Source: Dehalococcoidia bacterium (GTDB taxonomy: Bacteria; Chloroflexota; Dehalococcoidia; Dehalococcoidales; UBA1222). Taken from it: DNA of 64,000 nt. Under the pieces are notes generated by a model. That model was not told the origin of the DNA and made no database searches. It saw only the letters and a list, made by a program, of their open reading frames with translations. The stretch covers positions 59 to 64,058 of the forward strand of contig WREQ01000002.1 of the NCBI GenBank assembly GCA_009779255.1, written 5' to 3'. Below are positions 1-64,000 of this stretch, one piece after another. The translations under genes were made by a program, and so were the position numbers. Position 1 is the stretch's first letter; the number at the start of each line of letters is the position of its first letter.

Positions 1-905
<905 letters not shown>

Positions 906-1014
906 AATTAAAACGCTTAGAGCGTTCAATTCTTGCTCTGCTTTTATATTCTTCCTTCCGCTATCCAGTTGTTAAGGTGCGCGCCCCGCCGATATGTGCG
1001 ACAAAGCAAGGTAA

Positions 1015-1043
1015 ATACTACCACAACTATCAAACCCTGTCAA
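1015..1043 (-). promoter_or_regulatory. candidate sigma-70-type promoter for the rRNA transcript
   Basis: On the minus strand: TTGACA (1043-1038), 17-nt spacer, TAGTAT (1020-1015), about 110 nt upstream of the 16S 5' end. Confidence 0.55.
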
Positions 1044-1233
1044 CAGCACGCAAACGAGACACAAACCACGCCTGCCCCGTGCCTGCGAACACCCCGCGCA
1101 AGACATCCTCAGGTAAAAACCTCTCAAATAATAATTTGGCGGTTGATTGACTGGCAGATGCCAACCACACCGCCATTGACATCCATTCCGTTATCACCTT
1201 AAACTCATGGGTATCCCAAGCGGAGGTTTGCAC

Positions 1234-2610
1234 ATGCCCAATATCGAAGACGCCGCTCAAAAACTGGCTTCCATGCTTGACGCCGCCGGCGCCGACTACG
1301 CCGAAGCCCGCCTTGAGGAAACCGCCGCCAGCTATATTACCTATCGGGGAAAGCAGCTGGAAACCATCGGTAAAAGCTCATCTGTCGGCGGTTGTATCCG
1401 CGCGCTGATGAAAGGTGGCTGGGGTTTCGTCAGCTTCAACTCACTCGACGGATTGGATGGCAAATTAAAACTGGCGGTTGAGGAGGCGCGCCTAGTCGGT
1501 CGGACGGAAAGCCACCTCGCCGAAACAGCGCCGGTAGTTGAAAAAACAGCCCAGCCAATAAAGGAAAATCCGGTGGAAATTCCGCTGGCCTACAAGAAAG
1601 AGCTGCTTGATGAATACAACGCCGCTATCTGGCACACCCCCAAACTACAGACATCCGTAATCGGCTACGGCGACGGACACAAGCGAAGCATTTTCCTCAA
1701 CTCCCAAGGGTCATTCATCCACAAGGAGCGCTGCGACGTAACGCTGCGCATGCTGGCCGCGGCCTCTGACGGAAGCGACATACAGCAGGCCAATATGAGC
1801 ATCGGTTCACCGGGCAATTTCTCAGCGGTGGAAAAACTGAACGACGAAGTACGGCAGATGGCCGACAGGGCGGTGGAGCTGCTGTCCGCCCCCCAGATAG
1901 ACGGAGGCGAATACACCGTGGTGCTCGACCCGGTGCTGGCGGGCGTTTTCGTACATGAAGCCTTCGGGCATCTGTCGGAAGCCGACTTCATATACGAGAA
2001 TGACCGTATGCGCGAGCTGATGGTGCTGGGCAAACGCTTCGGGCCGCCCGAACTAAGCATCGTGGACGGCGGCGCGCTGCCAGGACTGCGCGGCAGCTTC
2101 AAATACGATGACGAGGGAACACCTTCGTCGCTGACATATCTCATAAAGGAGGGCATCCTGACGGGAAGGCTGCACTCGCGCGAAACCGCTACGAAGATGG
2201 GTGAAAAACCCAGCGGGAATGCCCGTGCCATCTCCTACCGCTTCCCTCCCGTCGTGCGCATGACCAACACCTATATAGAACCGCGCGACACGCCCTTTAA
2301 CGCTATGATTTCCGACATCAAAGACGGAGTATACGCCCGCAACTGGTACGGCGGCACCACCAGCATGGAAATGTTCACCTTTTCAGCAGGCGAGGCCTAC
2401 TTGATAAAAAACGGCAAAATCGGACCGCTGATGCGCCCGGTAGTGCTTACCGGCAACGTCTTTCAGACCCTGCAAAATATCGACTCCATCGGCAACGACC
2501 TCGATATGAATCAGGGAGGCGGCTGTGGCAAGGGCGGGCAATCTCCACTGCCCGTTTCCAACGGCAGCCCGCATATCCGCATCCAAAAATGCCTGATTGG
2601 AGGCAAATAG
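1234..2610 (+). CDS. tldD: TldD-family metalloprotease
   Basis: The ORF opens at 1207, but GGAGG at 1222-1226 favours ATG 1234. HEAFGHLSE metal-binding motif. Adjacent to its usual partner pmbA. Confidence 0.9.
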   Translation: MPNIEDAAQKLASMLDAAGADYAEARLEETAASYITYRGKQLETIGKSSSVGGCIRALMKGGWGFVSFNSLDGLDGKLKLAVEEARLVGRTESHLAETAPVVEKTAQPIKENPVEIPLAYKKELLDEYNAAIWHTPKLQTSVIGYGDGHKRSIFLNSQGSFIHKERCDVTLRMLAAASDGSDIQQANMSIGSPGNFSAVEKLNDEVRQMADRAVELLSAPQIDGGEYTVVLDPVLAGVFVHEAFGHLSEADFIYENDRMRELMVLGKRFGPPELSIVDGGALPGLRGSFKYDDEGTPSSLTYLIKEGILTGRLHSRETATKMGEKPSGNARAISYRFPPVVRMTNTYIEPRDTPFNAMISDIKDGVYARNWYGGTTSMEMFTFSAGEAYLIKNGKIGPLMRPVVLTGNVFQTLQNIDSIGNDLDMNQGGGCGKGGQSPLPVSNGSPHIRIQKCLIGGK

Positions 2611-3921
2611 ATGAACAGTCTGATTTCTGAAATACTCACGCGGGCAGCAGAAGCCACCTCTGCCGCCGAGGTTTTCCTGTTCAGCTCAGAGGAAACCCCG
2701 GTGTCCTTCGAGGCCAACCGCCTGAAGAGCGTGCAAAACAAGCAGAGTGTATCTGCGGCGCTGCGCGTCTTTAGGAACGGGCGCATCGGTTTCGCCAGCT
2801 CCAGCAATCCTGCCAACATCAGCGGGCTTGTGGCCGCCGCCGTGGAAACATCCGAATTCGGCGCAAAGGCAGAATTCGACTTCCCACCGCAAGCGGAATT
2901 CCCCGCGGTCGAAGTGTACGATCCGGCAGTCGAAAAAGCGCCGCTTGACCAAATGGTCAGGCTCGGAGAGGAGATGATTGCCGCCGTCACCGCTCACACC
3001 CCGAACATTATCTGCGAAGCCGCAGTTTCCCGTGCCACGCTCAAAGTTGCCCTGGCCAACACCTCGGGGCTGAACGCCGAATACAGCGCCAGCCGCTTCA
3101 GCACCGGCATCGAAGGCACGCTGATTCAAGGTTCCGATATGCTTTTCGTGGGGGACGGCGACAGCTCATGCCGGCTGATTACGGATGCCAGCGGGATTTT
3201 GGCGAACGTCAAACGCCAGCTGGACAGCGCCTCAAGACAGGCAGCAATCAGGACAGGACGCGTGCCGGTCATTTTTTCACCAGACGGAGTCGCCTCCGCC
3301 CTGACCGCGCCACTGATTACGGCCTTCAACGGCAAACTGGTACTCGAAGGCGCCTCCCCCCTCAAGGACAAACTGAATACGTCGGTGTTTGACGCAAAGC
3401 TGAACATTTACGATGATACCACCGTTTCCTTCCGCCCCGGCAGCCGCCCGTTCGACGGCGAGGGCATCCCCAGCCGCCGCCTGCCCATGGTTGAAACCGG
3501 CATGCCGCGCAATTACCTGTACGACCTCAAAACGGCGGCCAGCGCGGGCGCGGCCAGCACCGGTCACGGAGGACGCGGAGGCGGAGCGCCTTCACCCTCA
3601 CCCGGCGCCTTCGTTTTCGACAATGGAGACATCAGCGTTGATGCCATGATTGCCGACATACGGGAAGGGTTGTTCATTGAACAGGTGATGGGCGCCACAC
3701 AAGGCAACATCCTTGGCGGCGATTTCAGCGGCAACGTGCTGTTGGGCTACAAAATCGAAAACGGCAGGATTACCGGACGCGTCAAGAACACCATGGTCTT
3801 CGGCAACATTTACGACCTGCTCAAGAATATCGCAGGCATCGGCAACGACGGCAGGTGGGTCGGCGGAAGCCTGTACACACCATCGCTTTATCTGCCTGAG
3901 ATTTCGGTATCAAGCAAATAG
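2611..3921 (+). CDS. pmbA: PmbA/TldE-family protease subunit
   Basis: 436 aa. Its ATG directly follows the tldD stop. Family-typical Gly-rich C-terminal region (GGDFSGNV..). Confidence 0.88.
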   Translation: MNSLISEILTRAAEATSAAEVFLFSSEETPVSFEANRLKSVQNKQSVSAALRVFRNGRIGFASSSNPANISGLVAAAVETSEFGAKAEFDFPPQAEFPAVEVYDPAVEKAPLDQMVRLGEEMIAAVTAHTPNIICEAAVSRATLKVALANTSGLNAEYSASRFSTGIEGTLIQGSDMLFVGDGDSSCRLITDASGILANVKRQLDSASRQAAIRTGRVPVIFSPDGVASALTAPLITAFNGKLVLEGASPLKDKLNTSVFDAKLNIYDDTTVSFRPGSRPFDGEGIPSRRLPMVETGMPRNYLYDLKTAASAGAASTGHGGRGGGAPSPSPGAFVFDNGDISVDAMIADIREGLFIEQVMGATQGNILGGDFSGNVLLGYKIENGRITGRVKNTMVFGNIYDLLKNIAGIGNDGRWVGGSLYTPSLYLPEISVSSK

Positions 3922-4045
3922 AACATAGTTCAGACAGTCTGCCGCAAACGCACGACGGAGCGCGTCATGCCCTAACTCATGAGCGCAGATGATCCTTCTC
4001 GTGCCGCTTGTTCCTTTCCGCTGTTCCCGCGCAAAGCGGTGTGGA

Positions 4046-4684
4046 TTAGTCTACGATCTTGACGCCGAATACGATCCACCCGGTGTATTTGCTGTTGGGG
4101 TAGACTTTGCTTGCGTTAAACCAAACCGTATTGTCCTCTGAATCACGCATACCGTGGGTGCTCCACAAACGAAAACGGAGATTTTTCGTTCCGTCCTCAG
4201 TAAACTCAAAAAACTTCCATCCGCTTATCAAAAAACCCGCAATGTTACCCGAATAAGGCGGACCATGAGTTGCATCGCTGTTACTAATTTCACCGCGAAT
4301 GTCATACATAAGTGTTTTATAATACCCTGCGGGTGCGGAATCATTCCTGACTACCAAAAAGTCATCATAAGCCGAACTTTCACCAGGCTCAACGCCATCG
4401 GGGAAAAAGGTTTTAATGTCGCCAACCGCCGCGTCTTCCAATGTGATGGCGATCTTCCTGCCGTCAAGGGTTTCCGTTGCGCCGCCGGAAACGGTGACGG
4501 GAAGATCAACCGTTCCGCCTAACACCAACTCTATCCCGGCGGGGATTTCCACGGTGAATTTCGGTTCGGACACTTCGTAGGTAAAGCCAACCTCGATCTT
4601 TTCGCCGGGGCCTGCGGCAAAGGCAGGGACGGACAGGCTTAACATGAAAGCCAGAGCGAGGATAACGCTTGCAAACTTTTTCAT
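4046..4684 (-). CDS. secreted protein of unknown function, paralogue A (212 aa)
   Basis: Signal peptide MKKFASVILALAFMLSLSVPAFA/AG. RBS AAAGGAG upstream. Tandem paralogue of 4741-5346. Confidence 0.85.
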   Translation of the reverse strand: MKKFASVILALAFMLSLSVPAFAAGPGEKIEVGFTYEVSEPKFTVEIPAGIELVLGGTVDLPVTVSGGATETLDGRKIAITLEDAAVGDIKTFFPDGVEPGESSAYDDFLVVRNDSAPAGYYKTLMYDIRGEISNSDATHGPPYSGNIAGFLISGWKFFEFTEDGTKNLRFRLWSTHGMRDSEDNTVWFNASKVYPNSKYTGWIVFGVKIVD

Positions 4685-4740
4685 GGGTTACGCTCCTTTT
4701 CATTTTTTATTGGTTTTTGTTCCCGCGTATAGCGGCTGGG

Positions 4741-5346
4741 TTAGTCCACTATCTTTACGCCGAATACAATCCAGCCGCTGTATTGGCTGTTGGGGTAGAT
4801 TTTGCTTGCGTAAAACGGAACTAAATTATCCTCTGAATCCAATGCACCATAAGTCAATACAAACCAAAGACTTTTTGTTCCATCTTCTGTAAACTCAAAA
4901 AACGTAAATCCACGCTCAAGACGGCCTATGGAAGAAGGGATCATGGAAATCTCATGTATAATATGATACCGGAGAGTTTTATAAAATCCATTAGGCGCGT
5001 CAGCATTCGAGACCACGAAGAAATCGTCGTAAGCAGCGCTTGCCCCAGGTTCAACGCCGTCGGGGAAATAGGATTTAATGTTGCCAACCGCCGCATCTTC
5101 CAATGTGATGGCGATCTTCCTGCCGTTAAGCGTTTCGGTTGCGCCGCCGGAAACGGTTATGGGAAATGCAACCCATTCTTTCACATCCAATTCTATCCTG
5201 GCAGGGATTTCCACGGTGTATTTCGGCTCGGACACTTCGTAGGTAAAGCCAACCTCGATCTTTTCGCCGGGGCCTGCGGCAAAGACGGGGACGGACAGGC
5301 TCAACATAAAAGCCAGAGCGAGGATAACGCTTGCAAACTTTTTCAT
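4741..5346 (-). CDS. secreted protein of unknown function, paralogue B (201 aa)
   Basis: Signal peptide and first ~50 codons nearly identical to paralogue A, also at the DNA level. Same 5' UTR. Shared C-terminus ..GWIVFGVKIVD. Confidence 0.85.
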   Translation of the reverse strand: MKKFASVILALAFMLSLSVPVFAAGPGEKIEVGFTYEVSEPKYTVEIPARIELDVKEWVAFPITVSGGATETLNGRKIAITLEDAAVGNIKSYFPDGVEPGASAAYDDFFVVSNADAPNGFYKTLRYHIIHEISMIPSSIGRLERGFTFFEFTEDGTKSLWFVLTYGALDSEDNLVPFYASKIYPNSQYSGWIVFGVKIVD

Positions 5347-5415
5347 GGGTTACGCTCCTTTCGTTTTTTATTGGTTTTTGTTCCCGCGTAAAGCGAGTCT
5401 GCGCATCGCGCTTGG

Positions 5416-5928
5416 TCAAACTACGATCAGTTCAAACTCCACGTTCGCCCCGTTCATCTGGGACAGGCTTTCATCCAGAGAATAGGTGCTGATTTTCAGT
5501 ATCGCCGTGTGCGTGCCTTTCGGAAGCGGCTTGGTCAGCTTCAAGTCCTCAATGCACATGGACGGCTCCACAAAGTCCGACTTGTAATAACGCTCGCCGT
5601 TTATGACAAGTTCAAAGACGAAATAACAGGGGTTGCCCTCCGGGTTGAGTAAAATCATCTTAACGTCTGTCGTACCCGACGGGAGCCTCACCGTGTCGTA
5701 ACCGGGTATTTTAATGCCCGACGTACCGCCCTTGTTCTCCGGCTCTCTGCCCGTGTACTCCTTCGCGCTCTCGTCCAGCTTGAAGACGATACCACCGACG
5801 GACGGGTTATTGTCGGATATGTCGGCGGGATTGTGGAAAAAGATGAAGTACGCTCCCACTCCGATTGCCGCGATGAGTACAGCCGCAATGATTATGACAT
5901 GCCTTGCTTTGAGCGTGATTGATTCCAT
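5416..5928 (-). CDS. N-terminally membrane-anchored protein of unknown function (170 aa)
   Basis: One hydrophobic helix (HVIIIAAVLIAAIGVGAYFIFF) followed by a beta-rich ~130-aa domain. RBS GGGGAAAGG upstream. First gene of the three-gene minus-strand unit. Confidence 0.8.
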   Translation of the reverse strand: MESITLKARHVIIIAAVLIAAIGVGAYFIFFHNPADISDNNPSVGGIVFKLDESAKEYTGREPENKGGTSGIKIPGYDTVRLPSGTTDVKMILLNPEGNPCYFVFELVINGERYYKSDFVEPSMCIEDLKLTKPLPKGTHTAILKISTYSLDESLSQMNGANVEFELIVV

Positions 5929-6039
5929 GGCCTTTCCCCTCGCGGTTTATTCGCCGTTTCGGTTTGCGTTCGGGTTTTGCGCCCGTGGAGTGATTGCTTC
6001 GTTTATACTATCACCTCGCTTTCAACGCCGAAAATGCAA

Positions 6040-6076
6040 CCAGGCGGTTCCCCTCTCGGAAAGGGGAACCGCCTGG
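6040..6076. terminator. strong orphan hairpin (15-bp perfect stem, 7-nt loop) with U-tracts on both strands
   Basis: CCAGGCGGTTCCCCT (6040-6054) pairs with AGGGGAACCGCCTGG (6062-6076). On the plus strand it is followed by TTATTGTTTCCGTATTCTTTTTT, on the minus strand by TTGCATTTTCGG. It lies in a divergent intergenic region. Confidence 0.6.
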
Positions 6077-6127
6077 TTATTGTTTCCGTATTCTTTTTTA
6101 TGGCATGACAAAAGCGCGGGATTATCC

Positions 6128-6158
<31 letters not shown>

Positions 6159-6421
6159 AAAAATTGTTCACAGCAGAGCATATTTGTCAAGTCCCTTCGC
6201 GCGAATACCCAAAAATACTCCCGCATTTTTTGGTATGACAAAGTGAACGCATAACACGACGATTAGGTATAGCACATCCTTTGAGAAAATACAAGAGGTT
6301 TTTGAGGAAAATTTCACATTTAACATTTTTATGGCGAATAATGCCCGTCATAAAAAACTTTATGGGGGAAACAGGCGGGCGATAGCAAGTCAATTGAACT
6401 TGTTGTATAATCAGTTTTGAG

Positions 6422-7222
6422 GTGGACCTCATCAATACCGCTGTCAAAATACGCGCCCGACCCAAACTGTACGAGCCGAACCTGCTGGCGGCTTGGCCTG
6501 GCATTTCCAATGTGGCCATGATAGTAGCCGGATATATCGCCCGCAAGCTGGAGTTCAAGAATCTGGCGGAAGTACGTGCGCCGCTGTTTTTCGACCCAGT
6601 CGGCGTCATGGTGCGCAACAATCTTGTCGAAGAACCACGCTTCCCCCAGAGCAACTTTTACTACTATAAAAATCCCGGCGAAGGCCGTGACCTGATTCTG
6701 TTCATGGGTGAGGCTCAGCCCCCCGCCAACAGCTACGATTTGGCAGGCGTCATCATTGATGCCGCGCAGCGCTTCAGGGTACAGCGCATCTATACCTGCG
6801 CCGCCGCCATTACCCGCATACACCATACCGAGGAGCCGCGGGTGTGGGGAGTAGGCACAACACCAGACGTGGTACAGGAACTCTCGGCGCACAGCCTGGT
6901 GCAAGGCGGCAGCCTGCAAATCGCCGGTATGAACGGCATACTGCTGGGAGTGGCCAAGGAACGAAACTTGGAAGGCGCCTGTCTGCTGGGAGAGGTGCCA
7001 GGTTATACCACCCAGCTGTCCAACCCGATGGCGGCGCTGGCGGTAGCACAGTCACTGGCCAGCCTGCTCAAAATCAAAATCGATTTCGATGAGCTGAAGG
7101 CCGGAGCCGCCGAGGCGCGCCGGCGCATGAAGCAAATAGCCGCCGAAGCCATGGAGGAATACATCGACTATTTTACCGAGCCGGTGTGGGAGCGTGGTGA
7201 AGATGAATCCGCAGAAGAGTGA
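6422..7222 (+). CDS. PAC2 (proteasome-assembly-chaperone-2-like) family protein
   Basis: 266 aa. The overall pattern (..PNLLAAWPGISNVAMIVAGY.., ..AGMNGILLG..) recalls PAC2/DUF75-type proteins. The family call is from memory. GTG start. Confidence 0.55.
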   Translation: MDLINTAVKIRARPKLYEPNLLAAWPGISNVAMIVAGYIARKLEFKNLAEVRAPLFFDPVGVMVRNNLVEEPRFPQSNFYYYKNPGEGRDLILFMGEAQPPANSYDLAGVIIDAAQRFRVQRIYTCAAAITRIHHTEEPRVWGVGTTPDVVQELSAHSLVQGGSLQIAGMNGILLGVAKERNLEGACLLGEVPGYTTQLSNPMAALAVAQSLASLLKIKIDFDELKAGAAEARRRMKQIAAEAMEEYIDYFTEPVWERGEDESAEE

Positions 7223-8186
7223 CCCCACCCCCCAACAAAAAACGGCGCTGGCCGAGATTTTGCCGCACATCGCCGACAGCGCAACGCCGCTCTCCAATGC
7301 CAAGATTAGCGAACTTTCCGATCTGACCGCCGGTGAACTGAAACAATTTGAAGCCGTCTGGAGCGGCATGGACACCGAACGAAAACAACAACTTCTGTCA
7401 CGCCTGTCCGAGTTGAGCGATGATAATGTGGAACTCAACTTTGACCGCATCTACCGCAACGCCATCTACGACATCGACGACACCGTGCGAAAAGAAGCCA
7501 TCGAAGGACTATGGGAAAGCTCCGACACTTCGCTGATCAGGCCGCTGCTGCGACTGGCGCAAGATGACCCAGCCACGGACGTGCGAGCCGCCGCCACCGC
7601 CGCGCTGGGACGTTTTTCACTGCTGGCAGAGCATCATAAAATCTCCGCTGAGAACCGCACGCGTATTTCCGAGGTGCTGCTGGCGGTAATCCAAAAGCGT
7701 GAGGAATCACTGGAAGTACGCCGCCGCGCACTGGAAGCCGTCTCGCCCATCAGTCTGCCAGACGTCACACGAGCCATCTGGGAGGCCTACCGCCACGAGG
7801 AGCCGGAAATCAAAATCAGCGCGGTGTACGCCATGGGCCGCAACTGCGACCTGTTATGGATGCCGACCGTGCTCAAGGAAATGGACAGCGACGACCAGGA
7901 GATGCGCTACGAAGCCGCAACCGCTGCCGGCGAACTGGGTGAAGCGGAGGCCATACCGCAGTTGGTGGAACTCACCCGTGACACCGACACAGAAGTCAAA
8001 ATGGCTGCTATCCTGGCACTGGGTAAAATCGGCGGGCAGGAGGCCAGGCAACGCCTGCGCGTGCTGCTTTCCAGCAAAAGCCGTGCCGTGCGCGAGGCCG
8101 CCGGGCAGGCCATGGCCGAACTGGAGTCAGGCGAAGTGCCGCTCAATCCCCACGAGGCCGGTGTCGATGAGCAGGATACCGATTAG
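7194..8186 (+). CDS. HEAT-repeat protein
   Basis: 330 aa with recurring HEAT/PBS-lyase-like units (..VRKEAIEGL.., ..VRAAATAALGR.., ..EVKMAAILALGKIGG.., ..RAVREAAGQAM..). Confidence 0.75.
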   Translation: MVKMNPQKSDPTPQQKTALAEILPHIADSATPLSNAKISELSDLTAGELKQFEAVWSGMDTERKQQLLSRLSELSDDNVELNFDRIYRNAIYDIDDTVRKEAIEGLWESSDTSLIRPLLRLAQDDPATDVRAAATAALGRFSLLAEHHKISAENRTRISEVLLAVIQKREESLEVRRRALEAVSPISLPDVTRAIWEAYRHEEPEIKISAVYAMGRNCDLLWMPTVLKEMDSDDQEMRYEAATAAGELGEAEAIPQLVELTRDTDTEVKMAAILALGKIGGQEARQRLRVLLSSKSRAVREAAGQAMAELESGEVPLNPHEAGVDEQDTD

Positions 8187-8763
8187 CATCAACCTGCACC
8201 CCTTGCCACAAGAAAACGCGCCCTGTGATTGCGTATACGCCAAGCCTCATCTCAAGTTTTCATCCCCGCACTGCATACCGGAACACGCCGGAACAGGACT
8301 CGCCACCGCATCGCGCGAGGATTTCTCAATAAGGACACTCCGGGACGGGCGGCATATCGGCATCTGTTCTCTCTATGAAATTGACCGTGCCGCCGCGGAA
8401 GCTTCAGTCGGCATCGCCATCGACGACAGCAACTATCATGGGCGAGGCTGCGGCACAAATGCCTTCATGATTCTCATCGGCTACGCTTTCAATCATCTTG
8501 GAATGCAGAGATTAAACCTCAAGACACTGGAGAGCAACCTGCGTGCGCGAAAATGTTTTGCAAAATGCGGATTCAACCCATGCGGCGGCCTGCGGGAAAA
8601 CGGAAATTCCTATCTGTTGATGCAGCAAGACCGCGCAGATTATGTCAAACGACTGGCGGAGACAAAAATAACTGCCGTTAACCATGGAATAAAATCTCCG
8701 GATTGTTGGGCAAGCCTGCGCCTGCGTACCAATGAAATTGACATACGTGGCATCCGGTCTTAG
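8167..8763 (+). CDS. GNAT-family N-acetyltransferase
   Basis: C-terminal part of track ORF 7699-8763. ATG 8167 is in frame and overlaps the HEAT gene stop. Acetyl-CoA-binding-type motif ..YHGRGCGTNAF.. and ..NLRARKCFAKCGF... Confidence 0.7.
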   Translation: MSRIPISINLHPLPQENAPCDCVYAKPHLKFSSPHCIPEHAGTGLATASREDFSIRTLRDGRHIGICSLYEIDRAAAEASVGIAIDDSNYHGRGCGTNAFMILIGYAFNHLGMQRLNLKTLESNLRARKCFAKCGFNPCGGLRENGNSYLLMQQDRADYVKRLAETKITAVNHGIKSPDCWASLRLRTNEIDIRGIRS

Positions 8764-8775
8764 ACTGCGTGTGTT

Positions 8776-9180
8776 ATGTCGCTGACCGTGGAGGAACTGA
8801 GAAATAAAACCGGCCAGACGTTGTTTGAGTTTGACTGGCCTGTTGAGCGCGACGCCGTGCGCAGGTTTGCGAATGCCGTCGGCGGCGACACTCCGGCACT
8901 GCACGAGGAAGTCCCACCGGCTTTCCTGTTGACGGCTGGTTTCGACCGGGTTATGACTGACCTTCTCAACCCACTCCGGGCGGTGCTGCACGGTAGCACC
9001 GAAATAGAGTGGTTCAATCCTGTGAAAATCGGAGATGTGCTCAAGGTTACGATCAAACTGGTGTCTGTGCGCAAGCATTCGCCGCTTGCATTCATCACGC
9101 TGGAGACCGAACAGCACCATCAGGATAACGTGCCGGTAGCACGATGCCGACAGATAATTGCGCTGAGGAGCGCTGGATGA
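8776..9180 (+). CDS. hot-dog fold protein, N-terminal-half MaoC/FAS1-type dehydratase subunit
   Basis: 134 aa. ATGA overlap with the next gene. Resembles the paired small subunit of heterodimeric (R)-hydratases. Confidence 0.65.
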   Translation: MSLTVEELRNKTGQTLFEFDWPVERDAVRRFANAVGGDTPALHEEVPPAFLLTAGFDRVMTDLLNPLRAVLHGSTEIEWFNPVKIGDVLKVTIKLVSVRKHSPLAFITLETEQHHQDNVPVARCRQIIALRSAG

Positions 9181-9578
9181 GCGTCAACACCGGAACTTTA
9201 GAGCCAGACATGGAAATACCTTCCCTCGTCAGACATCCGGATACGCGGCAACTGGCGATGTGGGCAGAGGCTTCCGGAGATAATAACCCAATTCATCTTG
9301 ATGGAGAGGCAGCCCGTGCGCACGGGCTGCCAAGGATAGTCATGCATGGACAACTTGGAACAGCATTTTTATGCCGGATGCTGTCGGACTGGTATGGGAG
9401 AGAAGGCCGCCTCAGAAAGATCGCTGTTGCCTACAAGGGCTTCAACTATCCCGACGACACACTCACCTGCCGCGGCAGAGTGAAGGCGATTGATGGAAAT
9501 TTTATCACTCTGGAGATCTGGATAGAGAATCAGCAAGGCGCTAAGACTACCGAAGGAACAGCGGTGGTGGAGATTTAA
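9177..9578 (+). CDS. MaoC-like (R)-specific enoyl-CoA hydratase/dehydratase subunit
   Basis: ATG 9177 preceded by GAGGAG (9165-9170). Motif ..SGDNNPIHLD...HGLPRIVMHG... Confidence 0.75.
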   Translation: MSVNTGTLEPDMEIPSLVRHPDTRQLAMWAEASGDNNPIHLDGEAARAHGLPRIVMHGQLGTAFLCRMLSDWYGREGRLRKIAVAYKGFNYPDDTLTCRGRVKAIDGNFITLEIWIENQQGAKTTEGTAVVEI

Positions 9579-9978
9579 CACCGCACACCGGAAAAGCGCA
9601 AACGCACAAGTTAAACATTCGCTCATTATCGCCACTGAGCCCGTTCCAGACGCAGTCTGTGTAGCAGGTCAGATTGCCAGACAACAGTATTTTGCATTCG
9701 AAATAACCGATAGCTCCGGGGGCGACTACATAGAAAACACGCAGGCAGTCGATGGTGAAGACATGGCTTTCTCTTTCTGTGCTTGACCCGCAATCTCAAA
9801 CAATGACACCATCGCCACCATCCCCACTGAATTCCGACTTCCGCCCAGGAGGCCGGAATGACATGGGGGGAAAGGAGGAAAGAAGCCAAAAACTGACTGC
9901 TGATAGCTGAAGGTGGTGTGCATTTCGCCGCCCGCTGGGTTATACTTAGACGGCATTCCCCTCAAAGAAAGGATAAAG

Positions 9979-10629
9979 ATGTCTGCATCTGAAGAAACAC
10001 ACAGCGCCGAGCTTTTCGAGGCGGTCTGGGACAAGGCCGTCGCCGGTATCGAAAAAATCACACAGGACGAAGCCGACCGCAAATTTCTTAAATCAGTAGC
10101 AATGGGCGGCAGCGTCGCCGCCGAAGCAACAGTCGCCGCCTGCCAGGAAATCAGCAAGTACTGGGACGGGGGCAACGAGACGGTAGCCACTGAGCTTTCC
10201 CAGCTTTTTTCACTGATGATGCTCAGCCAGATCTACCGCTGGATAAGAGAGAAACCGCCCGAAGGCATGACCAATACCGTTCCCCCCGAAGTCAGTGCCA
10301 CACGCATTATCTACATCTTTGACGGCGAACCCGAGCGTGGCATGGAAGACTTCCTGCACTTCAACAGCCAGTACGCCTACGATCTGGATCACCACACACA
10401 CCTTATTCACTTCGCCAGCCTGCTGTTGGCGCGCGTCTCCGAAATCTGCGGGCATCAGGCGCTGGACTGGAGCAAGGTAAAGTGGCCGGTGGTGGAAATG
10501 ACACATCTTACGCGAGGCACTATAATCGACGGGACGGCCATGCGCTCCAAACTCGACATCGACAATCTACTGTCCAGTTTGAGTACCGGCGTGCAGGCAA
10601 TGATGAGCTTTTATGGACAGCTCTCCTGA
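9979..10629 (+). CDS. hypothetical protein (216 aa)
   Basis: ATG 9979 preceded by AAAGAAAGGA. GC3-biased coding frame. No family recognised. Confidence 0.65.
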   Translation: MSASEETHSAELFEAVWDKAVAGIEKITQDEADRKFLKSVAMGGSVAAEATVAACQEISKYWDGGNETVATELSQLFSLMMLSQIYRWIREKPPEGMTNTVPPEVSATRIIYIFDGEPERGMEDFLHFNSQYAYDLDHHTHLIHFASLLLARVSEICGHQALDWSKVKWPVVEMTHLTRGTIIDGTAMRSKLDIDNLLSSLSTGVQAMMSFYGQLS

Positions 10630-12190
10630 AATGCAGTCTGACCTTCCTGGTCTGATTGCCGCGCTCAGTCTGGCGGAAACCTATCCCGAAAAACCTGCTT
10701 CGGTGGAGTTCATCCAGACCCAGATGTCCTGCATTTTCCTTACTCCGGATTTTGCCTACAAGATAAAAAAACCGGTCAACCTAGGCTATGTAGACTACAC
10801 CACACTGGAAAAGCGCCGCTATTTCTGCGAACAGGAGGTTGAACTCAACCGCCGCCTCTGTCCGGACTCGTACATCGGCGTCCTGCCGATTACTTTTGAC
10901 GGCGGGCGGTATGCGCTGAACGGTAGCGGGGAGACGGTCGAATACTGCGTCAAAATGCACCGCCTGCCCAACTACCGCCTGCTCGACCGCCTACTTGAAC
11001 AGCGCGCCGTGACGCCCGACATGATGGATGAAGTGGCGCTTAAAATCTCTGCTTTTCACGCAGGAGCAGAAACATCGGAGGAGATCGCGGCTTACGGCTC
11101 GCCCGAAGTTGTGACGCGAAACACCGAGGAGAACTTCAGCCAGACAGATATATACGTCGGGCGCTGCATCACACAGAAACAGTTTGAGCGCATATCCAGT
11201 TTTACCCGCGCTTTTATCCATGACAACAGAGAGATTTTCGAACGCCGGATCAGGGAGCGCCGTACCCGCGACTGCCACGGCGACCTGCATGCCCAACACG
11301 TCTGCTTCTGCGATGACGACGTCCACATATTCGACTGCATCGAATTCAACCAGCGCTTCCGCTATTGCGACATAATTTCTGAAATTGCCTTTCTGGCGAT
11401 GGACCTCGACCATGCCGGACGCGCCGACTTGGGACACCGCTTCATTCAATCATACGCGAAGCATAGCCACGACCCGGACATCGCGGCACTGCTCACCTTC
11501 TATAAATGCTACCGAGCCTACGTGCGCGGCAAGGTGGCCGGATTCAAACTCGACGACCCGCTGGTGAGTCAACCAGAGAAAGAAGCATCGGCGGCAATTG
11601 CAAAAGGCTATTTTGACTTGGCGCTTTCCTACACGCGCCAGCGTCCAGTTCTCGTCATCATGACCGGGCTGACCGGCAGCGGCAAAACCACCATTGCCTC
11701 CGCTCTTGCCGGCCGACTGGGGGCGATACACGCATCATCAGACGTCACCCGCAAACAGCTGGCAGGCATTCCCGAAACCGAACACCGCTTTGACGAAAAG
11801 GATGGAGGCATCTATACGCCGGAATTCACACGGCGCACATACGACGCTATCCTCAAACAGGCATCTGAAGCGCTACGGGACGGAGGTAATGCCATCCTTG
11901 ACGCCGCCTTCCTCAGACAAAAGGAGCGGAACGAAGCCGTCACAATGGCAAAAGAGCTTGGGGTTGACTGGCGGATACTGGAATGCCGCCTCAGCCCGGA
12001 ACTGACGCAAAAACGCCTCCTAGAGCGGCTGGCGCAGCCCTCCGCCTCAGACGGACGATGGGAAATTTACCAGCGGCAGACCGGCTGGTTTGAGCCGGTA
12101 CCAGATACATCAACGCAACACTACCTGCTAATTGACACATCATTACCCATAGAGCAAAATATATCAGGCGTTCTGGATTGGATGGATTGA
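10613..12190 (+). CDS. fusion of an aminoglycoside-phosphotransferase-like kinase domain and a P-loop (AAA_33-type) kinase domain
   Basis: 525 aa. ..CHGDLHAQHV.. kinase catalytic-loop-like motif in the N-terminal part. Walker A GLTGSGKTT in the C-terminal part. Confidence 0.7.
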   Translation: MDSSPEMQSDLPGLIAALSLAETYPEKPASVEFIQTQMSCIFLTPDFAYKIKKPVNLGYVDYTTLEKRRYFCEQEVELNRRLCPDSYIGVLPITFDGGRYALNGSGETVEYCVKMHRLPNYRLLDRLLEQRAVTPDMMDEVALKISAFHAGAETSEEIAAYGSPEVVTRNTEENFSQTDIYVGRCITQKQFERISSFTRAFIHDNREIFERRIRERRTRDCHGDLHAQHVCFCDDDVHIFDCIEFNQRFRYCDIISEIAFLAMDLDHAGRADLGHRFIQSYAKHSHDPDIAALLTFYKCYRAYVRGKVAGFKLDDPLVSQPEKEASAAIAKGYFDLALSYTRQRPVLVIMTGLTGSGKTTIASALAGRLGAIHASSDVTRKQLAGIPETEHRFDEKDGGIYTPEFTRRTYDAILKQASEALRDGGNAILDAAFLRQKERNEAVTMAKELGVDWRILECRLSPELTQKRLLERLAQPSASDGRWEIYQRQTGWFEPVPDTSTQHYLLIDTSLPIEQNISGVLDWMD

Positions 12191-13450
<1,260 letters not shown>

Positions 13451-13459
13451 GGAGAAGCT

Positions 13460-14665
13460 ATGCCCGAGAGTTTTTGCTCCGACAGATATTTTTTTACATC
13501 CGAATCGGTGACCGAGGGGCATCCCGACAAAATTTGCGACCAGATCTCGGATGCAGTTCTTGATGATATATTGAGGCAGGACCCCGATGCGCATGTCGCT
13601 TGTGAAACGGCGGTCACCAACGGACTGGTGTTCGTAATGGGCGAAATTACCACAGGGGCATACGCCGACATCCAGAAAATCGCCCGCGATGTCATCCGCG
13701 ATATCGGCTACACCAAACCAGAATACGGTTTCGAATGTCAGACATGCGGCGTGATGACCTCCATAAACAAGCAATCCCCCAACATCGCGCAAGGGGTCAA
13801 CTGGTCAGCTGAGGCAAAAGCCGGGTCGACAGATCTTCTCGATGCTACAGGTGCCGGCGACCAGGGCATGATGGTGGGATTTGCCTGCGATGAAACATCG
13901 GAACTGATGCCTCTACCGATTTCGCTGGCACACAGGCTGGCACAGCAGCTGGCGCATGCGCGCAAAAGCGGCGTTGTCCCATATCTGCGCCCAGACGGCA
14001 AGAGTCAGGTGACCGCGGAATACCATAACGGCCGGGTCAAACGCGTTGACAGCATCGTTATCGGCGCTCAACACGACACCGGCATCGTCCATCAGCAAAT
14101 CACAGAGGATGTCATCGAACACATTATCAAACCGATCGTTCCGGCGGAATTGATCGACGAAAACACCAAATACTGGGTAAATGCCACCGGCACATTTGAA
14201 ATCGGCGGACCGGTATCGGATACCGGCTTCACCGGACGCAAAATCCTGGTGGACACCTACGGCGGCATGGCACGCCACGGCGGCGGAGCTTTCTCCGGCA
14301 AGGACCCAACCAAAGTGGACCGCTCGGCGGCATATTACGCGCGCTACGTTGCCAAGAATTTGGTAGCCGCCGGACTGGCTGGAAGGCTTGAACTTCAGGT
14401 TTCCTATGTCATCGGCAAAGCCCGCCCGCTTTCCGTCTCTATCGAGGCCTTTGATACCGGAAAGGTTTGTCAGGAAAAACTGATAGAACTGGTGGAAAAA
14501 TACTTCGACTTCCGCCCGGCGGCTATTATCGAGCAGCTAGGGCTGAGGAATCCGATTTACAGGCAGACGGCTGCCTACGGTCATTTCGGGCGCACCGACA
14601 TTGACCTGCCATGGGAAAAAACTGACAAAGCGGAGATGTTGCGCAAAGAAGGTTTCAGCGATTAG
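13460..14665 (+). CDS. metK: S-adenosylmethionine synthetase
   Basis: 401 aa. Motifs [56 protein letters not shown]. Confidence 0.97.
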
Positions 14666-14682
14666 TGAAGTCGGAGTGAATA

Positions 14683-16119
14683 TTGACTGACAAAACACTC
14701 ATAAAATTCGGCACCGACGGTTGGCGCGCAGTCATAGCCGAAGAGTTTACCTTTGCCAATGTGCGTCGCTGCGCTCAGGCGACCGCTGGTTACATGAAAT
14801 CGGCGCGCCTGGCCGACGCCGGCGTTGTCATCGGCTGGGACACACGCTTCAGCTCTTCCGACTTTGCCAGCGCCACCGCCCGGACGATGGCGGATACCGG
14901 CATAAAGGTCTGGTTGAGCAGGCAGGCCGTACCGACCCCTGTCATCAGCTATACCGTCGCCAGTCTGAAAGCCGGAGGCGGCATCGCCATCACCGCCAGC
15001 CACAACCCGGCTAACTGGAACGGATTCAAGTTCAAGTCACCCGATGGCGCCAGCGCCCCTGCCGCAATTGTAGAGGAAATTGAAGAGCGCATCGCGGCAG
15101 CAGACCTAGAGCTTCTTGCGGCTCCAGCACATGAAATCGAAAAAGCCTCCGTAACTACATCTGATTTCACCCTCGCCTACCTTGAGCACATCGGGAAACT
15201 GCTTGACATTGGCGTTATCCGCTCGGCGGGGCTGAAAGTGGCTGTTGACTCCATGCACGGCGCCGGCTGTGGTTGGTTCAAATCCATACTATCCGGTGCC
15301 AAAACCACTGTACATGAAATCCGTGGGGAACCGAATCCGGCTTTCCCTGGCATGAAACAACCCGAGCCAATCGCCGTCAACCTTTCAGGGTTGTCGGACG
15401 TCATCAGGCAAACCGCGACTTCAGTGGGGCTTGCCCTCGATGGGGACGCCGACAGACTGGGTATCATGGATGAACACGGTAATTTCCTGACCCAACTGCA
15501 GGTTTATGCCCTGCTGGCGCTGTATTTTCTTGAAGTGCGCGGCGAACGCGGCGCCATTGTCAAAACCATCACTACCACAAATATGCTCAACCGGCTTGGC
15601 ACACTTTTCAACGTGCCGGTTTTCGAGGTGCCAGTGGGGTTCAAATACGTAGCGCCGGTGATGCTGCGCGAGAATGCACTCATCGGCGGCGAGGAAAGCG
15701 GCGGATATGGATTCCGCGGGCATGTTCCGGAGCGCGACGGCATACTGGCCGGATTGTATTTTTTGGACTTTATGGCCAGAACAGGCAGGACACCTTCGCA
15801 GCTGCTGGCGCGCCTTTACGACCTGGTCGGGCCGCACTACTACGACCGCCGCGACGTGACCTTCGATAAGGCGCAGCGTTCCTCCATATTGGAGCGCATG
15901 CGAGAGGTTTCGCCAGAAGAAATTGCCGGATTTAAAGTTGAGAAAAAAGAAGATAACGACGGCTTCCGCTTCCTGCTTAAAGGTGGGAGCTGGCTGCTGG
16001 TGCGATTTTCTGGCACCGAACCACTGCTAAGAATCTACGCCGAGGGTGACAGCATAGACAACGTGAATCGTATACTGGAAGCTGGTGCCGCCTTGGCCGG
16101 AGTAACTGAATTATTATGA
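14683..16119 (+). CDS. phosphoglucomutase/phosphomannomutase (alpha-D-phosphohexomutase family)
   Basis: 478 aa. Active-site loop TASHNPANWNGFK and Mg-binding DGDADR. Non-ATG (TTG) start inferred. Confidence 0.9.
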   Translation: MTDKTLIKFGTDGWRAVIAEEFTFANVRRCAQATAGYMKSARLADAGVVIGWDTRFSSSDFASATARTMADTGIKVWLSRQAVPTPVISYTVASLKAGGGIAITASHNPANWNGFKFKSPDGASAPAAIVEEIEERIAAADLELLAAPAHEIEKASVTTSDFTLAYLEHIGKLLDIGVIRSAGLKVAVDSMHGAGCGWFKSILSGAKTTVHEIRGEPNPAFPGMKQPEPIAVNLSGLSDVIRQTATSVGLALDGDADRLGIMDEHGNFLTQLQVYALLALYFLEVRGERGAIVKTITTTNMLNRLGTLFNVPVFEVPVGFKYVAPVMLRENALIGGEESGGYGFRGHVPERDGILAGLYFLDFMARTGRTPSQLLARLYDLVGPHYYDRRDVTFDKAQRSSILERMREVSPEEIAGFKVEKKEDNDGFRFLLKGGSWLLVRFSGTEPLLRIYAEGDSIDNVNRILEAGAALAGVTELL

Positions 16120-17198
16120 GCCAGGTCAATCTTGACGACCCTAAGACGTATGTAACCAGCGACCCATTCGGGATGTTGCATCACATACACGACATTTCCA
16201 TGCTGTGCCAGAAAGCATGGAGGCAGGCACTGACCCTAGATCTGCCACAAAGATATTCCAGGGTGAATAAAATAGCCATATTTGGCATGGGAGGATCGGC
16301 CATCGGCGGTGATCTTCTGTCCAGTCTGGTTATCGGCGAATGCAAGGTGCCAATTTCTGTTCACCGCGGATACATCCCTCCGGCATTTATTGACGAAAAT
16401 ACACTGGTTATCGCTTCCAGCTACTCCGGCAATACCGAGGAAACGCTTGCCGCTTTTGAGGCAATACCAGACCATCACACCCCCAAGATAGTTATGACGT
16501 CAGGAGGAGAGTTGGCCGGAATAGCGCAAAAACATGACCTGCCGGCCTTCATCTTTGACTACCAATCGCCGCCGCGCGCTGCCATGCCGCTTAGTTTTCT
16601 GGCATTGCTTGGCATCCTGCACAAACTTGAACTGATTGCGGACAAGAGCGCAGACGTGGCTGAGGCCTGCGAGGTCATGGACAGACTCTCTGAGACTATT
16701 AACGAAACCTCTCCCGAACAGGAAAATCCCGCCAAACAGCTGGCGCGGCGGCTTTATGGAAACATGGCGATCATCTATGGAGCGGAGCATCTCGCAGAGG
16801 TGGCATCGCGCTGGAAAATACAGATAAACGAGAATGCTAAAGGATGGGCGGGAAGCGCCGTTTTCCCTGAACTGAACCATAACTCGACAACGGGATACGC
16901 TGTGCCAAAAGAGATCAGTGAAAAAACATTTGTGATTATGCTCCGGTCTGAATCACTTCATCCCCGCATCCTGCTAAGATACGGCATCACCAGCAAGCTT
17001 CTTGACAGGCACGCCGTAAAACATGAAACACTGACCGCCATTGGAAAAAACAAACTGGCGCAGATGTTTAGCCTTATATTATTCGGAGATTATGCGAGCT
17101 ACTATCTGGCGCTGCTATACGGGATTGACCCCTACCCTATTGAAGCCGTGGATTACCTCAAGAGGGAACTGGGAAAAAGCAAGCAGAGCGGGAGCTGA
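16116..17198 (+). CDS. bifunctional phosphoglucose/phosphomannose isomerase (SIS-domain family)
   Basis: 360 aa. ..FGMGGSAIGGDLL.. and ..SYSGNTEET... ATGA overlap with the upstream mutase gene. Confidence 0.8.
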   Translation: MSQVNLDDPKTYVTSDPFGMLHHIHDISMLCQKAWRQALTLDLPQRYSRVNKIAIFGMGGSAIGGDLLSSLVIGECKVPISVHRGYIPPAFIDENTLVIASSYSGNTEETLAAFEAIPDHHTPKIVMTSGGELAGIAQKHDLPAFIFDYQSPPRAAMPLSFLALLGILHKLELIADKSADVAEACEVMDRLSETINETSPEQENPAKQLARRLYGNMAIIYGAEHLAEVASRWKIQINENAKGWAGSAVFPELNHNSTTGYAVPKEISEKTFVIMLRSESLHPRILLRYGITSKLLDRHAVKHETLTAIGKNKLAQMFSLILFGDYASYYLALLYGIDPYPIEAVDYLKRELGKSKQSGS

Positions 17199-17240
17199 AA
17201 TCATCCTTCAATAAACCACCGCCCTTTCGAAAACAGCAGA

Positions 17241-17265
17241 GAGCCGCTCCGAATCGGAGCGGCTC
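17241..17265. terminator. bidirectional intrinsic terminator between convergent genes
   Basis: GAGCCGCTCC (17241-17250) pairs with GGAGCGGCTC (17256-17265). T-rich flanks on both strands. Sits between the isomerase gene (+) and rpsI (-). Confidence 0.7.
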
Positions 17266-17290
17266 ATCTTTAATAACTGATAACCCACTT

Positions 17291-17686
17291 CTACCGCTTG
17301 GTGTACTGTGATGCTTTACGGGCGCGCCTGAGGCCTGGCTTCTTGCGCTCCTTGGCACGAGGATCGCGGGTAAGAAGACCTTCGGCGCGCAAGGCGGCCT
17401 TATGATTCTCGTCTTCCTTGAGCAGGGCGCGGGCAATCGCCAACGCCGTAGCGTCGGCCTGGCCGGTAACGCCACCGCCTTCCAGCTTGACTTCAATGTC
17501 ATATTTGGCGGTCGTCTGGGTAACATTGAGCGGCTTCAACACCGCCTGACGGTGGTCAAAGCGGGTAAAGCGCTCTTCATAGAGCTTCCCATCCACGACA
17601 ATCTTGCCGCTGCCCGGGACAAGCTTTACCTGTGCCACCGCTGTCTTGCGCCTGCCGGTCGCGCCGGTATAAGTCTTTTTAACCAT
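17291..17686 (-). CDS. rpsI: 30S ribosomal protein S9
   Basis: 131 aa. ..GRRKTAVAQV.. and C-terminal ..RRARKASQYTKR. Confidence 0.97.
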   Translation of the reverse strand: MVKKTYTGATGRRKTAVAQVKLVPGSGKIVVDGKLYEERFTRFDHRQAVLKPLNVTQTTAKYDIEVKLEGGGVTGQADATALAIARALLKEDENHKAALRAEGLLTRDPRAKERKKPGLRRARKASQYTKR

Positions 17687-17689
17687 TTG

Positions 17690-18112
17690 CTAACCCTCCT
17701 GCGCCTTGACTTTAGCCTGCACGCCAGCGGCGCCGGCATATACTTTGAGTTTCTTTATCATGGCATCGCCCAGCTTGTTACGAGGAAGCATCCCCCTGAC
17801 AGCATGCTCAATGACCGCCTCAGGTTTCCTGGACATCATTTCAGCCAGAGATACGGCGCGAAAGCCGCCCGGATAGCCGGAATGGCGATAGTACATTTTT
17901 TGCTCCAGCTTTTTGCCGGTAACCTTGATCTTGACGGCGTTAACAACCACTACGTAATCGCCTGTATCCAGGTTACGGGTGAACATGGCCTTGTTTTTGC
18001 CCATGAGCAACTCTGCCGCCTCGGTAGCCAGCTTGCCCAGCACCTTGCCTTCGGCATCGATGACGTGGCGCTCACGTTGAATTTCCTTTTCTTTGACGCT
18101 GTAGGTTTTCAT
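17690..18112 (-). CDS. rplM: 50S ribosomal protein L13
   Basis: 140 aa. ..YYRHSGYPGG... Conserved rplM-rpsI pairing. Confidence 0.97.
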   Translation of the reverse strand: MKTYSVKEKEIQRERHVIDAEGKVLGKLATEAAELLMGKNKAMFTRNLDTGDYVVVVNAVKIKVTGKKLEQKMYYRHSGYPGGFRAVSLAEMMSRKPEAVIEHAVRGMLPRNKLGDAMIKKLKVYAGAAGVQAKVKAQEG

Positions 18113-18122
18113 TGAAGCCTTC

Positions 18123-18935
18123 CTAAAGATTGTTTGCGTAATATACCTTTTTCAGATACAGCCCGCAGGCAGGCACGCACGGCCCTGCCAGGCCAAACTC
18201 ACGAACATTGATTATACCTTGAAACGCGGCGGGTGTCATTTTGCCCCGCCCCACGCGCAGCAGTGTCCCAACGGTGTTGCGCACTTGGTGCGGAAGAAAG
18301 GCATTGGCCACAAGCCTTACGATGACCATATCGGCTTCACGCCGGACTGCCGCTTCATACATGCGACGCACGGTACTCATTTGCGGATCATCCACACCAG
18401 AAGCAAACAAGATGAAATCATGCTCGCCAACCAGCAGGGAAGCCGCCTGGTTCATGGCCGCAATGTCCAGCTTCCCCGGCACTTGATAAGCACGATTGCG
18501 CCATAAAGCGGAACGCGAATCGGAGTTAAGGATGAAATATTCGTATTCACGTCTCACAGCATGGCGACGGGGGTCAAAATCAGAGGCGACGCTTCCTGCG
18601 AAACGGACTGCAATGTCTTCCGGCAGGTAGTGATTCAATCCATTTATAAACGCTTTCGCATCAAGCACCGCTGCCGTAGTGAAGCTGACCACCTGCCCAT
18701 GTGCGTGTACCCCGGCGTCAGTGCGCCCAGCAAAGCTGACTCGTACCGTCTCACAGGTAAGCGCCCGGAGCGCTCTTTCCAGCTCAGACTGAATCGTCGA
18801 CGCATTATCCTGCACCTGCGATCCGGCATAACGCGTGCCATCATACTCGATAAGCAACATCATACGCACGGCGGAAGGCTCCAATACTGCGGAGTCCCCC
18901 TGCGCCGGATCACGCGCCAACAGAGCAACAGTCAT
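18123..18935 (-). CDS. truA: tRNA pseudouridine(38-40) synthase
   Basis: ..LLIEYDGTRYAGSQVQ.. and catalytic ..GRTDAGVHA... The start could instead be the internal Met at 18863. Confidence 0.9.
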   Translation of the reverse strand: MTVALLARDPAQGDSAVLEPSAVRMMLLIEYDGTRYAGSQVQDNASTIQSELERALRALTCETVRVSFAGRTDAGVHAHGQVVSFTTAAVLDAKAFINGLNHYLPEDIAVRFAGSVASDFDPRRHAVRREYEYFILNSDSRSALWRNRAYQVPGKLDIAAMNQAASLLVGEHDFILFASGVDDPQMSTVRRMYEAAVRREADMVIVRLVANAFLPHQVRNTVGTLLRVGRGKMTPAAFQGIINVREFGLAGPCVPACGLYLKKVYYANNL

Positions 18936-18941
18936 GCTATT

Positions 18942-19295
18942 TTATACCAACTCCAGCTGTGCCATGGGAGCGCCATCGCCCTGACGCGGCGACAGCTTTA
19001 TGATGCGGGTATAACCACCATTGCGCTCCGCGTAGCGCTTGGCGATGTCGTCGAAGACCTTAGCAACTACATTCTCGTCATAGATGAACGCCAGCGCGCG
19101 GCGGCGTGCGGACAGGTCCCCCTTCTTACCCATGGTAATGATTTTCTCCGCCATACCGCGTATTTCCTTAGCCTTGGCCTCGGTAGTAACAATTTTTTCG
19201 GCATCCAACAGGTCCTGCACCAGATTGCGGTACATGGCGAGACGATGTGCCGTAGGACGATCGAATTTTCTTCCTGAAAGTTTGTGATTAGCCAT
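18942..19295 (-). CDS. rplQ: 50S ribosomal protein L17
   Basis: 117 aa. ..[17 protein letters not shown]... Confidence 0.97.
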
Positions 19296-19328
19296 ATATC
19301 CTCGCTTTGAGTGAAATAAGCACCGTTA

Positions 19329-20339
19329 CTACCCAGCCGTCTTGCTGCGTGACGACCTCTTGGGAAGCGCGGCCTTTCCTTCTTTTTCCTCGACAGGAGC
19401 TTCGGAAGCACGGGGGAACGACAGCCCCAGCCCAGACAGCTTCTCCTCGACTTCCTGACGCGACTTTTCCCCGAAGTTACGCAGCGACAGCAATTCTTTT
19501 TCATCGAGGCTGACCAATTCGCCGACGGTATTGATGCCGCCAAAGCGGCGCAGGCAGTTCATGGCCCGCACGGAGAGATCGAGCTTCTCCACAGGCATGT
19601 TGTAGAGATCATCCGGTATCGAAGCGCGGATAGCCTTTTTCTCTTCGTCCGCCACGGAAACACCGCCGTATTCCATCAGAGGCCGCAACTGTTCGGTCAG
19701 AATGGCGGCACCGCGGCTGACAGCACGCGACGGCAACAGGGTGCCATCCGTCCATATTTCCAGTGTCAGCCTCTCTTGACTGGTCTCGCGGCCAAGATGC
19801 ATCGGCTCAGTGGTGAAATTCACCTTGCGCACCGGCGTAAAAATGGCATCCACCGGAATAGTGCCAATAGGCAGATTATCGCCGCCGGAAGCAGTCTGGT
19901 AACCGGTCCCAAGTTCAACATCAATTTCCACCATAAGATGCGCGTTCTTGCCAGAGAGCGTCGCCAGATACAGGTCGGGATTGACAATTTCAAAGTCCAC
20001 TGACCCGGCGATATCGGAAGCACGCACCTCGCCGTCTCCGGACTTCTCCAGATAAAGCTTGCCCGGCTGCCCTGTGACGGGTTTAAGCCTGAGTGACTTG
20101 AGATTGAGTACAAAGTCCAGCACGTCTTCCTTAACATCTGGAATAGCGGAGAACTCGTGATGGATGCCGTCTATGCGCACACAGGTTACCGCCGCGCCAG
20201 GCAGATAGCGCAATAATACGCGGCGCATGGCATTGCCTAGCGTAGTACCAAAGCCCTTTTCCAGCGGCTCGGCCACGAAGCGGCCATATTTTTCATTTGA
20301 TTCAACAGTTTCAATCTTAGGTACCAATAAGGTAGCCAA
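19329..20339 (-). CDS. rpoA: DNA-directed RNA polymerase subunit alpha
   Basis: 336 aa. N-terminal assembly domain plus alpha-CTD (..[13 protein letters not shown]..). Confidence 0.97.
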
Positions 20340-20356
20340 GAGCGGCCTCCTTGCTT

Positions 20357-20980
20357 CTAGCGGGAGTAATACTCAACCACTGAAGCCGTATCAAACTTGG
20401 TCCCAACAGCACCGGGATTAGGCACGCTGACCACACGTCCCACCATCGAGGTTTTTTCCAGACTGAGCCATGAAGCCACTACCTTGCTGCCGATGCTTTC
20501 TGAAACAGTCTTGAAGTAATTACCTTTCTTGCTTGACTCATGCCAACCAACGACATCTCCTTCCTTGACCAGATAGGAAGGCACATCGGTGCGCTTGCCG
20601 TTTACCATGAAGTGGCCGTGCTGTACAAGCTGGCGAGACTGTGAGCGCGAATCAGCAAATCCCAGCCGGTAAACGACATTATCCAGACGCTTTTCCAGCA
20701 ACACAATCAGATTGTCGCCGGTGATGCCGCTCTGGCGCTCCGCCTCGGCAAAAAAGCGGCGGAACTGTCTCTCCAGCACTCCATAGCTGTAGCGCACCTT
20801 CTGCTTCTCACGCAACTGCATACCGCGGTCGGAAAGGCGGCGGCGGCGCGACAACTGCGGACCAGGAGCCTTTGGACGCTTGTCGTATGTACATTTGCCG
20901 ACGCACTTGTCGCCCTTTAAAAAGAGTTTCTCGCCGCTCCTGCGGCAGAGTCTACATTTAGCTTCAGTATACCTGGCCAT
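20357..20980 (-). CDS. rpsD: 30S ribosomal protein S4
   Basis: 207 aa. [14 protein letters not shown].. and an S4 RNA-binding domain. Confidence 0.97.
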
Positions 20981-20983
20981 AGT

Positions 20984-21376
20984 TTACACGCGCCTCCTTT
21001 TGGGCGGTCGGCAGCCGTTATGCGGCACGGGCGTAACATCGCGAATTGAGGTAATGTGCAGACCGGAGGCCTGCAACGAACGGATAGCCGCCTCGCGGCC
21101 TGAGCCAGGGCCTTTGACAAGGACTTCCACCTGCCTGAGACCGACCTCCATAGCCTTGCGCGCCGCAGTTGAGGCCGCCATCTGGGCGGCATAGGGAGTA
21201 CTCTTGCGCGACCCTTTGAAGCCTGAGGCGCCGGCAGAGGCCGACGACAGGACATTACCCTGCGGATCAGTCAGTGTAACAATGGTATTGTTAAAGGTAG
21301 CCTGAACATAAGCTCTACCTGAAGGTACGACCTTCTTTTCCCTTTTTCTGGTTGTCTTTTTTGCAGTCTGTGCCAT
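20984..21376 (-). CDS. rpsK: 30S ribosomal protein S11
   Basis: 130 aa. ..[14 protein letters not shown]... Confidence 0.97.
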
Positions 21377-21397
21377 GTATATCTCCTGAAACGTGCT

Positions 21398-21784
21398 TTA
21401 CTTCTTGGCGCCGCGCTTCTGTCCACGCCCGGCCACAGTCTTCGGCTTGCCTTTTCGCGTGCGGGCGTTGGTGCGTGTACGTTGCCCATGCACCGGCAGA
21501 CCGCGGCGATGACGCAGACCGCGGTACGAGCCGACATCAATCAGCCGCTTGATGTTGAGCTGAACCTCCTTGCGCAACTCGCCTTCCACAACAAACTCGC
21601 GATCGATGTATTCACGGATGCGATTGACTTCCGCCTCCGAAAGCGCGTCCATTCTGGTTTCCGGCGTGATTTTGGTAGCCGCCAGTATACGACGTGCCCT
21701 AGTCGGACCAACGCCATAAATATACTGCAGCGAAACCCACGCATGTTTTTCCTTGGGTAAGTCTACTCCGGCTATACGTGCCAT
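21398..21784 (-). CDS. rpsM: 30S ribosomal protein S13
   Basis: 128 aa. [10 protein letters not shown]... Confidence 0.97.
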
Positions 21785-21799
21785 CTATCCCTCCTGCGC

Positions 21800-21913
21800 C
21801 TATCCCTGACGCTGCTTGTGCTTAGGATTGGTGCAAATATTGCGCACCACGCCCTTGCGCTTAATAATCTTGCATTTTTCACATTGTGTCTTTACAGATG
21901 CCCGGACTTTCAT
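21800..21913 (-). CDS. rpmJ: 50S ribosomal protein L36 (zinc-type)
   Basis: Not in the ORF track because it is too short. Hand translation gives [37 protein letters not shown]. Canonical position between infA and rpsM. Confidence 0.95.
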
Positions 21914-21931
21914 TTCTCTTCCCCTGTTGCA

Positions 21932-22150
21932 CTATTTGAAACGATAGGTAATGCGCCCGCGCGCCAGGTCGTATGGAGACAATTCCACCAGCACCTTGTC
22001 GCCAGGAAGCACCCTTATGTAATGCACACGAATCTTGCCTGAGATGCTCGCCAACACCATATGCCCATTAGCCAGTTTAACCCTGAAAGTAGCATTGGGC
22101 AACGCTTCGGTTACTACACCCTCGACTTCAATCGCTTCTTTTTTCGCCAT
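21932..22150 (-). CDS. infA: translation initiation factor IF-1
   Basis: 72 aa. ..[26 protein letters not shown]... Confidence 0.97.
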
Positions 22151-22166
22151 ATTATTATATCTTATC

Positions 22167-22928
22167 CTAAATTCTGGTCAGGATTTCCGCCCCGCCGTCG
22201 GTAATCGCCACGGTATGCTCGAAATGAGCCGCCAAGCTACCATCAGCGGTGGATACCAACCAGCCGTCGCGCCCCTGTTTTGTGCGCCAGCCATCCTTGG
22301 TCAAACCAGCGGTGAGCATCGGCTCGATCGCCAGCGTCATACCGCTTTTAAGCTCGGGGCCGACACCGGGATCACCGAAGTTAGGCACCAGCGGCTCCTC
22401 ATGCATCTCCCGCCCTATTCCGTGCCCGGTATATTCGCGCACCACCATAAAACCACGCGCCTCAGCGAAACGTTGGACGGCAGACGAGACGTCCCCCAAC
22501 CGCCCTCCGGCACGAGCCGCCGCGATACCGGCCATCAGCGACTCGCGGGTGGCATTCATCAACCCCTGCGCCAGCTGACTAACGGGACCCACCCCGACAG
22601 TAATGGCAGCATCCCCCTGATAACCATCCACAATAGCCCCGAAATCGAGTGAAACGATATCACCTTCTCTCAAAACGCGTTCCCCAGGTATGCCATGCAC
22701 AATTTCATCGTTAACCGACACGCACACCGCTGCCGGATAGCCACGATAGCCCTTGAAAGACGGGCGCGCCCCGCGACGCCTCACTTCGCGCTCCGCGATA
22801 GCATCCAGCTCTCGCGTTTTCATTCCCGCACTTACACTGCTTCTCAGTATATCCAGCACTTCAGCAACCACTCTCCCGGCCCTGCGCATAGCTTCAAGTT
22901 CTTTAGCGTTCTTGATGCCGATACTCAT
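22167..22928 (-). CDS. map: type I methionine aminopeptidase
   Basis: 253 aa. Family-typical ..[14 protein letters not shown].., ..DFGA..DGY.GD.., ..[10 protein letters not shown]... Confidence 0.95.
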
Positions 22929-22930
22929 AT

Positions 22931-23581
22931 CTAGGAGAACCCGCCCATGGCCGCTACAATGCGTCCGGTAACAACACGCGGGTCGCCTTCCCCATCAACC
23001 TCAATCAGCTTGCCCTTTTTCCTGTAATACTCAATCAACGGCTGGGTTTGCTCGAAGTAAACCTCCAAACGCTTCTCGACAGTAGCCGGCTTGTCATCCT
23101 CCCGCTGATAAAGTTCATTCCCGCACTTCATGCAGACCGCAGGACCACCCTGCGCGCTGTCGCGCGTGTGCGGAGACTGACAGGCTAAGCACAGCCAGCG
23201 CCCCCCCAGTCGGCGCACCAGCTCAAACCGATCAACCCGAATATAAACCACGCCTTTCAAAGTCCCCACCCCACCCAAGGCGCCATCCAAGCATTCAGCC
23301 TGAGCCAAATTGCGGGGAAAGCCATCCAGTATAATCCCCCCCTGCGGAATGCCGGTCAGCCGGTCAAGCACCATCCGAACAGTAATCTCATCCGGCACCA
23401 GCGCTCCACTCTCGATGAAAGCCTTTACCTTCTGCCCCAGCTCGTCGCCGCGCTGCACAGCCTGACGAAACAACTCGCCGGTGGACATATGCTCCAAGCT
23501 AAGTTCACCCGCCACCAGCGTGGCCTGAGTTCCCTTTCCGGCGCCCGGAGCTCCCAGAAATACGATGATATTTTTCGTCAA
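22931..23581 (-). CDS. adk: adenylate kinase (Cys4 zinc-lid type)
   Basis: P-loop GAPGAGKGTQ. Lid cysteines CLAC..CMKC. An in-frame TTG at 23581 gives the start (M)TKNIIVFLG, 9 nt after the secY stop. The longer track ORF overlaps secY. Confidence 0.9.
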   Translation of the reverse strand: MTKNIIVFLGAPGAGKGTQATLVAGELSLEHMSTGELFRQAVQRGDELGQKVKAFIESGALVPDEITVRMVLDRLTGIPQGGIILDGFPRNLAQAECLDGALGGVGTLKGVVYIRVDRFELVRRLGGRWLCLACQSPHTRDSAQGGPAVCMKCGNELYQREDDKPATVEKRLEVYFEQTQPLIEYYRKKGKLIEVDGEGDPRVVTGRIVAAMGGFS

Positions 23582-23589
23582 AGCACTCT

Positions 23590-24918
23590 CTACTTGAGAA
23601 AACCCTCGTAGCGACGCATCGCCAGTTGAGCTTCCATCTGTTTCATGGTATCCAGCACCACACCAACTGAAATCAACATACCCGAGCTGGAAAGCGTAAT
23701 CACCTGCGCCACACCAGGGGTAACCAACTGCGCCATGAAAGGCACGATGGCAATTATGGCCAGAAAAAGCGCTCCCGCCCATGTGATACGCATGATGACC
23801 CCGTTAAGGTATTCAGAAGTCTGCTTGCCTGGACGAATGCCAGGTACGAATCCACCCTGGCGCTGCAACACATTCGGCAGATCCTGCTGCTGGAAAATTA
23901 CGGTAGTGTAAAAGAAAGCGAAACCGACTACCAACAGGAAATAGAGCCCCCAGTAGACCAGCCCCTGCGGCAACGGAGTGCCAGGGCTGAACGTGCGATA
24001 AATCCCGCTGGCGATACCGGTGCCGTTCATGGACCCGCCGAACCACTGCGCAATAACACCGGGGAAAGTAACCATGGCCATGGAAAAAATCAACGGAATC
24101 ATGCCGGCAGTATTAACACGCATCGGGATATGGCTCGCGCCGCTCTGCCGATACATGCGCCCGCCGCGAAAAACGCTCTTGGCATACTGCACCGGTATGC
24201 GCCGGTGCGCCTCAGTGAAAATCACAATCGCATAAGCGGTTACCAGCGCCAGAATGACGAATACGATCAAGCCGGCAATCTCCCCTTCCTGCCCGACAAA
24301 ATAACCCTGTCCGATTTGCGTCGGCAGAGAAGCCATGATTCCAGCAAAGATAATGATCGAGATGCCGTTGCCGATACCATATTGGGTGATCTGTTCACCC
24401 AGCCACACAAGGAACATTGAGCCGGCAATCAGCGAAAGCACAATCGCAACAGTCGCAAGCATGTCTCCGGAGGCAATCGCCCCCGCATTGCGCAGCAGTG
24501 TCAGCTGGGCATAACCCTGTAACCCAGCTAGCGGTATCATCAACCAGTGCGTAATGGCGCTGATGCGCTTGCGCCCGCTCTCACCTTCTCCTGCCAGTCG
24601 CTGCAGCGGCGGGAGAACCGGCGTCATCAGCGTAATTATGATACTTGCAGTGATATAAGGGTAAACACCCATGGCCGCCAGGCTGAAATTCTGCAACGCC
24701 CCGCCGCTGAATAAGTCAAGCATGCCCAGCAACGGATTGCTGCCAAGATAAACCTGCAGAACAGCAGCATCCACACCAGGAACCGGTACGTGCGCCATGA
24801 AACGGAACACCACCAGTATGCCAAAGGTAATCAACAGCCTTTTCCGCAAATCGGGAAGACTGAAGGCATCAATCATCGCCTGGATTAGACGCGGACGAGA
24901 TGCCGCCTTTTGTGCCAT
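23590..24918 (-). CDS. secY: preprotein translocase subunit SecY
   Basis: 442 aa, polytopic. Canonical position after rplO. Confidence 0.97.
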   Translation of the reverse strand: MAQKAASRPRLIQAMIDAFSLPDLRKRLLITFGILVVFRFMAHVPVPGVDAAVLQVYLGSNPLLGMLDLFSGGALQNFSLAAMGVYPYITASIIITLMTPVLPPLQRLAGEGESGRKRISAITHWLMIPLAGLQGYAQLTLLRNAGAIASGDMLATVAIVLSLIAGSMFLVWLGEQITQYGIGNGISIIIFAGIMASLPTQIGQGYFVGQEGEIAGLIVFVILALVTAYAIVIFTEAHRRIPVQYAKSVFRGGRMYRQSGASHIPMRVNTAGMIPLIFSMAMVTFPGVIAQWFGGSMNGTGIASGIYRTFSPGTPLPQGLVYWGLYFLLVVGFAFFYTTVIFQQQDLPNVLQRQGGFVPGIRPGKQTSEYLNGVIMRITWAGALFLAIIAIVPFMAQLVTPGVAQVITLSSSGMLISVGVVLDTMKQMEAQLAMRRYEGFLK

Positions 24919-25361
24919 TAGATGACCTCCACCTTGCCGCCGGCGGCCTCAATTTTAGCTTTGGCCGCCTCTGAACATGCGCTTACTCTGACAGTCAGAG
25001 CACGATCAATTTCACCCCCAGCCAGAATCTTTACCGGGATATCGGCAGACTTGATCAACCTCGCACTCAGCAGAACCTGAGGCGTAACCTCGCTACCAGC
25101 CTCAAATCTGCTGAGATCCGATATATTAAGGATAGAAAATTCCTTCTTGAACAGATTGACGAAGCCGCGCTTCTCAGGCAAACGCTTGATAATGGGAAGC
25201 TGGCCGCCCTCAAAACCGGGGCGTACACCGAAACCGGCACGCGCCTTATTGCCTTTGCAACCGCGCCCTGAAAAAGTTCCGTGGCCGCTTCCGACTCCGC
25301 GTCCGACCCGTTTCGCCGCTTTACGAGCGCCCGGGGCGGGAGTAAGTTCATGCTGCTTCAT
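24918..25361 (-). CDS. rplO: 50S ribosomal protein L15
   Basis: 147 aa. ..GRGVGSGHGTFSGRG.KG... Confidence 0.97.
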   Translation of the reverse strand: MKQHELTPAPGARKAAKRVGRGVGSGHGTFSGRGCKGNKARAGFGVRPGFEGGQLPIIKRLPEKRGFVNLFKKEFSILNISDLSRFEAGSEVTPQVLLSARLIKSADIPVKILAGGEIDRALTVRVSACSEAAKAKIEAAGGKVEVI

Positions 25362-25546
25362 TAAGACACCTCCTCCACCTTGACCAAGTGCCTTACTTTG
25401 ACCACCATGCCGCGCAGGGACAGCGAATCTTCATGTAAAACGCTCTGGTTAAGCTTTTTTAGCCCCAGCGATTTGATGGTGCGCTTTTGGTCTTCGGCAT
25501 AGCCGATATCGCTTTTGAGCCATGTTATCTTGAGTTTAGCCGTCAC
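25361..25546 (-). CDS. rpmD: 50S ribosomal protein L30
   Basis: 61 aa. ..[11 protein letters not shown]....KRTIKSLGL... Confidence 0.95.
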
Positions 25547-26069
25547 TGGTCGCCTCCTGAACAGCCGCAGCGCTCTTGCGCTTAGCCAGTTCTTTCTTGG
25601 GATCTTTCAGGTTTGAAAGCGCCAGAATTACCGCCTTGGCGACATTGGTTTTATTAGCGCTGCCCAGCGATTTGGTAAGAATATCACCGATACCGGCCGC
25701 CTCAACGATGGCACGCACCGAGCCGCCAGCGATGATGCCGATGCCCGGAGCCGCCGGCTTAAGCAACACTTGCGCCGCGCCAAACTTGGCGGTCACCTCA
25801 TAAGGAATGGTACTCCCCGCCATCGGTACCCTTATAAGATGCTTGTGCGCCACCGAATTCGCCTTGTTGATAGCTTCCGGCACTTCGTTGGATTTGCCCA
25901 CGCCGATGCCGACATGGCCGGCACCATCTCCACTGACCACAAGGGCGGTAAAGCTCAAGCGTTTGCCTCCCTTGAGCACCTTGGAGACACGATTGATATA
26001 AATCAATTTGTCGGTGAGTGCCAGTTCGGTCGGGTCGATCTTGCTTCTGGTAATGCTTTCCTTAGCCAC
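25536..26069 (-). CDS. rpsE: 30S ribosomal protein S5
   Basis: 177 aa. ..[30 protein letters not shown]... Confidence 0.97.
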
Positions 26070-26083
26070 TTCTTTCCGTCCTC

Positions 26084-26449
26084 TTAGAATTCCAGCCCGG
26101 CCTTGCGGGCAGCCTCGGCCAAGCTTTTGACACGGCCGTGATATTTGTACCCTCCGCGGTCAAAAACCACGGACTTAACGCCTGCCGCAAGCGCTCTCTC
26201 TGCCACAGCCGTGCCAACAAGCGCCGCCTGATCAGCTTTGATTTTGCCTTCGGACTGCTTGGCCATATCAGCCTCAAGCGTCGAAGCCGAGGTCAATGTG
26301 TGCCCCTGTTCGTCATCAATTACCTGCGCGTAAATATGCTGCAGGCTACGGAAAACGCACAGGCGAGGCCTGTCCGTGGTTCCCTTAAGATTGACTCGCA
26401 GACGCGCGTGACGCGCCTGCCGCGCTTTCCTGGTATTGAGTTTAGCCAT
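26084..26449 (-). CDS. rplR: 50S ribosomal protein L18
   Basis: 121 aa. ..[20 protein letters not shown].. and ..[22 protein letters not shown]. Confidence 0.97.
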
Positions 26450-27013
26450 TTATTTCGCTTTACCTCCACCAACAGCCTTACCAGCCTTACCAGCCTTGAG
26501 CTTGATAGTCTCGCCGGAGAAACGAATGCCCTTGCCTTTATAGGAATCCGGCGGCCGGATACGACGGATTTCAGCGGCCGTCTGTCCGACAATTTCCTTA
26601 TCGATTCCCGTAACCTTGATGCCGACATTCTTGGCGTCAACCTCAAAAGCAATCCCCGGACGCGGCTTTACCGAGACCGAGTGCGTAAAACCGACGCGCA
26701 ACACTATACCGGGGCCATCTTTCTCAACACGAAAGCCCACCCCCACAACCTCAAGATTACGCTCAAAACCATTGGTGACACCCTCAACCATGTTGGCCAG
26801 CAGAGTACGCGTCAGGCCATGCATCGCGCGCATGGTCTTCTCCTCTGACGGACGCGCCACCATGAGCTTGCCATCCTCGAGAGTCAAATTCATATCAGGG
26901 CTAATCAAGCGCTTGAGCTCGCCCTTGGGTCCCTTGACGCTGACCTCGCTGTCTTTAACAGCTATCGTCACGCCCGGCGGGACAGTTATTGGCATACGAC
27001 CTATTCTGGACAT
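26450..27013 (-). CDS. rplF: 50S ribosomal protein L6
   Basis: 187 aa. MSRIGRMPITVP.GV... Confidence 0.97.
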   Translation of the reverse strand: MSRIGRMPITVPPGVTIAVKDSEVSVKGPKGELKRLISPDMNLTLEDGKLMVARPSEEKTMRAMHGLTRTLLANMVEGVTNGFERNLEVVGVGFRVEKDGPGIVLRVGFTHSVSVKPRPGIAFEVDAKNVGIKVTGIDKEIVGQTAAEIRRIRPPDSYKGKGIRFSGETIKLKAGKAGKAVGGGKAK

Positions 27014-27033
27014 TTCCGAATCCTCTATTCAAA

Positions 27034-27432
27034 TTACCAAACGTAGCAAAGCAGTTCACCGCCGAGTCCCTGCTTCCAGGCCTGATAGCTGGGCACTACG
27101 CCTTTGGAAGTAGAGAGAATGGCGATACCCATGCCACCGTAAACTCGGGGAATTTCGTTGCGCTGGACATACAACCTAAGACCGGGCTTGCTCATGCGCT
27201 TCAGACCGGTGATCATAGGCTTGTTGCGTTCCTGATATTTGAGTGCAATCTTTATCTGGCGGTCAACCCCGGTGCCGGTTAATTCATAGCCGCCGATATA
27301 GCCTTCCTGCTTCAGAATTTTAGCGATACTGAGCTTAATTCTGGATACTGGAATGCTGACGCTGTCATGACGCGCCATCGCGCCGTTGCGCAACCTTGTC
27401 AACATATCTGCAATCGGATCAGTTACTGCCAT
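27034..27432 (-). CDS. rpsH: 30S ribosomal protein S8
   Basis: 132 aa. ..[13 protein letters not shown]... Confidence 0.97.
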
Positions 27433-27456
27433 CCGCTTCTCCTCCTTATTCCCGGC

Positions 27457-27642
27457 CTACCAGCTGGACTTACGCACGCCGGGAATCTGTCCCGACAGCG
27501 ACATGCGGCGAAAACAAATGCGGCACAACCCAAAAATGCGGATATAGCCCCTCGACCTGCCGCACAAATGACACCGATTGTGCTGCTGCACACGATACTT
27601 GGTGGGCCGTTTTGCTTTTACAATTTCTGATGTCTTAGCCAT
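27457..27642 (-). CDS. rpsN: 30S ribosomal protein S14, type Z (zinc-binding)
   Basis: 61 aa with CHLCGR...CRIC cysteine pairs. Confidence 0.95.
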
Positions 27643-27653
27643 ATCTTCTCCAA

Positions 27654-28193
27654 TTAGTCCTTGCTGAAGGGCATGCCAAGTGCTTCAAGTAGCTGATGCC
27701 CTTCGATATCGGTCCTGGCGGTGGTGACAATGGAAACCTCCAAGCCGCGCAGTTTGTCCACTTTTTCAAAGTCAATCTCTGGGAACACCGTCTGTTCTTT
27801 GAGTCCCAGGGTATAGTTGCCACGCCCATCCCAACCATTAGGGACACCGGCAAATTCACGAATGCGCGGCAACACAATGCTGACCAGCTTGTCGAGAAAC
27901 TCGTACATGCGCTCGCCGCGCAGCGTCACCTTGACCCCGATCGGCATGCCGACACGCAGTTTGAAGGCCGAGATAGACTTGGTGGAACGGCGCACAATGG
28001 GGCGCTGACCGGAAATGGCCGCCAGATCGTTTTGCGCCGCCTCAATAGCCTTGGCATTGGTAATCGCCTCGCCAGCACCGACGTTGAGCACCACCTTCTG
28101 AACGCGCGGCACCTGCATAACATTGGCATAGTCGTTCTGCTTTATCAAAGCAGGTACGACTTCTTTGCGGTATTTATCATGTAGTCTTGACAT
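27654..28193 (-). CDS. rplE: 50S ribosomal protein L5
   Basis: The internal ATG 28193 ([14 protein letters not shown]..) shares one base with the rplX stop (TAATG). The longer track ORF adds 7 unsupported codons. Confidence 0.95.
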
Positions 28194-28504
28194 TAGTCCA
28201 ACACCTCTTGGCACACCTTACAGGCACGCGCGCGGCTTCCGTCTTTCTTAATCTTCGTGCCAATGCGCGCTGGCTTGTTGCACTTGGGACACAGCAGCAT
28301 AACATTGGAAACCTGAAGTTTCTCCTCGCGTTTGATAATGCCCGCCTGCTTGACCTGGCCGCGCGGACGAGTGTGCTTCTTTATAATGTTGACGCCATCG
28401 ACCAGCACCTTGTTCTCACGCGGGTAGGCAAAATGCACCTTACCCTTCTTGCCACGGTCCTTGCCGGCGATCACCAGCACCGTATCGTTCTTTTTTATCT
28501 TCAT
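28193..28504 (-). CDS. rplX: 50S ribosomal protein L24
   Basis: 103 aa. [22 protein letters not shown].. KOW motif. Confidence 0.97.
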
Positions 28505-28515
28505 CAGTCAACCAC

Positions 28516-28884
28516 CTACAGTACTTCAGGAGCCAAGGAGAGAATCTTGTTGAAATTCCTCTCCCTTAACTCGCGGGCTACCGGTCCAAAAATGCGTGTC
28601 CCCTTGGGATTGTTCTCATCCCCCAGGATCACCCCTGCGTTATCATCAAAACGAATATAGGAGCCGTCGCTACGCCGATACGGTTCCGAAATACGCACGA
28701 TAACTGCTTTTACTACGTCACCCTTTTTAACCACAGCATCAGGTGTAGCACGCTTTACCGAGCAGGAAATCACATCTCCAACGCGCGCTTCCTTGCGCCC
28801 TGTGCCGCCGGGAATGTTGATGCACATTATCTGGCGGGCCCCGGTGTTATCCGCCACCTTCAATCTGGTGTATTGTTTAATCAC
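28516..28884 (-). CDS. rplN: 50S ribosomal protein L14
   Basis: 122 aa. [17 protein letters not shown]... Confidence 0.97.
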
Positions 28885-28897
28885 GGTGCTAACCTCT

Positions 28898-29176
28898 TTA
28901 GATTACTTCCTCAGGCTTGACTTCGGGCACTTCTCCGCGGGTCAGGATTTCCGTCACACGCCAGCGCTTCAACTTGGACAATGGCCTCGTCTCAACGATG
29001 CGCACCTTGTCCTCCAGTTTGCACTCGCCCTTTTCGTCATGCGCCAAGTATTTCACCATTATCCGATAGGTCTTGCGGTACAACGGATGATGTTTCTGTT
29101 TCTCGACCGCCACAACCACGGTTTTGCTCATCTTGGTGCCAACCACGACACCTCTCATGCTTTTAATATTGGCCAT
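28898..29176 (-). CDS. rpsQ: 30S ribosomal protein S17
   Basis: 92 aa. ..[17 protein letters not shown].....HPLY.K... Confidence 0.96.
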
Positions 29177-29178
29177 AA

Positions 29179-29391
29179 CTAATCCTGCCCCTTGCTAATC
29201 TCGCGCTCCCGCTGTACAGTCTTGATGCGGGCAACGTCGCGGCGATACTGCGGAATCTCACGGTGATTCTTGATCTGTTTGGTGGCTGCCTTAAAGCGTA
29301 AATCCAGCAGATCGCGATGCGTTTCGTCCAATCTCTTGTTTAAGACATCGTCGCTGAGCGCCCTGATATCCTTAATTTTCAACAGAAACAT
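29179..29391 (-). CDS. rpmC: 50S ribosomal protein L29
   Basis: 70 aa. ..[15 protein letters not shown]....LDLRF... Overlaps the rplP 3' end; the start could be a few codons later. Confidence 0.93.
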
Positions 29392-29818
29392 CCTCCTTTA
29401 CCGCCGGAGCAACCTCCCTGGTCACGAAGCGGGTGTCAAAGGGCAACTTGTAAGATGCCAGTCTCATAGCTGCCTTAGCAGTATCATGGTCCACGCCGCC
29501 CAGCTCAAACAGGATGCGCCCGGTTTTAATCACAGCCACCCAATGGTCAGGCGCGCCCTTACCGCCTCCCATACGAACCTCGGCTGGTTTTTTGGTGACC
29601 GGCTTGTCAGGGAAGACACGAATCCACACCTTGCCGCCACGATGCACACGACGCACGATAGCGCGACGGGCTGCCTCAATCTGGCGCGAAGTCATCCATG
29701 CCGAACCCATTGCCTGCAAGGCGAACTCGCCAAAAGCCAGCGTAGCGCCGGCATGAGCCGTACCGCTACGGCGGCCCTTATGAGTTTTTCTGAATTTAAC
29801 ACGTTTCGGTTGTAACAT
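29372..29818 (-). CDS. rplP: 50S ribosomal protein L16
   Basis: 148 aa. [15 protein letters not shown]... Confidence 0.97.
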
Positions 29819-29848
29819 CTGGTTCCCCTAAATCGTCTGTCGCGGACG

Positions 29849-30868
29849 CTATTCTTTTTTGGAGCGAGTACTGGTTTCCTCTGTCTCAGGCTTGGCGCCA
29901 GACGTCTTGACCTTGGACTTGAGTTTTGCCTCGGCCTTGGCATCAGGCTCCACCACCGCCTCGGCTTTCTTCTCCGGCTTGCGAGGAGTTTTACTACCAG
30001 ACTCTTTTTCCTTGGGCTTCGCGGCGGCTTCAACGACCACTTCCTTGGTTTCCACGCCAGACTCCACCTTCTTTCGCACACGCGGCTTCTTAACATCGGC
30101 AGGCTTGGCTTCAGCAGAATCCTTGGCCGGAACCACTTTCAGCCGTGCAACCGCTTCAACCATGGTGATATCTTTGGCAGAAACCGGAGGCGGAGCCTCA
30201 ACCTGGGTTTCAATAACGGCAACATCCTCAATTGCAGACACAGGGAAAATGTCGCCACGATAAATCCAGACCTTGACCCCGATGCGCCCCAACGTGGTAT
30301 GAGCCTCTGTAAAACCGTAATCAATGTCGGCGCGTAGCGTCTGCAGCGGCACACGCCCCTGATGCATCATTTGACGGCGAGCGATTTCAACACCGCCCAG
30401 ACGTCCCGAGCAAATAATCCTCATCCCTTTGGCACCAGCCTGCAAGGTGCGGAAGATGCTTTGCTTCATCGCACGGCGATAAGCCACGCGACGCTCCATC
30501 TGTTCAGCTACGGAGCGGGCCACCAGATAAGCGTCCAGTTCCGGCTGGCGGATTTCACGAATATCCAACTGGATCTTCTTGCCGCCCAGCACGCCCTCAA
30601 GGTATTGCCGCATCTCTTCAACGCGCTGACCGCCGCGGCCGATGACAATGCCGGGACGCGAGGTATGCACGGTAACGCTTATCTTGCCTCCCTGGCGCTC
30701 GATTTCCACCGCAGAGATACCGGCGTCGGAATATCTGGTCTTAACCGCCTTGCGCAGCTTGACATCCTCAAGAATGAACTCGGCATAATGCTTGTCGTCA
30801 TACCACTTGGACTGCCACTCGCGGATGACGCCCAGACGAAAACCCAGCGGATGAACTTTACGTCCCAT
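29849..30868 (-). CDS. rpsC: 30S ribosomal protein S3 with a long Lys/Glu/Ala/Pro-rich C-terminal extension
   Basis: MGRKVHPLGFRLG.. with KH and S3-C domains in the first ~230 aa, then ~110 extra low-complexity residues (..KKPRVRKKVESGVETKE..KPKEKESGSKTPRKPEKKAEA..). Confidence 0.95.
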   Translation of the reverse strand: MGRKVHPLGFRLGVIREWQSKWYDDKHYAEFILEDVKLRKAVKTRYSDAGISAVEIERQGGKISVTVHTSRPGIVIGRGGQRVEEMRQYLEGVLGGKKIQLDIREIRQPELDAYLVARSVAEQMERRVAYRRAMKQSIFRTLQAGAKGMRIICSGRLGGVEIARRQMMHQGRVPLQTLRADIDYGFTEAHTTLGRIGVKVWIYRGDIFPVSAIEDVAVIETQVEAPPPVSAKDITMVEAVARLKVVPAKDSAEAKPADVKKPRVRKKVESGVETKEVVVEAAAKPKEKESGSKTPRKPEKKAEAVVEPDAKAEAKLKSKVKTSGAKPETEETSTRSKKE

Positions 30869-31206
30869 TAACCCTCCTGCTCCGCCACCACCACCGTGAT
30901 GTGGCTGGAACGCTTCAAAATGCGATCGGCACGACCGCGCGCTCTCGGTTGAAAACGTTTCATCATCGGCGCGTCGTCGGCATAGATTTTAACAATTTTC
31001 AGTTCTGAGGCAGTCAGCTGGAAATTATTCTCAGCGTCGGCAGCGGCAGTCTTGATAGCCTTGGCCACCACACGCGCCGAAGGCGAAGAGGCAAACTTAA
31101 GCGTCATCAACGCATCTTCCACTTTCCTGCCACGCACCAGATTCAGCAGCAACCGAATCTTGCGCGACGAGTAACCCGTATCCTTTGCGACCGTTTTAAC
31201 TTCCAT
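30868..31206 (-). CDS. rplV: 50S ribosomal protein L22
   Basis: 112 aa. ..SSRKIRLLLNLVRGRKVEDAL..L.F... Confidence 0.97.
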   Translation of the reverse strand: MEVKTVAKDTGYSSRKIRLLLNLVRGRKVEDALMTLKFASSPSARVVAKAIKTAAADAENNFQLTASELKIVKIYADDAPMMKRFQPRARGRADRILKRSSHITVVVAEQEG

Positions 31207-31215
31207 GCTTCAATC

Positions 31216-31503
31216 CTAGCCCTTCGACTGGGTAGTCTTTTCTGATTTGGAGGAATGCCCGCGAAAAGTGCGGGTGACAGCGAACTCACCCAACCGATGG
31301 CCGACCATATTCTCAGTGATAAAAATCGGCACGTGCCTCCTGCCGTCATGCACCCCGATGTTCAGTCCCACCATTTCGGGGAGGACGGTTGACCAGCGCG
31401 CCCATGTCTTGATTACTACCTTTTTGCCCGAGTGGTTGACATCATCAACCTTCTTCATCAGCTTGGCGTCTATAGCCGGACCCTTTTTAACTGACCTTGA
31501 CAT
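31216..31503 (-). CDS. rpsS: 30S ribosomal protein S19
   Basis: 95 aa. [13 protein letters not shown].... Confidence 0.97.
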
Positions 31504-32331
31504 TTATTTACCTCGCCGCTTGACAATCAATTTATCCGAAGGCTTAGGCTTGCGTGTCTTATAGCCCAGCGCCGGTTTGCCCCAAGGAGTCTTCGGGCCT
31601 GCCATACCGATCGGAGAGCGTCCCTCGCCGCCACCATGCGGATGGTCGCGAGGAGTCATGGCGATGCCGCGCACCGCGGGGCGCCATCCCATGCGCCGCT
31701 TACGCCCAGCCTTGCCCAATTTGACATTGGAGTGCTCCAAGTTCCCCACCTGCCCCACCGTGGCGCGACACTCCGCGCGCACGCGGCGCATTTCGCCGGA
31801 AGGCAGGCGAACCAGCACATAATCGCCTTCCTTTGCCATCAGTTGGGCAACCGCGCCAGCCGAGCGCACCAGCTTGCCGCCGCGCCCGACCTCGGTCTCA
31901 ATATTGTGAATCAGCGTGCCGGTAGGCATATTCCTGAGCGGCAGGGTATTGCCGGGCTTAAGCTCGGCGTCCTCGGCCACCTTGACCATTTCCCCCACCT
32001 TCACGCCGCTGGGCGATATGATGTAGCGCTTGTCGCCATCGACGTAATGAATCAGTGCCAGATTGGCAGAGCGATTGGGATCGTACTCAATCGCCGCCAC
32101 TTTTCCGGGAACACCGACCTTGTCACGCTTGAAATCCACAATGCGCAAACGGCGCTTGACTCCCGAGCCGCGATGGCGCACCGTGAGCTTGCCTTGGGAA
32201 TTACGCCCGGCACTCTGCTTACGCGGAGCCAGCAACGCCTTTTCCGGAGTGCTTTTAGTGATCTCCTCATAAGTAAGCCCAGTCATGCCACGCCTGCCTG
32301 GCGAAGTCGGGCGATAAACTTTGATACCCAT
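31504..32331 (-). CDS. rplB: 50S ribosomal protein L2
   Basis: 275 aa. ..[18 protein letters not shown]... Confidence 0.98.
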
Positions 32332-32340
32332 GTTTTCTCC

Positions 32341-32634
32341 TTAGACGCCCTCAAACAGCTGGATTTTGTCGCCGGCCTTGAGCGTTACGATTGCCTTTTT
32401 CCATGGCGAAGTGGTCATCATACGGCGGCCCGCTCTGCGGGTTTTGCCCTTGACCATAATGACATTGACAGCGGTGACCGTAACCCCGAAAGCCTTCTCC
32501 ACCGCCTGCTTCACCTGTGCCTTATTGGCACCGTCAGCCACCTTGAAAGAATACTTGCCCTGTGCCTGCAGCCCCGCACCCTTTTCGGTAATCAGGGGCT
32601 TGCGTAGCACCTCATACACCTGAATGGCTTTCAT
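32341..32634 (-). CDS. rplW: 50S ribosomal protein L23
   Basis: The internal ATG 32634 (MKAIQVYEVLRKPLITEK..) shares one base with the rplD stop. The six upstream codons in the track ORF are unsupported. Confidence 0.95.
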   Translation of the reverse strand: MKAIQVYEVLRKPLITEKGAGLQAQGKYSFKVADGANKAQVKQAVEKAFGVTVTAVNVIMVKGKTRRAGRRMMTTSPWKKAIVTLKAGDKIQLFEGV

Positions 32635-33263
32635 TAGGCGGCACCTCCCCACAGCTCTTCTATCTGCCGCAGAGCGGCCTCGGTGAGCAACAGTTTGTCA
32701 TAGGTCAGCATGTCAGCCACATTCAAGAGCCTAGCCGGCATGGTTTTGACCGACGACAGGTTGCGGGCACTCTTGACCACGTTCTGATCCACCTCGTGTA
32801 GCGCCAGAATAGCGGTGTTCTCAATGTTCAGCGCTTTCATGAGATTGACTATTTCCTTGGTTTTAGGCTCTTCCAAGACGAGTTCATCCAGCACCACCAG
32901 CCCCTTTTCCGCGGCCTTGGACGACAGCACACAGCGAATCGCCAGACGGCGCGCCTTCTTGGTAAGCGAATCGGAAAAACTGCGCGGATGAGGACCAAAA
33001 ATGACCCCTCCACCGCGTCTGAGGCCGCTCTTGCGGGAGCCGGCACGCGCCCGTCCGGTATGCTTCTGTTGATGCAATTTTTTGGAACTGCCAGCCACCT
33101 CTGAACGTGTCTTGGTATCCGCAGTACCCTGACGGGCGTTGGCGCGCTGAGCCAGCAATGCCTGATGCACTACCGCGTCATTGGCTTCACGGGCGAATAC
33201 AGCATCGGATATATCAATATTGCGCACGACCTCGCCTCTTTTGTTATAAACCGGAATGTTCAC
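32634..33263 (-). CDS. rplD: 50S ribosomal protein L4
   Basis: 209 aa. ..KTRSEVAGSSKKLHQQKHTGRAR.GS... Confidence 0.97.
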   Translation of the reverse strand: MNIPVYNKRGEVVRNIDISDAVFAREANDAVVHQALLAQRANARQGTADTKTRSEVAGSSKKLHQQKHTGRARAGSRKSGLRRGGGVIFGPHPRSFSDSLTKKARRLAIRCVLSSKAAEKGLVVLDELVLEEPKTKEIVNLMKALNIENTAILALHEVDQNVVKSARNLSSVKTMPARLLNVADMLTYDKLLLTEAALRQIEELWGGAA

Positions 33264-33886
33264 TTGACGCTCCCGCTGGACTTGCCGATAAGCAGCAGTC
33301 CGTTCCTGGCGCCAGGCACAGCGCCCTTAACCAAGAGAAGATTGTTTATAGGATCGGCCTTTACCACAACAAGGTTACGCACGGTTACCCGCTCGTTACC
33401 CATATGGCCAGCCATGCGTGTCCCCTTGTAAACACGGCCGGGGGTAGTGGTTGACGATATGGAGCCAGGAGCGCGTTGGCGATCCGACTGGCCGTGGGTT
33501 TTGGGTCCGCCGCGGAAATGATAACGCTTGACGCCGCCAGCAAAGCCGCGCCCTTTTGATATGCCGGTAACCGTAATCTTGTCACCCGGCTGAAACAGGC
33601 TCACATCCAGCTTATCGCCCACCTTGACGTCCCCGACGTCAGACAGGCGGAACTCACGCAGGTATTTGAACTCGCCGAACCCCATGCCCTGACCTTTCTG
33701 AGCAGAGTTCAGCTTTTTGGCGGCACCGAAGCCGACCTGAGCGGCGGTGTAGCCATCAGTTTCCGGCGTCTTGATCTGCACAACAGTGCAGGGGCCGGCT
33801 TCAATTCTGGTAACAGCCTCCGCCCTGCCATTCTCGGCAAAGAACTGCGTCATGCCCAGTTTAAGACCTAAAATTCCCTGTATCAT
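33260..33886 (-). CDS. rplC: 50S ribosomal protein L3
   Basis: 208 aa. ..GISKGRGFAGGVKR..F.GGP.THG.S... Confidence 0.97.
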   Translation of the reverse strand: MIQGILGLKLGMTQFFAENGRAEAVTRIEAGPCTVVQIKTPETDGYTAAQVGFGAAKKLNSAQKGQGMGFGEFKYLREFRLSDVGDVKVGDKLDVSLFQPGDKITVTGISKGRGFAGGVKRYHFRGGPKTHGQSDRQRAPGSISSTTTPGRVYKGTRMAGHMGNERVTVRNLVVVKADPINNLLLVKGAVPGARNGLLLIGKSSGSVK

Positions 33887-33895
33887 CTCTGTACC

Positions 33896-34216
33896 TTACT
33901 GCGATTTAATATCAATGCCCACGCCTGAAGGCAAATTCAAGCTGGTGAGGGCGTCAATCGTCTTTGAAGTTGTTTCCACAATATCTATAATCCGCTTGTG
34001 AGTACGGATTTCAAACTGTTCCTGTGAATCCTTGTCAATGAAGGACGAGCGAATCACACTGAAACGCTTGATACGAGTCGGCAGCGGCACCGGCCCGGTG
34101 ACAATAGCGCCCGTCTTTTCCAAAGCCTCTACGATCTGGCGCGCCGCCTGATCCAGGATACGGTGATCAAATCCTCTGAGCTTAATGCGAATTTTCTGCT
34201 TGGTATTAGTGGTCAT
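33896..34216 (-). CDS. rpsJ: 30S ribosomal protein S10
   Basis: 106 aa. ..[14 protein letters not shown]...... Confidence 0.97.
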
Positions 34217-34228
34217 GTTATCCCCTCA

Positions 34229-36322
34229 CTAACCGGCCTTGCCGGCACTCTCGGCTTTGATTTCCTCAGCCAGCGCCGCCGGCACCTGTTGATACTGGAA
34301 GAACTCGAGTGAGAATGTAGCGCGCCCCTGAGTCATTGAGCGCAAATCAGTGGTATAGCCAAAGGTCTTGGACAGAGGCACGAGGCCATGCACGATGTTG
34401 GTATCGCCGGTCGTTTCGATAGACTCAACCCGCCCGCGGCGTGAATTCAGGTCCCCGATGATGTCGCCCATATACTGCTCGGGCGTTACCACATCAACCT
34501 TCATGATCGGCTCCAAAATCGCCGCGTTGCATTTATTCAGCGCGTTTTTCAGCGCCAGCGAACCGGCCATCTTGAAGGCCATATCGTTGGAGTCCACCTC
34601 GTGGAAACTACCGTCATAGATAGTGGCCTTCACATCCACCACCTGATAACCGGCCAGCCCTCCCGTCTCAAGAGCATCCTTTATACCTTCACCGGCGGCC
34701 TTGATGAACTCACGAGGCAGCGCGCCGCCACGCACCTTGTCTACATATTCAAAACCCTTCCCGGGGTTCGGCTCAAATTCCACCATTACATGACCGTACT
34801 GGCCGCGGCCGCCGCTCTGGCGCACAAAACGACCCTCCACCTTGCCATCACTGGTAATAGTCTCTTTATAGGCAACTTTAGGAGCACCAACATTGGCGCC
34901 CACCTTGAAATCAGTCATCAGGCGGCTGACCAGCACATCCAGATGCAGCTCACCCATGCCGGCGATAACCGTCTGCCCTGTTTCATCATTGAACGACACC
35001 TTAAAAGTCGGGTCTTCCTCGGACAGCTTGGTCAGACCATCAATCATTTTATCGCGATCGGCGCGGGTTTTCGGCTCTACGGCAACCGAAATAACCGGCG
35101 TCGGGAAGCTGATGGATTCCAGCAACACAGGATGAGCCGGATCGCACAGAGTATCGCCGGTGAAAGTGTTCTTGCTGCCCATAGTGGCCACAATCGAGCC
35201 GGCACCAGCCGATTGAATTTCTTCATGGTGATTGGCGTGCATCAGCAGCAACCGCCCGACACGCTCTTTGTTGCCACGAGTAGAGTTGAGAATGGTGGAA
35301 CCCGCAGTAATGGTTCCGGAATAAACACGCAGATAAACCAGCCGCCCCACAAAGGGATCGGACACGATTTTGAAAGCCAGCACTGCCATGTGAGCATCGT
35401 CGCTGGTAGGGCAGGTCACCACGTCACCGGTTTTGACATCTGTGGCCTTGGCGTCCGGTTTGTCCAGCGGCGATGGCAGATAATCCACCACGGCGTCAAG
35501 CAATGGCTGCACTCCCTTGTTCTTGAGGGATGAACCGCACAGCACCGGGATCGCCTTGCCATTCAACGCCACCCTGCGCAGCGCCGCCTTGAGATCGGAG
35601 ACACTGACTTCGGCGCCTTCCAAATAGGCGCTCATAATATAATCATCAACCTCAGCCAGTCTTTCAATCATTTTCACGCGGTGCTCTTCATAATCAGCCT
35701 TCTGCTCCGCGGAAATTTCCCTGACACTGGGAGGGTCATCGGGTTTGGCACCATCGTAAACAATCGCCTTACCCTCAACCAGATCAATCATGCCGATAAA
35801 GGTGCTTTCCTTGCCAATCGGAAGTTGTATGACAATAGGCCGAGCCTTGAGACGAGTCTCGATCATGCCCACACAGCGAAAGAAATCGGCGCCGGTGCGG
35901 TCAAGCTTGTTGACCAAGCAAATACGCGGCACACCGTAGCGATCAGCCTGGCGCCACACCGTCTCACTCTGCGCTTCCACGCCGGCCACGCCGTCAAAAA
36001 CAACCACACCCCCGTCAAGCACGCGCAGACTGCGTTCCACCTCGGCGGTGAAATCGACGTGTCCGGGCGTGTCAATCAGGTTGACGCGGTAGCCGTTCCA
36101 TTCGGTAGTGGTAGCAGCGGAGCAAATGGTGATGCCGCGGGCGCGCTCCTGCTCCATCCAGTCCATCACCGTAGTGCCTTCATCGATGTTGCCAAGCTTA
36201 TAGGTGCGGCCCGTATAGAAAAGGATACGCTCGGTAGTCGTGGTTTTACCGGCATCGATATGAGCGATAATGCCGATGTTGCGTATTTTATCTTTCGCGA
36301 TATTTCCTGCAATTTCAGCCAT
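34229..36322 (-). CDS. fusA: translation elongation factor G
   Basis: 697 aa. G1 AHIDAGKTT, DTPGHVDF, NKLD. Followed after 12 nt by rpsJ, with no tuf between them. Confidence 0.98.
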   Translation of the reverse strand: MAEIAGNIAKDKIRNIGIIAHIDAGKTTTTERILFYTGRTYKLGNIDEGTTVMDWMEQERARGITICSAATTTEWNGYRVNLIDTPGHVDFTAEVERSLRVLDGGVVVFDGVAGVEAQSETVWRQADRYGVPRICLVNKLDRTGADFFRCVGMIETRLKARPIVIQLPIGKESTFIGMIDLVEGKAIVYDGAKPDDPPSVREISAEQKADYEEHRVKMIERLAEVDDYIMSAYLEGAEVSVSDLKAALRRVALNGKAIPVLCGSSLKNKGVQPLLDAVVDYLPSPLDKPDAKATDVKTGDVVTCPTSDDAHMAVLAFKIVSDPFVGRLVYLRVYSGTITAGSTILNSTRGNKERVGRLLLMHANHHEEIQSAGAGSIVATMGSKNTFTGDTLCDPAHPVLLESISFPTPVISVAVEPKTRADRDKMIDGLTKLSEEDPTFKVSFNDETGQTVIAGMGELHLDVLVSRLMTDFKVGANVGAPKVAYKETITSDGKVEGRFVRQSGGRGQYGHVMVEFEPNPGKGFEYVDKVRGGALPREFIKAAGEGIKDALETGGLAGYQVVDVKATIYDGSFHEVDSNDMAFKMAGSLALKNALNKCNAAILEPIMKVDVVTPEQYMGDIIGDLNSRRGRVESIETTGDTNIVHGLVPLSKTFGYTTDLRSMTQGRATFSLEFFQYQQVPAALAEEIKAESAGKAG

Positions 36323-36362
36323 AATTGAAAATCAAATCCTTACAAAACCAGGCTAACTCGTT

Positions 36363-36833
36363 CTACCACTTGTAGTGAGCGAACGCCCTGTTAGCCTCCG
36401 CCATCTTGTGCGTTTCTTCGCGCTTCTTCACCGCCACACCCTGCCCTCTGGAGGCATCAATGAGTTCGGCGGCCAGTTTTTCAGCCATGGACTTACCGTT
36501 GCGATCGCGGCTGGCCTTAATCAGCCAACGCAGTGCCAGTGCCTGATCACGGCCCTTGCGCACCTCGACCGGCACCTGATAGTTAGCGCCGCCCACGCGG
36601 CGAGGACGCACCTCAAGCAGGGGGGTGGCGTTGGTGACCGCCTGCTGCAAAACAGGCAGCGGCTCCTTGCCTTCCTTCTCCTGTATGATGTCCATGGCGT
36701 CGTAAAAAACACTCTGGGCGACACTTTTTTTGCCGCCGTACATGATCTTGCGGATAAACACCGCCACCAATTCGCTGTCGTATCTGGAGTCGACGACGAC
36801 TGCTCTCTTTTTAACTACTGCGCGACGAGGCAT
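36363..36833 (-). CDS. rpsG: 30S ribosomal protein S7
   Basis: 156 aa. MPRR....KR......DS.Y... Confidence 0.97.
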   Translation of the reverse strand: MPRRAVVKKRAVVVDSRYDSELVAVFIRKIMYGGKKSVAQSVFYDAMDIIQEKEGKEPLPVLQQAVTNATPLLEVRPRRVGGANYQVPVEVRKGRDQALALRWLIKASRDRNGKSMAEKLAAELIDASRGQGVAVKKREETHKMAEANRAFAHYKW

Positions 36834-36841
36834 GTTCCCTC

Positions 36842-37285
36842 CTAGGCCCTTTTCTTGGCAACTTCAGCGCCCTTGCCTTTTTTGGCGCCGTACTTGCTGC
36901 GGCCCTGCTTGCGATTGGCGACGCCGGTAGTATCCAGCGTGCCGCGAATAACATGATAGCGGACACCGGGCAGGTCGGGGACGCGGCCGCCGCGGATGAG
37001 CACCACCGAGTGCTCCTGCAATTCGTGCCCCTCACCCGGAATATAGGACGTGACTTCAATGCCGTTGGTCAGCCTGACGCGGGCAATTTTGCGCAACGCG
37101 GAGTTAGGCTTCTTAGGCGTCATGGTCTTTACCTGAACGCATACACCGCGCTTCTGCGGCGCGCTCTTCCTGCGGCGCACCAGCTTATTCTTGAGTGTAT
37201 TCAGCGTAAAACGCAACGCCGGCGTCTTGGTCTTCCCTGAGACCGTGTGACGACCCTTTCTTACCAATTGATTAATGGTGGGCAA
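36842..37285 (-). CDS. rpsL: 30S ribosomal protein S12
   Basis: An in-frame TTG at 37285 gives (M)[11 protein letters not shown].., preceded by GGGGA. The track ORF from ATG 37315 adds 10 non-conserved residues. Confidence 0.93.
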
Positions 37286-37312
37286 TGTCTTTTCCCCTTT
37301 ACTCCCACAATT

Positions 37313-37340
37313 CAAAGGATGAGCATATGCTCATCCTTTG
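37313..37340. promoter_or_regulatory. perfect 28-nt palindrome in the rpsL upstream region
   Basis: CAAAGGATGAGCATATGCTCATCCTTTG, read directly. Lies 28-55 nt upstream of the inferred rpsL start and ~195 nt downstream of the LRR gene stop. Confidence 0.5.
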
Positions 37341-37533
37341 TTAAACTTCCCGGCTGACAGGTCTGTAATCACCCTGCAACAGCTTTACGGTGTTTGACGA
37401 ACGCAAGTTGAAAGTATATCAGGGAACAGAAACGAATGTCAAACGCCCGTATAAGCCCAATACATACCCAGCTTGCCAACGGACCTTGTATCTAAAAAAT
37501 TTTGTTGGAAACGTTTGGGGGGAATCCCCTTAG

Positions 37534-38127
37534 TCAGGGATACCTCTCAACTAACTGGAACTTTATACCATTCTCCACACAATACCGGTGAGCGTATGAA
37601 TCTGGAGGGCAGATGATGGTGAGGTTGGGGCACTCATAAAAAGCTTCAGCGCCAATACGGACCACACTACCAGGTATCGTTACACTTTCTAAGTTCAAAC
37701 AACCAGCGAAAGCCCCCCAGATTACAGCGTCCCCATCTCTCGGCGTAAACCCGCCGATGTATGTTACACTGAGTGGTATATATATGGTTGTCAGCCTTTC
37801 GCAACCAAGGAATGCTGTATCGTCAATGCCTATTACTCTTCTGCCATCAATCTGCTCTGGTATAACAACATCGCCGTCAGCGCCCGTATATCCAGTTATT
37901 ATCACCATATACATATACTCAGTTGGCGGATGCCAAATTATTGGTAGCTGTTCGAACCAAATTATAGAGTAGGTAAAATCCGAAGCAGGGTTTGGTTCAG
38001 TTCTACTGGTGTTAGTAAGAGTCGGCTGACTGGTTACTGTATTAAGTGAACAACTCACATTGCATAAAGCTAGTAGCGCTACTATGCATACAACAGATAA
38101 AGTACTGCTAAAAACCCCAACCTTCAT
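37534..38127 (-). CDS. secreted/lipoprotein-like leucine-rich-repeat (BspA/LRR_5-type) surface protein
   Basis: 197 aa. N-terminal hydrophobic signal with ..LLALCNVSC... Repeats of the ..AF..C..L..I.IP.SV..IG..AF.. type. Visibly lower GC than the flanks. Confidence 0.8.
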   Translation of the reverse strand: MKVGVFSSTLSVVCIVALLALCNVSCSLNTVTSQPTLTNTSRTEPNPASDFTYSIIWFEQLPIIWHPPTEYMYMVIITGYTGADGDVVIPEQIDGRRVIGIDDTAFLGCERLTTIYIPLSVTYIGGFTPRDGDAVIWGAFAGCLNLESVTIPGSVVRIGAEAFYECPNLTIICPPDSYAHRYCVENGIKFQLVERYP

Positions 38128-38333
38128 CGTGGTGACCTTTTTACTCGTTCACGAAATAATTATCTGACCACCAACCATTCCGCTTTGGCCAGATTTGGTG
38201 TGAAGTTTCATGATAGATACTCTTCTTAAAGGTAGTTTGCCTACTCCCGCTCGTGGCTTAACCGTAGCAGACCTAATGCAAAGCTGTCAAATTCCTGTAT
38301 GAGGTCCAATATGTGTTGGGCTTGTGCACGCTG

Positions 38334-38363
38334 TTGACATCCACTTCGTGCAAGTGGTATAGT
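38334..38363 (+). promoter_or_regulatory. near-consensus promoter of the aro operon leader
   Basis: TTGACA (38334-38339), 18-nt spacer, TATAGT (38358-38363). The spacer contains the inverted repeat CCACTT-CGTGC-AAGTGG. Confidence 0.65.
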
Positions 38364-38381
38364 CCGTAACAGGAAGAAAAA

Positions 38382-38468
38382 ATGTTACTTACGCTTAACC
38401 CGAACAGCTGGTACTTCTATTACTATTACTTCACTGACGCCACCAGGCGCTCGGGCAGCGAGGCATAG
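38382..38468 (+). CDS. candidate leader peptide (28 aa) rich in aromatic codons
   Basis: Hand-found. RBS AGGAAG (38371-38376), ATG 38382. Translation MLLTLNPNSWYFYYYYFTDATRRSGSEA*. Eight consecutive Trp/Tyr/Phe codons at 38409-38432. Confidence 0.7.
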   Translation: MLLTLNPNSWYFYYYYFTDATRRSGSEA

Positions 38469-38511
38469 TCTTCCGGACCGGTTCAACCATCACAGCAAAT
38501 TTTAATGAAGT

Positions 38512-38540
38512 CCTCCCCGAGCGGGAGGCTTTCTGTTTTT
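38512..38540 (+). terminator. intrinsic terminator (attenuator) between the leader ORF and the first aro gene
   Basis: CCTCCC (38512-38517) pairs with GGGAGG (38523-38528), followed by CTTTCTGTTTTT. The upstream segment CGCTCGGG (38448-38455) plus GAGG (38460-38463) is complementary to 38512-38523 and could act as an anti-terminator. Confidence 0.65.
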
Positions 38541-38678
38541 AAGGGGGAGCGCAATCAAAAAATATCGTTGGAATTTCAGGCTTCACCGGCGGCGCGCGGC
38601 GGGAAGCTGACAGGCGCAAACGGCCGGGTGCATAAATTCAAATATCATTGAAAACTATGGACTAATAAGGAGCAGACC

Positions 38679-39758
38679 ATGATTATAATGAAAAAGGATG
38701 CCTCAAAACAGGAAATCGACAATGTGGTCGCCGAGATAAAAAAACTCGGGCTACGCGCCGATATCTCCCACGGCGAAGCACTGACCGTCATCGGGCTGGT
38801 CGGAGACGAGCGCCGGGTTAATTTTCAGCATCTGGCGGTGCTGCCGGGGGTCAGGGAGACACGCATGATAGAAGCGCCCTACAAACTCATCAACCGCGAG
38901 TATTCAGACGCCTTCCAGGATCCCGGCAAAAGCCGTGTCATTCGCGCCGGTAATATTGAAATCGGCGGCGATAGTCCGGTTTACATCGCCGGGCCATGCG
39001 CCATTGAGAGCCGCGAGCAACTCTTCCGTATCGCCGAAGAGGTTAAAAAGGCCGGCGCTCACATACTGCGTGGCGGCATATTCAAGCCGCGCTCATCGGC
39101 GCACTTTTGGCAGGGACTGGGCTCACAGGGAGATTCAGAAGCGCGCGAGGCGCTATCATGGCTACAGGAGGCTGGCCGGAAATTCGAGATGCCCACCATC
39201 ACCGAAGTGCGCGGCGAATACAAGGCAGCGCTGATTGCGGAATACGTGGACATTCTGCAAATCGGCGCGCGCAACATGTACGACCAGGATCTGCTGAGCA
39301 CCATCGCGCGCCAAGGCAAGCCAGTGCTGTATAAACGCCATTTCGGCGCCAGCGTCGAGGAGTTCCTTTCTTTCTCCGAATACATCGCCGTCGATGGCAA
39401 CAAGGACATCATCCTCTGCGAGCGCGGAGTACTGCCCATCGGCAAAGGCAAGAGCTTCACCCGCTACACCCTGGACATAGCGGCCGTGCCGGTCATCAAG
39501 AAGGAATCCTTCCTGCCGGTGATAGTGGACCCCAGCCATGCAACGGGGCGGCGCGACCTGATATACTCTATGAGCTGCGCCGGAATAGCGGCAGGCGCCT
39601 GCGGTCTGGCCATCGAGGTGCATTACAACCCGGCCGAGGCCTGGGTGGATGCCGCGCAGGCGATTACATCCGATGAGCTGGCAGAAATCATCGACACCTG
39701 CAACCGGATTCATGCGGTTACAGTGGAGCGCAGGAAGATAAACAAGACGGGAGTGTAA
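38679..39758 (+). CDS. aroF: 3-deoxy-7-phosphoheptulonate (DAHP) synthase, type I-beta, with an N-terminal ACT/ferredoxin-like regulatory domain
   Basis: 359 aa. ..GIFKPRSSAHFWQGLG... The ~70-aa N-terminal extension resembles the Thermotoga-type regulated enzyme. RBS AAGGAG. Confidence 0.9.
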   Translation: MIIMKKDASKQEIDNVVAEIKKLGLRADISHGEALTVIGLVGDERRVNFQHLAVLPGVRETRMIEAPYKLINREYSDAFQDPGKSRVIRAGNIEIGGDSPVYIAGPCAIESREQLFRIAEEVKKAGAHILRGGIFKPRSSAHFWQGLGSQGDSEAREALSWLQEAGRKFEMPTITEVRGEYKAALIAEYVDILQIGARNMYDQDLLSTIARQGKPVLYKRHFGASVEEFLSFSEYIAVDGNKDIILCERGVLPIGKGKSFTRYTLDIAAVPVIKKESFLPVIVDPSHATGRRDLIYSMSCAGIAAGACGLAIEVHYNPAEAWVDAAQAITSDELAEIIDTCNRIHAVTVERRKINKTGV

Positions 39759-39759
39759 C

Positions 39760-40830
39760 ATGCAGGCGATACGGATGGCTCTTGGGGAACGCAGCTACAA
39801 CGTCTACATCGGCGCTGGAGCGCTGGACGAAGTCGCCGTACACTTGCGGCGGGCCAAGATGGGACCGCGGCTGGCGTTGGTGACCAACCCCACCGTATTT
39901 GAACTACATGGAAACCGGTTCAGGGAAACGCTCACCGCCGAGGGTTTTGATGTCAGCGTCTTCACCGTGCCGGATGGGGAGGAGTACAAGTCGCTGGAGT
40001 CTGCCGGACGACTGTACACCGAATTCAGCGAGGCGCTAATCGAGCGCTCAACGCCGCTGCTGGCGCTGGGCGGCGGCATCATCGGCGACCTGGCCGGTTT
40101 TGTGGCTGCCACCTACATGCGCGGCATGCCGCTGGTGCAGCTGCCGACCACGCTGCTGGCACAGGTGGATTCATCCATCGGCGGCAAAACGGCGGTCAAC
40201 CACGGCACGCTAAAAAACCAGATTGGCGCCTTCTACCAGCCGGTCGCCGTATTCTCGGACATCGCCGCACTAAAAACCCTGCCCCGGACACAGCTGTCGG
40301 AGGGGCTGGCTGAGATCATCAAATCGGCGGTCATCGGCGATGAGCTGCTGTTCAGAATGCTGGAGCGCCGCACAAAGGAAATCCTCGCCGGCGACGAACG
40401 CCTCCTGCAAGCGGCCGTATCCCGCGCCGCCGCTGTTAAAATAAGTATTGTGCGCCGCGATGAACACGACACCGGACTGCGCAACACACTCAACTTCGGC
40501 CATACCGCCGCGCACGCCATCGAAACCATCACCAACTTCAAGGTCAGCCACGGGGAAGCGGTAGCCGCCGGCATGCTCATCGCCGGACGAGTCGCCGCCG
40601 GCATGGGCGTTTTTCCGGCTTCGGCACTGGAACGCCTGCGGGCGGTCATCAGCGCCGCGGAACTGCCGCTTTCGCTGCCGCTGAACGCCTCCGAAGTGCT
40701 GGAGGCAATCAAGCACGATAAAAAAATGATGAGCGGGAAACTTAAATTCATACTGCCGACCAGAATCGGGCAAGTCGTCATCAGCGACAGGGTAACCCCG
40801 GACATGGTCGCCGAGGCTATCGTTGAGTAA
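39760..40830 (+). CDS. aroB: 3-dehydroquinate synthase
   Basis: 356 aa. ..LALGGGIIGDLAGFVAATYMRG.., ..GGKTAVN... Confidence 0.95.
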   Translation: MQAIRMALGERSYNVYIGAGALDEVAVHLRRAKMGPRLALVTNPTVFELHGNRFRETLTAEGFDVSVFTVPDGEEYKSLESAGRLYTEFSEALIERSTPLLALGGGIIGDLAGFVAATYMRGMPLVQLPTTLLAQVDSSIGGKTAVNHGTLKNQIGAFYQPVAVFSDIAALKTLPRTQLSEGLAEIIKSAVIGDELLFRMLERRTKEILAGDERLLQAAVSRAAAVKISIVRRDEHDTGLRNTLNFGHTAAHAIETITNFKVSHGEAVAAGMLIAGRVAAGMGVFPASALERLRAVISAAELPLSLPLNASEVLEAIKHDKKMMSGKLKFILPTRIGQVVISDRVTPDMVAEAIVE

Positions 40831-41488
40831 AAAAAATTCGCCGCGCATCTGCGCCGTGATTACCCGGAACGACCCTGGGTTGATTGCCGCGGCCTCGCGC
40901 TATGCAGATCTTTTCGAGGTGCGCATTGACCTCATCGGCGGGGACTGGCTCAAGCTGGCTAAAATGCTCAGAAAGCCATGGCTGGCCACCAATCGCCTCA
41001 AGATAGAGGGCGGCGCATGGGACGGTAGTGAGGAAGCACGCCGCAACGAACTGCTGAAGGCCGCCAAAGCAGGCGCCAGCATCGTGGATGTAGAGCTGGC
41101 GTCGCCGGATATTGGTGAAATCGTGCCGCAAATCAAGAAATATTCCCTTTGCCTGGTATCGCATCACAACAACCGCCGCACCCCGGCCAGCGCAACCCTG
41201 CGCCGCGTCATTGAGGCGGAAATCGCCGCCGACGCCGACATCTGCAAACTGGTAACCACCGCGCGCAACAGCGAGGACAACCTGACCATACTCAGCGTAA
41301 TCGGCGAATACCGCCAGACACGCATCGTCGCCTTCGCACAGGGGCCACGCGGGCAGCTGAGCCGACTGCTGTGCCCGCTGGCCGGCGGAGACTTTACCTA
41401 CGCCGCCATAGACGGCGCGGAGACGGCGGCACCCGGACAGCTGACGCTGTCTCAAATGCGGCGGCTTTATGGGGTAAGCGGATTATGA
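40823..41488 (+). CDS. aroD: 3-dehydroquinate dehydratase, type I
   Basis: 221 aa. ..ICAVIT....A......ADLFEVRIDLI... Overlaps the aroB end by 8 nt. Confidence 0.85.
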   Translation: MSKKNSPRICAVITRNDPGLIAAASRYADLFEVRIDLIGGDWLKLAKMLRKPWLATNRLKIEGGAWDGSEEARRNELLKAAKAGASIVDVELASPDIGEIVPQIKKYSLCLVSHHNNRRTPASATLRRVIEAEIAADADICKLVTTARNSEDNLTILSVIGEYRQTRIVAFAQGPRGQLSRLLCPLAGGDFTYAAIDGAETAAPGQLTLSQMRRLYGVSGL

Positions 41489-42891
41489 ACGGCACATCCA
41501 CCAAACTCTGCGGCGTCATCGGCGACCCGGTTGGACATACGCTTTCGCCGGTTATGCACAATGCCGCTATGGAACACCTGGGGTTGGATTATGTCTACTT
41601 GGCCTTCCATGTAAAACCGGCGGGGCTTGCGGCGGCGATTGAGGGCGTGAGAGCGATGGGCATCGCCGGACTAAATGTCACCATGCCGCACAAGGTGAGT
41701 GTAATTCAGCATCTGGATGACCTCGACGGGCTGGCCCGCGATATCGGCGCGGTTAATACCATTGTAAATAAAGATGCACGGCTCACCGGCTTTAACACCG
41801 ACGCCGGCGGCTTTCTATGGTCACTGGCTGACGCCGGATTCGACTCAGAAGACCAAGACGTCGTGCTACTGGGTGCAGGTGGCGCCGCGCGCGCTGTCGG
41901 ATTCGCGCTGGCGCGCTCCGGCGCCCGCGTCACCATACTCAACCGCGCGAATGAGCTGGACCAGGCGATAAAACTGGCGGAAACCCTAAGCACCGTCGCG
42001 AAATGCGAAGTGGATGCTTTAGAATTGAACGCGGCCAACCTCAAAAAGAGTCTGGAAAAGGCCTCGTTGCTGGTCAACGCCACCAGCATAGGCATGGAGT
42101 CCAACAACGCGGAAACGCCGGTTCCGGCGGAGCTGCTCCGTCCCGGGCTTACCGTGTTTGACATAGTTTATGCTCCGCTTGAAACCCGGTTTTTGAAAGA
42201 AGCGAAACAGCGCGGCTGCCGGACCATAGGCGGGCTGGAGATGCTGGTACGGCAGGGAGCGCTGGCACTGGAGTTATGGACAAGGCAGGAGGCACCGGTG
42301 GCCGTCATGCACAAGGCGGCGCTCGCCGCCATCTCTACGCAGGCTAAGTCAGCACCACCACCCCGAACGATAACTTCTATCGCGTTGATTGGCTTTATGG
42401 GCGCAGGTAAATCATCAGTCGGACGCGCCCTGTGCGACATACTGGGCAAACCGCTAGCAGATACAGACGCACTGATTGAGAAACACACCGGCAGGACGAT
42501 TGCCCAAATATTCAGCGAGGACGGCGAAGCAGCCTTCCGCCGCATGGAGCGTGACGTCATCGCAGAAGTCTCCCGCACGGGAGGGAACGTAATCGCCTGC
42601 GGCGGCGGCGCGGTACTTGACCCTGCAAATATCGAGAACATCAAAAGAAACGCTGTAGTCGTCTACCTGCAGGCCTCCGCCGAAGACATCAAAAAACGCC
42701 TGGCCGGGAGCGGTGACCAGCGTCCTCTGCTGGCGGAAGGGACAGACAAGGTGGCTGGCATGCTGGCCGAACGCATCACCATGTATGAAAACGCCGCCGA
42801 CATCATTATTGAAACCTCACGGCTCAACACCGAGGCCGTAGCGGATGAAATTATAAAGCAGTTGAGAAGCTATGAAGATTTCGATTTCTAA
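41485..42891 (+). CDS. aroE: fused shikimate dehydrogenase / shikimate kinase
   Basis: ATG 41485 overlaps the aroD stop (ATGA). N-terminal ..GVIGDPVGHTLSPVMHNAA.. is the AroE part. The C-terminal ~170 aa carry Walker A GFMGAGKSSVGR and form the AroK part. 468 aa as one frame. Confidence 0.9.
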   Translation: MNGTSTKLCGVIGDPVGHTLSPVMHNAAMEHLGLDYVYLAFHVKPAGLAAAIEGVRAMGIAGLNVTMPHKVSVIQHLDDLDGLARDIGAVNTIVNKDARLTGFNTDAGGFLWSLADAGFDSEDQDVVLLGAGGAARAVGFALARSGARVTILNRANELDQAIKLAETLSTVAKCEVDALELNAANLKKSLEKASLLVNATSIGMESNNAETPVPAELLRPGLTVFDIVYAPLETRFLKEAKQRGCRTIGGLEMLVRQGALALELWTRQEAPVAVMHKAALAAISTQAKSAPPPRTITSIALIGFMGAGKSSVGRALCDILGKPLADTDALIEKHTGRTIAQIFSEDGEAAFRRMERDVIAEVSRTGGNVIACGGGAVLDPANIENIKRNAVVVYLQASAEDIKKRLAGSGDQRPLLAEGTDKVAGMLAERITMYENAADIIIETSRLNTEAVADEIIKQLRSYEDFDF

Positions 42892-44140
42892 AAGCATCGC
42901 CAAGGGGCTGCTGGACGCTCCCTCGTCCAAGAGCTACACCATCCGCGCCCTGATGTGCGCCGCGTTGGCTCCGGGCCACAGCTACATCCGGCGGGCGCTT
43001 TTCGCCGATGACACGCTGGCCGCCGCAGATGTACTGCAAAAGACCGGCATCGGCATCCTCAAAAACGAACACGGCTGGGGCATTGAAGGCGGCCTGCTCA
43101 AAACACCGTCCTCCGAATTGTTCTGCCGCGACAGCGCCGCCACACTGCGCTTCATGACCGCCATATCTGCCCTGATTCCCGGCACGGTGCGGCTGGTGCC
43201 AGGGGCGGGGCTGGCAAAACGTCCTGTGCTGCCGTTGCTGGACGCGCTGACGCAGCTGGGAGTGAACTGCCGGCTGGAAGACCAGACGATACTAGTGGAA
43301 GACAGCGAATTTCACGGTGGCCGGGTGGAGATGCCCGGCGACATCAGCTCGCAATTCATTTCAGCGCTGCTTATAGCCGGGGCGCGCTCGCAACAGGGAG
43401 TGCAAATCGCGCTCACCTCGCCGCCGGTTTCCAAACCCTATCTGAATATGACCATCGAATGCCTCAAAAAGTTCGGCATACACGCCGCCGCTTCTCCAAC
43501 TATGGAGGAGTTCAGAGTTGCCCGCCAAGACTTCCGCCCCGTCGAATACACCGTGGAGGGAGACTGGTCGCAAGCCTCCTACTTGCTGGCATTGGGAACG
43601 CTCTGCGGAGAGGTGATTGTAAGCAATCTGAACGCCGAGAGCCTGCAGGGTGACCGCGTAATCCTCACCTTGCTGACCCGCATGGGAGCGCGCCTATCGG
43701 TGCGACGCAGTTCAGTAATGGCACAAAGATCATTCCTGCACGGCATCAACGCCGACCTGTCGGACTGCATTGACCTGCTCCCCACCATGGCCGTCCTCGC
43801 CGCCTGCGCTGACGGCGAGAGCCGTTTTTCCGGTGTCAAAAACGCGCGTCTCAAGGAATCCAACCGAGTTGAGGCGGTCGCTGCCGAACTGCGGAAAACC
43901 GGCATCCGAGTGCGCGATGAAGACGATGTGCTGGTCATCTTCGGCGGTAGCCCACGCGGCGCCGTTATCGACAGTCACGATGATCACCGCATGGCGATGG
44001 CCTTCGGCGTGCTGGGAGCGGCCGCCGGCGATATGACGATTGAAGGCGCCGAATGTGTCGCCAAGACCTATCCCGATTTCTGGAAATCCCTGACCACGCT
44101 CGGCATAAAGGTGGAAAACGATGTCAAACAGTCTGGGTAA
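42872..44140 (+). CDS. aroA: 3-phosphoshikimate 1-carboxyvinyltransferase (EPSP synthase)
   Basis: 422 aa. ..PSSKSYTIRAL.. and ..RLKESNRVEAV... Confidence 0.95.
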   Translation: MKISISKSIAKGLLDAPSSKSYTIRALMCAALAPGHSYIRRALFADDTLAAADVLQKTGIGILKNEHGWGIEGGLLKTPSSELFCRDSAATLRFMTAISALIPGTVRLVPGAGLAKRPVLPLLDALTQLGVNCRLEDQTILVEDSEFHGGRVEMPGDISSQFISALLIAGARSQQGVQIALTSPPVSKPYLNMTIECLKKFGIHAAASPTMEEFRVARQDFRPVEYTVEGDWSQASYLLALGTLCGEVIVSNLNAESLQGDRVILTLLTRMGARLSVRRSSVMAQRSFLHGINADLSDCIDLLPTMAVLAACADGESRFSGVKNARLKESNRVEAVAAELRKTGIRVRDEDDVLVIFGGSPRGAVIDSHDDHRMAMAFGVLGAAAGDMTIEGAECVAKTYPDFWKSLTTLGIKVENDVKQSG

Positions 44141-45212
44141 GCTCTTTCGCGTCACCTCATTCGGCGAAAGCCACGGACGGCTGGTTGGCGCTGTCATCGA
44201 CGGCTGCCCCGCCGGACTTGAGCTATCGGAGGCCGATATTCAGCCTGACCTTGACCGGCGTCGGCCGGGCGGCGGCGCCGTCTCTACACCCCGCACCGAG
44301 GAAGACCAGGCCGACATTCTCTCCGGCGTCTTCAACGGCAAAACAACAGGGGCGCCCATCTGCATTACCATCCCCAACCGGAACGCACAGTCCGATGATT
44401 ATGCAGAACAGCGCTCAATTCCCCGCCCCAGCCACGCCGACTACACTTATTACGTCAAGTACGGCGGCCACGCCGATTACCGCGGCGGCGGGCGCGCCTC
44501 CGGACGCCTCACCGCGAGTATGGTGATGGCAGGCGCGATAGCCAGAAAATTGCTGACTGCCCAAGGGATAGAAATACTGGGACACGCCGTCGAGATTGGC
44601 GGAATCAAAACCTCCGCACGCGATTATGACACGATTCGACGCGATGCCCGGTTTAACGCCACTGGCTGTGCTGACCAGGACGCGGCGAAGCTGATGCTTC
44701 AGGCAATTGATAGGGCGCGCCGCGATGGCGACAGTCTGGGTGGTATTATCGAGGTGATCGCGCTGGGCGTGCCGGCCGGGCTGGGTGAGCCGCTTTTCGA
44801 CAGCGCAGAGAGCGCCATGGCACAAGCCTTCTTCTCCATTCCGGCGGTCAAGGGCGTGGAGTTCGGCGCTGGATTTGCCGCTGCCCGTCTCAAGGGTTCA
44901 GAAAATAACGATCCTTTCATCATAAGCGAAGGCAGGGTGCAAACCGACTCCAACCACGCCGGCGGCATACTGGGCGGCATTACAAGCGGCATGCCTATCA
45001 CAGCGCGTCTTGCAGTCAAGCCTACCCCTTCAATTGCCCTACCACAACGTAGCGTCAATCTGGAAAGCCTAAGCGCGGCGGAGATGTCCGTCAGAGGCCG
45101 CCATGACCCGTGCGTAGTGCCGCGCGCCATAGTGGTAGCCGAAGCCGCCATGGCGATAACATTGTGCGACCTGTCCATCATAGCAGGCACAATGGGGAGA
45201 GTGATGGCATGA
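44121..45212 (+). CDS. aroC: chorismate synthase
   Basis: 363 aa. ..FRVTSFGESHG..VGAVIDGCPAGL... Confidence 0.96.
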   Translation: MSNSLGKLFRVTSFGESHGRLVGAVIDGCPAGLELSEADIQPDLDRRRPGGGAVSTPRTEEDQADILSGVFNGKTTGAPICITIPNRNAQSDDYAEQRSIPRPSHADYTYYVKYGGHADYRGGGRASGRLTASMVMAGAIARKLLTAQGIEILGHAVEIGGIKTSARDYDTIRRDARFNATGCADQDAAKLMLQAIDRARRDGDSLGGIIEVIALGVPAGLGEPLFDSAESAMAQAFFSIPAVKGVEFGAGFAAARLKGSENNDPFIISEGRVQTDSNHAGGILGGITSGMPITARLAVKPTPSIALPQRSVNLESLSAAEMSVRGRHDPCVVPRAIVVAEAAMAITLCDLSIIAGTMGRVMA

Positions 45213-46438
45213 GCCTCGAGAATCTGCGCGGCGCCATCGACGACGTGGACGCCCGCATCGTCAAACTGCTGGCCGAGCGACTGCTGATTGCCGGCCAAAT
45301 CGGACTGGAAAAGCGCCTCGGCGGCATACCACTCAATGACGCCGCGCGCGAGGCCACCGTACTGGAACGCGTCCGCCGGCTGGCCGAAGCCGAGGGAGTG
45401 AGCGCCGCCGCTGTTGAAAACGTCTACCGCCACATCATCACCTCCTCCAAGAGCGTGCAGGATGTTTCCACCGCCTTACAGGGCGAAACAGGCACTCAAG
45501 TCGGTGCCGCATCATATGTTATTCCTGAAGGTGACTGGCGCATACCGGAGCGCCGGCTGGGACACAGCAGAACAACCAAGAGATTTGCCATCGTGGGTGG
45601 CGCCGGCAGGATGGGACGCTGGCTGGGCAAGCTGCTGCTGGCTGAGCAAATGGATGTCATCCTCATTGGGCGGGATGCCGGACGGTTATCCGTCGCCTCC
45701 AGCGAACTCAAAACCGTGGCTACCACCGACCTGCGCGCAGCGGGTAGCGCCGACGTGATTATTCTGTCGGTGCCGATAAACGGCTTCGCGTCACTAGTGG
45801 AAGAACTTGGCCAGTACGTAAAACCCGGCCAGACGGTAATCGACCTGACCTCGGTCAAGGTGATGCCAGTGGACATGATGCACAAACACTTGCCGAACTG
45901 TCTGACGCTGGGGGCGCACCCTGTATTCGGCCCCGGGGCGGAAAGCCTATCCGGCCACAACGTCATTCTCACGCCTACGAACGACCCTGAGCAGGCGCTG
46001 GCACAATGGGCGCAAACATGGCTGGAAACACACGGAGCGCGCGTGCGGCTGATGTCCCCCACCGAGCATGACCGGCTGATGTCGGTGGTTCTGGGATTGG
46101 CACACTTCATCGCCATCGTATCCGGCGACGTGATTCTGAACCAGGAGGACCACGCCGGTCTTGAAATGGCCTCCGGCGTCACCTTCCGGGCGCTTCGTGC
46201 GCTGGTTGCCAGCGTTCTGGGAGAAGACCCTGAGCTATACGCCGCTATACAGACCAATCTGCCGGATCTGCCGGTGCTGGAACGCAGCTTCATCGAAAAA
46301 GCCGCAGAATGGGCAGACCTAGTCGCGGCGGGCAACGCCATAGAGTTCGCCCGCCGTATGCGGGCGCTTGATGACCGGCTGGAGCGTGGCGAGTCTAGAG
46401 CCGCCTACAATGCCCTATACCGCATCACAGAGAAATAA
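45209..46438 (+). CDS. tyrA: bifunctional chorismate mutase (AroQ-type) / prephenate dehydrogenase
   Basis: ATG 45209 overlaps the aroC stop (ATGA). N-terminal ..LRGAIDDVDARIVKLLAERL.. is the CM part. The Rossmann motif ..IVGGAGRMGRWLG.. starts the PDH part. Confidence 0.88.
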   Translation: MSLENLRGAIDDVDARIVKLLAERLLIAGQIGLEKRLGGIPLNDAAREATVLERVRRLAEAEGVSAAAVENVYRHIITSSKSVQDVSTALQGETGTQVGAASYVIPEGDWRIPERRLGHSRTTKRFAIVGGAGRMGRWLGKLLLAEQMDVILIGRDAGRLSVASSELKTVATTDLRAAGSADVIILSVPINGFASLVEELGQYVKPGQTVIDLTSVKVMPVDMMHKHLPNCLTLGAHPVFGPGAESLSGHNVILTPTNDPEQALAQWAQTWLETHGARVRLMSPTEHDRLMSVVLGLAHFIAIVSGDVILNQEDHAGLEMASGVTFRALRALVASVLGEDPELYAAIQTNLPDLPVLERSFIEKAAEWADLVAAGNAIEFARRMRALDDRLERGESRAAYNALYRITEK

Positions 46439-46482
46439 CCAGGTGTTATCGCAGATTTGATTCACCATCCAGACGCAATAAA

Positions 46483-46506
46483 AAAGCGGGGCATAAGCCC
46501 CGCTTT
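46483..46506. terminator. bidirectional intrinsic terminator
   Basis: AAAGCGGGGC-ATAA-GCCCCGCTTT, with an A-run 5' and a T-run 3'. Sits between convergent tyrA (+) and the zinc-ribbon gene (-). Confidence 0.8.
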
Positions 46507-46530
46507 GCGGTTTACCGAAATGCAACCTCT

Positions 46531-46821
46531 CTAGCCATCGCGGTTCTGGACGAAACAGTCGCTGCAGTATACCGGGCGGCCGGTGCGCGGCTCAAACGGT
46601 AACTGAGTTTCTATGCCGCAGGCGGCGCATACTGCAGGAAACATTTGCCTAGGACCTCCGCCCTGCCCACCAATCCGCGACTTCTTGGCGCCGCGGCAAG
46701 TGGAACAGCGTTTGGGGTCATTGACGAAACCTTTCTTGGCGTAGAATTCCTGCTCTGATGCGGTAAACACAAAATCCGCACCGCAGTCCACACACGAAAT
46801 AGTCCTATCCTGGTAGCTCAA
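46531..46821 (-). CDS. zinc-ribbon protein (CxxC...CxxC N-terminal ribbon plus CxxC-x17-CxxC C-terminal ribbon)
   Basis: 96 aa. CVDC..(25)..CSTC and CAAC-17 aa-CSDC, read directly. Confidence 0.8.
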   Translation of the reverse strand: MSYQDRTISCVDCGADFVFTASEQEFYAKKGFVNDPKRCSTCRGAKKSRIGGQGGGPRQMFPAVCAACGIETQLPFEPRTGRPVYCSDCFVQNRDG

Positions 46822-46884
46822 GGATGACCTCCCTTCTTTTAAACTCGGTTGTAGCCAGTCACCCTTGGCCTATGCGAAAAACAG

Positions 46885-47075
46885 TGAAAGAAGCCCGCAG
46901 GTCACGACCAGACTTTTAACCTGCGGGCGATTATTACACAGGAACGAAAGCTTGTCAACAGGCGCGGCAGCCATTACCAGGAGATTATGCGGACGGCAGC
47001 GGCTCTCCATCCCCAATTCCTTCCTTCATCACGCCCAAACGGGTGTAAAAATCCGGAATCTTGTTGAGATGCGCC
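46885..47075. repeat. direct repeat copy 1 (~191 bp)
   Basis: Aligns by eye with 48084-48275, with a mismatch roughly every 6-10 nt. Contains hairpin GCCCGCAGGT/ACCTGCGGGC (46893-46928) and a decayed DUF5661-like 3' coding end. Confidence 0.85.
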
Positions 47076-47200
47076 ACCAAGGCAGCGGCTCGGCTATTGT
47101 GCGTAACATTGAACAACATGCCCTGGAAAGCGCCGTGGCAACCGACTCAATCCTGGCCGTACCTGTGCAGGAAAGCGGCAGGAAGTTATGGCAGGATCAC
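46985..47200 (-). pseudogene. decayed paralogue of the 48200-48478 gene (DUF5661-like)
   Basis: The minus-strand frame reads ..VGCHGAFQGMLFNVTHNSRAAALVAHLNKIPDFYTRLGVMKEGIGDGEPLPSA*. It matches the C-terminus of the intact copy (..WAHLNKIPDFYTRLGVMKEGIGAGE*). An in-frame TGA lies just upstream and no N-terminal half is recognisable. The upper boundary is approximate. Confidence 0.5.
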
Positions 47201-47457
47201 GGCTCGTTGAGGTGTCATGTTTCCTCGTAAAAGCAGCCGATAGGGACCACGAGCTCATCGTTTACCACGAAGAACCTTAAGCACCGCCCAAGGTCATTGT
47301 CTTGAGCAAGTTTGCCATTGCAGGGCAAGCCTGCAATGGCAAAACACAACGAAGCACTAAGCTAATAACGATACAGACAACCCTCTGTCGCCCTGCGCGT
47401 TCGGCAAAGCCGCGTGCCGCAGAATCTGGCAGTTTGCCCCATGTTACTCTTGCGTGC

Positions 47458-48066
47458 CTATTTCTTGCGCGGACCAATGACCGGGTAAACAGCGCGGCCA
47501 TACGCCTGATTGACGACCATTGCCGAACACAGGTATACCGCTAAGACTCCGGCGATGAGCAACGACCAGCCGGCTACATGCGAGAATTCCGCGGGCAGAA
47601 CGCCGAGGTCGACAAGCGCCACAAAGGGAAGCGCGATGTCCACAAAAAGTATTATCAGAGACAGCAGGCTGAAAGACTTGAAGAAGGCCGGCGTCCAGAG
47701 GATGGTGACAGCCGCCAGCACGCACCAGGCGTAGCCGTCTATGCGCGCATCCAGCGGAGTACCCGCGCCAATCGCCTGCCATTTAAGCAGCATCGAGATG
47801 CCACCTACCAGCATGAAGAAGGCGCTAAAGTACAGGAAGGTGTTTCCCCCGGGGTGGTTTTTTCCTTTGAGGTCCAAAAGACCCACTATCAATTGTACTA
47901 CGAAGCCGCCGATGAGCCAGGCTCCCACGAGGGGGATGGCCGAGGTTTCTACGCGGCCGGTGAGTACGGCAAAGAAACAGGCGCAGGCGACTGCCAAAGC
48001 CACCAGGCCAGCCGGCGTTGGGTTTGCCCATTCATTGTTTGCTTGCACTGTTTGTTTGTCTTGCAT
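47458..48066 (-). CDS. GPR1/FUN34/YaaH (acetate-uptake transporter, SatP-like) family membrane protein
   Basis: 202 aa with six hydrophobic segments. ..NPTPAGLVALA.. and ..GGF.VQL..G......GN.F.. family motifs. RBS AAGGAGGGA. Confidence 0.8.
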   Translation of the reverse strand: MQDKQTVQANNEWANPTPAGLVALAVACACFFAVLTGRVETSAIPLVGAWLIGGFVVQLIVGLLDLKGKNHPGGNTFLYFSAFFMLVGGISMLLKWQAIGAGTPLDARIDGYAWCVLAAVTILWTPAFFKSFSLLSLIILFVDIALPFVALVDLGVLPAEFSHVAGWSLLIAGVLAVYLCSAMVVNQAYGRAVYPVIGPRKK

Positions 48067-48083
48067 GAGTTTCCCTCCTTAAT

Positions 48084-48275
48084 TGAAAGAAGCCCGCAGG
48101 TCACGACGAGATTCTTAACCTGCGGGCGATTATTACAACCGGAACAAAAGGTTGTCAACAGGCACGATAGCCATTACCAAGAGATTATGCGGACGATGGC
48201 TACTCTCCGGCTCCAATTCCTTCCTTCATCACACCCAAACGAGTGTAAAAATCCGGAATCTTGTTGAGATGCGCC
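48084..48275. repeat. direct repeat copy 2 (~192 bp)
   Basis: Partner of 46885-47075. Contains terminator-like hairpin 48092-48127 and the 3' end of the intact DUF5661-like gene. Confidence 0.85.
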
Positions 48276-48478
48276 CAGACAAGCCTGCCGGTGACAACCG
48301 GGTCGTCATCAGTGATGTTGGTGTTGGCGTCTGCTTTGCCATGCTCCAGCTCCACATTCATCCCCAGACAAAACTCCGCCACATCCCACTTATCGAAATT
48401 CATGCCGATCTTTGCGGCAACCTCTGTAGCCTGTTCAATGGTAAAAACCTTTTCCATCATGTACTCCCTTTTAAACAT
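48200..48478 (-). CDS. small DUF5661-like protein (92 aa)
   Basis: ..GMNVELEHG....NITDDDPVVTGRLVWAHLNKIPDFYTRL... The family name is recalled from memory. Confidence 0.75.
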   Translation of the reverse strand: MFKREYMMEKVFTIEQATEVAAKIGMNFDKWDVAEFCLGMNVELEHGKADANTNITDDDPVVTGRLVWAHLNKIPDFYTRLGVMKEGIGAGE

Positions 48479-48585
48479 ATTTTACCATAATCAACCCATT
48501 TCTTCCTATTCCAATTCCGCAATATCATCAATGGCTTGAGCCACAATCAATACTATGGAAATATAAGCACTCCACCACCAACCTG

Positions 48586-49632
48586 CTACCCATTTTTGAT
48601 GTACCTCGTGTTTCGCGCCGTGCCGACTTTTTTGATGACGCCCTCTCTGACCATAGAGCCAAGCACCGCCTCTATTGTTGTCGGGCTTACATCTGGCAGG
48701 ACATACGCCAGTTCCGCTTTCGAAACTGGAAGCAGATTGTTCAGCACGGCCGCCTCCACCCGCCGCATCTTTGTAACGCGCACACCTTGCACCACGGCAA
48801 AACGCTTGTCCAGTTCCTTGTAACACACCAGCAGCGCTTGCAGAAAGTTTTCGATGAACTGGAAATAGCTGTTCCGGTTCTCATGCCATCCGTCAGAGGA
48901 CAAGCGCAGCGCTTCATAATACATCGTCTTGGTATGGTTTATCTGTTCCTCGAAGGAGATATACCTCCCCACGTAAAACCCATTCTTGTACAGCAGGAGC
49001 AGAGAGAGCAGCCGTGACATCCTGCCGTTTCCATCCAAAAACGGGTGTATACAGAGGAAATCGAGAACAAAGCATGGTATGAGTAAAAGGCTGTTGACAC
49101 CAGCGCTGCGGCGCGCGTCCATGAAGGCCAGGAGCAACTGCTCCATCGTATCCGCCGTTTCGCTGGCCGGGGTGGGAGCAAAACGGACTTTTCGCCTGCC
49201 GGAGGCGTCCGTCTCCATGATGACGTTATCGGACTGCTTGTAGGTACCGCCGCCTGCCGAAGTATACGAAAGCATGGCGCGGTGAAGCCCCAGAATGTCA
49301 GCTTCACGCATGTCAAGCGCCTTGTAGCCATTATGGACTGCGGCGAGAGCGTCGCGGTATCCCGCTATTTCCATTTCATCATGGTTCAACGGCGCGCTGT
49401 TTTGATTGACAATCTCGGCAATACGTTTCTCACTGGTAACAATGCCTTCGATTTCATTTGACCCTTTGACGGACTGCACCCGCGCAATGCCTTCCAGACT
49501 CGTAAAGATGCCGGGATATGAATCCTTGCGGGCAATATCCAGCGCTTTGAGTTCACTGATGGCACCAGTGATGTTAAGAAGTTTAGCTGGGAGTAGACCG
49601 TTTTCCAAAAATGAGTAGTCAAAACGCTTCAT
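48586..49632 (-). CDS. Fic-family protein (putative AMP-transferase) with an N-terminal inhibitory-helix motif and a C-terminal winged-helix-like region
   Basis: 348 aa. Canonical Fic motif HPFLDGNGRMSR. Upstream SNEIEG fits the (S/T)xxxE(G/N) auto-inhibition motif. Confidence 0.9.
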   Translation of the reverse strand: MKRFDYSFLENGLLPAKLLNITGAISELKALDIARKDSYPGIFTSLEGIARVQSVKGSNEIEGIVTSEKRIAEIVNQNSAPLNHDEMEIAGYRDALAAVHNGYKALDMREADILGLHRAMLSYTSAGGGTYKQSDNVIMETDASGRRKVRFAPTPASETADTMEQLLLAFMDARRSAGVNSLLLIPCFVLDFLCIHPFLDGNGRMSRLLSLLLLYKNGFYVGRYISFEEQINHTKTMYYEALRLSSDGWHENRNSYFQFIENFLQALLVCYKELDKRFAVVQGVRVTKMRRVEAAVLNNLLPVSKAELAYVLPDVSPTTIEAVLGSMVREGVIKKVGTARNTRYIKNG

Positions 49633-49652
49633 TGCGCACTATTCCCCCTTAT

Positions 49653-49729
49653 ATCTGCACATATTATAGACTGCAATATGCAGATAGTCAAGTGGTATCT
49701 GCATAAACAATGGCTGCTCATATGCAGAT
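49653..49729. promoter_or_regulatory. two copies of an inverted repeat ATCTGCA-N18/19-TGCAGAT in the fic/ABC divergent promoter region
   Basis: ATCTGCA 49653-49659 with TGCAGAT 49679-49685, and ATCTGCA 49698-49704 with TGCAGAT 49723-49729. Confidence 0.5.
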
Positions 49730-49837
49730 TGTTGTCCGGTGATTACCCCATTTCCCCAAAAGACGCTGGCTTGTGATTCATGCCAATCACGCTATAATTA
49801 CATCATTACGCTGTTTGGCAATGGAAAAGGTGTTAAA

Positions 49838-51601
49838 GTGAAACCACTGCATTTTGTCCTGCGCTACGCCAGGGCTTATTCCCGCGTCCTCGTCATCACC
49901 ATCGCCTCCATGGTTTTGTTGGTAGGCGGCGGGCTTATCATCCCGTGGATTATCGAGAACCTGCTGACGACTCTGCAGTCGGGAGACGTCTCCGACCAGA
50001 TGCTGCGCGATGTTTCACGCCTGTCGTTGATTGCGATGGGCATCTTCCTGCTCCGCGCCGTTTTTTCATTCACACAGAACTACTGCGCCCACATCGCCGG
50101 CTGGGGCGTGGTAGCCGACGTGCGCAAGTTCATCTACGAGCGTATGCAGCGCTTCAAACTGCGATTCTATGAGGACAAACAGACCGGCCAGCTGATGACA
50201 CGCGTCATGGACGACACCGGCAAGTTTGAGGACATGATTGCCCACGCTGTTCCGAACTTACTCGTCAGCGCGGTGACACTGCTGGGCGTAATCACGGTGC
50301 TGATGATTTTCAACTGGCAACTGGCGCTGCTGTCGTTGATACCTATTCCATTCGTGATACTCTTCATGCGCGGCTTCGCCAAATACGTGCGCCCGGCCTT
50401 CCGCCTGAGACAAGCGGAGCTGGCCAACATCAACGCCGTGCTAGCGGACAACATCACCGGCATCCGCGACATCAAGGCCTTCACCCGCGAGGAGGAGGAG
50501 GCGCTGCGCTTCAACCGCGGTATTGAACGCCACCGCCGGCTGTCGCTCAAGGCGATTAAAATGATGAGCGCCTTCGAGCCGCTGGTGGACTTAGCATCAT
50601 CGGCAGGTACACTGATTGTAATTTACTTCGGCGGGCGGCTGGTGGTGAATGAGAGCCTCACCGTGCCGGTGTTGGTGGCCTTCTTCCTTTACCTGAGCCA
50701 GTTGTACGCACCTGTGCGCACGATGTCGATTTCCTGGGAGCACGTGCAGGAAGCGCTGGCCTCAGCCGACCGTCTGACAGAGCTGGTGGATGAAGAGCCG
50801 GAGGTCAATGACGCGCCGGGAGCGCTGCAGCTAACGGAGCGGGCGCGGGGGGAACTGGTCTTCCGCAATGTCACTTTCGGATACAAAAACGGCATTACCG
50901 TGCTGGAGCATATTGATCTCGAAATCCCGGCCAAGAGCGTGGTAGCGCTGGTAGGTCCGAGCGGCGTCGGCAAGAGTACACTGGTAAGCCTGATACCGCG
51001 ATTTTATGATGTGAGCAACGGCGCGGTGATGCTGGACGGGAAAGACATCAAAACCATCACACTGGAAAGCCTGCGCAGGCAGGTGAGCATCGTGCTGCAG
51101 GATGTGTTCCTGTTCCATGGCACGGTGCGTGATAACATCCTCTTCGGCAGACCTGACGCCACAGACGAGGAGGTAATCGCCGCCGCAAAGGCGGCCAACG
51201 CCCACGAGTTTGTGACGGCAATGCCGGACGGCTATGATACGCTGGTAGGCGAACGCGGCGTCAAACTATCAGGCGGGCAGAAGCAACGCATTTCCATCGC
51301 GCGGGCACTGCTCAAGGACGCTCCGGTGCTGATACTGGACGAAGCAACCTCTTCTATTGACACCGAAACCGAGGTGCTGATACAGCAGGCACTGGAAAGA
51401 CTGATGGCGGGGCGCACCACAATCATCATCGCACACCGGCTGTCCACCATCCGCGGGGCAGATCAAATCGTGGTGCTGGACGGCAAACATATCGCCGAGC
51501 GCGGTACCCACGCCGCACTGATGACGCGGCATGGGCTGTACGCCCGCCTCACCGGCGCACAGAATCGGCTGGACAGAGGGGAATCCTCCTCTACCAGTTA
51601 A
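49838..51601 (+). CDS. ABC transporter, fused permease/ATPase (MsbA/exporter type)
   Basis: Six-TM domain plus NBD with Walker A GPSGVGKST, signature LSGGQKQR and Walker B ILILDEATS. The start is uncertain: GTG 49838 is chosen because the track ORF opens at 49739 with a non-transporter-like N-terminus. Confidence 0.9.
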   Translation: MKPLHFVLRYARAYSRVLVITIASMVLLVGGGLIIPWIIENLLTTLQSGDVSDQMLRDVSRLSLIAMGIFLLRAVFSFTQNYCAHIAGWGVVADVRKFIYERMQRFKLRFYEDKQTGQLMTRVMDDTGKFEDMIAHAVPNLLVSAVTLLGVITVLMIFNWQLALLSLIPIPFVILFMRGFAKYVRPAFRLRQAELANINAVLADNITGIRDIKAFTREEEEALRFNRGIERHRRLSLKAIKMMSAFEPLVDLASSAGTLIVIYFGGRLVVNESLTVPVLVAFFLYLSQLYAPVRTMSISWEHVQEALASADRLTELVDEEPEVNDAPGALQLTERARGELVFRNVTFGYKNGITVLEHIDLEIPAKSVVALVGPSGVGKSTLVSLIPRFYDVSNGAVMLDGKDIKTITLESLRRQVSIVLQDVFLFHGTVRDNILFGRPDATDEEVIAAAKAANAHEFVTAMPDGYDTLVGERGVKLSGGQKQRISIARALLKDAPVLILDEATSSIDTETEVLIQQALERLMAGRTTIIIAHRLSTIRGADQIVVLDGKHIAERGTHAALMTRHGLYARLTGAQNRLDRGESSSTS

Positions 51602-51634
51602 CCATCGGGCGGACTGCGCGTCCCTCCGGAGATT

Positions 51635-51877
51635 CTAAAGCAGAATGACCCCGGTTATCACCAGCGCCGCCGCGATAACCAGCGCAATCCTGCCTCCGGT
51701 AATCAGAGCGCCCGGCTGCGGGCTTTCCGGATTATGGGTAAGGAATTCGCGCAGGTCTTCCTTCTGCGCCAAAGCATTATCCAAATCGACTCTTTCACGG
51801 CGTCCCCACAGAACAAACCCTATTCCCAGGCCGGCAAAAAACGCGGCCAGCACAAAAGCCCATGCGGCAGCTGACAC
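51635..51877 (-). CDS. small two-TM membrane protein (80 aa)
   Basis: GTG start preceded by AAGGAGGA. Two hydrophobic helices flank a charged loop. Confidence 0.6.
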   Translation of the reverse strand: MSAAAWAFVLAAFFAGLGIGFVLWGRRERVDLDNALAQKEDLREFLTHNPESPQPGALITGGRIALVIAAALVITGVILL

Positions 51878-52113
51878 GGCATTCCTCCTTGCGAATCTTT
51901 ACCAGAATAATATAGAGAAGCGAGCTGAATAGCAATAGGACACATGCCGCCAGTCACCCGTTATGAGCCAGATGCCACACTAAAGACGGGTGCCGAAGTT
52001 CCGGGCAAGCGTTTAATGGCTGAATCCGCAGATGCACCATTTGCCAGCGTTTGCCAAGCCCGCCGTTTATCCCCGGCTTTGGCGCGCACCGCTTATAAAG
52101 CTTTCGGGTAGTC

Positions 52114-53763
52114 CTACCTCAGCTCCAGCTCTTTCTTCTTTTTATCAAAGATGAGCACGACGACAAGAATCTCCAGGATGAAGATAGTCGCGTTCACAAT
52201 GGTCCAAATGTCCACCAGCCGCACAGGCATGCTCATGTCCTCGGTCAGGAAGAAGACGATGACGCCGATAACAGCCAGGATGCCGACAACGAACAGCCAG
52301 AGGTACTTCACTGTGCGGACTTCCTGGTGGCCTTCTTTATCTTTGACACCATTCCACAAGAAGGCTCTGATCAACACCAGAACGGCCAGCAGCACCCCCA
52401 GGAGACAGAGGATGAGGTTGACGAGCGCCCATGGGTCGCCGTCTGAAGGCGGCGGCGGCGGATCACCACCCGTCGTCTGCGTCCAGTTGGCCCTTACGGT
52501 GACGTCGTTTGCCGGCATGGTGAAGGTGGTGGTGGCGCTGCTTGAGTTAGCCAGCGTAACGCCGCCCGAAACAACCGTCCAGCCAATGAAGGTATATCCG
52601 TCTCTGGCGCCGGCGTGGATGGTTACGACATTGCCGGGGGTGTAAGTGCCAGCGCCGGTGGTAGAAGCATAGCTGTCGTTGACGTAGACGGTATAGGCAG
52701 GAGGAGGCGGCGGGGAAGTCGTCTGTGTCCAATTGGCTCTTACGGTGACGTCGTTTGCCGGCATGGTGAAGGTGGTGGTGGCGCTGCTTGAGTTAGCCAG
52801 CGTAACGCCGCCCGAAACGACTGTCCAGCCCGCAAAGGTATATCCGTCTCTGGCGCCGGCATTGATGGTTACAACACTGCCAGGGGTGTAAGTGCCAGCG
52901 CCGGTGGTAGAGGCATAGCTGTCATTGACGTAGACGGTATAGGCAGGAGGAGGCGGCGGAGAAGTCGTCTGTATCCAATTGGCTCTTACGGTGACATCGT
53001 TTGCCGGCATGGTAAAGGTGGTGATACCGCTGTTTGGAGTAAACAGGGTCACGCCGCCGGAAACGACCGTCCATCCGGTGAAGGTATATCCGTCTCTGGC
53101 GCCGGCATGGATGGTTACGACCTCACCTTGGGCATAAGTCCCAGCGCCCGTGGGAGAAGCATAGCTGTCGTTGACGTAGACTCTATAGGCGGGCGGCTGC
53201 GGGGTGGCGGTAGTGGGAGGGGCGATATAAGAATGATTATAGCTTATACCATCGACCTTATCGCCAGCCTGGTTGCGGATAACCACTGTTGTTATGTCAT
53301 GCTCACTGCCGGCACGGACTTCAATGGTATACACCGCGTCGTCATAGGAATAACCAGGGAGACCGTGGGACGTAATATGGGTAAGGTCATAAGTATAGGT
53401 ACCGGTAGCCGCCACGCTGAAATCCAGAATGAGAGGCTGGTTCACCGTACCCGCCAGGGTAAAGATATAACTACCAGAATCAATGTAGCCACCGCTGATG
53501 TTGCTTGGCAAGGGATGGAAAGGCGTCCTTGGGGTAAGCTTATAGGTAAAACCAGCATTCGGAGCTGCTGCCGTATCGCCGGTAAAGTGCTGTTCAACGC
53601 TCTGGGTAACCACGCCCGGGGCCGCCATCACTGCAGGCGGGGTACCCAGGATATTCCCAAGCAGACAAACGGCTAAAATGACAGGGAGGGCAACCCCACC
53701 GACTTTGCCTATTTTAGCCTGGAGTATTCTTTTTATACCGGAAAGCATGGTGGTCATATTCAT
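52114..53763 (-). CDS. membrane-anchored pilin-domain / Listeria-Bacteroides-repeat surface protein (candidate basal pilus subunit)
   Basis: 549 aa. Signal peptide, then an FctA/Spy0128-like pilin-type segment (GFTYKLTP.., GTYTYDLTH...YSYDDAVYTIEVR). Three 82-aa repeats (..GYTF.GWTVVSGGVTL...FTMPANDVTVRANW) with PPPPP linkers. Three C-terminal TM helices and a KKKK tail. No sorting motif. Confidence 0.8.
   Translation of the reverse strand: MNMTTMLSGIKRILQAKIGKVGGVALPVILAVCLLGNILGTPPAVMAAPGVVTQSVEQHFTGDTAAAPNAGFTYKLTPRTPFHPLPSNISGGYIDSGSYIFTLAGTVNQPLILDFSVAATGTYTYDLTHITSHGLPGYSYDDAVYTIEVRAGSEHDITTVVIRNQAGDKVDGISYNHSYIAPPTTATPQPPAYRVYVNDSYASPTGAGTYAQGEVVTIHAGARDGYTFTGWTVVSGGVTLFTPNSGITTFTMPANDVTVRANWIQTTSPPPPPAYTVYVNDSYASTTGAGTYTPGSVVTINAGARDGYTFAGWTVVSGGVTLANSSSATTTFTMPANDVTVRANWTQTTSPPPPPAYTVYVNDSYASTTGAGTYTPGNVVTIHAGARDGYTFIGWTVVSGGVTLANSSSATTTFTMPANDVTVRANWTQTTGGDPPPPPSDGDPWALVNLILCLLGVLLAVLVLIRAFLWNGVKDKEGHQEVRTVKYLWLFVVGILAVIGVIVFFLTEDMSMPVRLVDIWTIVNATIFILEILVVVLIFDKKKKELELR
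52465..53196 (-). repeat. three tandem ~246-bp coding repeats
   Basis: Repeat starts PAYRVYVND / PAYTVYVND / PAYTVYVND at residues 191, 273 and 355. Copies 2 and 3 are almost identical at the DNA level by eye. Confidence 0.9.
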
Positions 53764-53764
53764 C

Positions 53765-54709
53765 CTACCCCTCGTATTGCAAATTGCGGTGGTTACGGCG
53801 ACGTTTGTTCCGCATGATTAAGAACAGAATCAGTACCAGGAAGAGAACCAGCAGGATTACGATGATAATCTTGCCCCACAGTGGGATACTCTCCCACAGG
53901 CCAGGAAGACCATCAACCGCCTTGGACTCTCCAATAAGTTTGTTCGTTTCCGACTCGTTAAAAGTTTCATAGGTAATCCTCCCGATAAGGATATCCCGTC
54001 CGCTGGTGGAGGAGCTGGAACAGGTGGCGAGGAGGATAATCCGATCCGAGGTGTCAACCCCGATATCGCGGGAATGGATGGCCATTTCCCCAATGCGATC
54101 AAGATATGCCTGTTGGGCTGGCTGCCCCGTGACGCGGGGATGGAAAATCTGGTAATCATAAGCACTGGTGTGGATAAAAGCGAAGAACTCCAGCCCGTAT
54201 TCTTTGCCATCATAATACAACATACCGTAAGGACGGGCTTCAAAATATTTCTGGTCGGCGAAGTTCCCAATCTCCCCGAACATGACCTGTTTTTCCATGT
54301 GGTGCCCGTAAATGATAGAGTTGAAATCGGAAAAATTCCGACTGCTACTGGCATCAATGAATATGGCGCCGGACAGGGAATATTTCCCTTCGGCGTTGGT
54401 ATTGACATACTTGAGGTTGTTTCTCCCCTGAACTACGGGATAGTCGATATTGGTGCCGTAGACCGTAAGCCAGGCGCAGACATCAGTGTTAATTGCCTGG
54501 AGTCTGGTAAAGGCCTCCCCGGCGTTCTCAGCTGTGGGTTTATATATCTCATAGCGGGCGGCGCTGGCAGCACCTGTGACTTGGTTGGAATCCCACATGG
54601 CGTAGCAGCCGATAGTAATAAGTAGCATCAAAGACATCAGAACGACGGTGTCTAAAACACCATGCGCCGCCTTGATGGCCCTCTTTCCTATCTTAACTGC
54701 TACGCTCAT
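53765..54709 (-). CDS. sortase, class B-like, with an extra C-terminal TM helix
   Basis: 314 aa. N-terminal anchor. ..NTDVCAWLTVYGTNIDYPVVQG.., His motif IYGHHM, Cys motif LLATC, Arg in SGRDILIG. C-terminal IIIVILLVLFLVLILFLI plus RNKRRR. Confidence 0.88.
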   Translation of the reverse strand: MSVAVKIGKRAIKAAHGVLDTVVLMSLMLLITIGCYAMWDSNQVTGAASAARYEIYKPTAENAGEAFTRLQAINTDVCAWLTVYGTNIDYPVVQGRNNLKYVNTNAEGKYSLSGAIFIDASSSRNFSDFNSIIYGHHMEKQVMFGEIGNFADQKYFEARPYGMLYYDGKEYGLEFFAFIHTSAYDYQIFHPRVTGQPAQQAYLDRIGEMAIHSRDIGVDTSDRIILLATCSSSSTSGRDILIGRITYETFNESETNKLIGESKAVDGLPGLWESIPLWGKIIIVILLVLFLVLILFLIMRNKRRRNHRNLQYEG

Positions 54710-54751
54710 ATGGGTTCTTACCTTAAAGGTTCGTGTTTTTAAGCTACAACC

Positions 54752-56173
54752 TTAGGAGATAACCGGTTCCTCTTGGTTGTCTTTCCTTTTGCGGGACTTG
54801 ATGGCCACGAAGAGTACGAGGCCGCCGACAGCCAGAACAATGAGGCCTACGAAGGCCAGGGTGTTCAGGTTGAGGCCGGTGGGCGGATCTTCGCTGTAGG
54901 TGTTGGTGAACAGGGCATAAGAATCACCCTGCTCAATGTCGCCTACATACAGGTTGGGGATGGGGGTGGCGTCAGCGGTGGGATCGTTGACGTTCAGGTA
55001 GACAACAGGGATGCCGAGGGGAGAGGCAACAGTGCTGCTCCAGCCGCCCTTAGCGTTGCCGTAGGCTTCGCCGTTAAGGTAAACAACGGCAAATGGGTAG
55101 TACTTGACAGCTCCGGCTTCGGCGACGGCGTAGGTGGCACTAGCCTCCAGGCCGGAGAAGAAGACCAGGCGCTGGCCGTCTTCCAGTGTGATACCGGTCT
55201 TCGCTACACCAGAGATGAATTCAATGTAGAGACCGTAGGCGCTAGTACCGGCAGAGTCGTTGACGTTGGTGACGTTAAGCCACGTACCAGGGTTGAGGAT
55301 GTCTTCCTGCATGACGGCAGCCCAGTACACTGAGGTGTTGTCAACGGTAGCAGGCTGGGTGACGGTCACGGTGAAATCAAAAGAGGTTACGGTACCGCCG
55401 ACGATATCCTTTTGAATGTACAGGAAGCCTTTGCCGTCGGTGGGGGTAGTGGTGTCGAATATGCGGTCGATGGTGTTGGTGAAAGCCAGGCCGTAGGCGC
55501 CTCCGCTGGTATCTACCTTGCCCAGGGTATCGGTAAAGTCATCGCCGAAGTCATCAACAGCCTTGAAGCCATAGACGCCGAAGATATAGAGGTCACCGAC
55601 TTGATGGTCAGGGCAACCAGCAGTATTGCATTCCTCAATGACGACGTAGAGGTAATACACGGCCTCGGAATAGTGCAGGTAGTCCTCGTAGTCAACACCG
55701 TCGGCTGTTACGTCGTCGCCAAGGAAGGCAGGGTTGGTGGCAGGCACGGTTTCCACAATCTCGTAGATGTAAATACCGGCAAGGCTCCAGGTAACGGCGT
55801 CTAAATCAATCTTTTCTTCCGCGTAGTAGTTGTCGTAGCCGTTAGGAACGGCAATGTCAGCTGCAGTCTCGTTGCCGTCAAAGGAGATGATGACGGTGTT
55901 GGCGCCACTAGTGACAAAGGTAAGCCCGGGCATGGTACTAGCGACGGTCTTATCGCCATTAAAGGAATACGGGGTGATGGTGAATTCAAAGTCGAGAGCG
56001 CCCGAATAGTTCGTAAATACAATACCGGAGGGGACCTTCAGCACTTTGGTAACGTAGGCTTCGGTGATAGCGTCTGGATCCACGGGGTCGGCCATAACAG
56101 ACACCGGCAGTGTTGTAAGACACAGCGCCAGCGTCATCAGGGAGGCCAAGGCTAGTTTGAGTTTCTTGGTCAT
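54752..56173 (-). CDS. two-domain pilin-like sortase substrate (candidate backbone pilin), sorting signal DPPTG
   Basis: 473 aa. Signal peptide ..LPVSVMA/DP. ..IYIYEIVETVP...YSEAVYYLYVVIEE... Two domain-terminal FTNT motifs. C-terminus EDPPTG, hydrophobic helix, KSRKRK. Confidence 0.85.
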   Translation of the reverse strand: MTKKLKLALASLMTLALCLTTLPVSVMADPVDPDAITEAYVTKVLKVPSGIVFTNYSGALDFEFTITPYSFNGDKTVASTMPGLTFVTSGANTVIISFDGNETAADIAVPNGYDNYYAEEKIDLDAVTWSLAGIYIYEIVETVPATNPAFLGDDVTADGVDYEDYLHYSEAVYYLYVVIEECNTAGCPDHQVGDLYIFGVYGFKAVDDFGDDFTDTLGKVDTSGGAYGLAFTNTIDRIFDTTTPTDGKGFLYIQKDIVGGTVTSFDFTVTVTQPATVDNTSVYWAAVMQEDILNPGTWLNVTNVNDSAGTSAYGLYIEFISGVAKTGITLEDGQRLVFFSGLEASATYAVAEAGAVKYYPFAVVYLNGEAYGNAKGGWSSTVASPLGIPVVYLNVNDPTADATPIPNLYVGDIEQGDSYALFTNTYSEDPPTGLNLNTLAFVGLIVLAVGGLVLFVAIKSRKRKDNQEEPVIS

Positions 56174-56279
56174 GCTTTTCCTTTCAGTTTTTTTTATTTT
56201 TTTGTTTTATATAAACAGGGGGTTAAGCCCGCCTGATACCTTTCATGGCAAGTTCTGTCATGTTTTAGTTGACACAAGG

Positions 56280-57047
56280 CTAGAGTCCTCTCCAGCGCAA
56301 GATAGTAATAACCGAACCCTTGGTGTCCTTGACGTTCACGGCTCCGTAGATACGGCTGTCGGTAGCGCTGGCTCGGGCATCACCCAAAACGAAGACCTCA
56401 TCTGCCTTTAACAGCATGGGAAAGCTGACGTCGCTCATGTACCGCTCGGTCTTCTCATAAATATCCGGCTCCTGCACCAAGGCGCTGTTCACCAGTAGGC
56501 CGTGGGTGTTGATATCAACAGTATCCCCTGCCACAGCCACCACCCTGCGAACCTGGGTCTGCCCCTCAAAGGTCAGGAGGAGAAGGTCGCCGGGTTCGTA
56601 GGACTTGTCCCAACGGTAATACATCACCAGGTCCCCGTCCTTCATCGCCGGAACCATCCCGGGTTCGCTGTTGTAGTGAATGCCATAGACAAAAGTGAAA
56701 GCCGCCACGGCCACGGCCACAATGATGCCGATTTTTGCTCCCAACCCCCCCAGCTCCCGCAGGAAAGAGTAGGAAGAAGAGCGGCGGGCAGGCGCCTTAG
56801 GGCGCGGCGGGACAGGGGTTGCGCCGCTACCCTCACTGCAAGTGGAAGTCGCGCTGCCAACCCCAGCAGGCCTTTTGCCCAACTCTACCTGGGAGGCAGA
56901 CGACACCTTTCCCTCACTGTGGCCGGAGGATATCACGGCATCGCTCCTGCCGGGTGGCGGCAAGATGACGGTATCCTCCCCCGAGGTGGGGGCAGGCAAA
57001 CCAGACGGGTTATTGTTTGAATCCATCTTGTCTTCAAGTCTCTCCAT
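56280..57047 (-). CDS. signal peptidase I (S26) homologue lacking the Ser/Lys dyad (SipA/LepA-like pilus accessory protein)
   Basis: 255 aa. Pro/Ser/Gly-rich N-terminal region, one TM. GMVPAMKDGD aligns to SMxPTLxxGD (Ser to Gly130). VRRVVAVAGD aligns to xKRxxGxPGD (Lys to Arg167). GDARASATDSR box retained. Confidence 0.8.
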   Translation of the reverse strand: MERLEDKMDSNNNPSGLPAPTSGEDTVILPPPGRSDAVISSGHSEGKVSSASQVELGKRPAGVGSATSTCSEGSGATPVPPRPKAPARRSSSYSFLRELGGLGAKIGIIVAVAVAAFTFVYGIHYNSEPGMVPAMKDGDLVMYYRWDKSYEPGDLLLLTFEGQTQVRRVVAVAGDTVDINTHGLLVNSALVQEPDIYEKTERYMSDVSFPMLLKADEVFVLGDARASATDSRIYGAVNVKDTKGSVITILRWRGL

Positions 57048-57050
57048 AGA

Positions 57051-60000
57051 TTAGGCTGCCTGATCGGCGCGGCGACGTGACTTCCATGTGGTAAATGACG
57101 CCACAGCACCTAAGGCCAGAGCGATGAGACCAAGGAAGTGTTGTCCTCCCAGAGAAAGACCAGTGGGCGGAACAACGGCGTCCCAATGATTAGTGAATGC
57201 GAACTCGCGGTCAATCGTTATGGCATGAAGCTCGGTATCATTGCCTACCGTGACAGAGGTGCCTTCGCTGTCGGTAAAAGAGACCATGTAGGGGATAGGC
57301 ATCGGGTTGCCATTGGCATCCACACCAAGGAAATCCACTGTCTCGACGACTCTGATAAAGCCTACCAGCGGGACGCCCGCTATCACGATGTGCTGGCCGT
57401 GCTTGAGGTAGAATGTCGCAGCGCCGTTAGCATCCAGCCTCAACGTGCCGGTTTTGTCCACAGTTGTGCCGGTGTAGATGACGTAGCCAAACTCCGTGCC
57501 CACCGCAAACGGCGTGGGCAGGATGGGATTGGGCGTCGCACTCGGGTCGCCCTGGTCGCTGAAGAAGTACACCGTAAACTCCCAGTCCATGGTCGGGTTG
57601 CCCATCTTGCCTGTCACTGTCTTGCTCACCGTCAATGTCGTGCCGGAATTTATGTAGTTAATCTGGTCGTTGGTCAGTAGCGCGCCGTCGAATTGGCTGT
57701 TGATGCGGGTGATGGCGCTGAGGAGCGCATAGTTGACCGGCGGCGTATAACTTTGTCCCGCCGTGTTCCCGATTACCATCGCCGTACCGCCGCTCACGAC
57801 AATACCGTCTGCGATTCTGATGTTGCCGTAGGCAATGCTCGGGAACTTAAGTGGGTTGTTGTACGCGTTATGTGTGACGCCGCCGTCATTGCTGTCGCGC
57901 CATTCCGTGTAGATGCCGCCGCCGTCCTGCGTTGCCGTGTTGTCCGAGATGACGCCGCCGGTCATTTCGAGAACGCCGTCGATGGTCACATACACGCCGC
58001 CGCCATTGGCATTGGCCTTATTACCAGGAATCTTACCGCCGTTCATGGTAAATGAGCCATCGTTGTAAACGCCGCCGCCGTTGGTAGCTGTGTTGGCATC
58101 AGGGGCATTCTCACCGCCGATCGTGCCGCCGGTCATGGTAAAAGTTCCGGCACTATACACACCGCCGCCATTGTTGACTGCCGTATTACCAGAAACCTTA
58201 CCGCCTTCCATGGTAAATGTGCCGCCAACGGCTACATACACGCCGCCACCGTTGTTTGCTATGTTGCGGTTGATAACGCCATCACCAGGCTTCTCAAAGA
58301 CACCGCTGGCGCCTACGTATATGCCGCCGCCGTCGCTGGCAGCTCTATTATTAGAAACAGCACAGTTATCCCCCATTTCAAACGCGCCGTTATTATATAC
58401 GCCGCCGCCGAACGAAGCTTCGTTGTAGCTGATCTCGCCGTTGTAGTTCCTCATCTCAAAAATGCAGCCGCTCGCAATATACACGCCGCCGCCAAGTTCA
58501 GCCGTGTTCGCATGCCCGTTAACGCCAATGGCGCCACCGTACATCTCAAACCTGCTTGCGTTGGTAACATACACACCGCCGCCGTCATCAATTGCTGTAT
58601 TACCGGAAATCTCACCGTTAAACAAGGTGAAGAAAGACGCATCGGCTACATATACGCCACCACCCAGGGTCGCAGTGTTGCCTCTAATGACGGGAACGAT
58701 AGTATCGCTGGACATTTCGAATTCGCCGTTGATTGCGCACACGCCGCCGCCATACTCAGCCGTATTGCCACTGATCTCGCCGCCTTTGATAACAAGCCGC
58801 TTGCCTGCTGTGCTATTGCTGACGTAATACACGCCGCCACCGCCGCCAACTGCCGTGTTGTCGCTGATGGTGCCGGCTTCTATAACGAAGCTACCGCTAC
58901 TTCCGTCATAATACACGCCACCGCCATCCTGCGATGCCGTGTTGTCGGAGATAACGCCGCCTTTCAGGATGAAGCCGCTGGCAATGCTACTTCCGTCATA
59001 ATACACGCCGCCGCCGTTGGTAGCTGTGTTGCCGGAGATGGCACCGTCTTCCATGATGAAGCTGTTGACAGTGCTGCTTCCGTCATAATACACGCCGCCG
59101 CCGTTGGATGTTGCCGTATTGCCGGAGATCGTGCCGTCTTCCAGGGTGAACGTGCCGGCGTTGTAAACACCGCCGCCGTTGGATGTTGCCGTATTGCCGG
59201 AGATCTTGCCGTCTTCCATGGTAAAGGTGCCCCAGTTGTAAACGCCGCCGCCGCGGGCAGCTGTGTTGGCATCAGAGGCATTCTCGCCGCCGATCGTGCC
59301 GCCGGTCATGGTAAAAGTTCCGGCATTATACACGCCGCCGCCAACGCCATTGGTCGCATTACCAGAAATCTTACCGCCTTCCATGGTAAAGGGTCCCTCG
59401 TTGTAAACGCCGCCGCCGGCGGATGTTGCCGTATTGCCGGAGATGGTACCGTCTTCCATATTGAACGTGTCGACGTTGTAAACACCGCCGCCGATTGTTG
59501 CCGTATTGCCGGCGATCGTGCCGCCTTCCATGGTAAAGAGGCCCTCGTTGTAAACGCCGCCGCCGTTGGTAGCTGTGTTGGCATCAGAGGCATTATCACC
59601 GCCGATCGTGCCGCCGGTCATGGTGAACGTGCCACTGTTAAGCACACCGCCGCCAGATGCTGCCGTATTGCCGGAAATCGTGCCGTCTTCCATGGTAAAG
59701 GTGCCCTCGTTGAAAACACCACCGCCGCCGTCCTGCGTTGCAGTATTGCCGGAGATGGTGCCGTCTTTCATGGTGAAGGTGCCGCCGACATAGATATAAA
59801 CGCCGCCGCCGCCGAATGCTGCCGTATTGCCGGAAATCGTGCCGTCTTCCATGGTGAAGGTGCCGCCGACATAGATATAAACGCCGCCGCCATCGGTAGC
59901 TGTGTTGGCATCAGAGGCATTCTCGCCACCGATCGTGCCGCCGGTCATGGTGAAGGTACCCATCATGAAGCTACAAACGCCGCCGCCGATTGATGCCGCA

Positions 60001-63000
60001 TTGCCGGAGATGGTGCCGTCTTCCATGGTGAATGTACTGGCGTTGAAAACACCGCCGCCGTTGCCGCCACTGGATGTTGCCGTATTGCCGGAGATCGTGC
60101 CGTCTTTCATAGTAAAGGTGCCACTGTTAAGCACGCCACCGCCGCTGCCGAGTGTTGCCGTATTGCCGGAGATCGTGCCGTCTTCCATGGTGAACGTGCC
60201 GACGTTATATACACCGCCGCCGTTGTAGGTGACTTTGTTGCCGGAGATGACGCCGCCGGTCATGGTGATTGTGCCTGTGCCACTGTTGGCCACACCGCCG
60301 CCATTGCTGATTGCCGTATTACCAGAGATGGCGCCGCCTTTCATAGTGAAGGTGCCGCCGAAGTTGCTGATGTAAACGCCGCCGCCGGTGTCATTCTTAC
60401 AATTCGTTATCACAGCACCGTCTTCCATGGTGAAGGCGCCGCCGTTATTCACCGCCACACCGCCGCCAGTGACATCCGTGTCATCGCCGTCAAGGATGAT
60501 ATTGCTGATGGTTAGGCTGCCATTTACAGTGAGGTGCCGATTTGTACTGAGCTGCGTAATCGTCCACTGGTTACCAGTGTCCGACGTGAGGGTGATGTTT
60601 TTGCCCGCCGGTATGACCACCGCCGCGTTCTTATACGACGTAGCGATTGGCCCCTTCGGATCAGTTCCGGCAAAGTCAGACATATCGAGGTCATCTTCCA
60701 GCGCAACTATCGTCCACGGATTTCCCGTATTTGTCGGGTCGCAAGCCGCAACCGCGTCTGCCAGCCAGTAGTAGGTGCCAATGAGGGTGCCTGTAGCGGG
60801 GGTGCCGTCCCAGACTTGGTAGCGATCGGGGATCGGCGAGGTAACAATAAGGTCATCGCCGCTGACGCCTATGATATAGCCGGGTATTGCGGTCGCTGCA
60901 GAGGAATGCAACGTGAAATGCGACGCATTCGAGTTAATGGCACCATCGACGACCAGCACCGCCGTTGCAGGCGGGACCGGCCATGCGGACGTGGGTGTTG
61001 CGCCATAACCCAGGCGGACCTCAACAGGGATCGTCGGGGTGAACGTTGCTGGAGTAGACAAGCCGCCCGTGTTAACCAAGACCGTTCCCGTTATCGTCGG
61101 GGAACCGCTCAGGCTGACAAGCCCTCCGGCCACATTGTTGTAGACCGCATAACCTGTGGTGGCCGAGACAGAGCCGCCGTTGATGTTGATAGAACCGGTC
61201 ATTTGGTTGAATATCGCATAGCCTGTCGTGGCCGATACATTGCCGCCGCTGATGTTGACCATGCCAGTCGAGTGGTTGTTGATCGCCCTGCCGGTGGTGG
61301 CAGATACCGTTCCGCCGCTGATTGTGATGGTGCCAGCATTATCGTTGTAGATCGCTCTGCTGTTGGTGTTGTTTGCGTTGTTCTGTACTTTGCCGCCGGT
61401 GATCGTGAGGATATTATTGCCGGCTGTGCCGCCTGCAAGATATATCGTGCCCTGAGCAGCAGCCGGATTATCCGAAGTGACCTCTGTGGGGATCGTGGAG
61501 GTTGTTTCCGATATTGTTATCAGGCCTGTCGAGTTGTTGTATATCGCAACCCCGACCGTGGCCGAGACAGTGCCGCCGCTGACATTGATCGCGCCAGTCG
61601 AATTGTTGTAGACCGCCATGCCGCTTGTGGCCGAGACCCTTCCGCCACTGATGTTGACCGTGCCGGCACCATTGTTAAAGATCGCGTTGCCGCCGGCTGC
61701 GGTGTTCTCCACTATACCGCCGGTGATCGTGAGGACACCACCTACATGGCGTATCGTACCCTGAGCGCTGTTGGTATGCGCCGAAGTGATCCTTGTGGGG
61801 ATCGTGGAGGTTGTTTCCGATATCACGATCGTGCCAACCACCTGGTTGTTGATCGCAATGCCAGTGCCGGACGATACCGTTCCGCCGCTGATTGTGAGCG
61901 TCGCACTGGTAGATTGGTTGACGATCGCAGCGCCGGTGGTGGACGATACCGTTCCGCCGGTGATCGTGACCGGACCGCCTGACGATCCGGTGAGGATCGT
62001 AGTGCCGGTGCCGGACGACACTATTGCCGAACCGCTGATTGTGACCGCGCCTGCCCCGAAGTTGTAGATCGCCATGCCTGTGTCAGTGGCCGAGACCGTG
62101 CCGCCGGTGATGTTGACCGTGCCGGTCGATTGGTGCCAGATCGCCCTGCCGGTCGTCGCCGTGACAGCGCCGCCAGTGACGGTGACCGTACCTGTCCCGG
62201 CGGTGCCGATCGTCCCGTTGACGCCAGTCGATGAGACCACACCGCCGGTGACGGTGAGGTTACCGCTGTTGACCTGTACGGCACGCGCATTAGACTGTGT
62301 GTTGGAGTTGTTTATTGCGCCGGTGCTTGTGACGTTCACGCCGGAGCTGATGTTAATTACACCGGTGGCCACCGAGCCGGTGGTATTGGCCGTAATCGAG
62401 CCGCCCAGAGTTATGTTGCCCCAGTTCTCAGAGAGTGCTGTACTGTTCTCGAACGTTATATTCTGCGAACCTATGTTGAGCTGGCCTGTGCCGGTGTATG
62501 GTGTGGTGGCCGTGTTTAGTGCGTTCGCGAAGAATATGCTGCAAGCGTTACCTTCCGCATCCGCGCGTATCAGGTCTATCAGGTTCTGAACGTTGGTGTT
62601 GGTATAACCGGCGCCGCCTATCTGATAGTGTGAGCCGTCGTCCATGAATCCAATCGCCGCAAAGGCGGATGTGCTTACGTACACTATGTACTCATAGGTC
62701 TTATCGAGTGCCCTAAGGACAAGGTTATTCCCGACCTCAATTATCTCGAAACCTGCGCCGGACGGCTGGTGAAGCTGGAAGCTGTTCAGATAGCTTGTGC
62801 CGTTGACATTAGCTCCGTTCACCACAACGACGTCGCCGTGTGCGTAAGCGGCTAACTGGACCGTATACATCTTGCTTACGGGCGCAAACGGCGTGCCAGT
62901 TGTGAGAGCGGTCAGTCTGTTCTGGGTGACGTAGATCGTTCCCGTTATGGTCGGATTGCCGCCGAGATTCACTGCTCCTGCCGCCGCATTGCAATAGACC

Positions 63001-64000
63001 GCATAAACGTCGCCCGTGACCGTGCCGCCGGTGATGTTCACGATCCCGGAACTTGCGTTGTATATCGTGCGGGCGTTGGCATTGGCCGCAGTGTTCGATA
63101 CCGTGCCGCCGGATATGTTGATCGTTCCGCCTGCTACGTTGCGTATCGTACCCTGGGTGTTGTTAGTGTTCGCCGATGTCACGATCGTCGGGACGGTGCT
63201 CGACGCTTCGGATATCGTTATCACTCCGAGGGAGGAGTTCCAGATCGCCACGCCTGCGCCGCTCTGTACCGTGCCGCCGGATATATTGACCGCTCCGGTG
63301 GAGACATTCTCGAGCGCGTGGGCAGCACCGGTGTTCCGCACCGTGCCGCCGGATATGTCAATCGTTCCGTTGAATTGGTTCACGATTGCGGAGTACGGGC
63401 TGTTGGCTGATACCATGCCGCCGGATATCATTATCACTCCGCTGGAGTTGTTCCGGATCGCGACGCCGCCGTTGGCTGAGACCGTACCGCCGGTGATGTT
63501 CACAATCCCGGAACCTGCGTTGTATATCGTGCGGGCGTTGCCATTGGCCGAGGGATTCGATACCGTGCCGCCGGATATGTTGATCGTCCCGCCTACGACA
63601 TTGTGTATCGTGCCGCTGGTGGCGGATACGTTCGCCGATGTCACGAGCGTCGGGTTGGTGCTCGACGCTTCGGATATCGTTATCACTCCGGTGGAGTCGT
63701 TCCATATCGCCGCGCCTGTGTTGCTCCGGACCGTACCTCCGGATATGCTGACCGTGCCGGCCCCATTGTTAAAGATCGCGTTGCCTGTGCCGGTGTTCTC
63801 GATCAAGCCGCCGGTGATCGTAAGCCTCGGCCCCGTGGTCGCGCCTGAGGAGATGTCGATCACGTAACTTCCGGGGTTCCCTCTTATGATCGTCGGGTTC
63901 GACGTTTCCGATATCGTTACATGCCCCGTGCTTAAGCTGTATATCACCCTGCCCGAGCCTGTGTTCACTACCGTACCGCCGGATATGTCGATCGCTCCGG
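57051..64000 (-). CDS. giant beta-helix-repeat surface adhesin, sorting signal VPPTG (5'-truncated by the window edge)
   Basis: The frame is open to position 64000 (codons upstream of the listed GTG read ..GAIDISGGTVV..), giving more than 2,300 aa. Two repeat families: ISGGTVSxxxGxAIxN, and GGGVYxxGTFTMxxGxISGNTA. C-terminal CnaB/pilin-like domain (TVSKTVTG...AFTNHW), then VPPTG, TM, KSRRR. Confidence 0.9.
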   Translation of the reverse strand, partial: GAIDISGGTVVNTGSGRVIYSLSTGHVTISETSNPTIIRGNPGSYVIDISSGATTGPRLTITGGLIENTGTGNAIFNNGAGTVSISGGTVRSNTGAAIWNDSTGVITISEASSTNPTLVTSANVSATSGTIHNVVGGTINISGGTVSNPSANGNARTIYNAGSGIVNITGGTVSANGGVAIRNNSSGVIMISGGMVSANSPYSAIVNQFNGTIDISGGTVRNTGAAHALENVSTGAVNISGGTVQSGAGVAIWNSSLGVITISEASSTVPTIVTSANTNNTQGTIRNVAGGTINISGGTVSNTAANANARTIYNASSGIVNITGGTVTGDVYAVYCNAAAGAVNLGGNPTITGTIYVTQNRLTALTTGTPFAPVSKMYTVQLAAYAHGDVVVVNGANVNGTSYLNSFQLHQPSGAGFEIIEVGNNLVLRALDKTYEYIVYVSTSAFAAIGFMDDGSHYQIGGAGYTNTNVQNLIDLIRADAEGNACSIFFANALNTATTPYTGTGQLNIGSQNITFENSTALSENWGNITLGGSITANTTGSVATGVINISSGVNVTSTGAINNSNTQSNARAVQVNSGNLTVTGGVVSSTGVNGTIGTAGTGTVTVTGGAVTATTGRAIWHQSTGTVNITGGTVSATDTGMAIYNFGAGAVTISGSAIVSSGTGTTILTGSSGGPVTITGGTVSSTTGAAIVNQSTSATLTISGGTVSSGTGIAINNQVVGTIVISETTSTIPTRITSAHTNSAQGTIRHVGGVLTITGGIVENTAAGGNAIFNNGAGTVNISGGRVSATSGMAVYNNSTGAINVSGGTVSATVGVAIYNNSTGLITISETTSTIPTEVTSDNPAAAQGTIYLAGGTAGNNILTITGGKVQNNANNTNSRAIYNDNAGTITISGGTVSATTGRAINNHSTGMVNISGGNVSATTGYAIFNQMTGSININGGSVSATTGYAVYNNVAGGLVSLSGSPTITGTVLVNTGGLSTPATFTPTIPVEVRLGYGATPTSAWPVPPATAVLVVDGAINSNASHFTLHSSAATAIPGYIIGVSGDDLIVTSPIPDRYQVWDGTPATGTLIGTYYWLADAVAACDPTNTGNPWTIVALEDDLDMSDFAGTDPKGPIATSYKNAAVVIPAGKNITLTSDTGNQWTITQLSTNRHLTVNGSLTISNIILDGDDTDVTGGGVAVNNGGAFTMEDGAVITNCKNDTGGGVYISNFGGTFTMKGGAISGNTAISNGGGVANSGTGTITMTGGVISGNKVTYNGGGVYNVGTFTMEDGTISGNTATLGSGGGVLNSGTFTMKDGTISGNTATSSGGNGGGVFNASTFTMEDGTISGNAASIGGGVCSFMMGTFTMTGGTIGGENASDANTATDGGGVYIYVGGTFTMEDGTISGNTAAFGGGGVYIYVGGTFTMKDGTISGNTATQDGGGGVFNEGTFTMEDGTISGNTAASGGGVLNSGTFTMTGGTIGGDNASDANTATNGGGVYNEGLFTMEGGTIAGNTATIGGGVYNVDTFNMEDGTISGNTATSAGGGVYNEGPFTMEGGKISGNATNGVGGGVYNAGTFTMTGGTIGGENASDANTAARGGGVYNWGTFTMEDGKISGNTATSNGGGVYNAGTFTLEDGTISGNTATSNGGGVYYDGSSTVNSFIMEDGAISGNTATNGGGVYYDGSSIASGFILKGGVISDNTASQDGGGVYYDGSSGSFVIEAGTISDNTAVGGGGGVYYVSNSTAGKRLVIKGGEISGNTAEYGGGVCAINGEFEMSSDTIVPVIRGNTATLGGGVYVADASFFTLFNGEISGNTAIDDGGGVYVTNASRFEMYGGAIGVNGHANTAELGGGVYIASGCIFEMRNYNGEISYNEASFGGGVYNNGAFEMGDNCAVSNNRAASDGGGIYVGASGVFEKPGDGVINRNIANNGGGVYVAVGGTFTMEGGKVSGNTAVNNGGGVYSAGTFTMTGGTIGGENAPDANTATNGGGVYNDGSFTMNGGKIPGNKANANGGGVYVTIDGVLEMTGGVISDNTATQDGGGIYTEWRDSNDGGVTHNAYNNPLKFPSIAYGNIRIADGIVVSGGTAMVIGNTAGQSYTPPVNYALLSAITRINSQFDGALLTNDQINYINSGTTLTVSKTVTGKMGNPTMDWEFTVYFFSDQGDPSATPNPILPTPFAVGTEFGYVIYTGTTVDKTGTLRLDANGAATFYLKHGQHIVIAGVPLVGFIRVVETVDFLGVDANGNPMPIPYMVSFTDSEGTSVTVGNDTELHAITIDREFAFTNHWDAVVPPTGLSLGGQHFLGLIALALGAVASFTTWKSRRRADQAA
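57911..60480 (-). repeat. array of degenerate ~22-25-codon coding repeats (GGGVY..GTFTM.DG.ISGNTA)
   Basis: Dozens of recurrences are visible both in the translation and as recurring DNA strings (e.g. ggtgccgtcttccatggtgaa, acgccgccgcc). Boundaries are approximate. Confidence 0.85.

Follow-up and report, generated by a model that had tools for sequence, protein, structure and literature searches.

The tip proteins of characterised sortase-assembled pili (Cpa, RrgA, SpaC, PitA) comprise approximately 700-900 residues and are composed of Ig-like, vWA or thioester domains. In the FCT pilus locus of Streptococcus pyogenes, the ancillary protein 1, Cpa (Spy0125; structures 2XI9, 2XID and 4BUG), is encoded by the first gene, directly upstream of a SipA-like gene; for pilus islet 2 of S. 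pneumoniae and S. oralis we take the gene order to be pitA-sipA-pitB-srtG1-srtG2. A locus of this kind was analysed in a stretch of 64,000 nucleotides from an uncultured Dehalococcoidia bacterium (termed the window). Its genes follow the FCT/PI-2 order, i.e. tip protein, SipA-like (S26-like) protein, pilin, sortase and a fifth gene:

57051..64000, minus strand: 3' end of the giant gene, 2,315 codons plus stop, 5' end beyond the window (translation without stop)
56280..57047, minus strand: SipA/LepA-like, predicted inactive signal-peptidase homologue, 255 aa (PDB matches)
54752..56173, minus strand: putative backbone pilin, 473 aa, with signal peptide, C-terminal K/E/N domain and DPPTG signal (sequence)
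53765..54709, minus strand: class B sortase, 314 aa (TIGR03064, PDB matches)
52114..53763, minus strand: fifth operon gene, 549 aa (Pfam/NCBIfam, sequence)

The giant gene is the first of the operon, carries its own VPPTG motif and anchor, and its stop lies 3 nt before the start of the SipA-like gene. The reading favoured here, with a probability of about 0.65, is that its product is a sortase substrate of at least 6,268 residues, encoded by the first gene of a five-gene FCT/PI-2-type pilus operon and predicted to be the tip subunit and adhesin. The placement in the Cpa position, proposed in the earlier note on this DNA, is well supported by the SipA-like protein, the DPPTG pilin, the class B sortase and the fifth surface protein encoded downstream.

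The reading frame of the giant gene occupies the minus strand from position 63998 as far as its stop codon (57051-57053); it is stop-free through 2,315 sense codons and hence open at the window edge, which confirms the incomplete reading frame recorded earlier. In the independent ENA contig k141_4245263, the gene was called with a product of 6,268 aa, reaching within 2 nt of the contig end with the start absent, and the frame of at least 18.8 kb is open throughout; an upstream frameshift, which the earlier note had named as a refuting result, was found neither in the ENA contig nor in the L081 sequence. The latter provides 1,043 further in-frame residues upstream of the window, so that a total of 3,358 residues is visible. 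The previous size estimate of about three times that of Cpa was therefore an underestimate. The 3' end of the gene is matched exactly by a Logan contig. A scan of JGI metagenome contigs for the 5' end, with the first 400 upstream residues and an exact 44-nt DNA pattern, gave no match. The whole-protein homologue search yielded no orthologue; the top match (35% identity over 38% of the query) was repeat-driven. The giant gene is real; its rod-like product of more than 6,200 residues belongs to a known kind of protein, but is unusually large and of a different build.

The part of the protein encoded in the window was divided as follows (aa 1 being the first residue in the window):

62967..63998, minus strand: family-1 predicted beta-helix coils, block 1, aa 1-344, 13 units of 23-33 aa (motif parsing)
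62253..62966, minus strand: junction module 1, aa 345-582 (34% identity to the upstream L081 copy)
61122..62252, minus strand: family-1 predicted beta-helix coils, block 2, aa 583-959, 15 units (motif parsing, AlphaFold)
60468..61121, minus strand: junction module 2, aa 960-1177, a divergent copy leading into the family-2 helix (sequence comparison)
57882..60467, minus strand: family-2 predicted parallel beta-helix, 32 units (motif parsing, TIGR03804, PF02415, AlphaFold)
59727..59891, minus strand: two adjacent 81-nt family-2 units, aa 1370-1424 (assembly comparison, TRF)
57648..57881, minus strand: linker, aa 2040-2117, approximately 80 residues, with the motif LLTNDQINY (AlphaFold pLDDT <50)
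57174..57647, minus strand: pilin-type beta-sandwich domain, aa 2118-2275 (Pfam DUF7601, Foldseek)
57054..57173, minus strand: sortase sorting signal with VPPTG, hydrophobic helix and KSRRRADQAA (read from sequence)

Both repeat families described before are present. Motif parsing of family 1 (ISGGTVSATTGxAIxNxSTG) gave 28 units, each 23-37 aa long, which are distributed over two blocks (aa 1-344 and 583-959). Family 2 (GGGVYNxGTFTMxDGTISGNTA; aa 1178-2039) consists of 32 units of 24-32 aa, fewer than the approximately 40 counted previously, and of 31 units in the independent assembly. Family 2 matches the NCBIfam model TIGR03804 with 30.3 bits (cut-off 19.45); PF13229 scored 20 bits, below its cut-off of 25.9. 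AlphaFold modelled both families as a periodic three-strand solenoid with pLDDT >90 over most of it (model pLDDT 82.6 and 76.9): three strands per unit in family 2 (pLDDT mostly 80-98), and short strands at regular spacing in block 2 of family 1 (pLDDT 90-97). Block 1 of family 1 has neither a Pfam family nor a sequence relative in the PDB, and PDB sequence searches with both repeat regions gave no match. For the repeat parts, Foldseek ranked the beta-helix adhesins EtpA, Hbp, Fap2 and Ag43 and rhombotarget A highest, at non-significant E-values of 0.02-0.1; PL6 alginate lyases and a phage tailspike were also among these weak matches. In the models, right-handed parallel beta-helix cassettes succeed one another along the visible protein: junction-linked family-1 coils are followed by a 32-coil Pmp-like helix. 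The structure prediction that the earlier note had called for, together with the TIGR03804 match, bears out its beta-helix body. The resemblance of family 2 to chlamydial Pmp repeats, which that note had drawn, is marginal: the cut-off of PF02415 is just exceeded (20.9 bits; cut-off 20.6) by the isolated family-2 segment only, the whole protein giving no match at E <=0.01, and TIGR01376 reached 11.9 bits, below its cut-off of 15. Membership in the Pmp family was rejected, since the protein ends in a pilin domain and a sortase signal and lacks an autotransporter beta-barrel.

The two modules between the repeats, which had been taken for 'non-repeat' elements, are not unique but paralogues of each other, with a third copy upstream of the window; a reading as unique binding domains was rejected, because they are paralogous junctions. 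In junction module 1, the end of one beta-helix (LGGNPTITG...) is followed by a small domain and then by the beginning of another beta-helix (YEYIVY..., one helix, ...WGNITLGG). The module shares 34% identity with the third copy in L081 (E 1e-27 to 1e-32), is modelled with pLDDT mostly 80-95, and has only 69 cluster representatives among 1.84 billion. Junction module 2 is 24-25% identical to module 1 and to the upstream module 0 (E 1e-6 to 1e-11), and its AlphaFold pLDDT is <50. The body of the protein is better seen as a series of beta-helix cassettes with a recurrent junction module between them. No Pfam family covers family 1 or the junction module, and neither repeat family nor the junction module has a solved relative, which makes them clean targets for structure determination. 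Two other giant multi-cassette proteins, P0253 (5,314 aa) and P0254 (5,250 aa), share the family-1 coils and the junction module at 36% identity, the latter in 8-9 matched stretches (YIITGSG..IQ.VI..I...A.G..C.IQFG...LNIG...WG.ITLTGK). Their ends differ, being devoid of a sortase signal and of a pilin domain; these proteins are probably from other phyla, with other routes of secretion and anchoring.

The C-terminal domain matches Pfam DUF7601 (E 1e-12; 48.7 bits, cut-off 27) and, in Foldseek at probability 1.0, Spy0128 (3B2M, E 7e-8) and PitB (4S3L) as well as Cpa (2XID, E 5e-6) and PitA. It is bounded by TVSK and AFTN, which contain K2126 (57621-57623) and N2270 (57189-57191); with E2219 (57342-57344) these form a Lys/Glu/Asn triad that is invariant across six sequences. 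Such residues form an intramolecular isopeptide bond in the relatives of this domain, and K2126-N2270 is by homology a candidate for such a bond. The CnaB/pilin-like domain of the earlier note is thus upheld with respect to its pilin-type fold and the conserved triad. Membership in Pfam Cna_B (PF05738) was rejected, as the C-terminal segment gave no match to that model at E <=1 (the CnaB2 structure 8BDW gave a Foldseek E of 0.14). A search of 5.8 billion proteins with the C-terminal 275 residues yielded only three relatives. The domain is followed by a full sortase-substrate signal of the LPXTG type, consisting of the pentapeptide VPPTG (aa 2276-2280), a hydrophobic stretch of 25 residues (LSLGGQHFLGLIALALGAVASFTTW), modelled as a helix by AlphaFold, and the positively charged tail KSRRRADQAA.

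For the SipA-like protein, the best PDB matches were SipA (4N31, E 2e-17) and LepA (4K8W, E 3e-16), in comparison to an E of 7e-5 for a true signal peptidase I. Gly (EPGMVPAM) and Arg (VRRVVAVAGD) are aligned where SipA has Asp and Gly, at what we take to be the positions of the catalytic Ser and Lys; the alignment indicates that the protein is without the catalytic dyad, and hence an inactive signal-peptidase homologue. The 473-aa pilin matches DUF7601 weakly (18.3 bits; cut-off 27), and a PDB sequence search with it gave no match. The sortase exceeds the cut-off of TIGR03064 (183.2 bits; cut-off 153.75); its best PDB matches were 4Y4Q (232 bits) and 3PSQ (153 bits), presumably the pilus-polymerising sortases SrtG1 and Spy0129, while other SrtB structures scored 90-106 bits and those named as NPQTN-specific about 91 bits. 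Its nearest named relatives are found in Oscillospiraceae. The fifth gene encodes a protein with a pilin-like N-domain, three InlB B-repeats, a proline-rich stalk and a FILTED membrane domain. A promoter and terminator scan of the operon performed no better than shuffled sequences.

The same gene order was found in three other operons, with full-length, signal-peptide-bearing, predicted beta-helix tip proteins of 1,306-1,919 aa that end in the same pilin domain: P0094 in L083 (1,919 aa; Labiotermes gut), one of 1,832 aa in L084, and one of 1,306 aa in L086, an Oscillospiraceae MAG of the termite-gut set WQRH-WRNX; two of the three loci are of termite-gut origin. Over the common C-terminal part, these proteins are 31-34% identical to the giant protein. 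The LLTNDQINY motif of the linker is conserved in P0094 and in the fragment P0130, where it is likewise followed by a DUF7601 domain and a sorting signal. The bodies of the L083 and L084 proteins are rich in Pmp-like GGG[VIL] motifs, like family 2 of the giant protein, but almost devoid of family-1 (ISGGTV-type) motifs, and the L086 protein has only the C-terminal pilin region in common with it. All three are 3-5 times shorter than the giant protein, and its family-1 cassettes and junction modules align with none of them.

In the model proposed here, the giant protein would be exported via Sec and cleaved at VPPT|G by the class B sortase, with the SipA-like protein assisting; the sortase would link the Thr of VPPT to a Lys of the 473-aa pilin, which would polymerise beneath the giant protein, so that the latter would cap the fibre. 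Both the tip location and the acceptor lysine in the pilin are predicted by homology. The beta-helix rod would then serve as a long-reach adhesin, possibly with plant fibre or another gut cell as the ligand; a function as adhesin is inferred, and no ligand-binding domain was found in the visible sequence. The approximately 90 coils visible in 3,358 residues would correspond to roughly 43 nm, and the whole protein would therefore probably be more than 80 nm long; loss or gain of repeat units would alter the length of the rod.

That the giant reading frame is in part an artefact of assembly, with repeats collapsed, expanded or chimerically joined and a real gene that is shorter or interrupted, has in our view a slim chance. 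All data are short-read metagenome assemblies, and the 5' end is reached by neither contig. Over the shared 6.9 kb of the giant gene, the NCBI and ENA assemblies differ by a single in-frame indel of 81 nt: the two adjacent family-2 units are 89% identical and share 42 identical nt, which flank the indel, and the ENA assembly has just one of them (TRF: period 81, 3.1 copies, 59647-59891). Apart from this indel, the assemblies agree base for base and retain the same distance of 20.7 kb to the ribosomal str operon, and the frame is open across the whole 18.8 kb. The near-identity of the DNA repeats that had been assumed at the outset does not hold for most of them: pairwise identity of the units has a median of 60% and rises to 89-92% in the best pairs, and TRF arrays in the giant gene show 66-90% matches. 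No exact direct repeat exceeds 43 nt, a length too short to confuse an assembly at k=141. The one-unit difference between the two assemblies fits the slippage suggested earlier, for which a comparison of repeat counts had been advised.

Alternatively, the giant protein might be a stand-alone surface fibre, anchored by the class B sortase directly to the envelope or onto the membrane-bound fifth protein, and never become part of a polymerised pilus. A sorting signal and a single sortase are compatible with such direct anchoring, the sequence of the 473-aa pilin revealed neither an acceptor lysine nor a pilin motif, and in the fifth protein a membrane domain takes the place of a sorting signal. 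We nevertheless regard this as unlikely, given that the gene order, the SipA-like chaperone and the 4Y4Q/3PSQ-like sortase are typical of polymerising FCT/PI-2 systems, and that the adjoining pilin has the K/E/N domain in common with the giant protein and an xPPTG signal almost identical to that of the latter. A mainly catalytic beta-helix, e.g. a surface-displayed polysaccharide lyase or hydrolase, is highly improbable: the coils are very regular and without the long insertion loops typical of active sites, no segment matches a lyase or hydrolase family in Pfam or NCBIfam, and the top fold matches are adhesin passengers, even though carbohydrate-active enzymes are numerous among right-handed beta-helices, the weak structural matches include PL6 alginate lyases and a tailspike, and the termite-gut setting of two of the three related loci would suit fibre degradation.

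An argument against the favoured reading is that, to our knowledge, cultured Dehalococcoides are without peptidoglycan, so that the anchoring of a sortase pilus in Dehalococcoidia would call for an explanation. The neighbourhood of the str operon in a Dehalococcoidia genome and the Oscillospiraceae relatives of the sortase together point to a cross-phylum transfer of the whole pilus operon. In a scan of genome contigs with EF-G, the matches listed to Dehalococcoidia reached 64% identity at best. A more far-reaching picture, which we consider doubtful in its entirety, is that of a sortase pilus of Dehalococcoidia that derives from Clostridia, is held in the membrane, and not in the cell wall, by the FILTED protein, and is capped by the largest subunit yet seen, a modular beta-helix rod (at least 6,300 residues; approximately 100 nm) that varies in length as repeat units are gained and lost and serves for attachment in the termite gut.

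In comparison with the described systems, the giant protein shares with Cpa the position of its gene and, as we understand it, an identical VPPTG sorting motif. The 'bottom' domain of Cpa is homologous to the C-terminal domain of the giant protein, weakly in phmmer (E 0.007, Spy0125 2XI9) and at the E of 5e-6 in Foldseek given above, and the two align at the Lys of TxxKTVTG and at the Glu of VxE. The bodies differ, with serial beta-helices in place of the Ig-like and thioester domains of Cpa; a Pfam search of the 3,358 visible residues, with the N-terminus lying beyond them, detected no thioester domain. Membership in the Cpa equivalog NF033396 was rejected, at 23.8-32.4 bits far below the cut-off of 600 and with matches only at model positions 579-719 (the C-terminal region). 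Cpa comprises about 750 aa (NF033396 model length, 737), and the giant protein is at least eight times longer. Pilus islet 2 shares the five-gene layout, the nearest solved sortase (4Y4Q, of the SrtB family) and, in PitB (4S3L) and PitA (7W6B), the fold of the pilin domain; the body of its tip protein is unrelated, and its fifth gene encodes a second sortase instead of a membrane-anchored surface protein. If the reading is true, this tip subunit of serial beta-helix cassettes, with its more than 6,200 residues, would stretch the range of known designs among Gram-positive-type pili almost tenfold. Family 2 resembles chlamydial Pmp proteins in its repeat of approximately 25 aa (GGG(V/I)...F..M....ISGN), which is predicted to form a parallel beta-helix, but, unlike Pmp and the passengers of EtpA, Hbp, Ag43 and Fap2, the giant protein is sortase-anchored and without an autotransporter or TpsB-dependent secretion domain; a beta-helix at the tip of a sortase pilus would unite two adhesin architectures so far known from separate types of envelope.

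The giant gene, the first of a sortase pilus operon, was translated on the minus strand from position 63998 to a stop codon at 57051-57053, giving 2,315 sense codons without an internal stop; the reading frame thus runs off the window edge, as the earlier note had stated. The visible part of the protein (17% Gly, 14% Thr, 9.5% Ser, 9% Asn), in whose numbering the residues below are given, comprises:

aa 1-344 and 583-959 (two blocks): repeat family 1, 28 units of 23-37 residues, consensus ISGGTVSATTGxAIxNxSTG
aa 345-582: module 1
aa 960-1177: module 2
aa 1178-2039: repeat family 2, 32 units of 24-32 residues, consensus GGGVYNxGTFTMxDGTISGNTA
aa 2040-2117: linker ahead of the C-terminal domain
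TVSK (K2126) to AFTN (N2270): C-terminal domain
aa 2276-2280: VPPTG, followed by a 25-residue hydrophobic stretch and KSRRRADQAA (complete sortase sorting signal)

Long antisense ORFs within the gene (58512-59993, plus strand, 493 aa; 60534-61982, plus, 482 aa; 63016-63867, plus, 283 aa) are most likely not genes but a side effect of the codons used in the Gly/Thr-rich repeats.

The C-terminal pilin-type domain that had been proposed between TVSK and AFTN, ahead of VPPTG, was confirmed by sequence, by a Pfam DUF7601 match (E 1e-12) and by Foldseek, where Spy0128, the major pilin of S. pyogenes (E 5e-8 to 1e-7, depending on the chain), PitB, Cpa and PitA were all matched with probability 1.0. 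At sequence level Spy0125/Cpa (2XI9) is a weak match, with LTVSKTVTG aligned to LTLRKTVTG. All six sequences aligned, the neighbouring pilin included, keep the Lys, the Glu and the Asn, and the Lys-Asn pair is a candidate isopeptide bond. The linker just ahead of this domain carries the motif LLTNDQINY (aa 2107-2115; window 57654-57680, minus strand), with counterparts LLTNHQINY in P0094, the tip protein of the related operon L083, and LLDNDNINY in a related fragment, P0130.

AlphaFold2 models were built with small custom alignments for aa 300-1499 (mean pLDDT 76.9) and aa 1500-2315 (mean pLDDT 82.6). Both repeat families were modelled as periodic, with three short strands per unit, and pLDDT exceeded 90 across most of family 1 and the first half of family 2; module 1 gave a confident, mainly beta model with a single helix, and module 2 and the linker fell below 50. 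The NCBIfam parallel beta-helix repeat model scored 30.3 bits (cut-off 19.45), Chlam_PMP barely reached its cut-off on the isolated family-2 segment (20.9 against 20.6 bits), and Pfam Beta_helix and TIGR01376 stayed under theirs. The top Foldseek ranks for the repeat parts were beta-helical adhesins (EtpA, IgA1 protease, Hbp, Fap2, Ag43, rhombotarget A), at E 0.02-0.1. The periodic models, the NCBIfam score and this ranking therefore support the predicted beta-helix, though there is no significant structural match.

Other parts of the earlier description had to be revised. About 40 family-2 units had been claimed where 32 were counted, and the DNA repeats are not near-identical: median pairwise identity in family 2 is 60% (few pairs at 89-92%), exact direct repeats in the gene reach 43 nt at most, and TRF arrays have 66-90% matches. 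The two modules described as non-repeat are in fact the junctions within a super-repeat, related to each other and to a further copy that lies in the extension described below (module 1, 34% identity to that copy, E 1e-27 to 1e-32; module 2, a distant copy, 24-25%). Aligned junction homologues conserve an end-of-helix motif, LGGxPxITG..., followed by a start-of-helix unit, YxYIITGSG...IQxVIxxI...AxGxxCxIQFG...LxIG...WGxITLxGKITS. The junction is rare (69 cluster representatives among 1.84 billion proteins), and Pfam holds no family for it or for family 1; a PDB sequence search found no relative of family 1, family 2 or the junction. Two of the 69 representatives, P0253 (5,314 aa) and P0254 (5,250 aa), have 8-9 matched junction stretches each and are made of the same family-1 cassettes and junctions; neither has a sortase signal, and both carry other domains at their N- and C-termini. 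Several lineages thus seem to use the cassette as a shuffled building block.

Four genes follow on the same strand, with gaps of 3, 106, 42 and 1 nt:

gene 2, minus: 255 aa, SipA-like; best solved relatives S. pyogenes SipA (E 2e-17) and LepA; Gly at the catalytic Ser position, Arg at the catalytic Lys position
gene 3, minus: 473-aa putative pilin with signal peptide and DPPTG sorting signal
gene 4, minus: class B sortase; best solved relatives 4Y4Q and 3PSQ
gene 5, 52114-53763, minus: 549 aa; signal peptide, three InlB B-repeats, PPPPP proline-rich stalks, FILTED domain

The SipA-like protein has a Ser/Pro/Gly-rich N-terminal extension of ~100 residues ahead of its membrane helix (56745-57047, minus), outside the regions aligning to SipA (4N31) and LepA (4K8W). 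For the sortase, 4Y4Q and 3PSQ, both pilus-polymerising enzymes, ranked far above the rest of the SrtB structures, among them those labelled NPQTN-specific. Gene 5, in the FctB position, has a weakly streptococcal-pilin-like N-domain and ends in the FILTED domain with several membrane helices and no sorting signal; its product, whose C-terminus recurs in the fifth gene of the related operon L084, might be a membrane-anchored pilus base.

The sorting signal, operon partners, pilin domain and beta-solenoid repeats point to the tip subunit of a class-B-sortase pilus (probability about 0.65). The sortase would couple VPPT of the giant protein to a lysine in the 473-aa pilin, placing at the pilus tip a putative adhesin whose visible part, here counted with the upstream extension (3,358 residues), would form a rod of at least 43 nm. 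The same sorting signal could serve direct anchoring with no pilus, which is unlikely beside these operon partners; that the protein is a surface enzyme is improbable.

Similarly improbable is that the giant ORF is an assembly artefact. Looking up the 255-aa SipA-like protein by exact match led to this locus on ENA contig ERZ27257304:k141_4245263 (60,925 bp). The gene predicted there encodes 6,268 residues and starts no more than 2 nt from the end of the contig, and hence still lacks its 5' end. No upstream frameshift or collapse, which the earlier note had allowed for, was seen: the frame continues, and a 10-kb part of this contig (L081) extends the protein by 1,043 in-frame residues beyond the window edge, with further family-1 coils and another junction module. 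The 3' end matches a Logan contig exactly. In both window and ENA contig, 20,725 nt separate the pilus genes from EF-G and the str operon (S12-S7-EF-G-S10-L3-L4), and core genes are therefore linked to the locus by two independent assemblies. Over 6.9 kb of shared gene the sole difference is an in-frame 81-nt (27-aa) unit, present in two adjacent copies in the window (aa 1370-1424; 59727-59891; 42 identical nt in common) and once in the ENA assembly; this is an event of the slippage or recombination kind that had been predicted, and either real heterogeneity or an assembler effect could produce it. The true 5' end was not recovered from JGI metagenome contigs scanned with the upstream protein and DNA sequence. 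The giant gene is a real, unusual feature.

The window also carries rpoA, secY, S3 and EF-G, within part of the ribosomal protein superoperon (19329-36322, minus; L088 adds S12, S7, S10, L3 and L4). EF-G reaches at best 64% identity to any GTDB species representative among the matches listed, which suggests that the host lineage branches deeply within Dehalococcoidia. Of the named sortases, the nearest (53-60% identity) belong to MAGs of Oscillospiraceae, Coriobacteriia and Clostridiales Family XIII, with no other Chloroflexota among the named top matches, which suggests possible horizontal acquisition of the pilus locus. Further genes in the window are:

1207-3921, plus, and 10613-12190, plus: PmbA/TldD metallopeptidase pair and a 525-aa AAA_33/zeta-toxin-like kinase-domain protein
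38679-46438, plus: compact aromatic amino-acid operon (DAHP, DHQ, EPSP and chorismate synthases; shikimate dehydrogenase-shikimate kinase fusion, 506 aa; chorismate mutase-prephenate dehydrogenase fusion)
48586-49632, minus, and L081 18591-20517: Fic-domain, DUF5661 and zf_Tbcl proteins, between the pilus and aromatic operons

Three related operons have identical gene order: L083 (Labiotermes labralis gut metagenome; tip protein 1,919 aa), L084 (ENA assembly ERZ27257346; 1,832 aa) and L086 (Oscillospiraceae MAG, higher-termite gut set WQRH-WRNX; 1,306 aa), the last also flanked by a Fic gene. Each tip protein is complete, from its signal peptide to the same pilin domain at the end; none aligns to the family-1 cassettes or junction modules of the giant protein. 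Those of L083 and L084 have many Pmp-like GGG[VIL] motifs and almost no ISGGTV-type motif; that of L086 shares only the pilin region with the giant protein.

The system type and fold classes are already known, and uncharacterised relatives of 1,300-1,900 aa exist; three features seem not to have been described before in the literature searched, namely the size, the joining of family-1 cassettes to a pilin anchor, and the occurrence in Dehalococcoidia. The gene order corresponds to that of the FCT pilus locus, cpa-sipA-fctA-srtC-fctB, and the first four genes match pilus islet 2, pitA-sipA-pitB-srtG1-srtG2; Cpa's own sorting motif is likewise VPPTG.
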